A stretch of 46,152 bases of DNA, filler included, from Jimgerdemannia flammicorona (Eukaryota): assembly GCA_003990765.1 (NCBI GenBank). It is 2 parts of 2 records of this genome, joined end to end, with 100 filler letters (N's around TTAATTAATTAA, not from the genome) between each part and the next. Parts side by side here need not be neighbours in the genome. Positions count along the whole stretch, not along the records: positions 23,130 to 46,152 come from RBNJ01001169.1; 1 more part is not named here. One strand, given 5' to 3'. Numbering within the stretch: position 1 is the first letter of the stretch; every line of letters begins with the position of its first letter. The notes beneath the pieces were generated by a model. That model made no database searches. It saw only the letters and a list, made by a program, of their open reading frames with translations, and was not told where the DNA came from. Positions 1-46,152 of the stretch are shown piece after piece. Made by a program: the position numbers and the translations under genes.

Positions 1-962
1 AATATTAAATTTATTATTTTTAAATTTTTATTTTATCTTTAAAAAAAAATCTAAAAAAAAAAAATTTATTGGTTTAGTTTTGGAATCAAATTATTTATAA
101 ATATTCTTTATTTAATAGATAGATAATAAATTGAGATATATATTTAAAACTTATTATAATTATTCTTTTAATATTTCTCTATAATTCCATATAATATATT
201 TTTTAAAATCTTATTTATTTTATCTTTTAAAAAAATAATAAATAAACTCTTTTTAAATATATATAAATATATAAAATATATTATTAATATACTGAATTCA
301 AACATTAAAGCAATGATATTTTGTTCAAAGAAGGCTATTTAAGTATACTTTCTACTCATAATAAACTATAATTTATTTATTAAATAGATTAGTTATAGTT
401 TGAAATTATGTATATAAATTACTAGAGTATTAAATATATATATAAATAATAGGAGAATAAATAGATACTGTATAGAAAAGAGTGATATTAGGTAACTAGA
501 AGTATATAGTATCTTCTAATAAAACAAAAATCAATTTTTTGGATTCTGCATATGATATCTGCCTTTTTCCATCATCTTTGAATTTTACATCAATCAATGT
601 CATGTGACTTTTCCATATTGAAAATGCTGCGAAACTACTTTAAACTGACTGTAAAACTACTTTAAATTAACTGCAAATACTCAAATGATATATTATTATT
701 ATTTCAAATATCTAAGATACTATAAAATTGAATCAAAGATACAAAATATCACTTAATGCAAGTTATATGATATTGATTGATATAAAATTCAAAGATAATG
801 GAATCCAAAATAATTTATTTTTGTTTTATTAGAGGATACTATATACTTTTAGTTATCTAATATCAGTCTTTTCTCTACAGTATTTATTTATTCTCCTATT
901 ATTCTTATATATATGTTTAATACTTTAGTAATTTATATAATTTCAAACTATAACTAATCTAT
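1..962. repeat. AT-rich foldback (long inverted repeat) element, right arm cut by LTR insertion
   Basis: 383-610 is the reverse complement of 760-962 (e.g. tccatcatctttgaattttacatcaatcaatgtcatgtgactt vs aagttatatgatattgattgatataaaattcaaagataatgga), with a ~150-bp loop. 1-471 recurs in direct orientation at ~34182-34619. Confidence 0.8.
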
Positions 963-1428
963 TGTGATAGCTGATCTAAATTAGTAATATGAAACAGGAG
1001 AATTATATATTTGATTGTGGTATCTGAATCTGATTCTCAATATAGCTTAGTCTTATAAATAGCAGTCATATTCTGTGAAGTACAGAAACTTTAATATTTG
1101 CAAAGATTTAAGAGATATTAGAATATTTGCAATTAGTGCAATCCTAGCAGATGTTAAAAGATTCAATACTTGTGAAATGACTCATAACTTAGCTATCTTA
1201 TAGCTAGCAAAACATATATAAATAACCCAGCATCTTAGAGTAAATAAACCTCAGATTGAAATAATTTAAAGTAAAGAGAAAGCAAAGGAACTAGTAAGCC
1301 TGCAGGCAGATATACTTCAAACTCACCCACTCCTCCAACTCTGAGGACTCTACAAGAGTGAGAGTAAGTCAAGTTTTAAGATATAGAAATCCAACATACT
1401 TCAAAGGTTAAGCATTCACTATATTACA
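963..1428 (+). repeat. 5' LTR of element B
   Basis: Termini tgtgata...tattaca, TATAAATA at 1217-1224, followed by a TGG-initiated PBS. No partner LTR in the window. Confidence 0.75.
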
Positions 1429-1431
1429 ACT

Positions 1432-1456
1432 TGGTGCTTATTGGCTGGTAATTCAA
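1432..1456 (+). promoter_or_regulatory. Primer binding site of B, possibly tRNA-Gly
   Basis: tggtgcttattggctggtaattcaa, 3 nt after the LTR, resembles the complement of a tRNA-Gly(GCC) 3' end (TGGTGCATTGGCCGGGAATCGAA) with decay. Confidence 0.5.
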
Positions 1457-1878
1457 GATGAATCTCTCACTTTCAAGCTGAATAATGAATAACTGTCACC
1501 ACTTGAATAACTATATAAACCAAGTCAAGATATTTAGACAAGATGGATATAAGACCACCAGTATTCTATAGATATACCTCAGATGAATCAATCATCACCT
1601 TCATTGATAATTTTGAGCAGTATACTACTATAAGGATCCTGACAGCAGTACAGCAAGTAGCCCTCATGCTCTTTAGCCTACAAGATTCTGCCAGAGCAGT
1701 ATTTACAGCTACAACCTATGCAGAAAATGATACTGATACCATACTGATAGTACAGAAGACCTAGCTCTAAAACACCTATTATACAAATAAGATCAAGCAA
1801 GCCCTGAAGGATCAGCTCAATATAATATACCAAGAAATGAGTAAGGATTCAAACATATTCTACACCAGAATCCAATAT

Positions 1879-3110
1879 ATATTTTTTTTTTTTTTTTTTA
1901 TAGTCACTTGAACTCTGTCCTTTATTAACACCCTATCTATTCTCTATAAAATATACTGTTCCCACCCCTATCTGATCTCCCTAAAGGGGCCCCCCCTCCT
2001 CTTCACCCTCATATAATGAAAGACAACTTTGTCATTCACCATCACCATATGCCCATCACTCTGTTTACAGATCTCTTCTACTAGATGGTAGCATCACCCA
2101 CTCTTGGGACCCCAACCAACCCACCACTCAGTTAGCAAATCTCCCATCAACCCCTCTCACCTTAATAACTTCTCCTGTATACCTATCTGTTACCTCTCTT
2201 CAAATACAAAGAGCCAATGTCCAGCCAGCCCTACCTACACTGCTAAAACCCACTCTATAGTGAGCCAACCATTGCTCACACCACCCACTAACTGAGATCT
2301 CAAATTCTCCCAGTAATCTCTCTCTCCATCTGGCCTCCTCTCTACCCCCAGCCAGTTATCCAAAAGTTCCCCAGAACCTCACACTCTCCCAGCCAATGTT
2401 CTGGCATCTGTACAAATTCCCCAACTTACCTTATATTATAATACTCCTCACAATCTAATTGGCCACCATCCACCAGATACCCAGCATGAAAATTCAAAAT
2501 GATATTTCTCTGCAGCATCTGCTACCATACCACCCAGAACTTGGGAGGAAGCCACCTCTGTACCTCAGCACTCTATGACCAGACTCCTGCCCAGTCCCAC
2601 TCCTCACCAATCCTCACTGCCTACCAACTACTTGACCAAAGATCTGGGCCAATACCCCACTAATACTTCACTCCATTACCAATATTAAACTCAGTAAGTA
2701 GAATACCCCCCAGAAGCTGTCTGTCCCATTGCCATATAGCTGGGTCCCACAGCATCCCCCCCTCATTGCTTCACTAGCACAGGCCAATACAGTGTACTCC
2801 ATCCACCACCCCCCACCAGAAGTCCTTATATCATAGCTGTCAGCTTCCATCCAGATCTACCAGAGAGAGCAAATCACCCAAGGACCCTTATGGGGAGAAT
2901 CTCATCTCCCATACCTTCTGTATCAGTAGTACTTAACTCCAACTCTGCAAATCAATAGCCCTCTTCAACCACCATGCTCACAGGCAATGTAGTCTCTTAG
3001 GAAAGTCTACTAGGCCTAGCTCTCCCTGAACCACTGGTGTTGCTAGAGTGTCCCAACTTATTTACAATCACCTCCCTATCCAAATTCAGTCTCTAGTCAG
3101 TTTCATCAGT
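1879..3110 (-). mobile_element. 5'-truncated L1/Tx1-like LINE (3' part of ORF2, 3' UTR, poly(A))
   Basis: Poly(T) at 1882-1899, AATAAA on - at 1921-1926, 14-bp TSD ccagaatccaatat (1865-1878) / ctagaatctaatat (3111-3124). Homologous to ~21930-23029 of LINE D. Confidence 0.9.
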
Positions 3111-3299
3111 CTAGAATCTAATATTAGATAATCCTTGCAAATTATGCTGATGCTATCTAAGATTAAGTAGCTGAAGCAACCTTTATAAAAGGTCTACCCA
3201 GAGATAGCTATGGCCATTTGCTCATCACCAGTAGTTCTGGATCAGTCACAGAAGGTCACCTATGCTCAGTAATATTGGATAGCTAGACACCCACAAGAC

Positions 3300-4076
3300 T
3301 GTAATAACTCTCACTTCTACCCCTCTCTTATCCTTTGGATAATTAGGGAAGTGGACTATTACTTAGGGACTTAGTATACAATGTATACTAAGAAGCCTTC
3401 AGTTGAGGAAGTGCTCACTTACAAGTAGTTGTAGCAGCAGTGTCTTCTGTTTCAAAGATCTTTCTCTTGTGCCCTATTTCAAGGGTCTTGTTCTTTGCTG
3501 TGCACAGACTGAATTTGTCTTGGAATTCAGGTTCAATGGGTTTATTTAAGTCTTTGGGGATTTATATACCAGTCTCAGTTCTGGTAGAAGTTAGCTAGGC
3601 TTCTGGAGTTTAGTCAGAAACACTAGAGTCACTTAGATGTCATTACTAAGACTCAGGGGAATGTATATGTATGGGGGGAACTTGATTCTTGTATCAAGAA
3701 CTGAACTAAAACTGCTTTATTTTGGATGGAAACTGGGGGGTATTTATACAAGTTGGTCTGCAATTTCTGACTAAGTATGAGTGACTAATTTGGTAACTAT
3801 AATGAGGTTTGTAATTGCGACCTTTATCAGGTGGTTTTTGGCAAAAAACATCTTTGTGATCAGGATCTCAATTACTAGGCAATGATCAGCTACTGTGATA
3901 ACTGTTGCTGTAGCGCTGATTGTTGAAGATAAGCTGGATATCATTTTTCATATCATTTTCACATCGTTCATCTGTTTGTCATTTGTTATTCATATGTCGC
4001 ACTTGATCATATGATGACATCATCACTCACCAGGTCACGTGATCATTCATCACTCATTGTGCCTTGTTCTATTACA
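3300..4076 (-). repeat. 3' LTR of chromovirus A
   Basis: tgtaat...attaca, direct repeat of 11641-12417. PPT aaggagggaagga on - at 4077-4089. TATAAATA on - at 3741-3748. Confidence 0.95.
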
Positions 4077-4087
4077 TCCTTCCCTCC

Positions 4088-5005
4088 TTAGAAATCAATG
4101 TCCTTATTGATTCAGAAATTGAGAACCAGGGGAGAGAAAGGTAGAGAATCAGGGTTGTTGCCATCTTCTTCAGTAGCAAGGGAGATAGTTGCTGATGGCT
4201 CGCTGTCCAGGATGGAGAAGTCAATGAGGTCTACAAATAGTTCTTACATGGGAATGGGTGTTGGTGTAGGGGTTCTCCATCTGATGTGGTTGGGGCCATC
4301 CAAGTAGAGTTCTTGGTCCTCATGCCTGGAAATATCCATTCAGATGGGCAGTCCTTCAAAGAGGTCAGAGAGGCCTTGGAGCCATTGGTCTGAGTTGTCA
4401 TTCAGAAGGGGGCTCCAGTGAGACTCAATGTCAGTAGACTTGAGGGCAATCCAGGAGTTGGCTTCTTGAGCAACCTTGACTTCTAGGGCATCAACCTTGG
4501 AGAAAGAGAGGTTCTGGAAGTCCTTCAGTTGGATGTAGTTGAGATTGGGGATCGCAAAGAGTGCATAGTGCATGATTTGATGGACCTTTTTGGCAAGTCT
4601 TTGCTCATGCCTGTCTAGGTGAGTCCAGTCAGAGACCTGGTCAGTGGGTAGGCCATTTGTATGTTAGAGAAGCTGGTGACCAATTTCATATTCATGCCAA
4701 ATTTCTAGGCAGCTGGTAGCAAGGTAGGCCCTTTTGATAAGTTCACAGCAGTCAAGAACATACTGTCCTAGGTCCAGGCTGGAGAGGTTAAGGGCCTCTG
4801 AGTGGTGGTTCCTTCCTTGGATAGCAATCTGGATATGTCCAAAGAGGCAGTTAACCTGGCTTGGGAGGGGCCAGCTACAGCAGGCAGTTTGGTGGCAGGT
4901 AGCTTGGCTGCAGGTAGCAGGCATTCTTGTTTTATCTTTTCTTTGTGAGGAGAGGGGAATGAGAGTTGTAGGGTATTCTTGCCTTGGGTATTTATACTTA
5001 TTCAC
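4088..5005 (-). pseudogene. Accessory ORF of unknown function between pol and the 3' LTR of A
   Basis: ORFs 4664-5005 and 4340-4573 share one frame that runs, with a few stops explicable by single transitions, to a TAA abutting the PPT. Basic N-terminus, helical core, acidic tail. Confidence 0.7.
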
Positions 5006-5629
5006 CTATCTGGTGTGACCTTCATTTGGTCATGCTTTCTAGCAAAATGTATGACCTGTTGCTGTATGTAGGGCATGTGCTGGTCATATGAGAAAATTCT
5101 GATTTCAAAGATATTGTCACTTGTAGTTGTGGTTACACAGGGTTAACAGGTCTTAGTCCTCTTTTTTTTTGTCTAGTTGGTGTATTTGTGAGGACTGGCC
5201 ATCCTTATCTAGAGCGAGGGCTCCTATTGTTGTGGCTGGGGGTTCAAACCTCTTGGAAATAGACTTTTCTTATAATCTGAGGCAATTCCTAGTAACAATA
5301 TCTATCATGTGGATGGACTTAGACTGGTTTTGACATTGTCAGCTTTCCTAAGTTCCATATGAAGTATCTGTCATCATTTAGCGGAGATGATACAGATGGC
5401 ATAAAATAGAGTTGTTCAAATGTGTTTTGCTGTAATATGCTAGACTGTTCTTTACTTGGGCCTCTTCTTGTTGGTTATCCATAGTGTTCCCTTTTTGTCA
5501 CAATATTTGATATTATATGTTTCCAGATAAAATATGTAGTCTTCTTTTGTTTGCTATGTGTTCTGAATCTCAGAGTTACAAGTTCTTCCTTTGCTGGGGA
5601 GTAAGTGTTTCCATATAGTCCTGGAGGGC

Positions 5630-5775
5630 TTCACATGCATTCTTCAGAGCTTCTTCTTTTTTTCAGGTGGCATCATGGGTGGGGTAACCCTTCCACTTGA
5701 TCAGGAAAAACTACTTGACTGTTTTGGGATATTTGTAGACCTTTTGGTCAAGTACTTCCTCAATTTCGAATTTCT
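5630..5775 (-). pseudogene. Chromodomain at the integrase C-terminus of A
   Basis: Manual translation FEIEEVLDQKVYKYPKTVK*FFLIKWKGYPTHDAT*KKEEALKNA matches the chromodomain consensus. Confidence 0.85.
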
Positions 5776-5799
5776 CATGATTATTGATCCTAATTGAGA

Positions 5800-6910
5800 G
5801 TGGTGGTGGAACTATATGTTCGGGGAATGAGTTCTCATGGTAATCCACCAATTGGCTGATATGGAATACTGGGTGTACTCAGATATTGTGAGGAAGTTGC
5901 AACTTGTAGTTAACTTTGCTGACTTTTTCCACAATCTTGTATGGTCCAATTCTTCTAGCATGGAGTTTCTTGGCTAGTTGTTGTGCCAGGGTATCAGGGT
6001 AGAGGTGGTCTGTTCTAAGCATGACCATATCACCAATGTTATAGGAGACTTCTCTTCACTTCAGATTTGCATACTTGGTCTGATAGTCTTGTACTTTTAT
6101 GAGGGCATCTCTTGTTATTTACATAAGGTCAGAAATGGTCTTGGCCAGATCTTGGACTACTGGGACTGCTGATTTCACAGTAGTACTCGGAGTCCTTGGG
6201 TATTGACCATGGTTCAGGAAAAATAGAGTCTTTTTGGTAGAGGTTTGCTGACTGTTGTTGTAGGCAAACTTGGCATGGGCTAGGTACTTATCCCAATCAT
6301 TTTGTTTGTAACAGCAGAAGATGCTAAGCATCTGTTTGAGAGTCCTGTTGGTTTGCTTGGTTTGACCATCAGTCTGAGGGTAGTAGGCAGTAGAGAACTT
6401 CAGCTTGGTTTCATGGAGGGAGAAGAATGTCTTCCAGAAGTTGCTTGTGAACTTGGCATCTTGGTCAGATACAATGGTGCTAGACATGCCATATAGCTGG
6501 AATACTTGATTGAGAAAAATCTCAGCAATCTCTAGTACTGTAGTGGTGGTCTTGGTGGGTACAAAATGAGCTTGTTTACTTAGGTGGTCCACAAATACCA
6601 CAATGGCATCCCATCCTGCCTTGGTCTTGGGGAGTTGGACAATAAAGTCCATTGCAATCTGATCCCAGTTGTGACTTGGAATAGGCAAGGGTTGCAGGAG
6701 TCCTGCTGGTAGCTTGTTACTACTTTTGAACCTTTGGTATATCTCGTATGAGACCACAAAGTCTTTGATGTCCTTGGTCATCTTTGGCTAGTAGAACTCT
6801 CTTGAGAGGAGGTTGTAGGTCTTTTCAAAACCAAAGTATCCTGCTGCAGAAGTATCATGGAGTTTCTGCATGATCTTGAGTCACAGAGTATCATTATTGG
6901 GTACAACCAC
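5800..6910 (-). pseudogene. Integrase of A
   Basis: GLLQPLPIP, IAMDFIVQLP, IVSDQD, STAYYPQTDGQT motifs and a GPY motif. Confidence 0.92.
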
Positions 6911-7119
6911 TCTGTCATAGTCTCTGTAGATAAGTCTATCATGATAAGTGAATCTCTTGGCCATTTGCCTCATGAGTTCTGGGACCTCAGCCTCTGGGTC
7001 TTGGTAGAATTAAAGGAATTTCGTCAGGGGGCTATCTTGTTGGTAGCCATCCTTGATCATTTGGGTAAGGTCTCTAATTACTTCGACCATAAAGACAAGT
7101 TTATCTTCTATATATCTAG

Positions 7120-8400
7120 AGTAACTATCAGCCACATGGTTGGTTTTGCCTGGAATATACTTGATTTCCATATCAAAGTTAGCAATAATTTCCATTCAGT
7201 GGGCTTGTCTGTGGGTTAGTATGAGCTGTGTATGAATATACCATAGTACATATATAGTGATCAGTATAGGCCACAAATGGCTGTCCTAGAAGGAAGTGGC
7301 ACTATTCCTAAAGTGCAGTAACAATGGCCAGGAGTTCCTTCTCATGAGTGGTATACATACTAGGTCTCAGCTAGCTTGAGCTTTTGGGAAAGGTAGACCA
7401 CTGGGTGGTCTTCTTAGCTGAGCACTGCTCCAATAGCAATATCAGAGGCATCTATAATCAGGGTGAATGACCTGGTAGGGTCAGGTACAATTAGCACTGG
7501 GGCCTCGGTAAGGAGTCTCTTGAGATGGTCCATAGCTAAGGTGCATTCAGGGGTCCATTTAGTTTTGATATTTACTCCTTTGTGGGCCAGACTGGTCAGT
7601 GGGGCTACAATAGCAGAGTATTCTTGGATAAACCTTTGGTAATAACCGGCAATACCCAGAAAGCACTGGAGTAGCTTGAGGGTAGTAGGGATGGGAATAT
7701 CCTTAAGGACTGATATCTTTTGGGGGTCCACATTGATACCTTCAGCAGAGATGATATGTCCTAGATACTCAATCTGGTCTTGATAGAACTTACACTTACT
7801 CATCTTGGCATAGAGCTGGTGTTCTCATAGAAGGATCAGTACTTATCTGAGGTGGGTGTAGTGTAGTTCTACTGTTTCACTGTAGATTAGTATATCATCA
7901 ATATATACAAGGATACAGATGTTGAGGAGTGGTCCAAAGATGTCATTCATCAGATACTGGAAAGTTGCTGGTACATTGGTCAATCTAAAAGGCATGACTT
8001 GGAACTGGTAGTATTCAAACCATGTTTGGAAAACTGTCTTCTCAATGTTCTCCTCATCAATGAGAATCTGGTGGTAGCCATTTCATAAGTCTAGTAGAGA
8101 AAAGGTTTTGGCCTTGAAGATTTGGTATAGCAACTTATCAATCCTAGGCAAGGTATACCAGTTCTTGATGGTGATCTTGTTGAGTGCTCTGTAGTTAATA
8201 CACATTCGCAGAGAGCCATCCTTCTTCTTGACAAATAGAATAGAGGCTCCAAATGGAGAGTGGCTGGGTTCAATGTATTCTTGGGCCAGTAATTTGGTCA
8301 ATTCATCCTTGAGGGTCTTGAGCTCAGATTGGGCCAGTTGGTAGATACTCTTGTATGGGGGTTCAGATCCTGGAATAAGGTCAATTTCATGTTGGATTTG
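7120..8400 (-). pseudogene. Reverse transcriptase and RNase H of A
   Basis: [58 protein letters not shown]. Confidence 0.95.
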
Positions 8401-8639
8401 GTACTTAGGTGGAAGTCCTTGGGGATCTTGGAATACATCTTGGAATTCTTCAAACAGTTCTTGAGCTTCTGTTGGAATTGGGCTACTTATAGCTTCAGTG
8501 ACTTCTTGTACTATACAGATGAAGTAGGTGTTTCCCTTTTTTTGAGAGAGTCTCTTCATTTGAATGGCAGAGATGATTTCAATTCCTTGGTAGTTGGTAC
8601 CTTCCTGGGGTATCAGAGTGATCTTTCTGTCTTCATGGG

Positions 8640-8975
8640 TCAGGTTAACCTCATTGGTTCTCTAGTTGATGTCTGGGTTATACTGGGTCAACCAGGCTTT
8701 TCCTAGGATAATGTTCTGTCCTGGGAGGTCTATAATGCTGAAGTCTAACTTCTCTTGATATTTGCCAATCTTGAGCAAGAGATCTTCACAGATCTTGGTC
8801 AGTGATGCAGTTTTACCATCACTAAAGGTAACACTTCTTTTCTTAGTAGCTGGTCTGCTTCAGGCTCCAATCCTCTTGGTGGTCTTAGTGCTGATATAGT
8901 TTCCCATAGCACTGCTATCAAGCAAGACATTGACATTCTGTCTGTAGACTTGGCCTGTGAACTTGATGCAACTGT
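8640..8975 (-). pseudogene. Aspartic protease of A
   Basis: VNVLLDSSAMGNYIS (decayed D-S-G-A) and a downstream IILGKAWL. Confidence 0.85.
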
Positions 8976-9289
8976 CCTCCTTCTTGATAGTGTTGAGCTC
9001 TTCATCCTCATTGTTGTTGTCCCAATTGCTGTCAGTCTTCTCAAAGTCAGTTTCTCCCCATCTTTCACAAGGAGGGTTGTTTTGTTTGGGTTCCTCAGTC
9101 TGTTGGACTTGGTTTCTTTCAGAGTTGATTTTGAAAACCTTGAAGAGGCATACATGGTATTCACTAACATATTCCATGCAGTATATTTGAATAGAATGAG
9201 GGCATCATCCACATGGTGCATAACCATCTGCAATTCTCTTATACCAGTTTTCATCATCTTTCTTCATGGTAGTGATCTTTTGACTGGGA

Positions 9290-9710
9290 GGTTTGTTGGT
9301 AGATCCAAATCCTTTCTTGTCATGATCTGTCTGGGAGAGCTTGGGGACTTCTTCAATGGTGAGATCTTGATGGATTTCTTTGATGATTGCTTGGGCAATT
9401 CTTTGGCCTGCTTTGACTTCAAATGATGTATCTCCAAAATTTTGCAAGATGATATAGATTTCACCAGTAAATCCTTGATCAACTACTCCTCCTCCTAGCC
9501 CAATGTTGAACTCTTTGGCTAGGCTGCTTTGCTCAGCAAGGCAGATGTATATTCCTTTGGGAGCTTGTATTGCAATCCCTGTTCATACTGTAGTATTGGT
9601 ACTTGGTGGAATTGTGAGGTCTTGGCTGCTGTAGAGGTCATATCCAGCATCAGTTGAGTGGGCCTTAGTGGGGATGGTAGCCTTATATCATATCTTCTAT
9701 ACTTTGATGA
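9290..9710 (-). pseudogene. dUTPase domain of A, between the gag knuckle and the protease
   Basis: AGYDL-like motif, GGVVDQGFTGEI, VKAGQRIAQAII, KKGFGSTN. Confidence 0.88.
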
Positions 9711-9779
9711 CATTCTCAGAGTTCTTCTTTCCTGGACCTTCTCCAATGACAGTAATGTTCTGGTTACTGGGTTCACCTG

Positions 9780-10749
9780 TTCTGTTCTTCTTCTCAGAGC
9801 ATCTGAATGAGATGTGTTCTGCCTTCTTGCAGTTGAAGCACAATTCCTTTTCATGGAGTTGCTTCTTTTCATCCTCAGTGAGAGGTTTGGGTTCTCTGGG
9901 ATTTCACTGGTTCCTTTGATTATTTCTTTGATTATTTCTCCTAGTAGGATTTCTTCTATCTTAGTTATCCTTCTTGTGTTCTTGATTTCATAGAGCTTGT
10001 GCAGCAAGGATTTCGTGGGCTTTTCTTTGTACTTAGGCAAAACACCATGAGTAGTGGGGGCATCCTTGGGGAAGACTCTGTTTCTTGATCTTCTGGGTGA
10101 GCCCGTCTGGTAGGGCTGCAAAAAGATGGTTGGCTCTGGTACCATTGATGGCCAAGTTATTCTCCTTGTAGGTAAGTCCAACAGTTTTGAGATAGGCATC
10201 TATTCTGGTGGTAAAGGTCTCTAGATCTTCTTCACCATTCTTGTGGAACTTCATCTGGAACAGTTTGTTCCAAGTTTCTTATATATAGACCACATTTCAG
10301 AATTTGATCAGTAGTAAGGCCTTGAGTCCTGGGCCTGCTTCATAGTCATCCCAACCTGGTCTATTATTGGTAGATACTTGTCCATTGACTTGAGGGCAGT
10401 CTTCCCAGATTACTGGGTGTTGTTCCAAGGTTCACCAGAATTTGGCTACTGTTCTAGTGAAGAATGTGGCTACTGTTTCTACTTGTGCTGCTGATGTAGC
10501 AAACAGCTGTTGAAGGGTGTTGTTCTGGTTATTTGTGAGCATTCCTGTAGGTACTCAGTTATTATTTCATTGGTTTGCTCAGTAGTCTGTATCAACTGCA
10601 TTGATGAAGTTTTCAATATCACTGTTTTTTCCACTAAATGTTAGAATTTGCAAGGTCTTAGTTAGTTTGTTCTGTTCAGCAATCTGTCCTACTATCCCTG
10701 CTAGTGCTGCTAGCTGAGAAGTCAGTGCTGCAATATTGATATCTACCAT
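9780..10749 (-). pseudogene. gag: gag of A with CCHC zinc knuckle
   Basis: TFSGKNSDIENFI, EDLETFTTRIDAYL, and CFNCKKAEHISFRC at ~9799-9840. Confidence 0.8.
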
Positions 10750-11621
10750 TGTGTTGACTATTGGTAGTGGGTCTGTTGGGGTAGATTCTCCTGAAGATTT
10801 TTCTACTTGGTGAGGTTGTGGTGCTGTATAACTTGGGGTTACTTGATTTCTGGATATCAGATCAAAAAGTCCTGTGAGAGAGGGTAAACCAAATCTCTGT
10901 ATAGATAGCTGGGTTGGTTCTGGGGTCTGATCTTCTTGACCTGTGGTTCCTTGATAAATTCCTAGGCCTGCTGTTCCTCATTGGCTATCGTCAGACTGGT
11001 AACCTGTAGAGTCTTCATCTGACTCCCTTCCCTGATGAGATAGTGTGTCCTCATACTGACTAGGTCCTTCAAAGAGAATATCAGTCTCTGGCTAGGTAGA
11101 TGGGCCTACTTCTTGTTCAGCAGTAGGGGATGGTTGGCCTGCTTGCTTGTTCTTGTACCTGGTTATAGCAGAGGCATAGTATACAACTAGCCTGTAGTAG
11201 AGGGAGGTCTTGATAGGGGTATGATGATATCTGTCAGAGGCAATCCACTTGGCAGCTACTTCTCTTGCAGCAGGGGATGTCATATAATTTAAAAAATCCT
11301 GAGTGGCTACAGCAGTAGATTCAGGGGTCCTAGTGGTTCCAATATGTCCTCAGAGGAGTTCGTAGAACCTATGGTGGCTGACAATATTCCTAAGTCCTGG
11401 GTGGTAAGTTCTAAAGGTCCGGTATAGATCTTTGTAAGCCTGGTTAATTATAAGCTAGTGAGTCCTTGGGTCTGCGGTTTCTTGATACCATCTGGTCCTA
11501 ATAGCAAGGGCTTCTCTGGCTCTGGTTTAAGGATCCACAGTTGATTCTGGGAGTTTACTTCTGTCCAAGGTTGGTCTTATTTCAACTTCAGGAGTGTGTT
11601 CTTTAGTATCTTCTTGGCTGG

Positions 11622-11637
11622 TAATCTACTACTACCA
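11622..11637 (-). promoter_or_regulatory. Primer binding site of A (tRNA-iMet-like)
   Basis: tggtagtagtag on -, 3 nt inside the 5' LTR. Same type as tggtagcagtag of element C. Confidence 0.6.
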
Positions 11638-11640
11638 AGT

Positions 11641-12417
11641 TGTAATAACTCTCACTTCTACCCCTCTCTTATCCTTTAGATAATTAGGAAAGTGGACTAT
11701 TACTTAGGGACTTAGTACACAATGTGTACCAAGAAGCCTTCAGTTGAGGAAGTGCTCACTTATAAGTAGTTGTAGCAGCAGTGCCTTCTGTTTTAAAGAT
11801 CTTTCTCTTGTGCCCTATTTCGAGGGTCTTGTTCTTTGCTGTGCACAGACTGAATTTACCTTGGAATTTAGGTTCAATGGGTTTACTTAAGTCTTTGGGG
11901 ATTTATATACTGGTCTCAGTTCTGGCAGAAGTTAGCTAGGCTTCTGGAGTTTAGTCAGAAATACTAGAGTTACTTAGATGTCATTACTAAGACTCAGGGG
12001 AATGTATGTGTGTGGGGGGAACTTGATTCTTATATCAAGGACTGAACTAAAACTGCTTTATTTTAGATAGAAACTGGGGGGTATTTATACAAGTTGGTCC
12101 ATGATTTCTGACTAAGTATGAGTGACTAATTTGGTAACTATAATGAGGTTTGTGATCACGACCTTTGTCAGGTAGTTTTTGGCAAAAAACATCTTTGTGA
12201 TCAGGACCTCAATTACTAGGCAATGATCAGCTACTGTGGCAACTATTGCTGTAGCACCAATTGTTGGGGATAAGCTGGATATCATTTTTTATATCATTTT
12301 CACATTGTTTGTCTATTTGTCATTCATTATTCATATGTCATGCTCAATCATATAATGACATCATCACTCACCGGGTCACATGATTGTTTGTTGCTCATTG
12401 TACCTTGTTCTATTACA
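11641..12417 (-). repeat. 5' LTR of chromovirus A
   Basis: Direct repeat of 3300-4076. Differences checked by eye are almost all C/T or G/A. Confidence 0.95.
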
Positions 12418-13259
12418 AAGATCATATAATGGAAAGAGTCACTGGAGTTAGAATTGAAGTACCCAAGGCAACTAGTATAATCTCTACTATAATGATCAAT
12501 CAAAACACACCTCAGCTAAGAGCTATAGAGTAGCAGAGAAACAGTGACCCTATGGAGGAGCTTGCCAAGCAGTTCACCAAAATGACTGCCCATCTAGGAG
12601 ATATAGTGAAGGAAATCAGAGAAAGAGACTACCACCCAGTTTAGAAGTTTGCTGCTACTATAGACAAGAAGAAAGGTACCTACTATATCTGTAGAGAAGA
12701 AGGCCACTACTTCTATGAGTATATAAGTGAAACCAAGTACAAAGCTCAATCAAGCAATACCACATAAAACAAGAAGCAGGCCAATACAATTACCTTCAAA
12801 GAAATTGAAGAGTCTGATGAAGAGGAATAGAAGGCATATCCTGCCCAGACCACTAAGAAAGATGTCTACAAAGAACTCTATGAGAGACTGCCAGGAAGAC
12901 CTAAGAAGAATCTAGTGGAAAAACAGATGGAAACTACTATAGAGAGCTAAGCTAAAGAAATAGACCAAGATATGGAACTAGAACAAGCAGTTCAAGATAT
13001 CATCTGAGGAACCACTCCAGCCAGTGAGAGAGAAAAAGAAAAGAAGCTTTGCAAGACCAAGACCTTCAAGTATGATATTTTCAAAGACCTCAGCCAACAA
13101 AAAGTCAATGCAACCTTTGGTCAGCTTGTAGAAATCTCAACATTCAGATAGCAAATGAGGTTTAAACTTGCTAAAACAACTAAGGAATGAGGATGGAAGA
13201 TAACTGAGGCCAATAATGTTCAAGAAGACTCAGTAGAAGAAAGCAAAGATAACTACAAG

Positions 13260-13640
13260 ACCTCTGCCTATGTAATCTGCCAAATTGAAGATAGAGTCTT
13301 TAAGGTCATTATCAATACTAGAGCAAGAGGATATCTCCTTAGCAAGAAAGCAGCAGACTGCTTAGGTTGGGAAGTTGAAGAAGTAACTAAGTTGGTGTTT
13401 ATTACAGCTGATGGCACAAGAGCCATATCTCTGGGAAAGATTTGAAATATTCTCATCAAGTTTGGAGGAGTAACTATCCCAGTAGATATAATTGTAACCA
13501 ATACAACCAACTATAACATCCTTATCAACAATCAATAGCTTCACAAAGCCAGAGCAATAATCAATCTCAATATACAGAAGATGCAGATTATCTACTGAGG
13601 ACAGAAGATACAAATTCCCATCAATGTCAACAAAGGAGTC
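13260..13640 (+). pseudogene. Aspartic protease of B
   Basis: VFKVIINTRARGYLLSK (decayed IIDTGA), FITADG, YNILINNQ*L. Confidence 0.75.
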
Positions 13641-13964
13641 CTGTCTGATATAGAGGAATAAGAGAGTGAACAAGAGAAAGCTTATATAGTGATCACTCAG
13701 AAAAAGAAGAAGAAAGTTGGATGGATGAGTGAAAAAGAATTGTGCAAGAAGATTGCAGAAAGATATGTACTATAAGAAGTCTGCCCCTATAGAATCAAGA
13801 TATACTATATGGAGCATATCAATGATTACTACCAGTATACTGGCAAAATCAAAGAGATTTACCATCAAAGAAGACAGAAGGCCCTCAAGAAACAGGCTAA
13901 AGAGGAAAAAAAGAAGAAGGAAGATGATGAACCACCAGTCCTCCTGAAGGATGATAAAGAAGAA

Positions 13965-14385
13965 ATCAAGGTCAAAATTCAGAAGATCTATCTGAATGTA
14001 GTTCTACCAGAATATAAGTCAGAAAATGCAGCTGGAATAGACATTACTACAGTAAAAGAAACTATACTGGAGCCCCAGATAACTACCTTGCTCACAACTG
14101 GTTTGGAAATAATCATACCAAAAAACTATATTGAAATCCTCAAGATAAGAAGCAGTCTGGCTAAAAGTAAAATTACCATTGAAGGAGGAGTCATAAACTC
14201 AGACTATACTGGAGAAATCCTACTTATTATCCAAAATCACAATCCTACAATCCTATTTCCCAATCAAGAAGAAGGACTGATTGGCACAGATGTTGATCTT
14301 TCCGATTTTATAACTAAAGATCATAGAAGTTAAAAAGCTAGAGGAAATGAAAAGAGGAAGGAAAGGATTTGGATCCACTGGAAGA
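13965..14385 (+). pseudogene. dUTPase domain of B, between protease and RT
   Basis: AAGIDI, RSSLA, GGVINSDYTGEI, RGRKGFGSTG. Confidence 0.92.
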
Positions 14386-14569
14386 GGAGTATTTGCCAGC
14401 ACCAAGATCACTAAACTAAAGCATAGAAAGGAGAAAACTACAAACAAGTATAGCTACACCATCAGGAATGAGTTTCCACTCAAAAAGGAACTCAAGAAGA
14501 TACTCTATAAATTTGAGGATGTTCTTGCCACAGATTTCAAAGATATCAAAGGAAAAACCCCATACTACC

Positions 14570-15870
14570 ATTATGAGATAAATACTGGAGACACTGAACC
14601 AATTTACCAGAAGGCAAGATCTGTCCTACCAGTCTATCAGGAATGGCTCAGAGAAGAAATTAAGCAGATGAAAGAAGCCAGTATTATCAAAGAAGCCAGT
14701 AGCCCCTGGTCTTCACCAGTAATGCTAGTACTGAAAAAAGGAAGCAAGCCTGGAGAATTCACCCCAAGACTCTGCATTGACTATAGAAAGCTCAATATAG
14801 TTACTAAGAAGGATCACCAATCACTGCCCCTCATCAATGACATCCTTATAACTCTGGGAGATGAAGCACAGTACTACAGCACCTTTGATCTATACTCAGG
14901 ATTTCACCAAATCAGACTCACAGAAGCAGCAAGTGAAAAGTCAGCCTTCATAACCTCAGATAGAACATATGTCTACCTGTGAATACTATTCTGAATGTAT
15001 AATGTACCAGTAAGTTTCTAGTGAATGATGAACAAAATCTTCCACTATGATATAAGAAGATAGATAATGATTTATGTTGATGATATAATTATCTACAACT
15101 ATACACCAGAAGAACATCTGCAGCATATCTAGTAGATAATGGAAAGACTGAGAAAGTATGGTCTATACATCAAGCTCAAGAAGTACAAGTTTGCAGAAAT
15201 TGAGATCTCCTATCTTGGCCATATTATCAACTGAGATAGAATACACACTGATCCCCTCAAGATATAAGCAGTAGCAATATACCCAAGACCCACTATAGTT
15301 ACTGAAGCTCAAGCCTTCATAGGACTCACCTCATATTACTGAAGATTTATTAGAGGATTCTCTAATATTGCAGGTCCAATCTATGAACTCACAAGAAGAA
15401 TACCAAGTTTCAATAGAACTAGTAGACAGCAATAAGTATTTGATGAGCTCAAGGTCAGACTGACCCAAGTACTCATCCTTAGAAGACCAGACTGAACCCA
15501 AGAATTCATCTTTCAGATAGATGCAAGTACATAAGGACTAGGAGCAGTCCTAGCTCAAAAGAAAGACAAAGTAGAATATATCATTGCATACCTCAGCCAT
15601 GGAACCTAAGGAGCTGAAAAAGAATACAAATCATATAAGTTAGAGTATCTTACAGTCATCTGGGCTGTAGAAAAGTTCTACTACTATCTGGCCAGAAGAT
15701 ACTTTATTATTCAAATAGATCACTCAGCTCTTATCTAACTACTGACTACTAGATAACCCAAGAGAATCTATACCAGATGGATCATGAAGTTGCAAGCCTA
15801 TGATGTAACCATCATGCACTACCCAGGAAGAACTAATATCAATATAGATACTCTCTTATGGACATCCTGA
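14570..15870 (+). pseudogene. Reverse transcriptase and RNase H of B
   Basis: SSPWSSPVMLV, RLCIDYRKLN, FDLYSGFHQI, YVDD, YLGH, DAST*GLGAVLAQ. Confidence 0.95.
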
Positions 15871-15949
15871 AGGACCCCCAACCAATAAATCAATAATGAA
15901 TAAGGAGCTCTACTATAGAATAATTATATATCTGGGACAGCAAAAGATG

Positions 15950-17064
15950 CCCCAATATCTGGAAGAATGGACATAAATAATTATCAACAGAATATGGAAA
16001 CAATTCGAAACTGATAGAGAAATACTAAAGAAAGGAAAACTACTAGTTATACCAGAATACAAGAAGGAATAAGCAATGAAATCAGTATATAAACTCAGCC
16101 ATCTAGGAGGAACCAATATATACAATAAAGCAAGAAGAATAATATGGTGGCCAGGAATGGAGAAAGATATCAGACAAGTCAGAAATAGAAACAAGACTAA
16201 CAAAATCAAGCCCCAGGATCAGCATACATAGAACTAGTGCTATTTGCCTATATTGTAATGGATGTAATTGGCTCTCTACCCTTGACTCTGACTAGTAACC
16301 AATATATCATTATTATTATAGACCTCTTCACAAAATGGATAGAGGCAGGACCTCTCAAAAAAGTCAATGCATAGTCAATTACTGATTTCTTTTACAAAAA
16401 AATCATCTGCCAATTTAAGACTCCAATGCAAGTAACCACAGACAGAGGGACAGAATTTGTGAACCAGTTTTTTGAGGTTCTCTATAAGAAGTATAAGATC
16501 TAGTATATTCAGACCACAGCCTATCACTCTCAAGGAAATGGATAAGCAGAAAGGACCAATAAGACTCTTAAGAATGTTATTGCAAAGATCTGCAATAACT
16601 ACAAAAACTGAGATCACTATCTGTCAATAGCATTATCTGCTCTCTGGAATATCCAATCACAAAGCACCCACTTTACTCCTCAAGAAATACTATTTAGAGA
16701 AGAAGGTTCTTAAGAAACTTTATTGTCTAATAGAGATACTATATGGAAATATATAGATATGGAGATATAGAAACTACACCAAATCAGAAAGAAGGCTGAG
16801 GATTACATAAATAAGATACAGACATTACAGCAGAATAATGCAGAAAAGATTCACAAGCCCCTGGAGATTATCAAGATAGGAGACAAAGTCCTGGTATATC
16901 AGAATATAGTAGAAACTTCATAGTTACAAAAACTGGAGCCTAAGTGGGATGGACCTTACCTTGTACAAGATATAAAAGGGACCACCTTTTGGCTACAAAA
17001 ACTCTCAGGCACAATCATCTCTACTACCATTCACTGAAACTAACTTAAGAAGTATCATGACTAG
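15950..17064 (+). pseudogene. Integrase of B, no chromodomain
   Basis: MDVIGSLP, DLFTKWIEA, TDRGTEF, TAYHSQGNG*AER, WDGPY. Ends LKKYHD*. Confidence 0.9.
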
Positions 17065-17474
17065 TCAATGAAGTAATACCACTACCCTCAAGATTACTAG
17101 TACCACCCAGTGAGCCATAGAAAGACAGTGGTGTTCCACCAAGCCACTAATGATAGAGGAATCCTTTGACAGTATCCAGAGTATAGTGCAAACACACTTA
17201 TTACAAATCTCACATTTTAAGACCTACTAGAACTGAACTGAGTTCCAGGAATACTTCAAGTTGGGACAGCTACTGAATTCAAAACTGAAGATGGGAAAAG
17301 AAGACTAGATTAAGGAATGTTAGCTCTCCTATACTCAAATTACAATTACAAAAAGAGTACACAAGTTATTTAAGGATGACAAGTCAGCCTTAGTCACCTT
17401 TCTCTGATATAATTCACATTACACCAACTTCAAGCGATAGTTTTTCAATACAACTCAGAGGAGTGACTATCAAC

Positions 17475-19390
17475 ATGGATGGCAATGATCAAACTGGTGA
17501 GCATACTAGCCAGGGGGGTGATAGTGCCTTTGGCTGACAGCAGGTGGAGAGGAGGGGAGATGGTTTGGAAATACTGGGGGCCTCAATGGCTAGCCAAGGC
17601 TCTGGTGGTGGAGGGAGGGGCAGGCTGAGGCAGAGAGGAGGGGAGAGGTCGACCTTCGCTGACAAGGTCAGAATGGGAAAGATGACTGCAGGCCTTGATG
17701 GTTGGCTGGGCCTGGGGACAGCATCGACAGCGGCTGCTGGGGGACAGGGAGGTATACCCAGGAGAGTCTCAGGTAGCAGGGGAGGAGCAGGAGTAGGGGC
17801 TGGAGATGTGACTACTGATGGAGCTGTGACTGGGGATCTGGCAAAAAATCCAGATGTGACGGCAGCTGGCAATTTGGGACTGGGAGTGGGCATGAGGCCC
17901 AGGGACCTGGCTGATGGGTGACGGGTATGGTATTGGCCCCGTTACTCAAGAAGTTGAGGTCAGAATTCGCAGTCATAATGTGCTTCCAGGGCTTGGCGGT
18001 AATGGTGAGGATGATTTTGGGGCTTGTGGCACAGGAGGCTAAGGGGGCAGCATCGGTGAAGTTCTTGAGGGGAAAGGAAGGGGTTGAGGTGGGGTTTGAG
18101 GAGGAAGATGCCTTGTTGGCAGTCATGGAGAAGGGGGTGATGGTTGGCAAAGTTGTGGTCCCTATGGCCTAGTGCATGTGCTGGGACCCCCGAGTGGTGC
18201 AGTTGATGGTGTTGGACCTCCCGACTGTATCAAAGGAAAGGACCAGGGAGTTGGTGGTAGAGGCGGTCAAGGAGTATGGTGAGATTGTGGATGTTGGGTT
18301 CAAGGTCTGGGAGGGCATGGAGCTTAGAACTGGCGATGTCGATGTCAGGGTGAGGCTGGCTGGGAAGGAGAATATGGAGAAGTCAAGGGACTGGCCAGTA
18401 GTGCTGTGGTGGGGACCAGTGGAGTGTAAGGTCACTAGGGTGAAGGGGACTCAGGAGGAGGAGGAGGACCTGTTGGAGGCTCTGGAGGATCTGGAAGAGG
18501 CAGTGGCAAGGAGGAGATTGGCCTGGAAGGAGTTTGAGGCCAGAATGGTGGTGGGGGAGGTGGATGGGAAGAGGGTCTGGATGGAGAAGGGGGCCTGGGA
18601 GAAGATGCAGGGGAGGAGGATCCAGAAGGAGCTGTTGGCAAAGTTGGGCAGGGGTGGGGTGGGTGGAAGCTCAGGGGAGAGAGTTGCAGAGTCACAGGAG
18701 AGCACTTGGGCTGTGGGGGGAGAGATGGCCCAGGGTGGGGCTCAGATTGGAGTGGAGGAGAGGAGGGAGGGCAATTTGGAGGCAGATGCCAAAATGGGTG
18801 AGGGTGTGCACTCTCAGTATAGTATTCCGGAGGGGGCAGAGGGGGAGGAGGAGCTGATGGATGTGCCGGATAAGGAGTGGGATGAGTCGGTGAGAAGAAG
18901 CACACTGGTGGACCCTGAGGTGGATGGAGGACAAATCACTCAAGGGGCGGTGGAGGCGGTGGATGAGGAGAAGTGGATGTGGAAGACCTTAGAAGGAGTA
19001 GTGGCTGAAGAGCTGGGGGGTGAGGACTTCAGGGTGTTGGAGGAGAAGTATTGGGAGGAGATCCTATGGGGGGAGGAGGTGCCGAGAAAGATGAGGAATG
19101 AGATTCTAGCAGTCCTCCTGGAGTCAGTTGAATATCAAGTTGATGATCAGTGAGAGGAGAAACTTAGGAGGATTGCAAGTGATAGAGCAATTTTCTTATG
19201 GAATTTGAGGAAGGGACTAGAGAAGTGGCATGCTGTCTGCTTAGATTACCGGGTGGATATGGAGGAGGTGGACAGGGTGGAATGTCAGGAAATCTTGGGG
19301 GCTCTGGATGCTCAGGATAATGCAGAGGGTGACTTGGAAGCTGAGCGGTGCTTGGATCTGGCAGGAGATGAGATGAGTATGGAATTATAG
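17475..19390 (+). pseudogene. LINE D ORF1 (putative RRM-type nucleic-acid-binding protein, acidic/coiled C-terminus)
   Basis: Chained ORFs 17544, 17918, 18176, 19205 with one frameshift. YGEIVDV...LRTGDVDVRVRL resembles the Tx1/L1 ORF1 RRM region. Homologues in three other copies. Confidence 0.75.
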
Positions 19391-19421
19391 GTTGAGGCCT
19401 CTATTACAACATTTCTTCAAT

Positions 19422-22400
19422 ATGAACAGTATAACTAGAATTTTCTCATTGAACGTTAATGGGCTATGGGGGTCAGCTAGGAGGAAGTATTTATTTGGTT
19501 GGCTTAAGGGACTGGATGCAGACCTCTTCTTACTGCAGGATGTTCATTATGAGGCAGATGTGGACTTATAGGATTGGACTAAGGAATGGGGGGGTGCAGC
19601 AGTTTGGAGGGGGAAAGTGGGTATTCTTGTTCAGAAAAGGATGGGGGACATTGGAAACATTGGACATTGGGGGTCTCAGGTAGTGTGGGGAGTGTGGAAG
19701 AGGCCTGGATGGGGCCTGCTGATAGTTGGGTCCTGTTACTGCCCAGCAGAGAGAGGGGAGAGGGTGGAATGGATCCATGGACTGAAAGAGGCTGGTGTGT
19801 TGGGAGAAGTTGGGTTAGACTGTATGGGGGGTGACTTCAATATGGTTCGGGATAAGGAGTTGGACAGAACAGATGGAGGGAGAGGTGTGCGGGGTGAAAG
19901 TGGTGGGTTGGATGACTGGTTGGAGATGGAGAAGTTGTGTTCGCTAGTAAACTCAGGAAGATTTTTTTGGACTGAGTGGCGGATGTATATCCACTAGGCA
20001 GCAGGACTGGGCTCCAGGATTAATTGGATTCTAATGGTAGAGTGTTGGAGAGCAGATGTCTGGTCAGCGCTAGAAGTCATATGGTGTCCGTAGTCTGATC
20101 ACTGGGGGCTGCTTGGAGGGGGGAAGTTTGGGGGAAATGTGGATGGGCCTGGACATTGGTGACTAAATTCTTCCTTGTTGGAGGATAGGGTATTGTGGGA
20201 GGGATGGGAATCAGAGGTGGTTGGAAGTATCAGCAGGTGGCGGGAACATGGACTGGAGATTGGGGACTGCTGGAGAAGGCTGAAGGCGAAGGCTCAGGAG
20301 TATTGGAGGGAAGCAGAGAAAGGAAAGTGTACCCAGTGAAGGCAGCGGGTGCTGTAGGCCTCGCAGTGTCTGGCAGCACTCATAGAGAGATGGGCAGGTG
20401 TGCTGGAGGATGGGGCCATGGCTGATTGGTATATTGCGAGGATCCGGCTGGAGGTGAAGGAGCTCAAAGGGGTGCTATACAGGGAGGAGGAGGAGCAGTT
20501 GCAGGGAATGGTGGCCCACCTGCAGTGGCAGGGGCTTGAGGAGGGGGAGAGGCCTACCAGGTTCTTGTCATGGTTGTTACAAGCACGATATATTAGGCAG
20601 TGGTGGGAGGGAGTTTTGGATGAAAATGGTGAGCTGGTGGTGGAGACTCTGGTGATTCTGGGCCTACTGTGAACCCAGTGGGAGAATCTTTGGAGTGAGG
20701 AGGATGGGGGATTGGATGCCCTAGATATTGAAAGACAGCTGGGGGATTGGCACCCAGATCCTGCAATGGGACTTGGGGCATTGGGGGACCTGGTGAGTGG
20801 CAAGGAGATTTGCAGGGTTGTGGCCTCAACGAGTAAGGGGATGACTCCGGGAGAGGATGGGCTCTCTTGGGATTTTTGGCAGAAGATGGCTGGGGTGGGT
20901 GAGGTACTAGAGGAAATGACTGCTATGTATGATGGAGTTCTTCGGTCTGGTGTCTGGATTGGGGGACAGCATTTAGGGCTAGTTTCCTTACTCTTTAAGA
21001 ACAATGGTAGGCAAGAGGACTGGAGGAACTGGCAGCCAATTATGCTTCTCGATATGGACCACAAATTGGTAATGAAAATCTTGGTGATGAGGTTGCAAGG
21101 AATCGCTCAGCAGGTACTTGGTGTGGAGTAACATGGGTTTGTTGGTGGTCGGTTGATTCGAGATGGGACAGCCTGGGTTCATGGAGTGATTGAAGGTGCC
21201 CGGGCGACAGAGGTGGATGGTAGATTGGTGTTTCTAGACCAAGAGAAGACTTATGATAGAGTGCAGAGAATATGGCTGGAGGGAGTGCTGAAGCAGATTG
21301 GTACCCCCTCGGGGGTCTGAAGATTATTAATCAGCCTCTTGGAGGACAGTCAGACAGCATTGGTCATCAATGGCCACAGGGGGATGACCTTTCCCCTGGG
21401 ACGTGGGGTGCCACAAGGGGACCCCTTGTCACCCATATTGTATGCTCTTTCCCTGGAGCTGCTACTGGACAGGATTCAGTGTAAGATTGGGGGTTTGGAC
21501 ATTTTAGGGGTAAACTGGAAGGTGGGGGCCTTTGCAGATGATATGGTGGTCAGACTGGGCTCCTTGGGAGATGTGGGAGAGTTACAGAGGACTGTGGAAT
21601 GGTATGAGTGGGGTTCTGGTGCTAAACTTAACTGGCACAAATACGAGACACTGGTGCTGGGTGCTGGAATTGTTGGAGGTGATATTATTGGGATGGTGGT
21701 ACCAGTGGGTGAACAAGTGTACTACTTGGGGATCTACTTCTCAGTGTTCAGATCTCTTCTTCTCCAGGCATGGTGGGACCATAAACTTCTGGAGTGGAGT
21801 AATGTTCTGCTGTGATGGGGAGGCCAGCATATGTCCCTTGCTGGAAGGGTGATGGTGTTGAATGTGTATTGGATGCCGAAGCTGTGGTATGTTGGATATC
21901 ACTTGGATTTCCCAACCTGAGTGGTCAAGGAGTTGCTGAAGATGGTGAGGTCATGGATCTGGGGAGGGCGGTGAAGCCAGGTTGGTTGGGAGGTACTTAC
22001 ACTGCCCTTGGAAAGAGGTGGGCTGGGCCTAGTGGACTTTGCTAAGCAGCTTCTATGTCTGAGAGCCTGGTGGCTGCAAAGGGCGAGTGAGCTCAGGGGG
22101 CAGGAGTGGGTGCCGCTCATGCAGAGGTTGTGGGAGGTTCGGTACTCCCCATGTGGTAGCTCTGGGGACCTGCTTGCAATGGTGGCCATAGAAGGGAGCA
22201 GGAGGATGCAATATATGGGCTTTTGGTGGGGGGTGGTGGATGGTGCTAAGAAGATTGGACTTTGGTGGCGAGGTGATGAAGCCGAGAAGGATTGGGGACC
22301 GTGGATGTGGTGGTGGGACAGGCTTCTATTGGGGGGTGTTCTGGTGGAGGATTTTCAGCTTGGCGAGGGCCTGGAGTGTCTGCAAGGACTAGGTAGAGAC

Positions 22401-23028
22401 CTGTGGCCAGAAGCCTGGCAGAGGGTTGGAATTGGGGAGGAGTGGGATTGGAATGGACTCTGGCTTTAGAGCAAATGAGTGTGGCAGTGGCTGCCCCCCA
22501 AGTTCTGGGTAGTATGGTGGCGGGTCTTATGGCGGAATGTGATGTTGAACTATCGGTCTGGACATTTGGTGGACGGTGGGATATTTGAGTGCAAGGATTG
22601 TTTCAATGTTGGTCAAGAGAGAGGAGTGGTACAAACACCTGAACATTGGCTTGGTGAATGCGAGGTTTTGGGGGAGTTTTGGAGATGTATTATAGACAGG
22701 GTAGGGCTGGATGCCATGGAGGGGGAGGGAGGGAGGAGATGGGGAGAGCTCTGCCAGTAACTGGTGGGGGGAGTGGGGGATGAATAGCAGACCCTTAGTT
22801 GGGCTTTAGCTATGTGGGTTGGGTTGGCTGGGCATTGGGTCTATGTATTTGAGGAAGGACACCAGGTCAGGGTTGGTGACAAGGTGACCCAGTGGGAGTG
22901 GTTGCTGTTGGACATTTTGAATGGCTGGTGGAGGGGTTGGGGGATGGGTGGGGGGACCCGCAGGGGTCTGGTGCAGTGTATCACCCAGAAGAGTGGTGGG
23001 AGGGTTCGGGTAGTAGGTAATTGGATAG
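19422..23028 (+). pseudogene. LINE D ORF2 (APE endonuclease, RT, C-terminal zinc finger)
   Basis: SLNVNG, GGDFN, SDH, PGEDG, GVPQGDPLSPILY, AFADD, CKDC...HWLGEC. Confidence 0.93.
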
Positions 23029-23029
23029 T

Positions 23030-23129
23030 NNNNNNNNNNNNNNNNNNNNNNNNNNNNNNNNNNNNNNNNNNNNTTAATTAATTAANNNNNNNNNNNNNNN
23101 NNNNNNNNNNNNNNNNNNNNNNNNNNNNN
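23030..23129. other. Assembly gap / artificial contig linker
   Basis: 44 N + TTAATTAATTAA (stops in all six frames) + 44 N = 100 bp. Confidence 0.95.
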
Positions 23130-23615
23130 CCTGCTTCATTTTTCTCAGTGAACAGCATCGGCCACGAGGGGGCACGCGCCCTAGCCGAGTCTTTGAAGCA
23201 GAACACGACCTTGACCTCGCTGCATCTCAGAGGTATGTCAGAACTGAACTGACTGAACTGTGTGAAGCAATGGGGGGTGCGGCTGCGCAATGGGAATCAA
23301 GCTTACGATGTGTGCGTGTTCGCTCATCCCCCCTCTCCTCCTCCTGCTTCATTTTTCTCAGTGAACAGCATCGGCCACGAGGGGGCACGCGCCCTAGCCG
23401 AGTCTTTGAAGCAGAACACGACCTTGACCTCGCTGCATCTCTATGGTATGTCAGAACTGAACTGACTGAACTGTGTGAAGCAATGGGGGGTGCGGCTGCG
23501 CAATGGGAATCAAGCTTACGATGTGTGCGTGTTCGCTCATCCCCCCTCTCCTCCTCCTGCTTCAATTTTCTCAGCGAACAGCATCGGCGACGAGGGGGCA
23601 CGTGCCCTAGCTGAG
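23130..23615 (+). repeat. 213-bp exon+intron tandem repeat (about 2.3 copies visible)
   Basis: Units start at 23130, 23343 and 23556 and are near-identical. Confidence 0.95.
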
Positions 23616-23642
23616 TTTAAGAGTGTGGTTGTTGGATGGTAA
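23149..23642 (+). CDS. 3' end of a host leucine-rich-repeat gene (RNI-like/NLRC3-type 28-aa LRRs); exons 23149-23232, 23362-23445, 23575-23642
   Basis: 84-nt phase-1 exons encoding NSIGHEGARALAESLKQNTTLTSLHL, GT...AG 129-nt introns with a pyrimidine tract, terminal exon ending GW-TAA. CpG intact. Confidence 0.88.
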
Positions 23643-24554
23643 CTCAATCATTTGTCCTTCTATACTTTATTCGGATTTGTCATCCACGTTTGCAAACTCG
23701 GAGTATCGTTATATACTTTAGGGAGCGTTATAGCTTAGAAATACAACGGAAAGTTCTGGAATTTCTGTTACACATGACTTCTTCCATTCTATTTATATAA
23801 GGGGTTTTCTGGATCATGAAGTCGTGTGACAATTTCCCGCAGGAAATCTAATAATAAAATCCACTCGGCTGTTTGTTTACCTCACATTACACAGACCCTT
23901 ATAGAGTTTCTAAGGGAACTCTTCTAACAAGGTTCAGACGCTGTGCGATTCAAGATATCCGAATGTGGCATATTTTCTTAATAAACTCTACCAATGGATA
24001 GTTATCGTGTTCTGGCTTTGCCTGACATTTTTGAGGAATTGGCCTCATTTCCATTTTATTAATGGCGTCCGCTTGGAATGTTATCTTAGGGGACGCTGGT
24101 TCTCGGAGTGCGATTACTTGGTGGTCAGTGGCAAGCTTCGCTCAGTTCACGCGTTGCGTCATTGGGATATAATTGTCATTTTCCATAATTGCCCTTTGCA
24201 CATATTTTATATTCTCCTTTGGAAGGAAAACAAAGAATCTTCCAGTCTGTAAAACCGATTTAAACGATCCTACTCAAAAAGAAATATTGATCGCCGACAA
24301 AACTAATAGCTGTTTAATATTTGGTTTTTCTCAAGAGCGGCACTTTATTGATAATACAAACAATGCGCTTTTATGCATAAAGGAGAGATGTGGTGGGCAG
24401 TGCGAGTGTTGAGTGCGGAATGCTTTTACAGTTAGAGAACGACACCTTTGCTGACCCGCATGTGAAACATTAGACCTTTCGAGAAAAATGTGTTGCCTGC
24501 GAATGAGGACCACATGGTACTTTATTTCATTTTCTTTGCATCCTTATTGTTCAG

Positions 24555-25050
24555 GATGTTGGCAGTGAAATTCTCAGTGCCTTTGCAAAGTGAACTAGAT
24601 TGATGCTCCCATACTCGCCACCTTCCTTGATCAGCATCTCCCTCACGACACTTTGCCACCAATATATGCTGGAAGATATTGGTATCACATTTCAGATCAG
24701 TGACTGACACCTTCATTATTGGCATGGTGGGGCCAGCACTTTGGCACAAATGATGTCCGCTCGAAGGGACCAACGCCTCTTTCCACTCTTTCATGGGAGA
24801 CCATGACTCTCTCACCAACATACTGCTAGCCATGGTCCATTTGTGATCACATCTACTATTCAGTTAGGGGAGAGGATAAATCAGAGAGACCCAATAGCTT
24901 TGCTTAAGGACAGAATTATTTGGATCTATGGAACAGCTCTGTAAATCATGAGTAGGCCTCCTATTGATATTACTGAATTATTTGTAGAATATGTTTCATT
25001 GTGATTTCTGTTCCCACCTACTATTATACAACTAGGCCCATTGTGATAAT
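24555..25050 (+). pseudogene. Possible decayed coding segment of unknown identity
   Basis: After a pyrimidine-rich ...ttgttcag acceptor, ~160 codons broken only by TGA/TAA stops compatible with CGA/CAA decay. No recognisable motif. Confidence 0.25.
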
Positions 25051-25372
25051 AGTTGTCATTGGCTGCATTGTAGTGTAGTGAGAAAACATTATAGAACAGC
25101 AATAATATGTATATCACAAATATCTAGTATAGTAATTCAATATTGTTATTTATATATATATTATCAATTTATATAAATAACTGAACACACCATATTTGTA
25201 TATATTATTTTTAATAGAAGTGCTTTTTCTAGCAGATATGTTGTTCTCTGATAATATACTATTCTTCAAAGAAATAAGAGATTATATCTTTTATAATTAG
25301 TCTTACTGCATACTTTATAATTATTTAAATAATATCTAGATAGTAACTACATCTATATAAAATATCTCAGAG

Positions 25373-25510
25373 TATAATAGTTTTAGTTTCTTTAAGAGAA
25401 AGTGATTAAATCTAGATTTATAGAGAGTCTGAAGTAGCTCAAAGAGATACATAAGTTTAAGTGATCTTGAATAATTTTTGAAGAAAATAAGCTAAGCTTA
25501 TTTAAGTAAA
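25373..25510 (-). repeat. Inverted older LTR fragment related to the element C LTR
   Basis: Reverse complement of the LTR 3' end (gtatctctttgagctactt...cttaaagaaactaaaact) at 25910-26044. Confidence 0.75.
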
Positions 25511-27119
25511 AAAAGAGGATATTTTGTAATAAAATTATATATCAAAAAATCTTTGAAGAAAGATACAAATAACAATCATACATATGACCTAATAAAGATA
25601 TTATAAACAAATAATATATAGAATAAGTGTAAAAATTTCATGATTATATTTTAGTCTTAGTACTTTTTCATATCTTTTTACTAGTTTTTTCTTGTCTTTT
25701 CTTAAATATTCTACTATATTCCAGTATCTTCTAAATGTCTAAAAATCTTCACTTAGTACTAAAATACTACTAGAACATTCTTGTCTTTTTTAGGTACCAA
25801 GTATTGTATCTAGCTAGTCATAGAACCTTTTGAAACTTTGTAGAATTCTATAGTCATCTTTGCTGAGAATCTATTTCTTGGCTTCTCTCTTCTTTTTTAA
25901 GATCTTTCTTGAATAAAGCTCAGAATATTTTCTTCCAGAATTTCTTCAAGAATACTTAAACCTATAAGTATCTCTTTGAGCTACTTTAGGCCCAAGAATT
26001 ACTAGTCTTAGCCACTTCTTCTTAAAGAAACTAAAACTGTTATACTTGGTAGCAGTAGTGTCATTATATTTTGCCTTATTAAGAAATCTTCACAAATTCA
26101 GAAATCAGTCATAACTAGTTATACAAGTCCAAAATAAGCTATACTACAGAATCAGTCTACCATCCAGATCCCTCTTCTATAGAAGAAATAGATAATACAA
26201 AACTACAAGTCAATCTGGAGGATATAATTACCTCTATGGTCTATTAGATCTAATAACTTCAAGTATAACTAGAATACCAGAAAACAAGTACTATAGCCAT
26301 ATTATATTCTGCTACTATACTAGTCAGCTTCAAGCCACTCAAGCCAAATACCTTTAATGGTCACCAAGAAGGACTGATCACAGATGTATAGACCTTCTAG
26401 TTGGACCAATACTTCAAACTTACAAGAATGAAAGAAAACATATAAGTCCAATTTGCTATCATACTTCTCTGAGGAAATATAACTATTTGGTAAGCAACTA
26501 TATTATAACTACTACTTCTTATTCAAATACAAGAATCCAAGATTGGAAATCTTTCAAGAAGGCCCTTTACTAGCAGTTTAAGTTTACTAATATATACTAC
26601 TAAGCTAGTCAGAGATAAGCTAGTGAATACTAAGCAACTCAAGTCTATATAAAGTTACAATATACAATTTCTGTCAATTTTACTCAAAATACCAGCAACA
26701 GCTAAAGATAAAAAGATAGACTACTATATCTGAGATCTGAAAGAAAACACACAAGTCAAGATCAAGCTAGAAGAGCCACAGACCCTCAATGAAGCTATGA
26801 GAATTACTGATAGATTTGATATCATTACCTTTGATAACTACTTCAAATCAGAATACTATAAAAAGAACTATTTTGAGAACTATCACAAGAACTAATTCAA
26901 AGCAGTTGGCCCAGCATCAATGGACTTAGATACTATGAATAAGAAGAATACCAAGCTTACCTCTAAATAAAAGACTACTTTCAGAAATCTGGAGCTTATT
27001 TCTTCTATTGCTAAATAGGATATATTACAACCAAATATTCTAAGAAGACCAGCAAACCCTCAAGACCAGTCACCATATTGTCTAAAGATATACCTATCAA
27101 CACCACTCTCAGTAAATCT

Positions 27120-27535
27120 GAACTCAAGATCAATAAGCTTCATTAAAGGCCCAGATCTCTTAATGTCAATCAGAAGGAGCCATTGGTCTTGACCTACACT
27201 CTGTCAAGTAAGTCACTATTCTAGCCAAAGGACAAACTCTAGTATCTACTGGAATTGTAGTCCAATATCCTGAATGATATTATGCCAGAATTGTACTGTA
27301 ATCAAGACTCAGTATCAAATATTATTTAGATATTGATACTAGTATTATTGATTCAGACTAATAGAATAAGTTCAAGTCTTATAATATTAACTAGAAGGAT
27401 CAAGACTACACAGTTAAGGAAGGAGACTGAGTCACACAAATGATCCTAGAAAAAGTCAGTCAACTCAAGATCACAGAAGTTCAAGAACTATCCAAAACTA
27501 AGCAAAACTAGAAAGATTTTGATAATACTGATCAA
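27120..27535 (+). pseudogene. dUTPase remnant of C, between the gag knuckle and the protease
   Basis: GAIGLDL, IIDSD, VKEGD*VTQMILEK, VQELSKTKQN*KDFDNTD (decayed RGxxGFGSTG). Confidence 0.72.
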
Positions 27536-28571
27536 GTAGCAAGTCTCACTAAAAATTAAGCTCAAGCTATACTTATTTCCAAGGGTCTAGTTAAGGGAAA
27601 GAAAGTTCAAATGCTCATAGACAGTAGAGCTATAGAAAACTTCATCAATAAGAATCTCATCAAAAATCTCAAGATTCTCACTAAGCCTATATCTAAAAAT
27701 AATAGTGTAGTTACTACAGATAGCACACTATATCCTATTGAGTCAATTGCAGCCAAACTACCCATCAAGATCCAGAAATATTAGAAATAAGTAGACTTTG
27801 AGATCATACTACCAGAGGATTATAATCTAATCTTAGAAAAACTATGGCTCACCAAATATAACCTGAACATTGATTGGGATAAGAATGAAGTTACTTTACT
27901 TTAAGATAAAGTCAACATCACTATCAAGATAGACAAGACTATGGGCAAAACTCAGATTGTAATACTGACAGTAATATAGTATAAGAAAGTACTCAAGAAG
28001 ACAGTACATACCTTTATTACAATAGTCTGTCCTAAGAAATAAGAAGAAGCTGTCAATTAATGAAAGTATCAAGTTATTGCTAGAAGAATTCAAAGATGTC
28101 TTTCCAGACAAGCTACCTGGTCTATCACCTATATGATAAAATCAAACTACCTCTAAGAGCTATACTATTCAAGAAATATATATATTTTATCTCTTGAAAT
28201 TGAAGTAGTTAAGAAGGAACTAGAAGAACTACTTATATGAAGAGCTATTTAACTAAGCAAATTCCCCTATGGCTCACCAGTCCTATTTGTTAAGAAGAAG
28301 GATAGTACTCTGTAAATATATATAGACTATTATATACTTAACAAGCTTATAGTCAAACCAATATCTGTTATTCCTGATTGATCAAAATTTTCAATACTCT
28401 CAAGAATACCAAATACTTCACTAAGCTGGACCTCATGTCAGATTACTATCAAATCTGAATCAAGTCAGAAGATATTCCTAAGACTATATTCATAACTCCC
28501 TTTGGACTCTATAAATTTCTTGTCCTAGTATTTAGTCTTATCAATACCTCTGCTACATTCTAGACCTTTAT

Positions 28572-30616
28572 TGTAAGCGCACAACCTTCAAGCCACTGAA
28601 ATCACACATCACTCTCTGAACAAATCTGGAAATCACCTGCCTGATCACGAAGCTGAGTCAAACCAAAGTCACAGTGCACAAAGCTAAGTCAATACAAAGT
28701 TACAGAACACAAGATTTACACAAACGGAATCTTACCAATCAGGATCAAATACATATATACCAAGCACCGAGACATGTTGAAACAGAGAACCAAAACAAAC
28801 AATAACTACAAACTTGCAAACATACAAACATGACCACCGAGATCTATAACCACATCTGCGCCGACATTTGGAATGCCATTGTCAACCGAGCAATACCCTC
28901 TCTGCTCCTCATGAATATCCATAGCCTAGCACCCCTCTACTTAGTGGAAGCCCAATGGAACGCCCTGAACATGCTTAACGAGGCCCACCGAATCGAACAA
29001 ATCTTAAGCTACTATCAGATCGGCCGCCTCTTGGAAGACATGGTCAAACACCACCATGACACAGACATTACCCAGATGTCCTAACACCAGAAGCTCATCG
29101 CCTGCAAACACCAAGAACTCTTCTATGAGTATAGCACCATTATTCCCCACCTCCGAGTTACTACCAGTGAAATGGTTGCTACCCTGTCCTATGGCCAAAT
29201 CGACGACATGATACAAGAACTCAACCACAAGTACCTCAAGTACGTTGAAACCACAGACAGAACCTTCCCACACCCCGACGACCATATCCTGCAAATGCCT
29301 CAAGTTGGATATGCTATGAAGGACATCTACAATATAATCCACTTCGATGAAGATGAAGCAGAAGACAATGATCCCTCCAACGCTGACATGACCTCTAGCC
29401 AAGGATCCCTGCCAACCCTGATCACACCGCCAACCTTGCCGATGAACTTACAACAGTTCATAACTGCATATGAGACTTATTGGGACAATGACCACTGGTA
29501 TGAATACCAATCTGCATTCACCCCCGATTACTTCAACTACAATGAAGAGACCAGAGAACACAACCTGTACCTTCAGACAACTCTCGAAATCGAATCAACA
29601 ACTCCACCACCTGAGTACAAGCGATATGAACCACAACCACCAACTTACTACAACCCTGCGACTCATAGTTCTATAACCTATAGAAGGTATGCAGACAGCG
29701 AATCCGATGAAAGTGAAGACAATATACCCATCCTTCACCCACCAATACCTTATCCAGCATATGAAACAGATGATGCTATCCTGTAGAATGGAGATGAAGT
29801 CCCAATGTATTACTACCTCAGCCAACAAGGAGAAGTAATCCGCGAACCATTATTCCTAGACGACTACTTCATCAGAGATGATGCAATTGATGGTGATATC
29901 ATCGAAGACTACCCAGATAGTGCCTAAACCATAAATAGCCTAGCAGTCATAGTATAGTTAGATTAGCCTTGTACGATGTGACTCTGAACTGACTCAGCAG
30001 TCAGACAATATCTTGATATACATATCAGATCACACTTGTACTACATGACTGCATTCTGACTCAGCAAGGCACTTAGTGCTACATCCATATCTAGCATAGT
30101 TCAGATAGCCCCTCACTAGTATAAATACCCCCTCCCCCAGACCTCAGAATCTCAGACTTGAAGACTTGAACAATCCAAACACAACTCCTGAGCACTTTCC
30201 CACAATATTCCTTTACACAACTACTCCTAGTATAGCAATATCATGAATAGCAAATAAACCTATTTAATAACCCACAAACCACTCTTAAGTAAATCTGCTC
30301 CCCGTTAGGTCCCACTCCTAACCCCATCATGAAATTTCCTAATTGGGTATTGTCTGCAGCGATACGCCAATTCAACTAAGCTGGTCTTAGTTTCTTGAAC
30401 TTCCTGAAATACAGAAAATCCTGAACATCTAGAACTAGTCCGAAAAAGGACTTTGGTTGAGACATCAACCTGATCTTGAAATCAATAAGCGTAGAGGACA
30501 TACTCCATATGAAATTGATCTTGACCTTAAGAAAACGGTCTTCCAGAATATCCAGAACTTCCAGAAAACCCTTCCAGAACTACGTAACGGTTACCCCTAA
30601 AAGCAACCCTCTTATA
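28572..30616 (+). mobile_element. 2045-bp solo-LTR-like insertion carrying an ORF, inside the RT of C
   Basis: Termini tgtaag...cttata (cttaca decayed), exact 5-bp TSD tttat. Removal restores ATF*TFMNKIF of RT. TATAAATA at ~30120. Second copy begins at 45858. Confidence 0.9.
28830..29927 (+). pseudogene. 365-codon ORF within the solo LTR, unknown function
   Basis: ORFs 28830-29084 and 29172-29786 are one frame running to TAA at 29927 with two internal stops (TAA, TAG) explicable by C-to-T. ATG context conserved at 46147. Confidence 0.8.
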
Positions 30617-31229
30617 TTTATGAATAAGATATTCAAGAACCAACTATTCATTTTTCTGTTGATATATCTCAACAACATTCTGATCTTTAGTATAATGAAA
30701 AAGGAATACCTTAAGTATATCTGAGTCATTCTGAAGATCATGTGAAAATACAAACTATATACAAAGCTCAAAAAATGTAAATTCTTCAAAGAACAAGTCA
30801 AATATCTTAGCCACATTATCTCTGTACAAGGAAATCAAATAGATCTGTACCAGATAGAGACAATTCAAGAATAATCTATTTCATCAAATCTTACAGAACT
30901 CTTGTCCTTTCTTGGTCTAGCTAACTACTATCATTACTTTATCAAAAACTTCTCTAGCATTACTGAGCCACTGACTAACCTTATGAGAAAGTCCCCTCAC
31001 TCTGATCACTATGTATTCTACACCTGGGATATCTTTTATTAACAAGTTTTCTAAGAACTCAAGAACTGCCTGACCCATACTCTAGTCCTGTATAATATAG
31101 ATCTATATAAGTCTGAAATTAACTGTCATTACTAATATGTTGAATTTTGCCATTAGAGCAGTCCTGTTATAAGATGATGGCAAAGGACACTACTTTATTG
31201 CCTTTGAGTTCCACAAGTTGGCCTCAGCT

Positions 31230-31280
31230 GAACAAAAGCTTGTCTTTTTTTTTTTTTTTTTTTTTGAACAAAAGCTTGTC
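31230..31280 (-). mobile_element. Poly(A)-only retroposed insertion
   Basis: 21 T (31245-31265) flanked by a perfect 15-bp duplication gaacaaaagcttgtc within the RNase H of C. Confidence 0.88.
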
Positions 31281-34181
31281 ACTTATAAGAAAGAGCTACT
31301 GGCAATAATATATATACTAGACCACTGGTGATACTATCTAAAAGATGTTGAGTTTGATGTCATTACTGATTATCAATCTCTTAAGTAAATTAACACCTAA
31401 CCTATCCTGTTATATCTATAAGCCAAATAGAGTCTAAAGTTTCAAACCTTCAATCTGATGATTATCTATAAGCCTGACAAGATACTTATAGTACCAGATG
31501 CCTTAACCAGATACTCAGACCTCACCATAATTATACAAGTCACCTTGGAATTAGAATTTTTAGACCAAATCAGACAAGCTTATAAAGAAGATACTATTAC
31601 CACTAGAGTTTTCTTAAATGAGCTCAAGGATATATACATATACCATCAAGGACAATATGATCTATTATTAAGATAAATTCTATCTATCTGACAATATGAA
31701 TCTACATTATAGGATACTATAAGAACATCATAACTCCCTACTCACTAGTTATCTTAAAATTGAAAAAATAATTAAAAATATCCTGCATCACTACTATTGG
31801 CCAAGTATGGTCAAGAAAATCAAGAACTATATTACTAGCTATGACCTCCATCAGTACAACAAGTCTACTAACCAAGCACCAGCTAGTTTACTACAACTAC
31901 TATCAATTTTAACTAAGAAATTCAAATAAGTTATAATAGATTTTATAACTCAACTACTATAAACTTAATCTGGTACTGATGCTATTATTATATTTATTGA
32001 CTATCTGACTAAAACTATGATTACCAAACTAACTACTACCAATGCTACTATACCTGATATTGCAAGAATCTTCTTCAAGTCCATCTTTTATTACTATCAC
32101 CTACTATAAGTAATTGTCAATAATTATGACCCCAAGTTTATCAGCCACTTCTGGTAAATTCTCTTTAAGACTCTGAAAACCCAATTGGCTATATCTACTA
32201 TCTTATACCTACAAATTAATGGACAAACCAAGTATATAAACAGAACTCTAGAACAAATACTCAGAAACTATATTTCTTATAAGCAAGATGACTGAGACTA
32301 TTACTTAACTTATATAGAATTTATATATAATAATACCATCCAATCATCTATCAGTCTTTTATCTTTTTGGCTACTCCATAGTTAAGATTCTAAGATCTCT
32401 ATAAGTTTAGTCTCTTTTAAGAAAAACAGTTAAATATAAGTTTCTACCACCAAGACCCTTATAGACAAAATAGATGAACTACTCAAGATTACTACTATGA
32501 ATCTCTAGAAGACTCAATAGCATCAAGCTAAGTATACTAATAAGAAATACCATTATATCACCTATACTATTAGTGATCAAGTCCTACTATCTATGGGAGC
32601 CTCAAGATATAATCTCAAGTCAACCATTTATCAAATAAGTTCCAACTTAAGTATATTAGACTCTTTGAGATTACTAAATAAGTCTCTATATCCTCCTACC
32701 ATCTCAAACTACCTGAAACCATAAGAGTATCCAGTCTTTTATATATTATACCTCAAGATCTAAAACTAGTTACTACTCTACTTTGGTCAAATTTTCAAGC
32801 CATCTGTCTCTATAATTATTGAGGATTATATTAAGTATAAAGTTGAGTAAATCCTTGACAAATGAATCTACTACTATTGTCTGAAATATCTGATCAAGTG
32901 AGTGGGCTATCCTGAATATGATACTATCTAAGAACTACTAGTTAACCTCAAGAACTCTCAAGATCTAGTCTAAGACTTTGAAGCAAAATAATTATTCAAT
33001 CTCTATAGTAACTTTTTTAGATTATAAATAATCTACAGTAATAACTAGTACCTTATATATGTATCAGAAGTTTACTTTGGGATACTGGAGCTAGCAAAAT
33101 ATCTAGTAAATAAGAAGTTTACTAAAATGAAGCTACTAGCTGGATTTGAACTCCTCCTAGTTAGTTAGTCTGATAATAGGCCCTCTGTCCTATATAAGAA
33201 TAACTAGTCTCTGCAAATGTGCCAATATCAGTTTGAGAAATTTTGATTAAGTATATTTAGTCTTATATTATCTAAAAACTCAATGAGAATATTAGTTCTT
33301 AAAAAGAGAGGAATGTAATAATTTCACAGTCATATTTTAGTCTTAGTACTTTTTTGTATCTTTTTGCTAGTCTTTTCTTATCTTTTCTAAAATATTCTAC
33401 TATATTCCAGTATCTTCTGAATATCTAGAAATCTTTTCTTAGTACTAAGATACTACTAAAACATTCTTGTCTTTTCTTGTAACTAAGTATCTTATCTTAG
33501 CTAGTTATAGAACCTTTTGAAACATTATAGAATTCTATTAGTCATCTTTGCTGAGAATCTATTTTTTGGCTTTACTCTTCTTTTCTAAGATTCTTCCCTT
33601 AGATTATATATAAATATTGTTATTCTCTACTTAAATAAAGCTCAGAATATTTACTCCCAGAATTCCTTTAAGAATACTTAAATCTACAAGTATTTCTTTG
33701 AGCTACTTTAGGCCTACTAGAATTACTAGTCTTAGCTGCTTCCTCTTAAACAAACTAGAACTATTACAAAAAGTAATAAAGTGATAATATGAACAACTCT
33801 CTGAATATTTGAAATGATAGTGATATAGTATTACTTAGTTAAATTATATAATAAATAGATCATTTGTTTCAAAAGTAAATAGTTTGTCCTAAGTCCAAAT
33901 ATTCAGTTTATTCTAATAATGTATTTACTTACAAAATAAACAAAGCATTTATGTATATATCAAATTGATTACACATTCTTAGTCAAAACTTGTGAACCAT
34001 TACTTAGCCAGTATATATATATAAATACTTCAGTAATTATAGTTAAAATCAATTATAGTATATTCCAAAACTGAATTAATATTTTATTAAATTTTATATT
34101 TTAATTATTTAAATAAAAATACTCTATATAAATATACTTTATATTATAGTATATTATAGTTTTATATTTGAGATATTTAAA

Positions 34182-34619
34182 AATATTAAATTTATTATTT
34201 TTAAATTTTTATTTTATCTTTAAAAAAAATTCTTATTTGTTTAGTTTTAGAATAAAATTATTTATAAATATTCTTTATTTAATAGACAGATAATAAAATG
34301 AGATATATATTTAAAACTTATTATAGTTATTCTTTTAACATTTCTCTATAATTTTATATAATTTATTTTATCTTTTAAAAAAATAATAAAAAATCATTTT
34401 TATTATATATAAATATATAATATATTATTAATATACTGAATTCAAATATTAAAATAATGATATTTTATTAAAAAAAAAGACTATTTACGTATACTTTCTA
34501 CTTATAATAAATTATAATTTATTTATTAAATAGATTAGTTACAGTTTAAGATTATATAAAATATTATATATATTATTAAAATATATACAAGAATAATAGA
34601 AGAATAAATAGATACTGTA
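34182..34619 (+). repeat. Second copy of the AT-rich foldback arm
   Basis: Direct repeat of 1-471, ending at atagatactgta. May extend further left. Confidence 0.85.
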
Positions 34620-37600
34620 CTCAACTTCTTTTGCTTAAATCACTCAGAGTAAGCTAAGCTACATAGATATCTTTTTATGAAAAACAATATATGTTTTCAA
34701 GTTTTTACTTTACCTATATAGGTATACTAGATATGACAAGAGTCTATCTATAATTAATAATAAGTTTTATTGAAATCTGTTAAGTTTTGGTACTATAGAG
34801 AGTCAAAGTTTCTCAGGCTCTAAGTGCTTGGAGAGGAGAAGACCTAGCTTGGACCTCCCTAAGAGTTTTGCTGCTATTGCTAGAGCTGGAGGTATAGTGG
34901 AGAGGACTGATGATCAGGAGTAGGCTACTGGAGCAGATGGGTGATATACTGTAGTGGGGGACAGGAGGGCAGCCTCTAGACCTACAGTTGGTGGGCAGGG
35001 AGAGCATAGTATTGACAGGGGGAAAAGTCAGATGATGGGTCTAGTGATAGGTCAGAGGCCTATTCAGGATCAGGGGTCTGGTAGTGGGACTACTGAGACT
35101 AGTTTTACTAAAGCTGGGTCAGTGGCTGGTAATGGATCTACTAGTGGTACAGTGGTGGCTAAAGAGGTAGTGGTTGGTGTTTCAGGAGACAAGGACAGGA
35201 TGCCCTTGGTAGCTAGAACTGATAAACTGGTGGTACATTTTTTTTTTTTTTTTTTTTTTATATGTAGTCATATAGACTTCTACTTTATTACCAAATCATC
35301 TATATTATACTAATATAGATATACTCCTCTCTCAATCCTATGAGGAACCTCTCCTTCTATCTCTCCATTCCTCTAAAATACTACCAACACCCCTACCACC
35401 TCAATTCTCTCTTGCTCTACTGATAAATCATCTTCACCAGTGACCTCCAAAGACCTCCTCTAGTGTCTCACCCCTGCTACCAACTATTCAAAAGGTCTAC
35501 CATCAGCCACTCTCACCTTCTACTTTACACCTCAAGCATTAGCTACTGATTACTCTTAAATATATATATATATAGTCAATATCTGGTAAGTCCAATCCAA
35601 ATAGCCAAATACCCACCCAATAGTTAATTACTCTTCATCCAACCCTCCTACCAGCTGCCTCCAAAGGTCACCCCACCTCCTCTCCACCATTGGCCCTGGT
35701 GGTCATACTCCCAGCTACTCCTTAATAGCTCTCCAAAAGTCACCCATCATCTCACACTCTCCTAGCCAATGTTTAGACATCTGTACTGCTCTTCTCTTCT
35801 ATCTAATGTTCAGACATTCCTCACACTCCAGGGCACCCCCTTCTACCAAGTAATCTAACTGATAGTTCAACATTATATTACACTACAGGAGTCTCTATTG
35901 TATCACCAAAATCTTGGGGGAAATCCACTGTGCTGCCTGCTTACTCTATGATCAAATACCATTCCAGTCTCACTCTTTGCTAATTCCCACTCTCTGCTAT
36001 ATCTTTTGTCACAAATCTCTCCTGTACTCTCAAAGATACTCTATGCTATCTTCTAAACAAAAGTCATCTACTAGTGTCCCCCCTAACAGAAGATAGTCCC
36101 ACTTCTATATCTGGGGTCTCCAGTCCTTCTCTCTCTTATCTCCCTACTAACAGAGGCCAATTCAGTGAGCCCCATCAACTACTCCCCACCAGAATCTCTT
36201 AAAGTATATCCTCTGGCTCCTCTTCAATGCTATCAGAGAGAGCAGGTTCCCAGAAGTACTATGCGGAGAGAACAATGTCTCTCATAACTTCTGCATGAGA
36301 GGAACCCACTCCTGGTCCCTCAACTCACTAGCTCACTTCAGCCACCATACCCTCAAGCAATGCAGATACTTGGTAAAGTCCACCAGACCCAGTCCTCCCA
36401 AGTCCACTGATAGGGTTATCACCTCTCAGCCAATATAACTCTGTCACCCTGCCCATATCTAGATTCTGGCCATCTTTAACAATCTCTTGACCACCAATAC
36501 CAGAAAGTTCAAGTAGTACTCCAGATACCATAGCTTAGGCAACCAGTATACATTAAACACTATCACTCTCTAGCCAGAGATATATATTGACCACCCTACT
36601 TTAGAAGAGTGCTCTCTCACTTAACTAGCCACCACTCTCACTATATATAGGACAATAAGGAACCATATACTGAGAAGTAGATCTCCAGGTAACAAACTAT
36701 CTCTCCAGCTGGTACAACTGTCCCAATCACATCTCTACCTACTATCTCTTCTCCCAACACCAAAGTCTCACACTTACATATGTCAGTTGAGCTTAGCATC
36801 AGAACATCTCTCATACCATTCCACTACTCTCTTCAGTACTGCTATATCCTCCACCAATCCCAACACTACCACTATATTATTGATAAAGGCCACCACCTTC
36901 CAATTAATCCTCAAAATGTCCAACTCCCCAACCTTGTGTCTAATTCTATTTAGTAAAGGCTCCAGAGATAGTATATATAGTATTGGCAACAGCAGATCTC
37001 CTTGTAGCACTCTTCTGCCTAGTGGGAAAGAAACCCCCTGATGTCTATTCACTAGAATTACTGCCCTACTCTCTTCTAGTAGACTGACCAAGGCTCATCA
37101 AAACTCTGGGGAGACTCCTATATACTTCCACACCCCCTCCAACCACACTTACTGGACTCTGTTATAAGTCTTCTCCTGGACCAGAAATACCAACTAACTA
37201 TCTATCCTTGCAGTCTGAGCTTCTTCAATAATACCATACATCCAAGCCATTCTATCTCTAATCAAATGGCCCCCTATGAAGCTCCTCTGCTCTGCCCCCA
37301 GCACTTGCTGAGCTACTTCTTACAGCCTAGTGACCAATATCTTCTTAACCAGCTTATAATCTATATTCAGTAGCATAATCAGCCACCAGTTCTTCTACTT
37401 CTCTCTTCTCTCCTTGTCCTTATACAGCAGAGCTATAAGATATAGATACTGCCCTCTAATCTACTCTCCAGAGCTAATGACTCTATCACACATCCCTATT
37501 ATCTCTTCCATAATCAACTTAACACCTACTATCTTCTTTCAAAAATTCCACATTAAGCCATTCTCCCCTGGTGCTGTCCCTAAGCTCATCTTTGCCAGTA

Positions 37601-40600
37601 CCCAACAAATCTCCTCCTCTTGGATAGGAGTGCCAAGATCACTTAAGCCTCCTGCCAGATCCAGGTACCAGTCCTCCAGATGTCTTTCAATGTCCAGTAC
37701 CTCCTTCCCTCCTTCTTTCTCACTCTACAACTATTTCCACCAAGTACTCAACTGGCCCAAAATCTCTGGGATCCCAACCACCATCTCTCCTCTCTCATCT
37801 AAAACTCCCTTCCACCTCTGCCTCACCCTTCACACCTGCAGAAGTTTTGACAGAAACTTTGTAGGCCTCTTCATCTCCTCCAAGCCCCCACCTCAGCTGG
37901 GTTACCATGCCCTTCACCTGTAGGTCTTTTTCCTGCCTCAGCAATCTCTTCAGCTTCTCTACCTCCAGCCTGACCTACTGGATCCTCCAATCCCCCTCCT
38001 TGCCATCACTCAGCATATCAGTCTATGATATCAACAATCTCTCTAGCCTCTGAGAGGCCCACTTGATATGCCTCCTCCTCTGAGCACCCCACAACCTCCC
38101 TACCTCTCTCCAGTATCCTTGTACCTCTGATTTCAAATACCACTAATGATCCCCAATCTCCAGCCCCTTTACTCTTCAGCTACATATATATCCTAGAACT
38201 AATATTCACCACCCAAGCATTCCAGAGAGAGGGCTCTCCCAGCAATAAAGTATTTAGATACTAATATCCAGATCCCTCCCCACTTCCCCCCTTCTGTCTC
38301 TCAATAGACTCCAATGATCCGACCATAAGCACCAAACCATCTCCAAAGATCTCCAGACATCCTCTCTCCAATATTTATCAGTTAACATCCAGTCAATCCT
38401 CAAGTCCAGCCATGCTACCCAGTGAGTATAGACTCTGCAATTCCTTCATCTAAGCCTCCCAGTATCTATCAGAGATCTCAGACATTTGACCTCCTCCCAG
38501 ACTTCCATATCCCTACTCCTACCAACTATCTCTCTCTCTCTCTATCAGTTCTGTCTAACTGCCTATCATATATCATGTTAAAGTCCCCACCTAAACAGTC
38601 AATTCCTATAACTACCAACTCACCTAACTCTCATAGTTCTCTTATCTATTCCACCTGCTCTCCCCTTTCCACTGGGCAATAATACAACTTAACAGTCAAG
38701 AGACTCCAGCCTGGCCTCTTCCACACTCTCTACACCACCCTGCTCTCCCAATGTCCAATGTCCCCAATGTCTCCCTTACTCTTTCAAACTAATATATATA
38801 CTCAACTCTGCTATATAGCCACCCCTCTCTATTCCTTTATCCAGTTCAGAGTATCTAAGTCCCCATTACATCTAATATCCTATAGTAAGAACAGATCAGT
38901 GTCCAGCCCCTTCAGCCAACAAAAGATATTCCTGCACCTCACTACTCCCTGTAACCTATTGATATTTAAAGAGAAGATTTTAGTTATACTGTTCATATTG
39001 AATAATGTTTTTGTGAAGAACAATCACTTACTCTACAATTTCATACTCACTATATCACTAGTAACATCCAGATTCCTTTCTGTCTCAAGCTCATTCACCA
39101 CTCCTTGCTGAGCATCTAATACCTCCAAGATCTCCTGACAGTCCTCCCCATCTACTGCCTCCATATTAGCCTGATACTCCTTGCACACTATCTGCCAATT
39201 TTGTCAACCCCTTCTTAGGGCTCTACAGATAGAAAGCATAGTTATTTGCAATTACCAAGAGTGCCACCTCTCTGTTGTCATCTATCTGATACTCTTCAGC
39301 TTCTAGCAGGGCTGCCATTATCTTATTCTGGAGTTTTCACACCATCTCCTCATCTCTTAGAATTTCCCCCCAGTGTCTCTTACTAATCAAATAGAAGTCT
39401 ACCTCCCCTAGCTCCTCAGTCACAATATTTATCAGTGTTTTCCACAGCTACTGCTCCTCATCAATAGTCTCCCCCACTTTCTGGATTATCTCCTTCTCCC
39501 CATCAACCTGCCCTCCATCAGTATTCATCTATACAGACTCATCTCAGTCCTTCTCCAGCATATCTTGCAGCTCATCAACTTCTCCTTCCCCTGAAGGCAC
39601 ACCATACTAAACTCACTCCTCCTCTACTATCACTTCATCTATAGTCATTATGCTCTGTCCTGAGTCACCACCCTCTCCCAGGGTCACCCTCTCCCAGGGT
39701 CACCACTAGTACTGCTCTATTATCCTCTGCCCAAGCACTCACTCTTAACCCTACACCTTTAGCAGTGTTCTCTCCCTCAACTCTCTCTCCCAATTTTGCC
39801 AACAGGTCTTTCTGAATTCGCCTCTCTTGTGCTCTTTCCCAGGCAGCCCAGTCCAGACACACTCTCTTGCCATTTACAATCTCTACTACCATCTTGGCTT
39901 CAAACTCCTTCTAAGCCAACCTCCTCCTCTCAACTGCTCCAACCAGGTCCTCCAATGCCTCTAGTAAGTCCTTCTTCTCCTCTGGTGTCTCCTTCACCCT
40001 CAAGACCTTATACTCCACTGGTTCCCAATTGAGTACTGCTGGCCAGTCCCTCTCTTTGCCAGTATTCTCCTTGCCTACTAGCTGTACTCTGACATTCACA
40101 TCTTCTATCCTTAACTCCATGCCTTCTTTGACCTAAAATCCAATATCTGCAATATCCTCAAACTCTTTGATAACATTTATAATCAATTTCCTGACCATCT
40201 CATTCATCACTGTAGGTACATCTACTATTATCAACTGTATCACTTGGGGGTTCCAGCATAAGCACTGAGCCATAGAGATCACCACCTCCTCCACTATTAC
40301 TTCTTACTTCATTGTCCTCAGCAGTAAATCTTTCTCTTCAAAGTTCACCTCCACCCCTTCCAGTTCTTTCAAAAACTTTACTGAGGCTGCTCCCTTCACC
40401 TCCTAGATCAGAAGTTTCAGAATCATCTTCACTGTAACTACTAAGCCCAAGAAATACAATGTAATAGTAAAATCTGACATTGATTTCTTAAATAATAGTG
40501 CTGTCACCAGGCCCAATATACCATCATCCAGGTCCCCAGGCCTTGTGTCTCCCCTCAGCCCAGATCTACTATCAGTCATCACATCTGGATTTTTTTTCAG

Positions 40601-41750
40601 ATTAGCAGTCTCCTCTCCATCAGCAGTCCTACTCTCTCCAGTCTCAACTTCCCCAGTCCTACTGTTACTGTCACTATGGGCTACTCTACTCAGCCCTGCA
40701 GCCCTCTCCTTCTCCTTACCTTTGTGCAACCAACTCTCTAATCCAGTCAATGGGTATTCTGCCTTAATCTTATTAGCAAAGCTCATTCTCTCAGATCTCT
40801 GTCTACTAGCTCCTCCTCTTCCACCCCCTTATCAATCAGCAAGAGTGCCCACCAGACTCCCCCTCAAGTCATGACTCCTTCTCACATACTGTCAGTCAAA
40901 TACACTAGGGCCACCCTGCTTAGTATATCTCTCAGAATACTCATCAGTTACTATATTACTATCCCTTTTCTCCAAAAATGATGTTGAAAGTATTGCTAGA
41001 AGTTTGTACAACCTGAATATTACCAGAGGTAGTACATTCTTTCTTTTATAAGTCAGTAGCTATGTGGGTGATTTCTGTCAACTTCCTGGGGCCAGGACTG
41101 TCAGCCAGAGATGTTCTGAGACTGGTGGGTGAATAAATTGCTAGAGCAGACTTATTGAGATTTATTCCATTGGTGGAGACAGTTGAGGTTAGTTTTGTTG
41201 AGAAGGATGTAATTGTGAAGGCAATGGAGAAAGGGCTGATGGTTAGGAATATCAAGGTTCAAATAGTGAGATGCTTGAGGTAGGACCCATATGTGGTATA
41301 TCTGGTGGTTGAAGGATTGCTAATACTGGGCAGATAGAAGATGAAGGAGATGATGGCCAAGGCTCTGGAAGGTTTTAGTGAGATGGTGGATTTTGGTTTC
41401 ATGTTTTAGGAGAGTATGAAGCTGAGGAATGACAATTGCAAGATATTGGTATAGTTGGAAGAGAAGGAGGCAATAGGATTGGAGTGAGACTGGTCTGAGA
41501 TCATTTGAGTTAGTGGACAGGAGTGCTAAGTCTGAAGGAGAAAAGGATCTGAACAGGAAGGAGAACTGTTGCTGATTGCTCTAGAGGAGAAGGAGGAGAC
41601 AAAGGCTTTGTAGATAAGAAAGTAGGAGAAGTTTGCAAAATACTGGGTCAGGATTCAGACAGATGGGAAGAGGAGGTGTTGGTATAAGGAGAATTGGGAG
41701 TAGTTGCAGACTGTGTTCCAGGAGTCTGCTAAGGAGGAGGCCATGAGCAA
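34620..41750 (+). mobile_element. Divergent LINE F 5' region/ORF1 in two pieces (34620-35239 and 41028-41750)
   Basis: Removing LINE E restores the frame KLVVHSFFYKS...VRCLR*DPYVVYLVVEGL...EMVDFGF, homologous to ORF1 of D. 5' boundary uncertain. Confidence 0.7.
35238..41027 (-). mobile_element. Full-length (~5.8 kb) L1/Tx1-like LINE E, degenerate
   Basis: Poly(T) at 35238-35259, AATAAA on - at 35284-35289, TSD ggtggtacatt/ggtagtacatt. ORF1 ~40960-39035, ORF2 from 38996 with VLQGDLLLPILY and AFINN (decayed AFADD). Confidence 0.93.
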
Positions 41751-42399
41751 AATTCAGATAATACAAGACTCAGACAATACTTTCCACAACATTTTTGTTG
41801 AAAGGAGACTATCAATATGGACAGCAATGAATGTACTGGTGAGCATGTTAGCCAGGGGGGCAGTAGTGTCTTCGACTGGCAGCATGTAGGGAGGAGGCAG
41901 GGAGACAGTTTGGAGATGCCAAAGCCTACTATGGTTGGCTGTGGTGTTGATAATAGAGGAGATGGGTGGGGGAGCAGGATCTGGGGCTGGTGACATTACT
42001 TTACAAGAATAAAGGAAGGTGAGAGAACTGGAAGAACTGGTGGCCAATTATGCCACTGGATATAGACAGAAAGTTGGTGACTAAGGTGGTGGTCACAAGG
42101 CTATAGAAGGTGGCCCAGCAAGTCTTGGTTATTGAGCAGAGGGGCTTTGTAGGAGGCCAGCTAGGGATGGCACAGCCTGGGTATATGGAGTTATTAAAGG
42201 GGCATGAGCTTGTGGACTGGATGGGCAACTGGTCTTCTTGGACCAGGAGAAGGCTTATGACCAGGTGTGGTGAGTCTGGCTATTGAAAGTATTGGATAGG
42301 ACTGGAGTACCACACCAGTTCTGGTCAGCAATGATCAGTCTACTGGAAGGGAGTAGGGCTGCACTCATATATAATAGACATAAAGGGGTACTGGACCTT
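41750..42399 (+). mobile_element. Internally deleted LINE G (5' end fused to the RT region)
   Basis: 41750-41935 matches the LINE 5' UTR/ORF1 start. From ~41950 it reads WVGEQDLGLVTLLYKNKG...FLDQEKAYD. Confidence 0.75.
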
Positions 42400-45300
42400 T
42401 CTCTGCTATAATTCATATTACACACACTTTTACAATACACTTTCAAGTTATTTATTAGAGAAAGATACTAAGGTAATGGCAACCAGCAAGCAAGCAGATG
42501 CATGTACTAGGTCAGATGGGCCTGGGGCCTTTGACTGACAATATGTTGGATGAGAGTATGGGCTTGGGATAGGGTCTTTCAGTGGCCCAAGTGGGTAGGG
42601 CAGCTTGGGCAGTAGAAGTGGCACTGATGGTGAGTCTGGAGAGCAGAAGGGGAGGAGCTTTGCAGACATGCTGTAGGCTGGAGGTTGGCTGGTGAGAACT
42701 TACAGTGGGCAGGTAGGAGGGAAGGAGAAGCAGAAGGTTGGGAAAGCTAGAGGTGCTGGCCCTCAGCCAGTGGGTGGTAGGGATAGTAGAGTAGCTACTG
42801 AGAGTAGTGATGGGACTACTGATGGAGGCATTACTGGGAATCTGGAAAAAAATTCAGATGTGACTATTGATGAAAGGGCTGGGCAGATGGGCCCAAAGAG
42901 GAAGGAGGACCTAGCAGATGGTGTGATAGGGCTGGTGGTGGTGCTATTACTCAAGAAATCGATCTCAGAGTTTGCAGCGATCTTGTGCTTCCAAGGCCTA
43001 GCAGTGATAGTGAGAATGGTCCTGGGGATTATCTTGAAGCAGGTGGCAGAGGCTGCCTCAGTGAAGTTCCTGAAGGAATTGGAGGGAGTGGAGGTGGGTT
43101 TTGAGAAGGCAGGTCTGCTGGAAGAGGCATTGAAGACTGGAGTAGCTGTAGGAGAGGTAGTGGTACCTATAGTGAGGTACTTGAGGTGGGACCACAGAGT
43201 GGTTCAGCTGCTAGTGAAGGGGGTGCTAATGGTGATGACTATGGAGACCAGGAGGATAGTTGAGGAGGTGATAGCAGAGTATGGTGATGTGGTGGATATT
43301 GGATTTCAGATGTGGGAGGGAACTACTTTTAGAACTGACAATATAGACATCCAGATTCAGCTGGCTGGGAGAGAGGCTACTAGGAAGGCAAGTGACTGGC
43401 CCTCAGTTATACTGTGGGGGGCTTTCATCTATAAGGTATTGAGGGTGAAGGAGAGTGAAGAGGAGGAGGAGGATCTGTTGGAGGCTCTGGAAGAGAGGAG
43501 TGGAGCAGTTGAGAGAAGGGCTAAGGCCTGGCAGGTGTACATAGATTTGACACACATAGAGATCATGAATGGGAAACATATCTGCACTGACAAGAGGCAG
43601 TGAGAGAGGGCTCAGGGGTGCAAGAGGCAGAGGGAGTTGTTGGTGAGTATGGAAGAAGGAGAGAAGAGGAAGGCAGGAAGTGTTGAGAAGTCAGGGGGTG
43701 CCAAGGTGAGTGTCTGGGCCAGCGAGGGGAGAGGAGAGGTCAAGGAGGGTCAGGATGGGGTAGGGAAGCCACCACACAGTGACCCTTATGTGAATGATAC
43801 ATTTGAAGTCTGGGAACCGGACTTCAATGGTACCCTCTCTCTTGTCAGGCATGGCCCTGCTGCAAGGAGCTGGGTGGCAGAGAATGCACTGATGCACAGA
43901 GCCCAGTAGGTGTATTTTGGAGTTCCGGATCTGGCAAAAGGTAGACAGGTGGTGGCAGTTGGTGAGGATGAGCTGGTGGATGTAACAGAGGAGAAGTGGG
44001 ATGAAACTACAAGTGCAGGAGCCAATACCATGATGCTAGATACTGAAGGCCTGCAACTCCAGGGGGGAAGGAGATGGAGAACCTACTGTGCCTGTGCCAG
44101 ATGATGAACAACTTTGCAGCTGAAGAGTTGGGAGAAGTGGACCTACAAGTGATGAGTGAGGAGCATTGGACATGGATCTTGCAGAGTAATGGGGTTATAG
44201 AGGCACTGAAGGTGAAGGTGCTTGCAATTCTTCTGGAGGAGGAAGGGTATGAGATTGATAAGGAGAGAGAGGCTGAGCTGGCAGTAGTTGCAGGTGAGCA
44301 GGCTGTCTTCTGTTAGGCAGAGTGACATGGACTGAGGCTCTGGCAGGAGGCCTGCCTGGAGTACCATGAGGACTTTGAGGAAAAGAAGGATGGGGAGATG
44401 GCTGAACTTCTGATCAGATTGGAGGCAAAGGAGGTTGAAGAGGAGGCTTTGGCTGCTGAACACAACTTGGACTTGGCATGAGAGGAGAGGCATGTGGATT
44501 TGTAGAGGGTGGGCAGGATAATTCTTCTAAAAAAAACATTATCTCTAATGAATAGTACAACAAACATTTTCTCTCTGAATGTGAATAGACTATAGAGATC
44601 TGGGCAGTATAGGAACATTTTTAATTAGCTTAAGAGTTTGGAGGCTGATCTCTTTCTGCTATAGGATGTTCAATGTAAGAATGATGAGGATCAGGAGGCA
44701 TAGACCAGAGGATGGGGAGGAACTGCAGCTTGGATTGGTAAAGTGGCAATTTTGGTGTGGGGTGGTAAGGGGACTTGGGTGGAATAGGAAGCTGGGGAGA
44801 CTATTTGGTGTAGGGGGAATGGCATATGCCTGGGTGGGCACTAGTGAAGGATGGGTCTTGCTATTGCCCAGCAGTTAGGGGTGAGAGGATTGTATGGATT
44901 ACAAGTCTTTTGAAAGAGGGCACTCTTATGGAGGAGGGGGTTGATATTCTGGAAGGAGACTTTAATATGGTATGGGATATTCAGTTGGATAGGACTGATG
45001 GAGAGAGGAGTGTGAGTGGTAGAAGTGGTGGCCTGGATAAGTGGGAGAAGGTGGAGAACCTTAGCTCCCTGAGGGATGTGGGCAGGACAGAGTGAGGAGA
45101 TAGGAGGATTTACATGCACTGGGTGAATGGACTGGGTACAAGGATTGCTGGATCCTGATGGCCAAGTACTGGGGAATGGATGTTTGAAAGACTCTAGAGG
45201 TAGAGTAGTGTCCATGGTCTGATCATTGGGGTCTCTTGGGGCAGGGGCAGTTTGGGGGGAGTGGAGATAGACCTGGACATTGGTGCCTTAACTCCTCTCT

Positions 45301-45857
45301 GCTGGCTGAGAAGGTTTTGTGGGACCTGTGGGTGGAGGAAATATAGGTGAAGATTGCCAGCTGGACACATAAGGGTTTGCCAGTGGGTGTCTAATAGATA
45401 AAGTTGAAAGAGGCTGTATGGGTTTACTGAGGAGGGGCTGGTAGAGAGGCAGGGAAACAGAGAAGGAAAAGGGTGAGGTGTGCTTCCAGTCAGTTGGTTA
45501 GACTGCAGATGAAATGGGCAGATTTGTTATATTCTGGCAAGGTCAATGACTGGTGATTGGCACATGCAAAACTGGAGGTTATGGAACTGCAACAGGTGTT
45601 GAGAGAGGAGGAGGAGATGTGCATGAGAGGAATGGCAGCCTGGCTGAGGTGGCAGGGGCTGGAGGAGGGGGAGAGGCCTACTAGATACTTGTCAAGGCTC
45701 CTCTAGGCCAGGAGGGTGTAGTATTGATGAGATGGGGTCCTTGATGTAGAGGGGGAAATGATGCATAGCATATAATGGATCTTGGGAGTACTGAAGAAGA
45801 GGTGGAGGGGTCTGTGGAGTGAGGAGGAAGGGGGTGAGGATGAGGTGGCAATTGGAG
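42400..45857 (+). mobile_element. LINE H (ORF1 plus APE part of ORF2), interrupted by an LTR insertion
   Basis: 5' end tctctgctataattca, ORF1 homologue at 42692-43603 and beyond, ORF2 ATG at 44548 (FSLNVN, EGDFN, SDH). Confidence 0.9.
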
Positions 45858-46152
45858 TGTAAGCGCACAACCTCCAAGCCACCGAAATCACATGTCACCC
45901 TCTGGACAAGCCACTGAAATTACATGCGACCTCCGAACAAATCTGGAAATCACCTGCCTGATCACGAAGCTGAGTCAAACCGAAGTCACAGCGCACAAAG
46001 CTGAGTCAATACGAAGTCACGGAATACAAGATTCACACAAACGGAATCTTACCAATCAGGACCAAATGCATATATACCGAGCACCGAGATACGTCGAAAC
46101 AGAGAACCAAAACAAACAACAACCACAACTTCCAATATACACAAACATGACC
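45858..46152 (+). mobile_element. Start of a second, less mutated copy of the ORF-bearing LTR
   Basis: tgtaagcgcacaacc start. Aligns with 28572-28835, retains more CpG, and has one extra ~31-bp subrepeat. Confidence 0.92.

Follow-up and report, generated by a model that had tools for sequence, protein, structure and literature searches.

Element A, a decayed chromovirus in the genome of Jimgerdemannia flammicorona, carries a third open reading frame (ORF3) directly before its 3' LTR, and a predicted homologue of this gene lies within the LTR of a second lineage, B. The A and B lineages share the TGTAA start of the LTR, a primer-binding site (PBS) and a TATA block. We consider it fairly probable that ORF3 is a decayed accessory gene of the chromovirus, that its homologue sits wholly in U3 of the LTR of the related lineage, and that the gene would be expressed from a promoter of its own as an mRNA whose product may act in trans as a regulator. 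The window referred to below is the whole stretch of 46,152 nt that was analysed, and the coordinates of its features are collected in Table 1.

Element A and its third gene

Element A is a dUTPase-carrying chromovirus that occupies positions 3300-12417 on the minus strand. Although decayed it is anatomically complete, with LTRs, a TSD, a PBS, a polypurine tract (PPT), a dUTPase, RT/RNase H, integrase, SH3 and a chromodomain. The LTR ends were read directly: the 3' LTR opens with TG at 4076, the TSD flanking the LTR ends is ATCTT/GTCTT, and the PBS begins ACTTGGTAG..., so that the paired LTRs, TSD, PBS and PPT expected of a chromovirus are all present. RT, RNase H and integrase are found in gypsy order and are followed by a C-terminal chromodomain that scores above its Pfam cutoff, which agrees with the classification made in the sequence-only reading. 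Pol also contains an SH3_Tf2-1 domain (PF24626, E 2e-19, 69.9 bits), and the gag zinc knuckle gives a weak match to zf-CCHC (E 0.068). Pol ends with a stop near 5576, after which a spacer of ~650 nt leads to ORF3.

Table 1. Features of element A and of the B-lineage LTRs in the window
Feature	Position	Strand	Remarks
3' LTR, element A	3300..4076	-	777 bp, TGTAATAG...TTACA; 91.8% identical to 5' LTR 11641-12417
Polypurine tract AAGGAGGGAAGGA, element A	4077..4089	-	overlaps final stop of ORF3; read directly
Accessory ORF3, element A	4088..4924	-	decayed; most likely ATG 4924-4922, final TAA 4090-4088
TATAAATACCC, candidate internal promoter of ORF3	4986..4996	-	72 nt upstream of ORF3 ATG
Chromodomain, pol end of element A	5609..5770	-	PF00385, E 5.6e-7, 29.8 bits (cutoff 25.1)
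Integrase core, element A	6122..6787	-	PF00665, E 1.4e-6, 28.9 bits, under the curated cutoff of 32.6
RT/RNase H region, element A, decayed	7417..8661	-	PF17919, E 1.9e-13; RT motifs in ORF translations
dUTPase domain, element A	9208..9582	-	PF00692, E 5.1e-18; 3' of gag zinc knuckle
5' LTR, element A	11641..12417	-	PBS ACTTGGTAGTAGTAG follows at about 11640-11622
Solo LTR, B lineage	28572..30616	+	2,045 bp; TGTAAG...CTTATA; TSD TTTAT 28567-28571 / 30617-30621
LTR-embedded ORF (B)	28830..29927	+	365 codons; in-frame stops at codons 85 and 319; final TAA 29925-29927
TATAAATACCC box, B LTR	30120..30130	+	downstream of LTR ORF; AATAAA at 30253-30258
Second B LTR copy, start only	45890..46152	+	89% identical to 28589-28835; cut by window end

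The ORF3 frame was read directly on the minus strand within 4088-5005, the location given for it in the sequence-only reading. It extends from 5005 to the final TAA and contains four in-frame stops (TAA, TGA, TAA and TGA). The ATG listed in Table 1 is the most likely start because the relatives P0004 and P0005 begin at the same Met. Q and R stand at two of these stop positions in intact relatives, consistent with C-to-T changes. The final TAA overlaps AAGGAGGGAAGGA (4089-4077), and the gene does abut the PPT as had been claimed.

Judged by its relatives, ORF3 is a real, conserved gene family. The A-family HMM, which itself includes the window ORF3, covers 4109-4924 at 389.5 bits. A comparison of the A-family profile with 1.84 billion representative proteins returned seven matches at E<=1e-3, six of them relatives and one a spurious repeat protein, with no cellular paralogue among the seven, and the cluster members of these matches added the relatives P0011-P0014 to the family. 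Word-index protein searches gave 1, 2 and 1 matches, and no relative was found with A-family queries in viral and genome contig collections. The intact members are 246-342 aa long and are still open at identities as low as 27-29%. They have an N-terminal helical domain of ~125-150 aa, a middle block DQWLQGL...FEGPPI that is present in 8/8 rows of the family alignment, and a proline-rich, strongly acidic tail. All relatives found carry the database label "hypothetical protein". At E values up to 10, Pfam returned no family for 7/8 proteins and one meaningless weak match, and comparison with PDB sequence profiles gave noise only (E 0.25-0.5); neither ORF has a sequence match in Pfam or PDB. In the ESM Atlas both proteins fall near the same four generic clusters with low recognition (scores of 0.84-0.88 and 0.90-0.93), which is a lead only.

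An ORF inside the LTR of lineage B

The 2,045-bp B unit is very probably an LTR and behaves as a solo LTR. It is inserted within the RT motif/gene of an AT-rich decayed gypsy element, its ends are inverted (TGTAAG/CTTA(T)A, with other copies ending in CA) as expected of LTR ends flanked by a TSD, sharp depth steps are found at both of its ends, and an empty-site contig from a paralogous copy joins 28533 to 30620. Copies of the unit in other genomes have the purine tract ...GCTAAGAAGGGGAGAG directly upstream in contigs of runs X3 and X2, where loose contig ends read ...AAGAAGGGGAGAG before 28572 (one contig in each run). In run X3 a copy is directly followed by CA+ACTTGGTAG, which is identical to the LTR-PBS junction of element A, with the downstream junction CAACTTGGTAG at 30614 in one contig. 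The arrangement of an LTR, with PPT before and PBS after, is thus found on loose contig ends of other genomes, with one or two short contigs for each junction. Additionally, the ORF is followed within the unit by the TATA box and then by AATAAA, which is the order expected of U3-R. The claim that a second ORF lies inside an LTR was supported by the ends, the TSD and the empty site, as well as by the junctions in other genomes.

The window alone is insufficient to show that the unit is an LTR, because the window end truncates the second copy, which has moreover inserted into a different element. It lies in another repeat (E3), and E1 and E2 align on past the insertion point. Both copies begin at the same TGTAAGCGC. 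A G-rich stretch before the second copy was considered as a PPT and rejected, as it belongs to the interrupted E-family repeat. The upstream junction motif, used to search the window for a B internal region, gave no match, and no full-length B element or pair of B units flanking gag-pol is present in the window. In metagenome and genome contig collections searched with B-family queries neither a full-length B element nor a relative was found. These absences, together with the one complete and one truncated copy in the window that do not flank gag-pol, are what a small autonomous or non-autonomous one-gene element of another kind would leave, but such an element is very improbable given the TG...CA-type inverted ends with a 5-bp TSD, the purine tract directly upstream in contigs of two runs, the PBS junction shared with element A, and the position of TATA and AATAAA after the ORF.

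The LTR-embedded ORF, to which the partner peptide quoted in the sequence-only reading belongs (it starts at 28911 on the plus strand), can be read through both of its stops with the help of two relatives. P0016, which is 86% identical to the B ORF, has the same starting Met and Q at codon 85, and P0003, which is 65% identical, has W at codon 319 and reads on to the same end.

The exact 11-mer TATAAATACCC upstream of ORF3 occurs elsewhere in the window only in the two LTRs of element A and in the B LTR. At up to one mismatch there are seven matches in the window compared with 1.29 expected, a number that was reached by 0/100 shuffles, and an 18-nt block is common to the A LTR and the B LTR (94% identity, E 0.002). 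The presence of the LTR's own TATA 11-mer at this distance upstream of ORF3 suggests that the gene has a candidate internal promoter. A TATATA-like box about 76 nt upstream of the B ATG was matched by eye only, and MAFFT did not align the sequences that precede the A and B ATGs. In the B LTR the ORF is preceded by a leader of 258 nt. The distance from the stop of the gene to the LTR TATA is about 340 nt in A and about 190 nt in B.

A probable single family on either side of the LTR boundary

Profile comparisons indicate that ORF3 and the LTR ORF are one family, at least in the N-terminal domain of ~125 aa. Comparison of single sequences gave a weak result. The blastp E values between A and B proteins were 0.019, 0.008 and 6e-4, all in one register, and in Smith-Waterman comparisons with 1000 shuffles the z scores were 0.4-1.9, with the observed score reached by 301, 53 and 133 of 1000 shuffles. 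A non-significant alignment after shuffling had been named in the sequence-only reading as grounds for giving up the homology, and in pairwise comparison this is what was found; only profile methods overturn this outcome. The A-family HMM (8 sequences) matches the intact B relative P0016 at 19.9 bits (i-E 2.2e-8, p about 2e-8) in an alignment of 122 residues, colinear from the N-terminus and interrupted by just one gap of 3 residues, and it matches the window B ORF at 8.8 bits; in both cases 0/2000 shuffles (composition-preserving for P0016) reached the score. In hhalign the A-B comparison improved from E 9.6e-4 to 1.7e-4, and from a probability of 22% to 49%, once P0016 was added (121 colinear columns). 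A second run gave a score of 34.4 compared with 85 column shuffles (mean 13.0, sd 2.3, max 20.6) and with 11.7 for the reversed alignment, and across runs the probability was 22-50%. The part of the LTR ORF that belongs to the A family corresponds to HMM positions of about 15-140, which is the N-terminal helical domain, and the motifs that had been aligned by hand are present and colinear, on columns that the A family conserves. When the window was scanned in six frames, the best non-self match of the A HMM was the B ORF (E 0.014, next best 2.3), and that of the B HMM was ORF3, at a non-significant E of 1.3; the B-family profile consists of three sequences, and only two, close to each other, cover the shared domain. 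The proposal of a shared unnamed family stood on the HMM match to P0016 and the hhalign comparison, which were significant; the proposed pairwise shuffle test was not.

Several observations would fit a chance or convergent similarity of two unrelated helical, His/Gln-rich accessory ORFs. A/B identity is only about 20%, the Smith-Waterman scores lie inside the shuffle distribution, the hhalign probability is at most 50%, and the language-model neighbours are generic and low-scoring. No B-family protein was retrieved when the 1.84 billion proteins were searched with the first A-family profile (A1, three sequences). The middle and C-terminal parts are unalignable, as the DQWLQGL...FEGPPI block has no counterpart in B, the A/B alignments end before it, and the C-terminal halves do not align. 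AlphaFold2 models of both families were unusable (mean pLDDT 44.3 and 31.5). We nevertheless regard chance or convergence as quite improbable, since no shuffle reached the HMM scores, the hhalign score exceeds those of the column shuffles by about 9 sd, the alignment runs colinearly from the N-terminus with one short gap and its matches fall on conserved columns, the two ORFs are reciprocal best non-self matches in the window scan, and adding an independent B relative raised the score. Both genes are also 3'-terminal and on the sense strand in elements that share the PBS, the LTR ends and the TATA block.

With ORF3 before the PPT in A and its homologue in U3 of B, the two lineages place a 3' accessory gene on opposite sides of the PPT/LTR boundary. 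The sequence-only reading explained this by a shift of the PPT that moved the ORF from an A-like position into the LTR. Its statements on one family, a chromovirus, the location in an LTR and a protein that is not env-like were upheld, but the shift and its direction were not, as no boundary DNA can be mapped: the LTRs and leaders of A and B have no DNA similarity beyond the 18-nt TATA block. The same lack of similarity would fit genes that are homologous with no boundary shift, either because a cassette of promoter and ORF was inserted or duplicated independently, into U3 in one lineage and ahead of the PPT in the other, or because the LTR-embedded state is ancestral and that of A derived. 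A new LTR boundary also requires a purine tract as well as a TGTAA integrase end, and a simple point shift does not provide them. In other genomes, moreover, the 30 nt that precede the purine tract of B-type copies are readable as an acidic C-terminus with an abutting stop, much as in A, so that a pre-PPT ORF may persist there. These points make an origin with no shift possible, but we hold it to be somewhat unlikely because the gene has the same orientation and the same 3'-terminal place in A and B, the distance from the TATA-like box to the ATG is similar (72 nt compared with about 76 nt, the latter from the visual match), as is that from the stop to the LTR TATA, and the seven profile matches include no cellular paralogue that could have been a repeat donor.

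On either side of the boundary the accessory gene belongs to the 3' portion of the genomic RNA. In the preferred reading, transcription from its own TATA promoter would yield a short mRNA that shares its 3' end with the genomic RNA, at the poly(A) signal of the LTR. Where the gene is embedded in the LTR, each LTR, solo LTRs included, would hold the ORF together with a poly(A) signal. Among the sequencing runs that contain the B LTR none is listed as RNA, and run X8 is RNA only by conjecture. The copies in the window are dead, with C-to-T-type transitions as the probable cause.

Possible function and comparison with known systems

The C-terminal halves have a pI of 4.1-4.2 in 6/6 proteins computed, and acidic tails are thus present on both proteins as had been noted, the likeness being compositional only. 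The N-terminal helical domains are neutral to basic (pI 5.7-9.9). In seven proteins computed the maximum Kyte-Doolittle 19-residue mean was 0.50-1.51, with no TM-grade segment, and no env family is among the Pfam matches for either ORF, in agreement with the view that the protein is not env-like. It may be, as the sequence of a neutral-to-basic helical domain and an acidic tail weakly suggests, that the protein acts in trans as a Tas-like regulator of transcription or silencing of its own element. It could instead be an adaptor that recruits host factors, for instance ubiquitin ligases, trafficking proteins or chromatin proteins, through short acidic and proline-rich motifs of its tail, or it could suppress RNA silencing or repeat-induced mutation. 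In line with this the tail is acidic and disordered, PPxY-type motifs occur in P0005 and twice in the window B copy, some members have acidic D-L-I-x-F motifs, and the host mutates repeats heavily, so counter-defence would pay. PPxY is, on the other hand, not conserved (none in P0003, P0006, P0011 and P0013), and the Pfam and PDB sequence comparisons gave no similarity to known suppressor or adaptor families, which leaves an adaptor or suppressor somewhat unlikely. A more specific form of the regulatory reading is a self-contained cassette of promoter and ORF that uses the LTR poly(A) signal and would encode a trans activator or anti-silencing factor of its own family; we consider this form unlikely.

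Accessory genes are what distinguishes "complex" from simple retroviruses, and a gene wholly inside an LTR is otherwise known mainly from complex retroviruses; to our knowledge, accessory genes in fungal LTR retrotransposons have barely been described. The superantigen gene sag of MMTV, a vertebrate betaretrovirus, lies inside U3 of the LTR and encodes a type II membrane glycoprotein, and in the part of the literature available to us use of the term "LTR ORF" is confined to MMTV. Like sag, the B ORF is a complete protein-coding ORF in U3, so that both LTRs contain it and it falls within the 3' portion of the genomic RNA, but unlike sag its product has no TM segment, nor does it have a Pfam match, and its host is a soil eukaryote, probably a fungus. 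Foamy-virus tas/bet and lentiviral nef are accessory genes that occupy the interval from pol/env to the 3' LTR and reach into U3. An internal promoter drives expression of Tas, in which a part that binds DNA precedes an acidic one for activation. ORF3 resembles Tas in its candidate internal TATA and its helical-then-acidic layout, as predicted for ORF3 from sequence, and neither Tas nor Nef has sequence similarity to ORF3 or the B ORF in the Pfam and PDB sequence comparisons. Extra ORFs are also found in plant Ty3/gypsy elements. In bdelloid rotifers LTR retrotransposons have captured additional ORFs (PMC5408684). As far as the available text describes them, these elements share with the A and B lineages a third ORF besides gag and pol that is common to divergent element lineages, and differ in that they concern other hosts and other proteins, with no LTR-internal case stated there. 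Novikova et al. (2010, PMC2864245) drew an "add. ORF" of unknown function for some fungal chromoviruses. In the portion of that text available, these elements are like element A fungal chromodomain Gypsy elements, some with a dUTPase, that have an extra uncharacterised ORF; the text gives no sequence or position for it, so that it is compared with ORF3 by description only, and does not mention an LTR-embedded ORF.

A conserved family with no name thus occupies the 3' end of chromoviruses in two arrangements, of which one lies entirely in U3. The A and B lineages lend themselves as a natural pair to the questions of how the boundaries of LTRs move and what a gene gains by residing in one; the gain may be copy number via solo LTRs and a freedom from the element body. 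The 2-kb B-type LTRs will be misjudged by annotation pipelines in which LTRs are taken to be non-coding, and gene callers will list such LTR ORFs as an orphan "hypothetical protein". If the regulator cassette is real, each LTR, including the many solo LTRs born of recombination, would remain a potential source of the factor and the family would keep a distributed supply of its regulator after the coding bodies have been lost. This would be a fungal retrotransposon counterpart, independently reached, of the strategy of complex retroviruses.

Element A and the gene family at its 3' end

ORF3 is located inside element A, a minus-strand LTR retrotransposon that is complete in anatomy yet decayed. 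The LTRs start with TGTAATAG and end with TTACA (flanks ATCTT/GTCTT), and the primer-binding site is one that we take to resemble the initiator tRNA-Met site. Pfam domains between the LTRs follow the gypsy order, beginning with a weakly matched zinc knuckle and a dUTPase (E 5e-18), which are followed by RT/RNase H (PF17919, E 1.9e-13) and by an integrase core whose 28.9 bits fall under its cutoff. Pfam also matched a Tf2-1-type SH3 domain with 69.9 bits and a chromodomain with 29.8 bits (cutoff 25.1), and the label "chromovirus A" used in the sequence-only reading is therefore correct. Novikova et al. (2010; PMC2864245) describe dUTPase domains in chromovirus elements of Postia, Phanerochaete and Tuber, and their Figure 3 draws an "add. 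ORF" of unknown function for some fungal chromoviruses.

Of the 777 positions of the A LTRs, 64 differ between the two copies, always by a transition, and 49 of these changes are in a CpA context, which is a signature resembling repeat-induced point mutation (RIP-like). The LTR divergence therefore overstates the age of the element, and RIP-like mutation also explains the presence of stop codons and of AT-rich wrecks (25-33% GC) in other parts of the window. The ORF copies in the window are dead, and intact relatives are present in other genomes. Each A LTR also contains two TATAAAT(A/C)CCC boxes 182 bp apart (3556-3566 and 3738-3748; likewise 11897-11907 and 12079-12089) with an AATAAA-like signal within ~30 nt after each box, an arrangement that suggests duplication of a promoter/poly(A) module.

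The ORF3 frame runs from 5005 to a TAA at 4090-4088 on the minus strand and contains 4 in-frame stops; its relatives begin at the Met encoded at 4924-4922. At two of these stops the intact relatives have Q and R, which is what would result from C-to-T changes of CAA and CGA. The earlier statement that the stop abuts the PPT is exact, as the final stop codon and the purine tract overlap. This terminal stop is authentic because the database relative P0011 ends in ...DIDF, identical to the ending of the window's copy.

Two relatives of ORF3 were recovered by a word-index protein search, a profile search against 1.84 billion representatives (E<=1e-3) returned seven proteins (six true relatives and one repetitive false match), and a cluster look-up gave four further members. 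All come from short contigs in ENA or JGI, with labels no more specific than "hypothetical protein". Members down to 27-29% identity are still open over 246-342 codons, which argues for selection on the family. The A-family proteins begin with a short N-terminus that contains Cys and Pro, continue with a helical region and the strongly conserved DQWLQGL...FEGPPI block, and end in an acidic tail that is rich in proline and carries D-L-I-x-F and ...LNF motifs. The family had no Pfam matches, and a PDB sequence search gave nothing better than E 0.25. Judged from these sequence comparisons, ORF3 is a real gene family without a name.

An ORF within the LTR of lineage B

The second lineage, B, has its ORF in a 2,045-bp unit (28572-30616). 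Among its database relatives, P0016 is 86% identical, with the same start Met and Q at the first stop, and P0003 is 65% identical, with W at the second stop, and reaches the same end. The unit starts with TGTAAG and ends with CTTATA (one transition from the inverted CTTACA), has TTTAT on either side, and interrupts, between ...ATFQTF and MNKIF..., the RT motif of a decayed gypsy element that is AT-rich. By these features, the copy does have solo LTR anatomy.

The window alone is insufficient to prove that the ORF is LTR-embedded because the sole other B copy, starting at 45890, runs past the window end. A G-rich stretch before this second copy was considered as a PPT and rejected, as it is part of the unrelated repeat E3, whose paralogues E1 and E2 keep aligning beyond the insertion point. 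Contigs of four public runs were mapped on 27800-31400. Steps in contig depth coincide exactly with both ends of the unit, and one contig links 28533 to 30620 via unbroken RT sequence, an empty site in a paralogue. The purine tract ...GCTAAGAAGGGGAGAG is directly upstream of the unit in contigs of two runs, and in one contig the unit end is followed by CA+ACTTGGTAG, the junction also seen where A's 5' LTR meets its PBS; one or two short contigs carry each of these junctions. The order of TATAAATACCC and then AATAAA after the ORF is that expected for U3-R. Because of the solo-LTR anatomy, the contig junctions and this order, we accept the earlier description of the ORF as LTR-embedded and place it within the U3 of a 2,045-bp LTR. 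Scans of metagenome and genome contig collections found no full-length B element.

MMTV sag is the textbook case of an ORF inside U3, as for the lineage B ORF, and foamy viruses and lentiviruses have accessory genes extending into U3. No published case of a fungal retrotransposon whose LTR contains an ORF was found in the full-text literature searched, which leaves most subscription journals and Repbase outside.

The 30 nt that precede the B-type purine tract upstream of 28572, as seen in contigs of runs X3 and X2, could encode an acidic C-terminus with a stop abutting the tract, which resembles the ...DIDF-stop-PPT arrangement of element A; a pre-PPT ORF may be retained in B-type elements as well. 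Run X8, RNA only by guess, has a depth peak at 30220-30460 of the B LTR. One of its contigs starts at 30180, ~50 nt past the TATA box, with sequencing-adapter letters before it, and such contigs cannot show a transcript start.

Coordinates of features in element A, lineage B and other repeats of the window
Feature	Position	Strand	Remarks
LTRs of element A	3300-4076 and 11641-12417	-	777 bp each, 91.8% identical
Primer-binding site ACTTGGTAGTAGTAG	directly after 5' LTR of element A	-	sequence read
pol stop of element A	near 5576	-	then ~650-nt spacer, then ORF3
Purine tract AAGGAGGGAAGGA	4089-4077	-	abuts TG of LTR
LTR-embedded ORF	28830-29927	+	365 codons, two in-frame stops; holds the peptide quoted in the sequence-only reading
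TATAAATACCC box of B LTR	30120-30130	+	downstream of LTR-embedded ORF
AATAAA of B LTR	30253-30258	+	downstream of LTR-embedded ORF, after TATAAATACCC
dUTPase of gypsy wreck 12400-17400	13776-14330		
RT of gypsy wreck 12400-17400	14314-14979		
LTRs of gypsy wreck 25628-33766	25628-26042 and 33314-33766		about 415-450 bp, 81% identical
G-rich repeat family, three copies	17465-23000, 35723-40628, 41807-45889	+, -, +	64-69% identical

The window also contains two AT-rich gypsy wrecks (12400-17400 and 25628-33766, about 28-37% GC), the second being the host of the B solo LTR. The G-rich repeat family has an RVT_1 match at 21321-21812, and its ORFs of 308-326 aa had no Pfam matches. Two 44-N gaps (23030-23073 and 23086-23129, within the region 23030-23616, of which 23,030-23,129 is joining filler) directly adjoin a 213-bp tandem duplication (23130-23342/23343-23555, 99% identical), probably an assembly artefact. 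A 580-bp stretch at 383-963, within the 26%-GC left end, is 73% identical to its own reverse complement and is thus a palindromic repeat; 1-472 matches 34182-34619 at 83%.

Probable homology between the two proteins

Similarity between single A and B sequences was weak: pairwise blastp comparison gave E values of 0.019, 0.008 and 6e-4, always in an identical register. Single-sequence Smith-Waterman scores did not rise above 1000 shuffles (z 0.4-1.9), so the homology proposed earlier was not borne out by this test. An A-family HMM built from 8 sequences matched the intact B relative P0016 with 19.9 bits (i-E 2.2e-8, one target) over 122 residues with one 3-residue gap, and matched the window's decayed B copy with 8.8 bits. 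None of 2000 shuffles of either reached its score (maxima 12.8 and 8.4, respectively). Comparison of the two families by hhalign gave E 9.6e-4 over 77 columns and, once P0016 was added, E 1.7e-4 over 121 columns; in a separate control run, the real score of 34.4 compares with a mean of 13.0 (sd 2.3, maximum 20.6) for 85 column shuffles and with 11.7 for a reversed alignment. In six-frame scans of the whole window, the best non-self match of the A HMM was the B ORF (E 0.014; next E 2.3), and that of the B HMM was A's ORF3 at a non-significant E of 1.3. AlphaFold models of the two families had pLDDT values of 44.3 and 31.5, too low for use in the fold comparison proposed earlier.

The profile comparisons clearly support the relationship, and we consider it quite likely that the N-terminal domains of ORF3 and the LTR-embedded ORF are homologous. 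The sequence-only reading holds in its main observation, the stop/PPT anatomy being exact and the profile tests supporting N-terminal homology, but a shared family applies to this domain and not to the DQWLQGL/FEGPPI block, which is absent from B. Both tails are acidic in composition (pI about 4.1) but have no other likeness, and the homology appears confined to the N-terminal domain.

Position and possible role of the gene

The A and B lineages have in common a TGTAA LTR start, the CA+ACTTGGTAG junction, a CTAAG-plus-purine tract and an 18-nt TATA block (94% identical, E 0.002); no further DNA-level similarity could be aligned. Therefore, the same gene lies upstream of the PPT in one lineage and follows the start of the LTR in the other. 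A new PPT/att pair may have arisen upstream of the gene, the gene cassette may have moved, or the LTR-embedded state may be older. The earlier interpretation, in which a PPT shift moved a third ORF into U3, is partly supported, as to the family and the LTR embedding, a PPT shift in that direction being one possible mechanism among these.

The gene belongs to the 3' portion of the genomic RNA in both layouts. An exact copy of the 11-mer TATAAATACCC lies 72 nt upstream of the ORF3 ATG in element A, and its other occurrences are all in the promoter region of the two A LTRs and of the B LTR (4 exact copies; 7 at <=1 mismatch versus 1.29 expected, a count reached by 0 of 100 shuffles). ORF3 would then be a gene with an internal promoter, and its short mRNA would share its 3' end with the genomic RNA and be polyadenylated within the LTR. 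A TATATA-like box, matched visually only, is located ~76 nt upstream of the B ATG in the LTR leader; the leaders of the A and B ORFs were not aligned by MAFFT. If this box is functional, each B LTR would be a complete gene. Both proteins have a helical domain, near-neutral to basic, and after it an acidic tail. A silencing suppressor or an adaptor for host factors would be about equally possible as the role that we favor, tentatively and from this layout only, in which the protein regulates in trans the transcription or silencing of its own element.

Follow-up and report, generated by a model that had tools for sequence, protein, structure and literature searches.

At the start of a contig from Jimgerdemannia flammicorona, leucine-rich repeats (LRRs) are encoded one per exon, in a tandem array that had been read, in a first-pass annotation, as part of a diversifying, immune-like receptor. 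This raises the question of which type of gene the array belongs to, and how much of that reading the sequence can carry. We consider it likely that the stretch represents the 3′ end of a protein-coding gene with a solenoid of ribonuclease-inhibitor-type (RI-type; Pfam LRR_6) LRRs, which is built from one-repeat exon modules. The fragment is too short to show an immune receptor or diversifying evolution.

Setting and exon–intron anatomy of the array

The window (the whole stretch of DNA that was analysed, 46,152 nucleotides) consists of two contigs joined by an artificial spacer, and features on either side of the spacer need not be genomic neighbours. The array begins at position 23130, the first base of the second contig, directly after the spacer. 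The contig thus breaks inside the array, as had been claimed. The features of this region are as follows (X1 to X15 are sequencing runs, see below).

23030..23129, no strand: artificial spacer N44-TTAATTAATTAA-N44, with stops in all six frames
23130..23148, + strand: intron 3′ end with pyrimidine tract and acceptor AG, matching the next two intron ends save for 1 base in unit 3
23149..23232, + strand: LRR exon 1, 84 nt, with 27 whole codons (P0001) flanked by split codons, which contribute 2 bases at its start and 1 at its end; ends CTC AGA G
23233..23361, + strand: complete intron between exons 1 and 2, 129 nt, GTATGT...CAG
23362..23445, + strand: LRR exon 2, 84 nt (P0002), equal to exon 1 except for codon TAT instead of AGA; this exon type is spliced onward in X5 record 21 and X4 record 18
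23446..23574, + strand: intron, 129 nt, one base off intron 1 near the acceptor (T>A at 23565); X1 record 8 spans 23489-23596 with 0 other letters
23575..23642, + strand: last coding exon with a truncated LRR (P0003), which leaves the repeat consensus after ...ALAE; TAA at 23640-23642
23643..23870, + strand: probable 3′ untranslated region with AATAAA at 23853-23858; X1/X2 contigs (records 15, 16) lie on 23650-23868 with 90-95% likeness

TRF reported a repeat at 23130-23616 (period 213, 2.3 copies, 97% matches, score 918), and repeat self-comparison aligned 23130-23342 with 23343-23555 at 99%. Each 213-bp unit corresponds to an 84-bp exon and a 129-bp GT..AG intron. Counted from the contig start, a unit comprises the last 19 intron bases (pyrimidine tract with a CAG end), the 84-nt exon, and the first 110 bases of the next intron; the introns of 129 nt run GTATGT...CAG. 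One exon encodes one 28-residue RI-type repeat, with the junction codon split into 1 + 2 bases. All three exons are open and have intact splice sites, and exon 3 continues after ...ALAE for eight further codons until its TAA is reached. A six-frame LRR motif scan of the window detected motifs in the two complete exons only, and found no extra or inactivated LRR exons in introns or on the opposite strand. We take this exon–intron anatomy and the stop in the third exon as established.

According to the gene model that we favour, the C-terminal domain would be an RI-type LRR solenoid, its module being one 84-bp exon (a 28-residue repeat) together with one short intron. Within the beta-strand motif LxLxx|N, each intron splits a codon between its first and second bases. 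All internal exons are therefore symmetric and frame-preserving. The concave beta-sheet face may act as the binding surface, as in RI-type LRRs, and the signalling or acting part presumably resides upstream, off the contig. NACHT, ROC, and kinase domains were not found on the contig that carries the LRRs. The array starts at the first contig base, and the 5′ part of the gene, with any NACHT/NB-ARC or ROC-COR region that it may encode, lies off the contig.

Splicing in environmental RNA and reliability of the assembly

The window was compared with the contigs of runs X1, X2, X4, and X5, out of 15 matching runs (word shares of at most 0.19). At the predicted splice sites, contigs from environmental RNA carry one exon fused to the next, with no intron between them. 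In X4 record 17 (soil metatranscriptome, 112 nt), letters 1-76 lie on 23151-23226 and letters 77-112 on an exon start, the 2 mismatches being exactly as expected for ...AGAG|TGAAC. In X5 record 21 (root metatranscriptome, 114 nt), 82 letters from a TAT-type exon are followed by 31 letters from a TG/CAC-type exon start, with 0 mismatches in that part. We take this splicing as established as well. Together with the 84-nt exons and their AG/GT borders, the contigs that join exon to exon bear out the claim of one LRR per exon.

The unit order of X5 record 21 (TAx-type, then TG/CAC-type) is absent from the window and comes from further units or from a paralogue. The existence of additional units had been anticipated, and is probable given this order and the position of the contig start within the array. 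Joints that skip 343-369 bases were considered as cases of alternative splicing and were rejected: their sides cover only 25-28 letters, other letters lie between them, and paralogous units are an equally possible source. No contigs from X1, X2, X4, or X5 were found on 23890-24329, and these data provide no evidence for a transcript end.

The array might be an assembly artefact, either a mis-resolved repeat, in which alleles or paralogues were strung together as if in tandem, or the collapsed form of a longer array, so that the 2.3 copies would not represent the real locus. This would fit with an array that extends from the very first contig base, with units 1 and 2 that differ at one codon only, and with the depth in X1 at position 23229, most of which reads G, not A (4679/6952). 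Hundreds of near-identical exon copies could mislead an assembler. However, contigs from an independent run cover the border from exon 1 into intron 1 (X1 record 3, 97 nt, 2 other letters) and that from intron 2 into exon 3 (X1 record 8, 108 nt, 0 other letters), and true tandem arrays of such modules occur in metagenomic relatives (see below). These contigs back the two borders, not the whole two-unit order. Together with the arrays of the relatives, they leave no doubt that the units exist; what is uncertain is how many there are and in which order. We consider an artefact unlikely, with the caveat that units 1 and 2, which are nearly identical, lie at the contig end, and it is there that the count and order of units deserve the least trust.

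Differences between the units

Units 1 and 2 are identical at 210/213 positions. The 3 differences are adjacent and constitute one codon, AGA/TAT (R/Y), which is the last x of LxLxxN. Because the chance that three independent changes fall on three adjacent bases is 1.3e-4 (exact), the triple is most simply counted as one mutational or conversion event (a multi-base mutation or a micro-conversion). The two complete units are probably the product of a tandem duplication that copied the 213-bp exon+intron module very recently; alternatively, gene conversion may have homogenised them. A single event of three bases, located in the surface codon with the highest variability, would then be all that separates them.

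Unit 3 shows 5 differences to unit 2 in the 61 bases before divergence: 1 intron base, the second base of the split junction codon, which is G|TG (Val) elsewhere and G|CG (Ala) in unit 3, an H>D change (CAC>GAC), and the synonymous changes CGC>CGT and GCC>GCT. From unit offset 62 on, unit 3 is non-homologous and then runs to the stop. The differences had been claimed to occur at the LxLxxN positions, with one additional H/D change, and this is what the alignments contain: R/Y and V/A are on xx of LxLxxN, and CAC/GAC is present. Near-identity of introns and synonymous sites, which had also been stated, applies to units 1 and 2 (the introns being identical) but not to unit 3, which has 2 synonymous changes and 1 intron change. 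Over the 13 whole codons shared by units 2 and 3, there are 2 synonymous differences (Sd) on 9.7 synonymous sites and 1 nonsynonymous difference (Nd) on 29.3 nonsynonymous sites.

Both complete exons end in G, so that, within this set of three units, only the downstream exon decides which residue the split codon encodes. Contrary to the proposal that new residues are created in this way, none would result from shuffling these units.

Repeat type and related proteins

RI-type LRRs follow the consensus LxxLxLxxNxIGxxGaxxLaxxLxxNxxL. This is recognisable in the translated exons (P0001-P0003), which have the pattern N-x-I-G-x-E-G-A-x-A-L-A-E-x-L-K-x-N-x-T-L-T-x-L-x-L-x, and the repeat length of 28 codons, the split codon included, fits the class with 28-29 residues. 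LRR_6 is the sole Pfam family that was matched. Single exons score 19.1, 17.6, and 15.4 bits and stay under the cut-off of 23.4 because the LRR_6 model straddles the exon junction; relatives are far over the cut-off (102.6 bits for P0010). A PDB sequence search resulted in 38 distinct sequences with E ≤ 1, RI-type LRR proteins among them. The list mixes immune and plainly non-immune proteins, including the axonemal MOP84A (8.6e-11), NOD2 (5irm; 2e-8), DRC5, LRRC34, RanGAP1, and ribonuclease inhibitor.

For the word-indexed protein search, the query was the read-through ORF of a metagenomic relative (L001, see below), not a window exon. Among its 37 matches, NACHT is present in 8/37 and kinase in 3/37, and many are LRR-only. 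The top match is a Death-NACHT-LRR protein (P0004); a MYND-LRR protein from Jimgerdemannia flammicorona (P0010) and a kinase-LRR protein from Endogone sp. (P0018) are also matched.

An exhaustive HMMER search with the 30-aa window translation returned 13,528 representative proteins with E ≤ 1e-3, 266 of them at E ≤ 1e-30. Among the best 150 of these 13,528 library proteins, the best single unit is at most 21/27 identical to the window exon, so that none of them is a close guide. By mean identity to the window exon, P0010 ranks first of the best 150 (69%). P0010 and P0018 resemble the array in their repeat consensus and in the short C-terminal cap that follows a last partial repeat; they differ in that their best single unit is only 19/27 identical to the window exon. 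A domain scan covered 38 of the top 40 proteins by best single-unit identity among the best 150 (P0010 and P0007 were left out). LRR_6 was found in 38/38, a kinase in 4/38, and NACHT in 1/38; caspase, SWIM, XK-related, aspartyl protease, and Arm/Sel1 domains occur in 1/38 each. As 28/38 of these nearest proteins are LRR-only and just the one has NACHT, the repeat type does not predict an immune receptor.

Relatives in metagenomes

A near-exact 36-letter core pattern had 0 matches in the metagenome collection. The degenerate pattern A-L-A-E-x-L-K-Q-N-T-T-L-T retrieved 5 loci, of which L002 duplicates L001; conservation of this pattern in one unit per relative locus is by ascertainment, being the search pattern. 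A further 13 exons of 84 nt come from the loci L001, L003, L004, and L005; their codons are split in the same phase, and the introns between adjacent exons have 63-82 nt. The relatives' introns are thus short, whereas the window introns carry a long pyrimidine tract. We take the occurrence of this gene design in the four metagenomic relatives as established.

In L005 and L004, as in the window, the last LRR exon is truncated and runs into a stop, and several library proteins end with a cap like that of window exon 3. Because of these parallels, exon 3 can be regarded as a normal last coding exon rather than a breakpoint.

Intron pairs within the relatives' arrays are up to 94% identical (59/63 in L001, 45/48 in L005), which indicates that whole modules duplicate. 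In L001:1426-2437, the introns alternate between two types, with 1909-1971 and 2212-2274 being identical at 59/63. This alternation suggests a duplication of two-unit modules. The 84-nt LRR exon at L001:1665-1748 has intact splice sites and an in-frame TAG where other units have CAG; it is an inactivated or skipped exon. No NACHT domain was found in the 138-aa ORF that starts the L001 gene.

Variation along the repeat and selection

Among 14 genomic units, position 28, the codon before the junction, shows the highest entropy (2.84 bits). Next are positions 24 (2.61 bits), 3 (2.50 bits), 6 (2.41 bits), and 10 (2.41 bits). Scaffold positions have an entropy near zero, partly owing to the search pattern. 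The ranking is unchanged when 13 units of P0010 and P0018 are added. With more units, variation is thus not spread uniformly, and position 28 remains at the top. The claim that variation is focused at the junction is correct insofar as this codon is the most variable, but positions 3, 6, 10, and 24 are nearly as variable. Variation at the x positions corresponds to the generic pattern of any LRR family.

Nei-Gojobori counts for 22 within-locus pairs from the relatives resulted in pN/pS values of 0.90 for the x positions and 0.43 for the scaffold, with pS at ~0.4-0.55 and thus saturated. With the few events of the window and the saturated pS of the relatives, these counts reveal no nonsynonymous excess and do not demonstrate diversifying selection; the comparison of units 2 and 3 looks purifying.

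These data bear on the proposal of a diversifying immune-type receptor, in which selection, with exon duplication, shuffling, or skipping, yields new residues on the concave face, as in the Ectocarpus ROCO genes or in expanded NLR families. The sole difference between units 1 and 2 is a nonsynonymous triple change that hits the most variable position, whereas the synonymous sites and 129 bases of intron are identical. However, one event is not a trend; the comparison of units 2 and 3 shows 2 synonymous versus 1 nonsynonymous change in whole codons; and the pN/pS of the relatives' x positions is not >1. The exon family in the organism of X1/X2 is very large, with variable xx codons between conserved cores, and would be in line with such a receptor, as would the inactivated exon in L001 (1665-1748), of a kind described for Ectocarpus (PMC3341825). 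Exon-skipped forms at this locus, though, are not distinguishable from paralogues among the contigs of X1, X2, X4, and X5.

The same division is seen for domains. NACHT occurs in 8 of the 37 matches to the L001 ORF, including the Death-NACHT-LRR protein at the top. However, no nucleotide-binding or signalling domain is visible on the contig, 28 of the 38 scanned library proteins are LRR-only (kinase 4, NACHT 1), the best library unit (21/27) is no close guide, and axonemes, RanGAP, and tropomodulin make use of RI-type LRRs as well. We thus do not adopt the label “immune-like receptor”, and consider it unlikely that the array belongs to a receptor of this type.

Comparison with known systems

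The 3′ end of an RI-type LRR gene, which is our preferred reading, resembles well-described genes. According to Hoss et al. (2019, PMC6642158), a single 28-aa LRR per exon is the rule in most NOD and NLRC genes, and the exon border has a constant place in the beta-sheet. The array from the window has, likewise, a 28-residue RI-type LRR per short, frame-preserving exon with the border inside the beta-strand, a likeness at the level of the overall design. In both cases, the modular design permits exon gain, loss, and skipping. The differences are that NACHT is not visible in the window, the upstream part of the gene being off the contig, and that the host, to judge from its transposons and its best matches, is not a vertebrate. 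Literature searches found no article on 84 bp LRR exons of NLRC3 and no relevant one on leucine-rich proteins of Jimgerdemannia.

The first-pass annotation had drawn a parallel to the Ectocarpus ROCO genes. Their LRR exons (type I) have 72 nt / 24 aa, belong to the plant-specific LRR class, and are assigned to phase 0 by the authors (Zambounis et al. 2012, PMC3341825; see also PMC11378527). In principle, both systems share one LRR per exon and module shuffling, with tandem exon+intron modules and variable positions on the concave face. Inactivated LRR exons within arrays are also shared, here in the relative L001 only. The window exons, by contrast, are of the RI type with a split codon (84 nt / 28 aa), no ROC-COR is visible on the contig, and there are no antisense or intronic LRR copies within the window. 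The parallel thus holds for modularity but not for exon size and class, and is an analogy only.

Non-immune RI-type proteins (ribonuclease inhibitor, RanGAP1, DRC5/TCTE1, LRRC34, tropomodulin) have the same repeat class, and the same horseshoe with a binding face made up by the x positions is to be expected here. They differ in being conserved single genes, whereas the family of the window exon comprises hundreds of near-identical contigs from a single organism.

The array is one more example of a known gene design, namely, RI-type LRR arrays of symmetric one-repeat exons which grow by tandem module duplication. The exon design of NOD/NLRC genes, known from vertebrates, is thus not confined to them: an unrelated eukaryote rich in transposons has it too, as do several relatives from environmental samples.

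Size of the exon family

The only feature that possibly goes beyond the ordinary is how large the exon family is within a single organism. Contigs with at least 90% likeness to the stretch number 1034/351,861 in X1 and 693/222,996 in X2 (both from one organism; that they are RNA is only a guess), so that ~0.3% of all contigs in X1/X2 resemble a single LRR exon at this level. The summed depth per 40-base bin, which is not a copy number, is ~270,000-295,000 in the exon core (23170-23209), ~45,000-50,000 in the adjoining bins, and ~150-3,800 in the introns. The letters between the conserved cores spell many differing xx codon pairs in contigs from X1, X2, X4, and X5. At the family level, the helix-coding core appears to be conserved in its nucleotide sequence and the junction codons appear to vary. 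The gene from the window would be a member of this large family of near-identical LRR exons within one organism, with the same conserved core and variable strand/junction codons.

RNA contigs that match the LRR exons come from soil and root samples, and the nearest named relatives are Endogonales fungi. Runs X3 and X6-X15 are soil and permafrost metagenomes with shares of 0.05-0.09 and are not counted as habitat evidence.

A much wider interpretation takes the fragment as one visible part of a repertoire of RI-type LRR exons that is very large, was amplified recently, consists of near-identical members, and may reach thousands of units. With a core that is near-invariant in DNA and two hypervariable junction codons, this would be a germline cassette system for binding surfaces, operating via module duplication, conversion, and possibly alternative exon use. 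We consider this improbable. If it were true and the host fungal, an LRR-based receptor repertoire would exist in a kingdom whose NLRs are described as using mainly repeats of the WD40/TPR type (PMC10197012). Should the ~0.3% of contigs stand for genomic units in the thousands, with junction codons that are hypervariable, this organism would lend itself well to studies of LRR repertoire diversification outside animals, plants, and brown algae.

Transposon-rich surroundings

Apart from the array, both contigs consist of retroelements: gypsy-type elements (with integrase, RNase H, and dUTPase) and G-rich, LINE-like elements with RVT_1. A dead fragment is thus a further alternative, in which the 3′ remnant of an LRR gene has been stranded among retrotransposons, outside any functional gene. 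This could be concluded from the retroelement content of the rest of both contigs (matches to rve, RT_RNaseH_2, dUTPase, and RVT_1; LTR pairs), from the LTR-like repeat at a distance of ~2 kb downstream (25628-26042), and from the truncation of the third repeat. Yet the three exons are open with intact splice sites, relatives also normally have a C-terminus in which the last repeat is truncated, and X1/X2 contigs lie on exon 3 and on the 3′ flank. We consider it unlikely that the array is such a remnant, and retain the 3′ end of an RI-type LRR gene as the preferred reading.

The gypsy-type LTR retrotransposon is located at 3300-11940 (− strand) and carries RT, RNase H, integrase, and a dUTPase domain. 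It is bounded by 300-nt direct repeats which are 95% identical (3300-3599 and 11641-11940). A second dUTPase+RT fragment is found at 13776-14982 (+ strand). With the gypsy RT as query, only generic matches were obtained, with ~40-60% identity and mostly from plants. Searches against Rfam and for tRNAs in the window gave no matches.

The LINE-like retroelement is present in three copies: 17500-23029 (+ strand), 35000-41000 (− strand), and 41000-46152 (+ strand). The GC skew of their coding strand is +0.4 to +0.58, an unusually strong strand bias, and their ORFs are W- and G-rich. The RVT_1 match is at 21321-21815; the LINE RT query matched generic RT clusters (Atlas). A 326-aa ORF of this element (18173-19153) belongs to no Pfam family and has only 2 relatives among 5.8 billion proteins.

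A pair of direct repeats, 25628-26042 and 33314-33766, is 86-93% identical and ~7.7 kb apart; these are probably the LTRs of another element, 2 kb downstream of the end of the LRR gene. A very AT-rich block is found on both contigs (1-620 and 34182-34620) with 83-98% identity, and the first kilobase has 17.5% GC.

Follow-up and report, generated by a model that had tools for sequence, protein, structure and literature searches.

Retrotransposon LTRs are regarded as non-coding control regions. The closest described departure from this rule is sag of MMTV, a sense frame that lies in U3, downstream of the polypurine tract (PPT) and upstream of the LTR promoter, and that is consequently carried in both LTRs and in solo LTRs; nef of HIV/SIV overlaps U3 in a comparable manner. 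To our knowledge, the accessory genes of LTR retrotransposons come from the internal region only, and U3 protein genes are confined to a few retroviruses. The MMTV papers, in the portions available, name sag the "LTR ORF".

Accessory frames (aORFs) of LTR retrotransposons form a second point of reference. Many have unknown roles, and Retrosat2 ORF0, which lies upstream of gag-pol, has no assigned function in the portion of its source available (PMC3485330). Cer1 CERV is described, again in a source available in part, as spliced from internal exons and required for export of the genomic RNA (PMC10309623). The accessible part of a review of plant aORFs (PMC7264820) does not contain the phrases "in the LTR", "within the LTR" or "inside the LTR". 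A third group comprises the non-autonomous LTR retrotransposons Cassandra and Helenus/Ajax, which according to the available parts of two sources carry a gene-like unit with its own promoter inside the LTR (10.1101/2023.07.14.548913, PMC10886601). A phrase search of the open literature returned no LTR element other than a retrovirus with a protein frame in its LTR, a result that holds for those phrases and does not establish absence from print.

Here we analyze a 46,152-nucleotide stretch of DNA from Jimgerdemannia flammicorona (GCA_003990765.1), filler included, hereafter the window. We find a 2-kb repeat unit that is probably the solo LTR of a high-copy Ty3/gypsy-type family whose long U3 carries a 365-codon sense gene for an acidic orphan protein.

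Results

A unit inserted cleanly into an older gypsy element

In the window, decayed mobile elements lie nested within one another; they include two complete gypsy-type elements (Table 1) and four pieces of a single LINE-like family. When the unit and one TTTAT are deleted in silico, the flanks rejoin as a single gypsy RT reading (...ATF*TF joined to MNKIF...), and the unit is thus a clean insertion into an older element. The ratio of observed to expected CpG is 0.12 over the whole window and 0.00 in both halves of the host gypsy but 0.52 in the unit, which is therefore younger than its surroundings. A tRNA search of the window returned none. A search with an ORF of the LINE-like family returned two fragments only, and an Atlas look-up of a gypsy integrase returned a mixture of eukaryote taxa.

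Table 1. Coordinates of the unit, its frame and motifs, and the gypsy elements of the window
Feature	Position	Strand	Remarks
Complete gypsy-type element	3300-12417	minus	777-bp LTRs, 92% identity between them
Complete older gypsy element, insertion target of the unit	25628-33768	+	~417-455-bp LTRs, 81% identity
Host gypsy LTRs	25628-26044 and 33314-33768		
Host gypsy PBS	from 26047		TGGTAGCAGTAG
Host gypsy PPT	33301-33313		
Left target-site duplication	28567-28571		TTTAT, exact 5 bp
Unit, interpreted as solo LTR	28572..30616	+	2045 bp, TGTAAG...CTTATA
Right target-site duplication	30617-30621		TTTAT, five letters identical to left copy
Two ~21-nt direct repeats, 31 nt apart	28647..28698	+	each with AP-1/GCN4-like heptamer
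Heptamers of first module	28654; 28685	+	TGAGTCA; decayed TAAGTCA
Sole TATATA of unit	28754..28759	+	76 nt before ATG; kept in second copy at 46071
365-codon frame, orphan protein	28830..29927	+	broken by two in-frame stops
In-frame TAA, codon 85	29082..29084	+	P0003 has Q
In-frame TAG, codon 319	29784..29786	+	P0002 has W
Two 40-nt direct repeats	29960..30066	+	TGACTCA at 29990 and 30057; upstream of TATA box
36-nt inverted copy of 28652-28687	29963..29998	.	78% complementary
TATAAATA with sole TATAAA of unit	30120..30128	+	putative LTR promoter near U3 end
Sole AATAAA of unit	30253..30258	+	putative polyadenylation signal in R
Second copy of unit	45858-46152	+	first 264 nt plus 31-nt extra repeat

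The unit occurs as two dispersed insertions in the window, one in the gypsy RT and the other behind a LINE-like element. The second copy, which the first-pass annotation of this DNA had already recognized, is 295 nt long, includes the ATG, is cut by the end of the window and is ~89% identical to the copy at 28572; it sits at the point where a LINE-like copy breaks off, ~2 kb before the extent reached by the related copy at 17465-22855. Twenty-four aligned positions differ between the two copies, 23 of them by transitions, and the second copy retains CpG at 8 positions where the first has TpG or CpA.

The behavior of the borders in other copies was assessed with Logan contigs of four runs, aligned to 28372-30816 at a likeness threshold of 80% (3618 aligned pieces from run X1, 478 from X3, 352 from X8 and 518 from X18). 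Among the 24 of 188 loose-end rows listed, four lie at 30614/30616 and two at 28571/28572, and the flanks of other copies mostly differ (agreement ~0.6). Loose ends at both borders with differing flanks indicate that the borders of the unit hold across many insertions. Other copies terminate in CA (loose ends from 30614), where the 28572 copy has TA. In one X1 contig, position 28533 is joined to 30620 with 36 other letters between them; it may represent a related RT copy lacking the unit, a reading that calls for caution given a side of 35 letters and a likeness threshold of 80. The repeat family of the unit is also present in a soil-metagenome run.

Pattern searches of other collections yielded no relatives. 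In metagenome contigs a protein pattern matched 339 stretches, among them 0 relatives, and a 20-nt DNA pattern found 3 loci there, alike over 20-21 pattern letters only. Viral contigs gave 20 protein-pattern matches with 0 relatives and no match to either of two DNA patterns, and prokaryote genome contigs gave 12 protein-pattern matches, again with 0 relatives. One DNA pattern gave a single match among the prokaryote contigs, in a contig titled as bacterial, which was taken for chance.

Ends, signals and junctions that point to a solo LTR

The first-pass annotation had read the unit as a solo LTR on the strength of TG..(C/T)A termini, a 5-bp target-site duplication (TSD), and the lack of internal repeats of the ends and of gag/pol. 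These observations were borne out: the unit ends in TA in this copy and in CA in other copies, the duplication is exact, a repeat search found no repeat of the ends inside the unit, and Pfam returned 0 families for 3 of 3 queries, with neither gag/pol nor a transposase domain among them. The inverted ends of the unit span 6 nt only, of which 5 pair in the 28572 copy.

The two complete gypsy elements of the window provide an internal standard. Both have LTR ends TGTAA..TTACA, matching the termini of the unit, and one resident gypsy LTR has the identical terminal TTATA variant. Their primer-binding sites (PBS) lie 2 nt behind the LTR (CT-TGGTAGCAGTAG and AC-TTGGTAGTAGTAG), and in both elements a purine run adjoins the 3' LTR (AAAAAGAGAGGAA and AAGGAGGGAAGGA). 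Similar letters flank the unit in X3 contigs, although each hint comes from one short contig among the 24 of 188 loose-end rows listed: one contig runs past the 3' end of the unit into CAACTTGGTAG, the same 11 letters that a resident gypsy has at its LTR/PBS junction (11641), and one adjoins the 5' end with ...AAGAAGGGGAGAG, a polypurine run. In another 3' flank, 255 nt long and from X8, TGGTAGC stands only 10 nt past the end of the unit, a spacing that is unusual. The resident LTRs have no frame of at least 120 codons inside them, and BLASTN found no likeness between them and the unit at 28572-30616.

TATAAA and AATAAA occur once each in the unit, the former at the place proposed for a TATA box (~30120), and their order and spacing fit U3-R-U5. 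The ends, the TSD, the order of the signals, the junction letters in the contigs and the resemblance of its ends to those of the resident gypsy LTRs together make the identification of the unit as a solo LTR from a Ty3/gypsy-type family of high copy number well supported, if not proven. We infer its LTR status from the junction hints, and likewise infer the U3/R/U5 layout and selection on the frame. The earlier proposal of a solo LTR with the frame in U3 position thus draws support from ends, TSD, signal order and junctions, whereas a direct pair of units around gag-pol was not seen in the window or in the short contigs of the four runs.

A frame that is broken here and open in relatives

The frame had been described as a long ORF, and in this copy it is not open. 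The in-frame TAA and TAG leave a longest open stretch of 233 codons (29085-29783), or 204 codons counted from an ATG, and the frame at this locus is a broken pseudogene. The window copy is dead, with two premature stops, an altered 3' terminal CA and CpG decay.

The frame is nonetheless far from random. It contains 3 stops, including the terminal one, whereas the two remaining sense frames contain 16 and 30. Shuffling that preserves dinucleotides, repeated 2000 times, left 21.4 ± 4.3 stops and never fewer than 10; 0 of 2000 shuffles had three or fewer. G makes up 27/9/13% of codon positions 1/2/3. The ATG is preceded, 27 nt upstream, by a stop in the same frame, and beyond the terminal stop further ones follow every 10-70 nt.

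A search of ~15 billion proteins overall (5.8 billion clustered; 1.84 billion representatives by full HMMER) returned two relatives only, P0002 and P0003, both metagenome fragments. P0003 has 128 aa, 110 of 128 identical (86%) to codons 1-128; P0002 has 247 aa and aligns to codons 115-364 with 160 of 250 positions identical (64%) and 205 of 250 positive (82%). Their Q and W at the positions of the two stops indicate that the family frame is open across both breaks. The P0002 alignment has two gaps of 2 residues each, hence both in frame. A further match, P0004 (E 4.5e-6), was dismissed, being a tandem-repeat protein whose likeness extends over 38 residues only, at 34%.

To place these figures, the window's own 750 nt were evolved neutrally to 64% identity at ts/tv of 2 and 10. 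This required ~18-19% nucleotide change and introduced 3.4-4.3 new stops, with none in 1-2% of runs. P0002 is a called gene, and its openness is partly ascertainment. Simulated BLOSUM positives were 74-75 ± 1.6%, and the observed 82% was reached in 0 of 1000 runs. The P0003 comparison looks neutral (114 positives versus 115-116 expected under neutrality), and 6 of its 18 differences are R there versus H, C or Q in the window copy, a pattern that we read as the mark of CpG decay in the window copy.

The contigs add a nucleotide-level view. In the 12 of 18 indel rows listed, the four inside the frame make up two compensating pairs, and the 8 outside it are of 1, 1, 1, 4, 4, 4, 8 and 2 nt. Contig divergence is ~11-19% in the frame and ~7-10% in most pieces over the 3' part, among the pieces listed. 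Because the frame is non-random, its relatives read through the stops and the deep comparison is conservative, we conclude from these alignments that it is a real feature of the family. Our reading, for which the evidence of constraint is moderate, is that the frame was retained during the divergence of subfamilies and went on to decay freely in dead copies.

An acidic orphan protein

The predicted protein is acidic (pI 4.35). The first-pass annotation had given it a helical N-terminal domain and a tail rich in Asp, Glu, Tyr and Pro. The tail is as described: of its 223 residues, 46 are D or E, 22 are Y and 24 are P. AF2 does model residues 1-141 as helices, though at very low confidence: on a 3-row alignment its mean pLDDT was 31.5 and its pTM 0.17, making the model unusable. 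The Atlas model of P0002 (pLDDT 0.39) gave no usable feature match. A match to a characterized TE or host family had been named as evidence against the proposal; Pfam-A at E up to 1 returned 0 families for P0001, P0002, P0003 and two pieces, and the best match among PDB sequences had an E of 0.4 only.

Three short blocks are kept between the window frame and P0002 (FPHPDDHILQMPQV, AFTPDYFNYNE and EPLF.D.YFIRDD), which suggests linear motifs in a disordered tail. The idea of late domains, prompted by PPEY and PPTY, was set aside, since P0002 keeps neither motif.

Two promoter-like modules and the RNA side

Motifs resembling AP-1/GCN4 sites are enriched in the unit, which has three TGA(C/G)TCA versus 0.22 expected (P 0.0015). 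The second copy has both heptamers of the first module intact, and nearly all contigs read G at 28686. This module and the second one, upstream of TATAAA, are partly inverted copies of each other, and the resulting inverted repeat brackets the frame. TATATA, which follows the first module, is a possible candidate for the promoter of the frame. The last 40 nt before the ATG contain no "AG", and a splice acceptor directly upstream of the ATG is therefore not evident.

Rfam, searched with 28372-30816 up to an E of 1, yielded a single weak match (E 0.85), which falls outside the unit, and an RNA fold of 30181-30460 had a z of -1.5. In X8 and X18, guessed to be RNA, summed contig depth is far higher at 30176-30585 than over the frame, a depth that cannot rank the parts of the unit. 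Immediately ahead of 30180, one X8 contig has 22 letters that we take to be an Illumina adapter. These contig observations count neither toward a start site nor toward expression.

Discussion

Altogether, these observations lead us to favor a model in which the solo LTR at 28572 belongs to an element with an unusually long U3, of ~1.6 kb (28572 to ~30180). With the polypurine tract upstream of the gene, reverse transcription would copy the gene into both LTRs, as for MMTV sag, and LTR-LTR recombination would leave it in each solo LTR. Since the gene appears to have stayed open during the divergence of subfamilies, its product is most likely an accessory protein of use to the element. The first module (TGAGTCA twice and TATATA, 28654-28759) would probably drive a ~1.4-kb mRNA that carries the frame and terminates at the LTR AATAAA; alternatively, a subgenomic RNA of the full element could be the source of the protein. 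The second module (TGACTCA twice and TATAAA) would drive the genomic RNA of the element. Both the mode of expression and the role of the protein are guesses on our part.

Other explanations of the same unit have to be weighed against this model. Host or foreign coding DNA could have been captured in U3, perhaps as a 1.35-kb segment bracketed by inverted repeats, and the frame would then be a useless passenger decaying within a solo LTR. The inverted repeat that encloses the frame (28652-28687 and 29963-29998) would fit such a capture, as would the apparent neutrality toward P0003, nucleotide conservation in the frame that does not exceed that over most of the LTR's 3' part (among the pieces listed), and the silence of Pfam, PDB and AF2 as to function. 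We nevertheless consider a passenger unlikely, because none of the 1000 neutral simulations gave replacements as conservative as those relative to P0002, both P0002 gaps are in frame, the frame stays open even though ~18% of nucleotides differ and 3.4-4.3 stops would be expected, and no host-gene relative emerged among the 1.84 billion representatives. That the long frame is a meaningless by-product of a G-poor, A/C-rich strand merits almost no credence. The strand is indeed skewed (A 33%, C 29%, G 16%, T 21%) and its antisense has a 147-codon open stretch, but shuffles that preserve dinucleotides never fell below 10 stops, the other sense frames are densely interrupted, codon-position periodicity is present, and the two relatives, at 64% and 86% identity, are open wherever they align with it.

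A different challenge concerns the unit rather than the frame. It could be a non-autonomous mobile unit with a gene of its own, inserted by an integrase-type mechanism that leaves a 5-bp TSD, or a DNA transposon with short TGTAAG/CTTACA ends. No paired copy was seen in the window or the contigs, the flanks of other copies mostly disagree, and short inverted ends with a 5-bp TSD fit this reading as well as that of an LTR. We judge it very unlikely, since genuine gypsy LTRs of the window have the same ends, PBS-like and PPT-like letters adjoin the unit in X3 contigs, TATAAA and AATAAA occur once each in LTR order, and the unit has neither a transposase-like domain nor long terminal inverted repeats.

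If the frame in the solo LTR is conserved as we propose, a shift of the PPT, or capture behind it, can put a gene into the repeat, the dose of the gene doubles per element, and the gene outlives the element in solo LTRs. Such a frame would offer a testable instance of a transposon-encoded factor that thousands of remnants supply. LTR masking ahead of gene calling hides such genes. A bolder version of the model, which we regard as distinctly unlikely, holds that every LTR of the family, solo LTRs included, is a complete gene with an enhancer-like TGAGTCA pair, its own TATA, the frame and a polyA signal, and that the acidic protein, helical in part and disordered in part, acts in trans. It could do so by activating the second LTR-internal promoter with its TGA(C/G)TCA sites or by blocking silencing; a role as trans-activator or anti-silencing factor, put forward in the first-pass annotation, is a guess from composition. 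If true, the frame would represent a retrotransposon "public good" outside gag-pol, multiplied by solo-LTR formation.

How the unit relates to known systems depends on which of its properties is compared. It resembles the resident gypsies at 3300-12417 and 25628-33768 in its TGTAA..TTACA ends and 5-bp duplication and, judging by its contig junctions, probably in a TGGTAG-type PBS junction and a purine-rich PPT, and differs from them in that their LTRs are shorter (777 and ~417-455 bp) and lack a long frame. Like the plant aORFs, Retrosat2 ORF0 and Cer1 CERV, the frame would be a fast-evolving orphan accessory frame of Ty3/gypsy elements. Those frames sit internally, beside gag-pol, to the extent that the available portions of the sources describe them, whereas the window frame lies wholly inside a TSD-bounded unit. 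Cassandra and Helenus/Ajax do carry cargo in the LTR; in the accessible parts of the literature this cargo is small-RNA gene-like (5S rRNA and others), whereas the unit has a protein frame and no Rfam family inside.

The comparison with sag and nef is one of position rather than sequence. The frame has no sequence likeness to either (Pfam-A 0 families, E up to 1), and unlike MMTV its element is gypsy-like and resides in a CpG-decaying genome rather than being a vertebrate retrovirus, with no env in evidence. What it appears to share with sag and nef is its place in the repeat: it lies between the start of the LTR at 28572 and TATAAA at 30120, on the same strand, in a segment whose identity as U3 follows from an inferred boundary.

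An inverted repeat around the frame

The orphan protein frame within the 2-kb unit, which we read as a solo LTR, is enclosed between the arms of a 36-nt inverted repeat (28652-28687 and 29963-29998) that are 78% complementary and that both carry the AP-1/GCN4-like heptamer TGA(C/G)TCA. The 1.35-kb segment between these arms could be a captured cassette; alternatively, the arms could represent one enhancer present in two copies of opposite orientation. The start of the unit contains ~31-nt tandem repeats that vary in number (45858-45935 versus 28572-28617), and copy 2, like one contig from the sequencing run X1, has one repeat more than copy 1.

CpG decay and neighboring repeats

The internal region of the host gypsy element that received the insertion (26043-28571 and 30617-33313) contains zero CpG in 5.2 kb (observed/expected 0.00), and the ratio for the whole window is 0.12. 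This loss of CpG points to methylation as the driver of very strong C-to-T decay among the repeats of this genome.

A ~450-nt AT-rich repeat (about 17-21% G+C) is present in two copies of 83% identity (1-472 and 34182-34619), with inverted repeats nearby (434-540/808-914). At 23130-23616, a 213-nt unit is repeated in tandem 2.3 times, its copies being 97-99% alike; this array adjoins the run of N's at about 23030-23130, which is flanked by TTAATTAATTAA.

Coding features of other elements in the window
Feature	Position	Strand	Remarks
dUTPase domain	9205-9582	-	Pfam E 5e-18; upstream of RT in gypsy-type element
dUTPase domain	13776-14333	+	Pfam E 2e-15; upstream of RT in second, different gypsy-type element
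LINE-like copy	17465-22855	+	RVT_1 match at 21321-21815
LINE-like copy	41807-45700	+	same family
LINE-like copy	35723-40628	-	same family
LINE-like copy	2197-3026	-	same family

A dUTPase is an uncommon extra domain for gypsy-type elements. The four LINE-like copies share only 64-78% identity. G is extremely frequent and C scarce on their coding strand, with a GC skew of up to +0.58; the strand bias of the unit is the opposite, its sense strand being G-poor.
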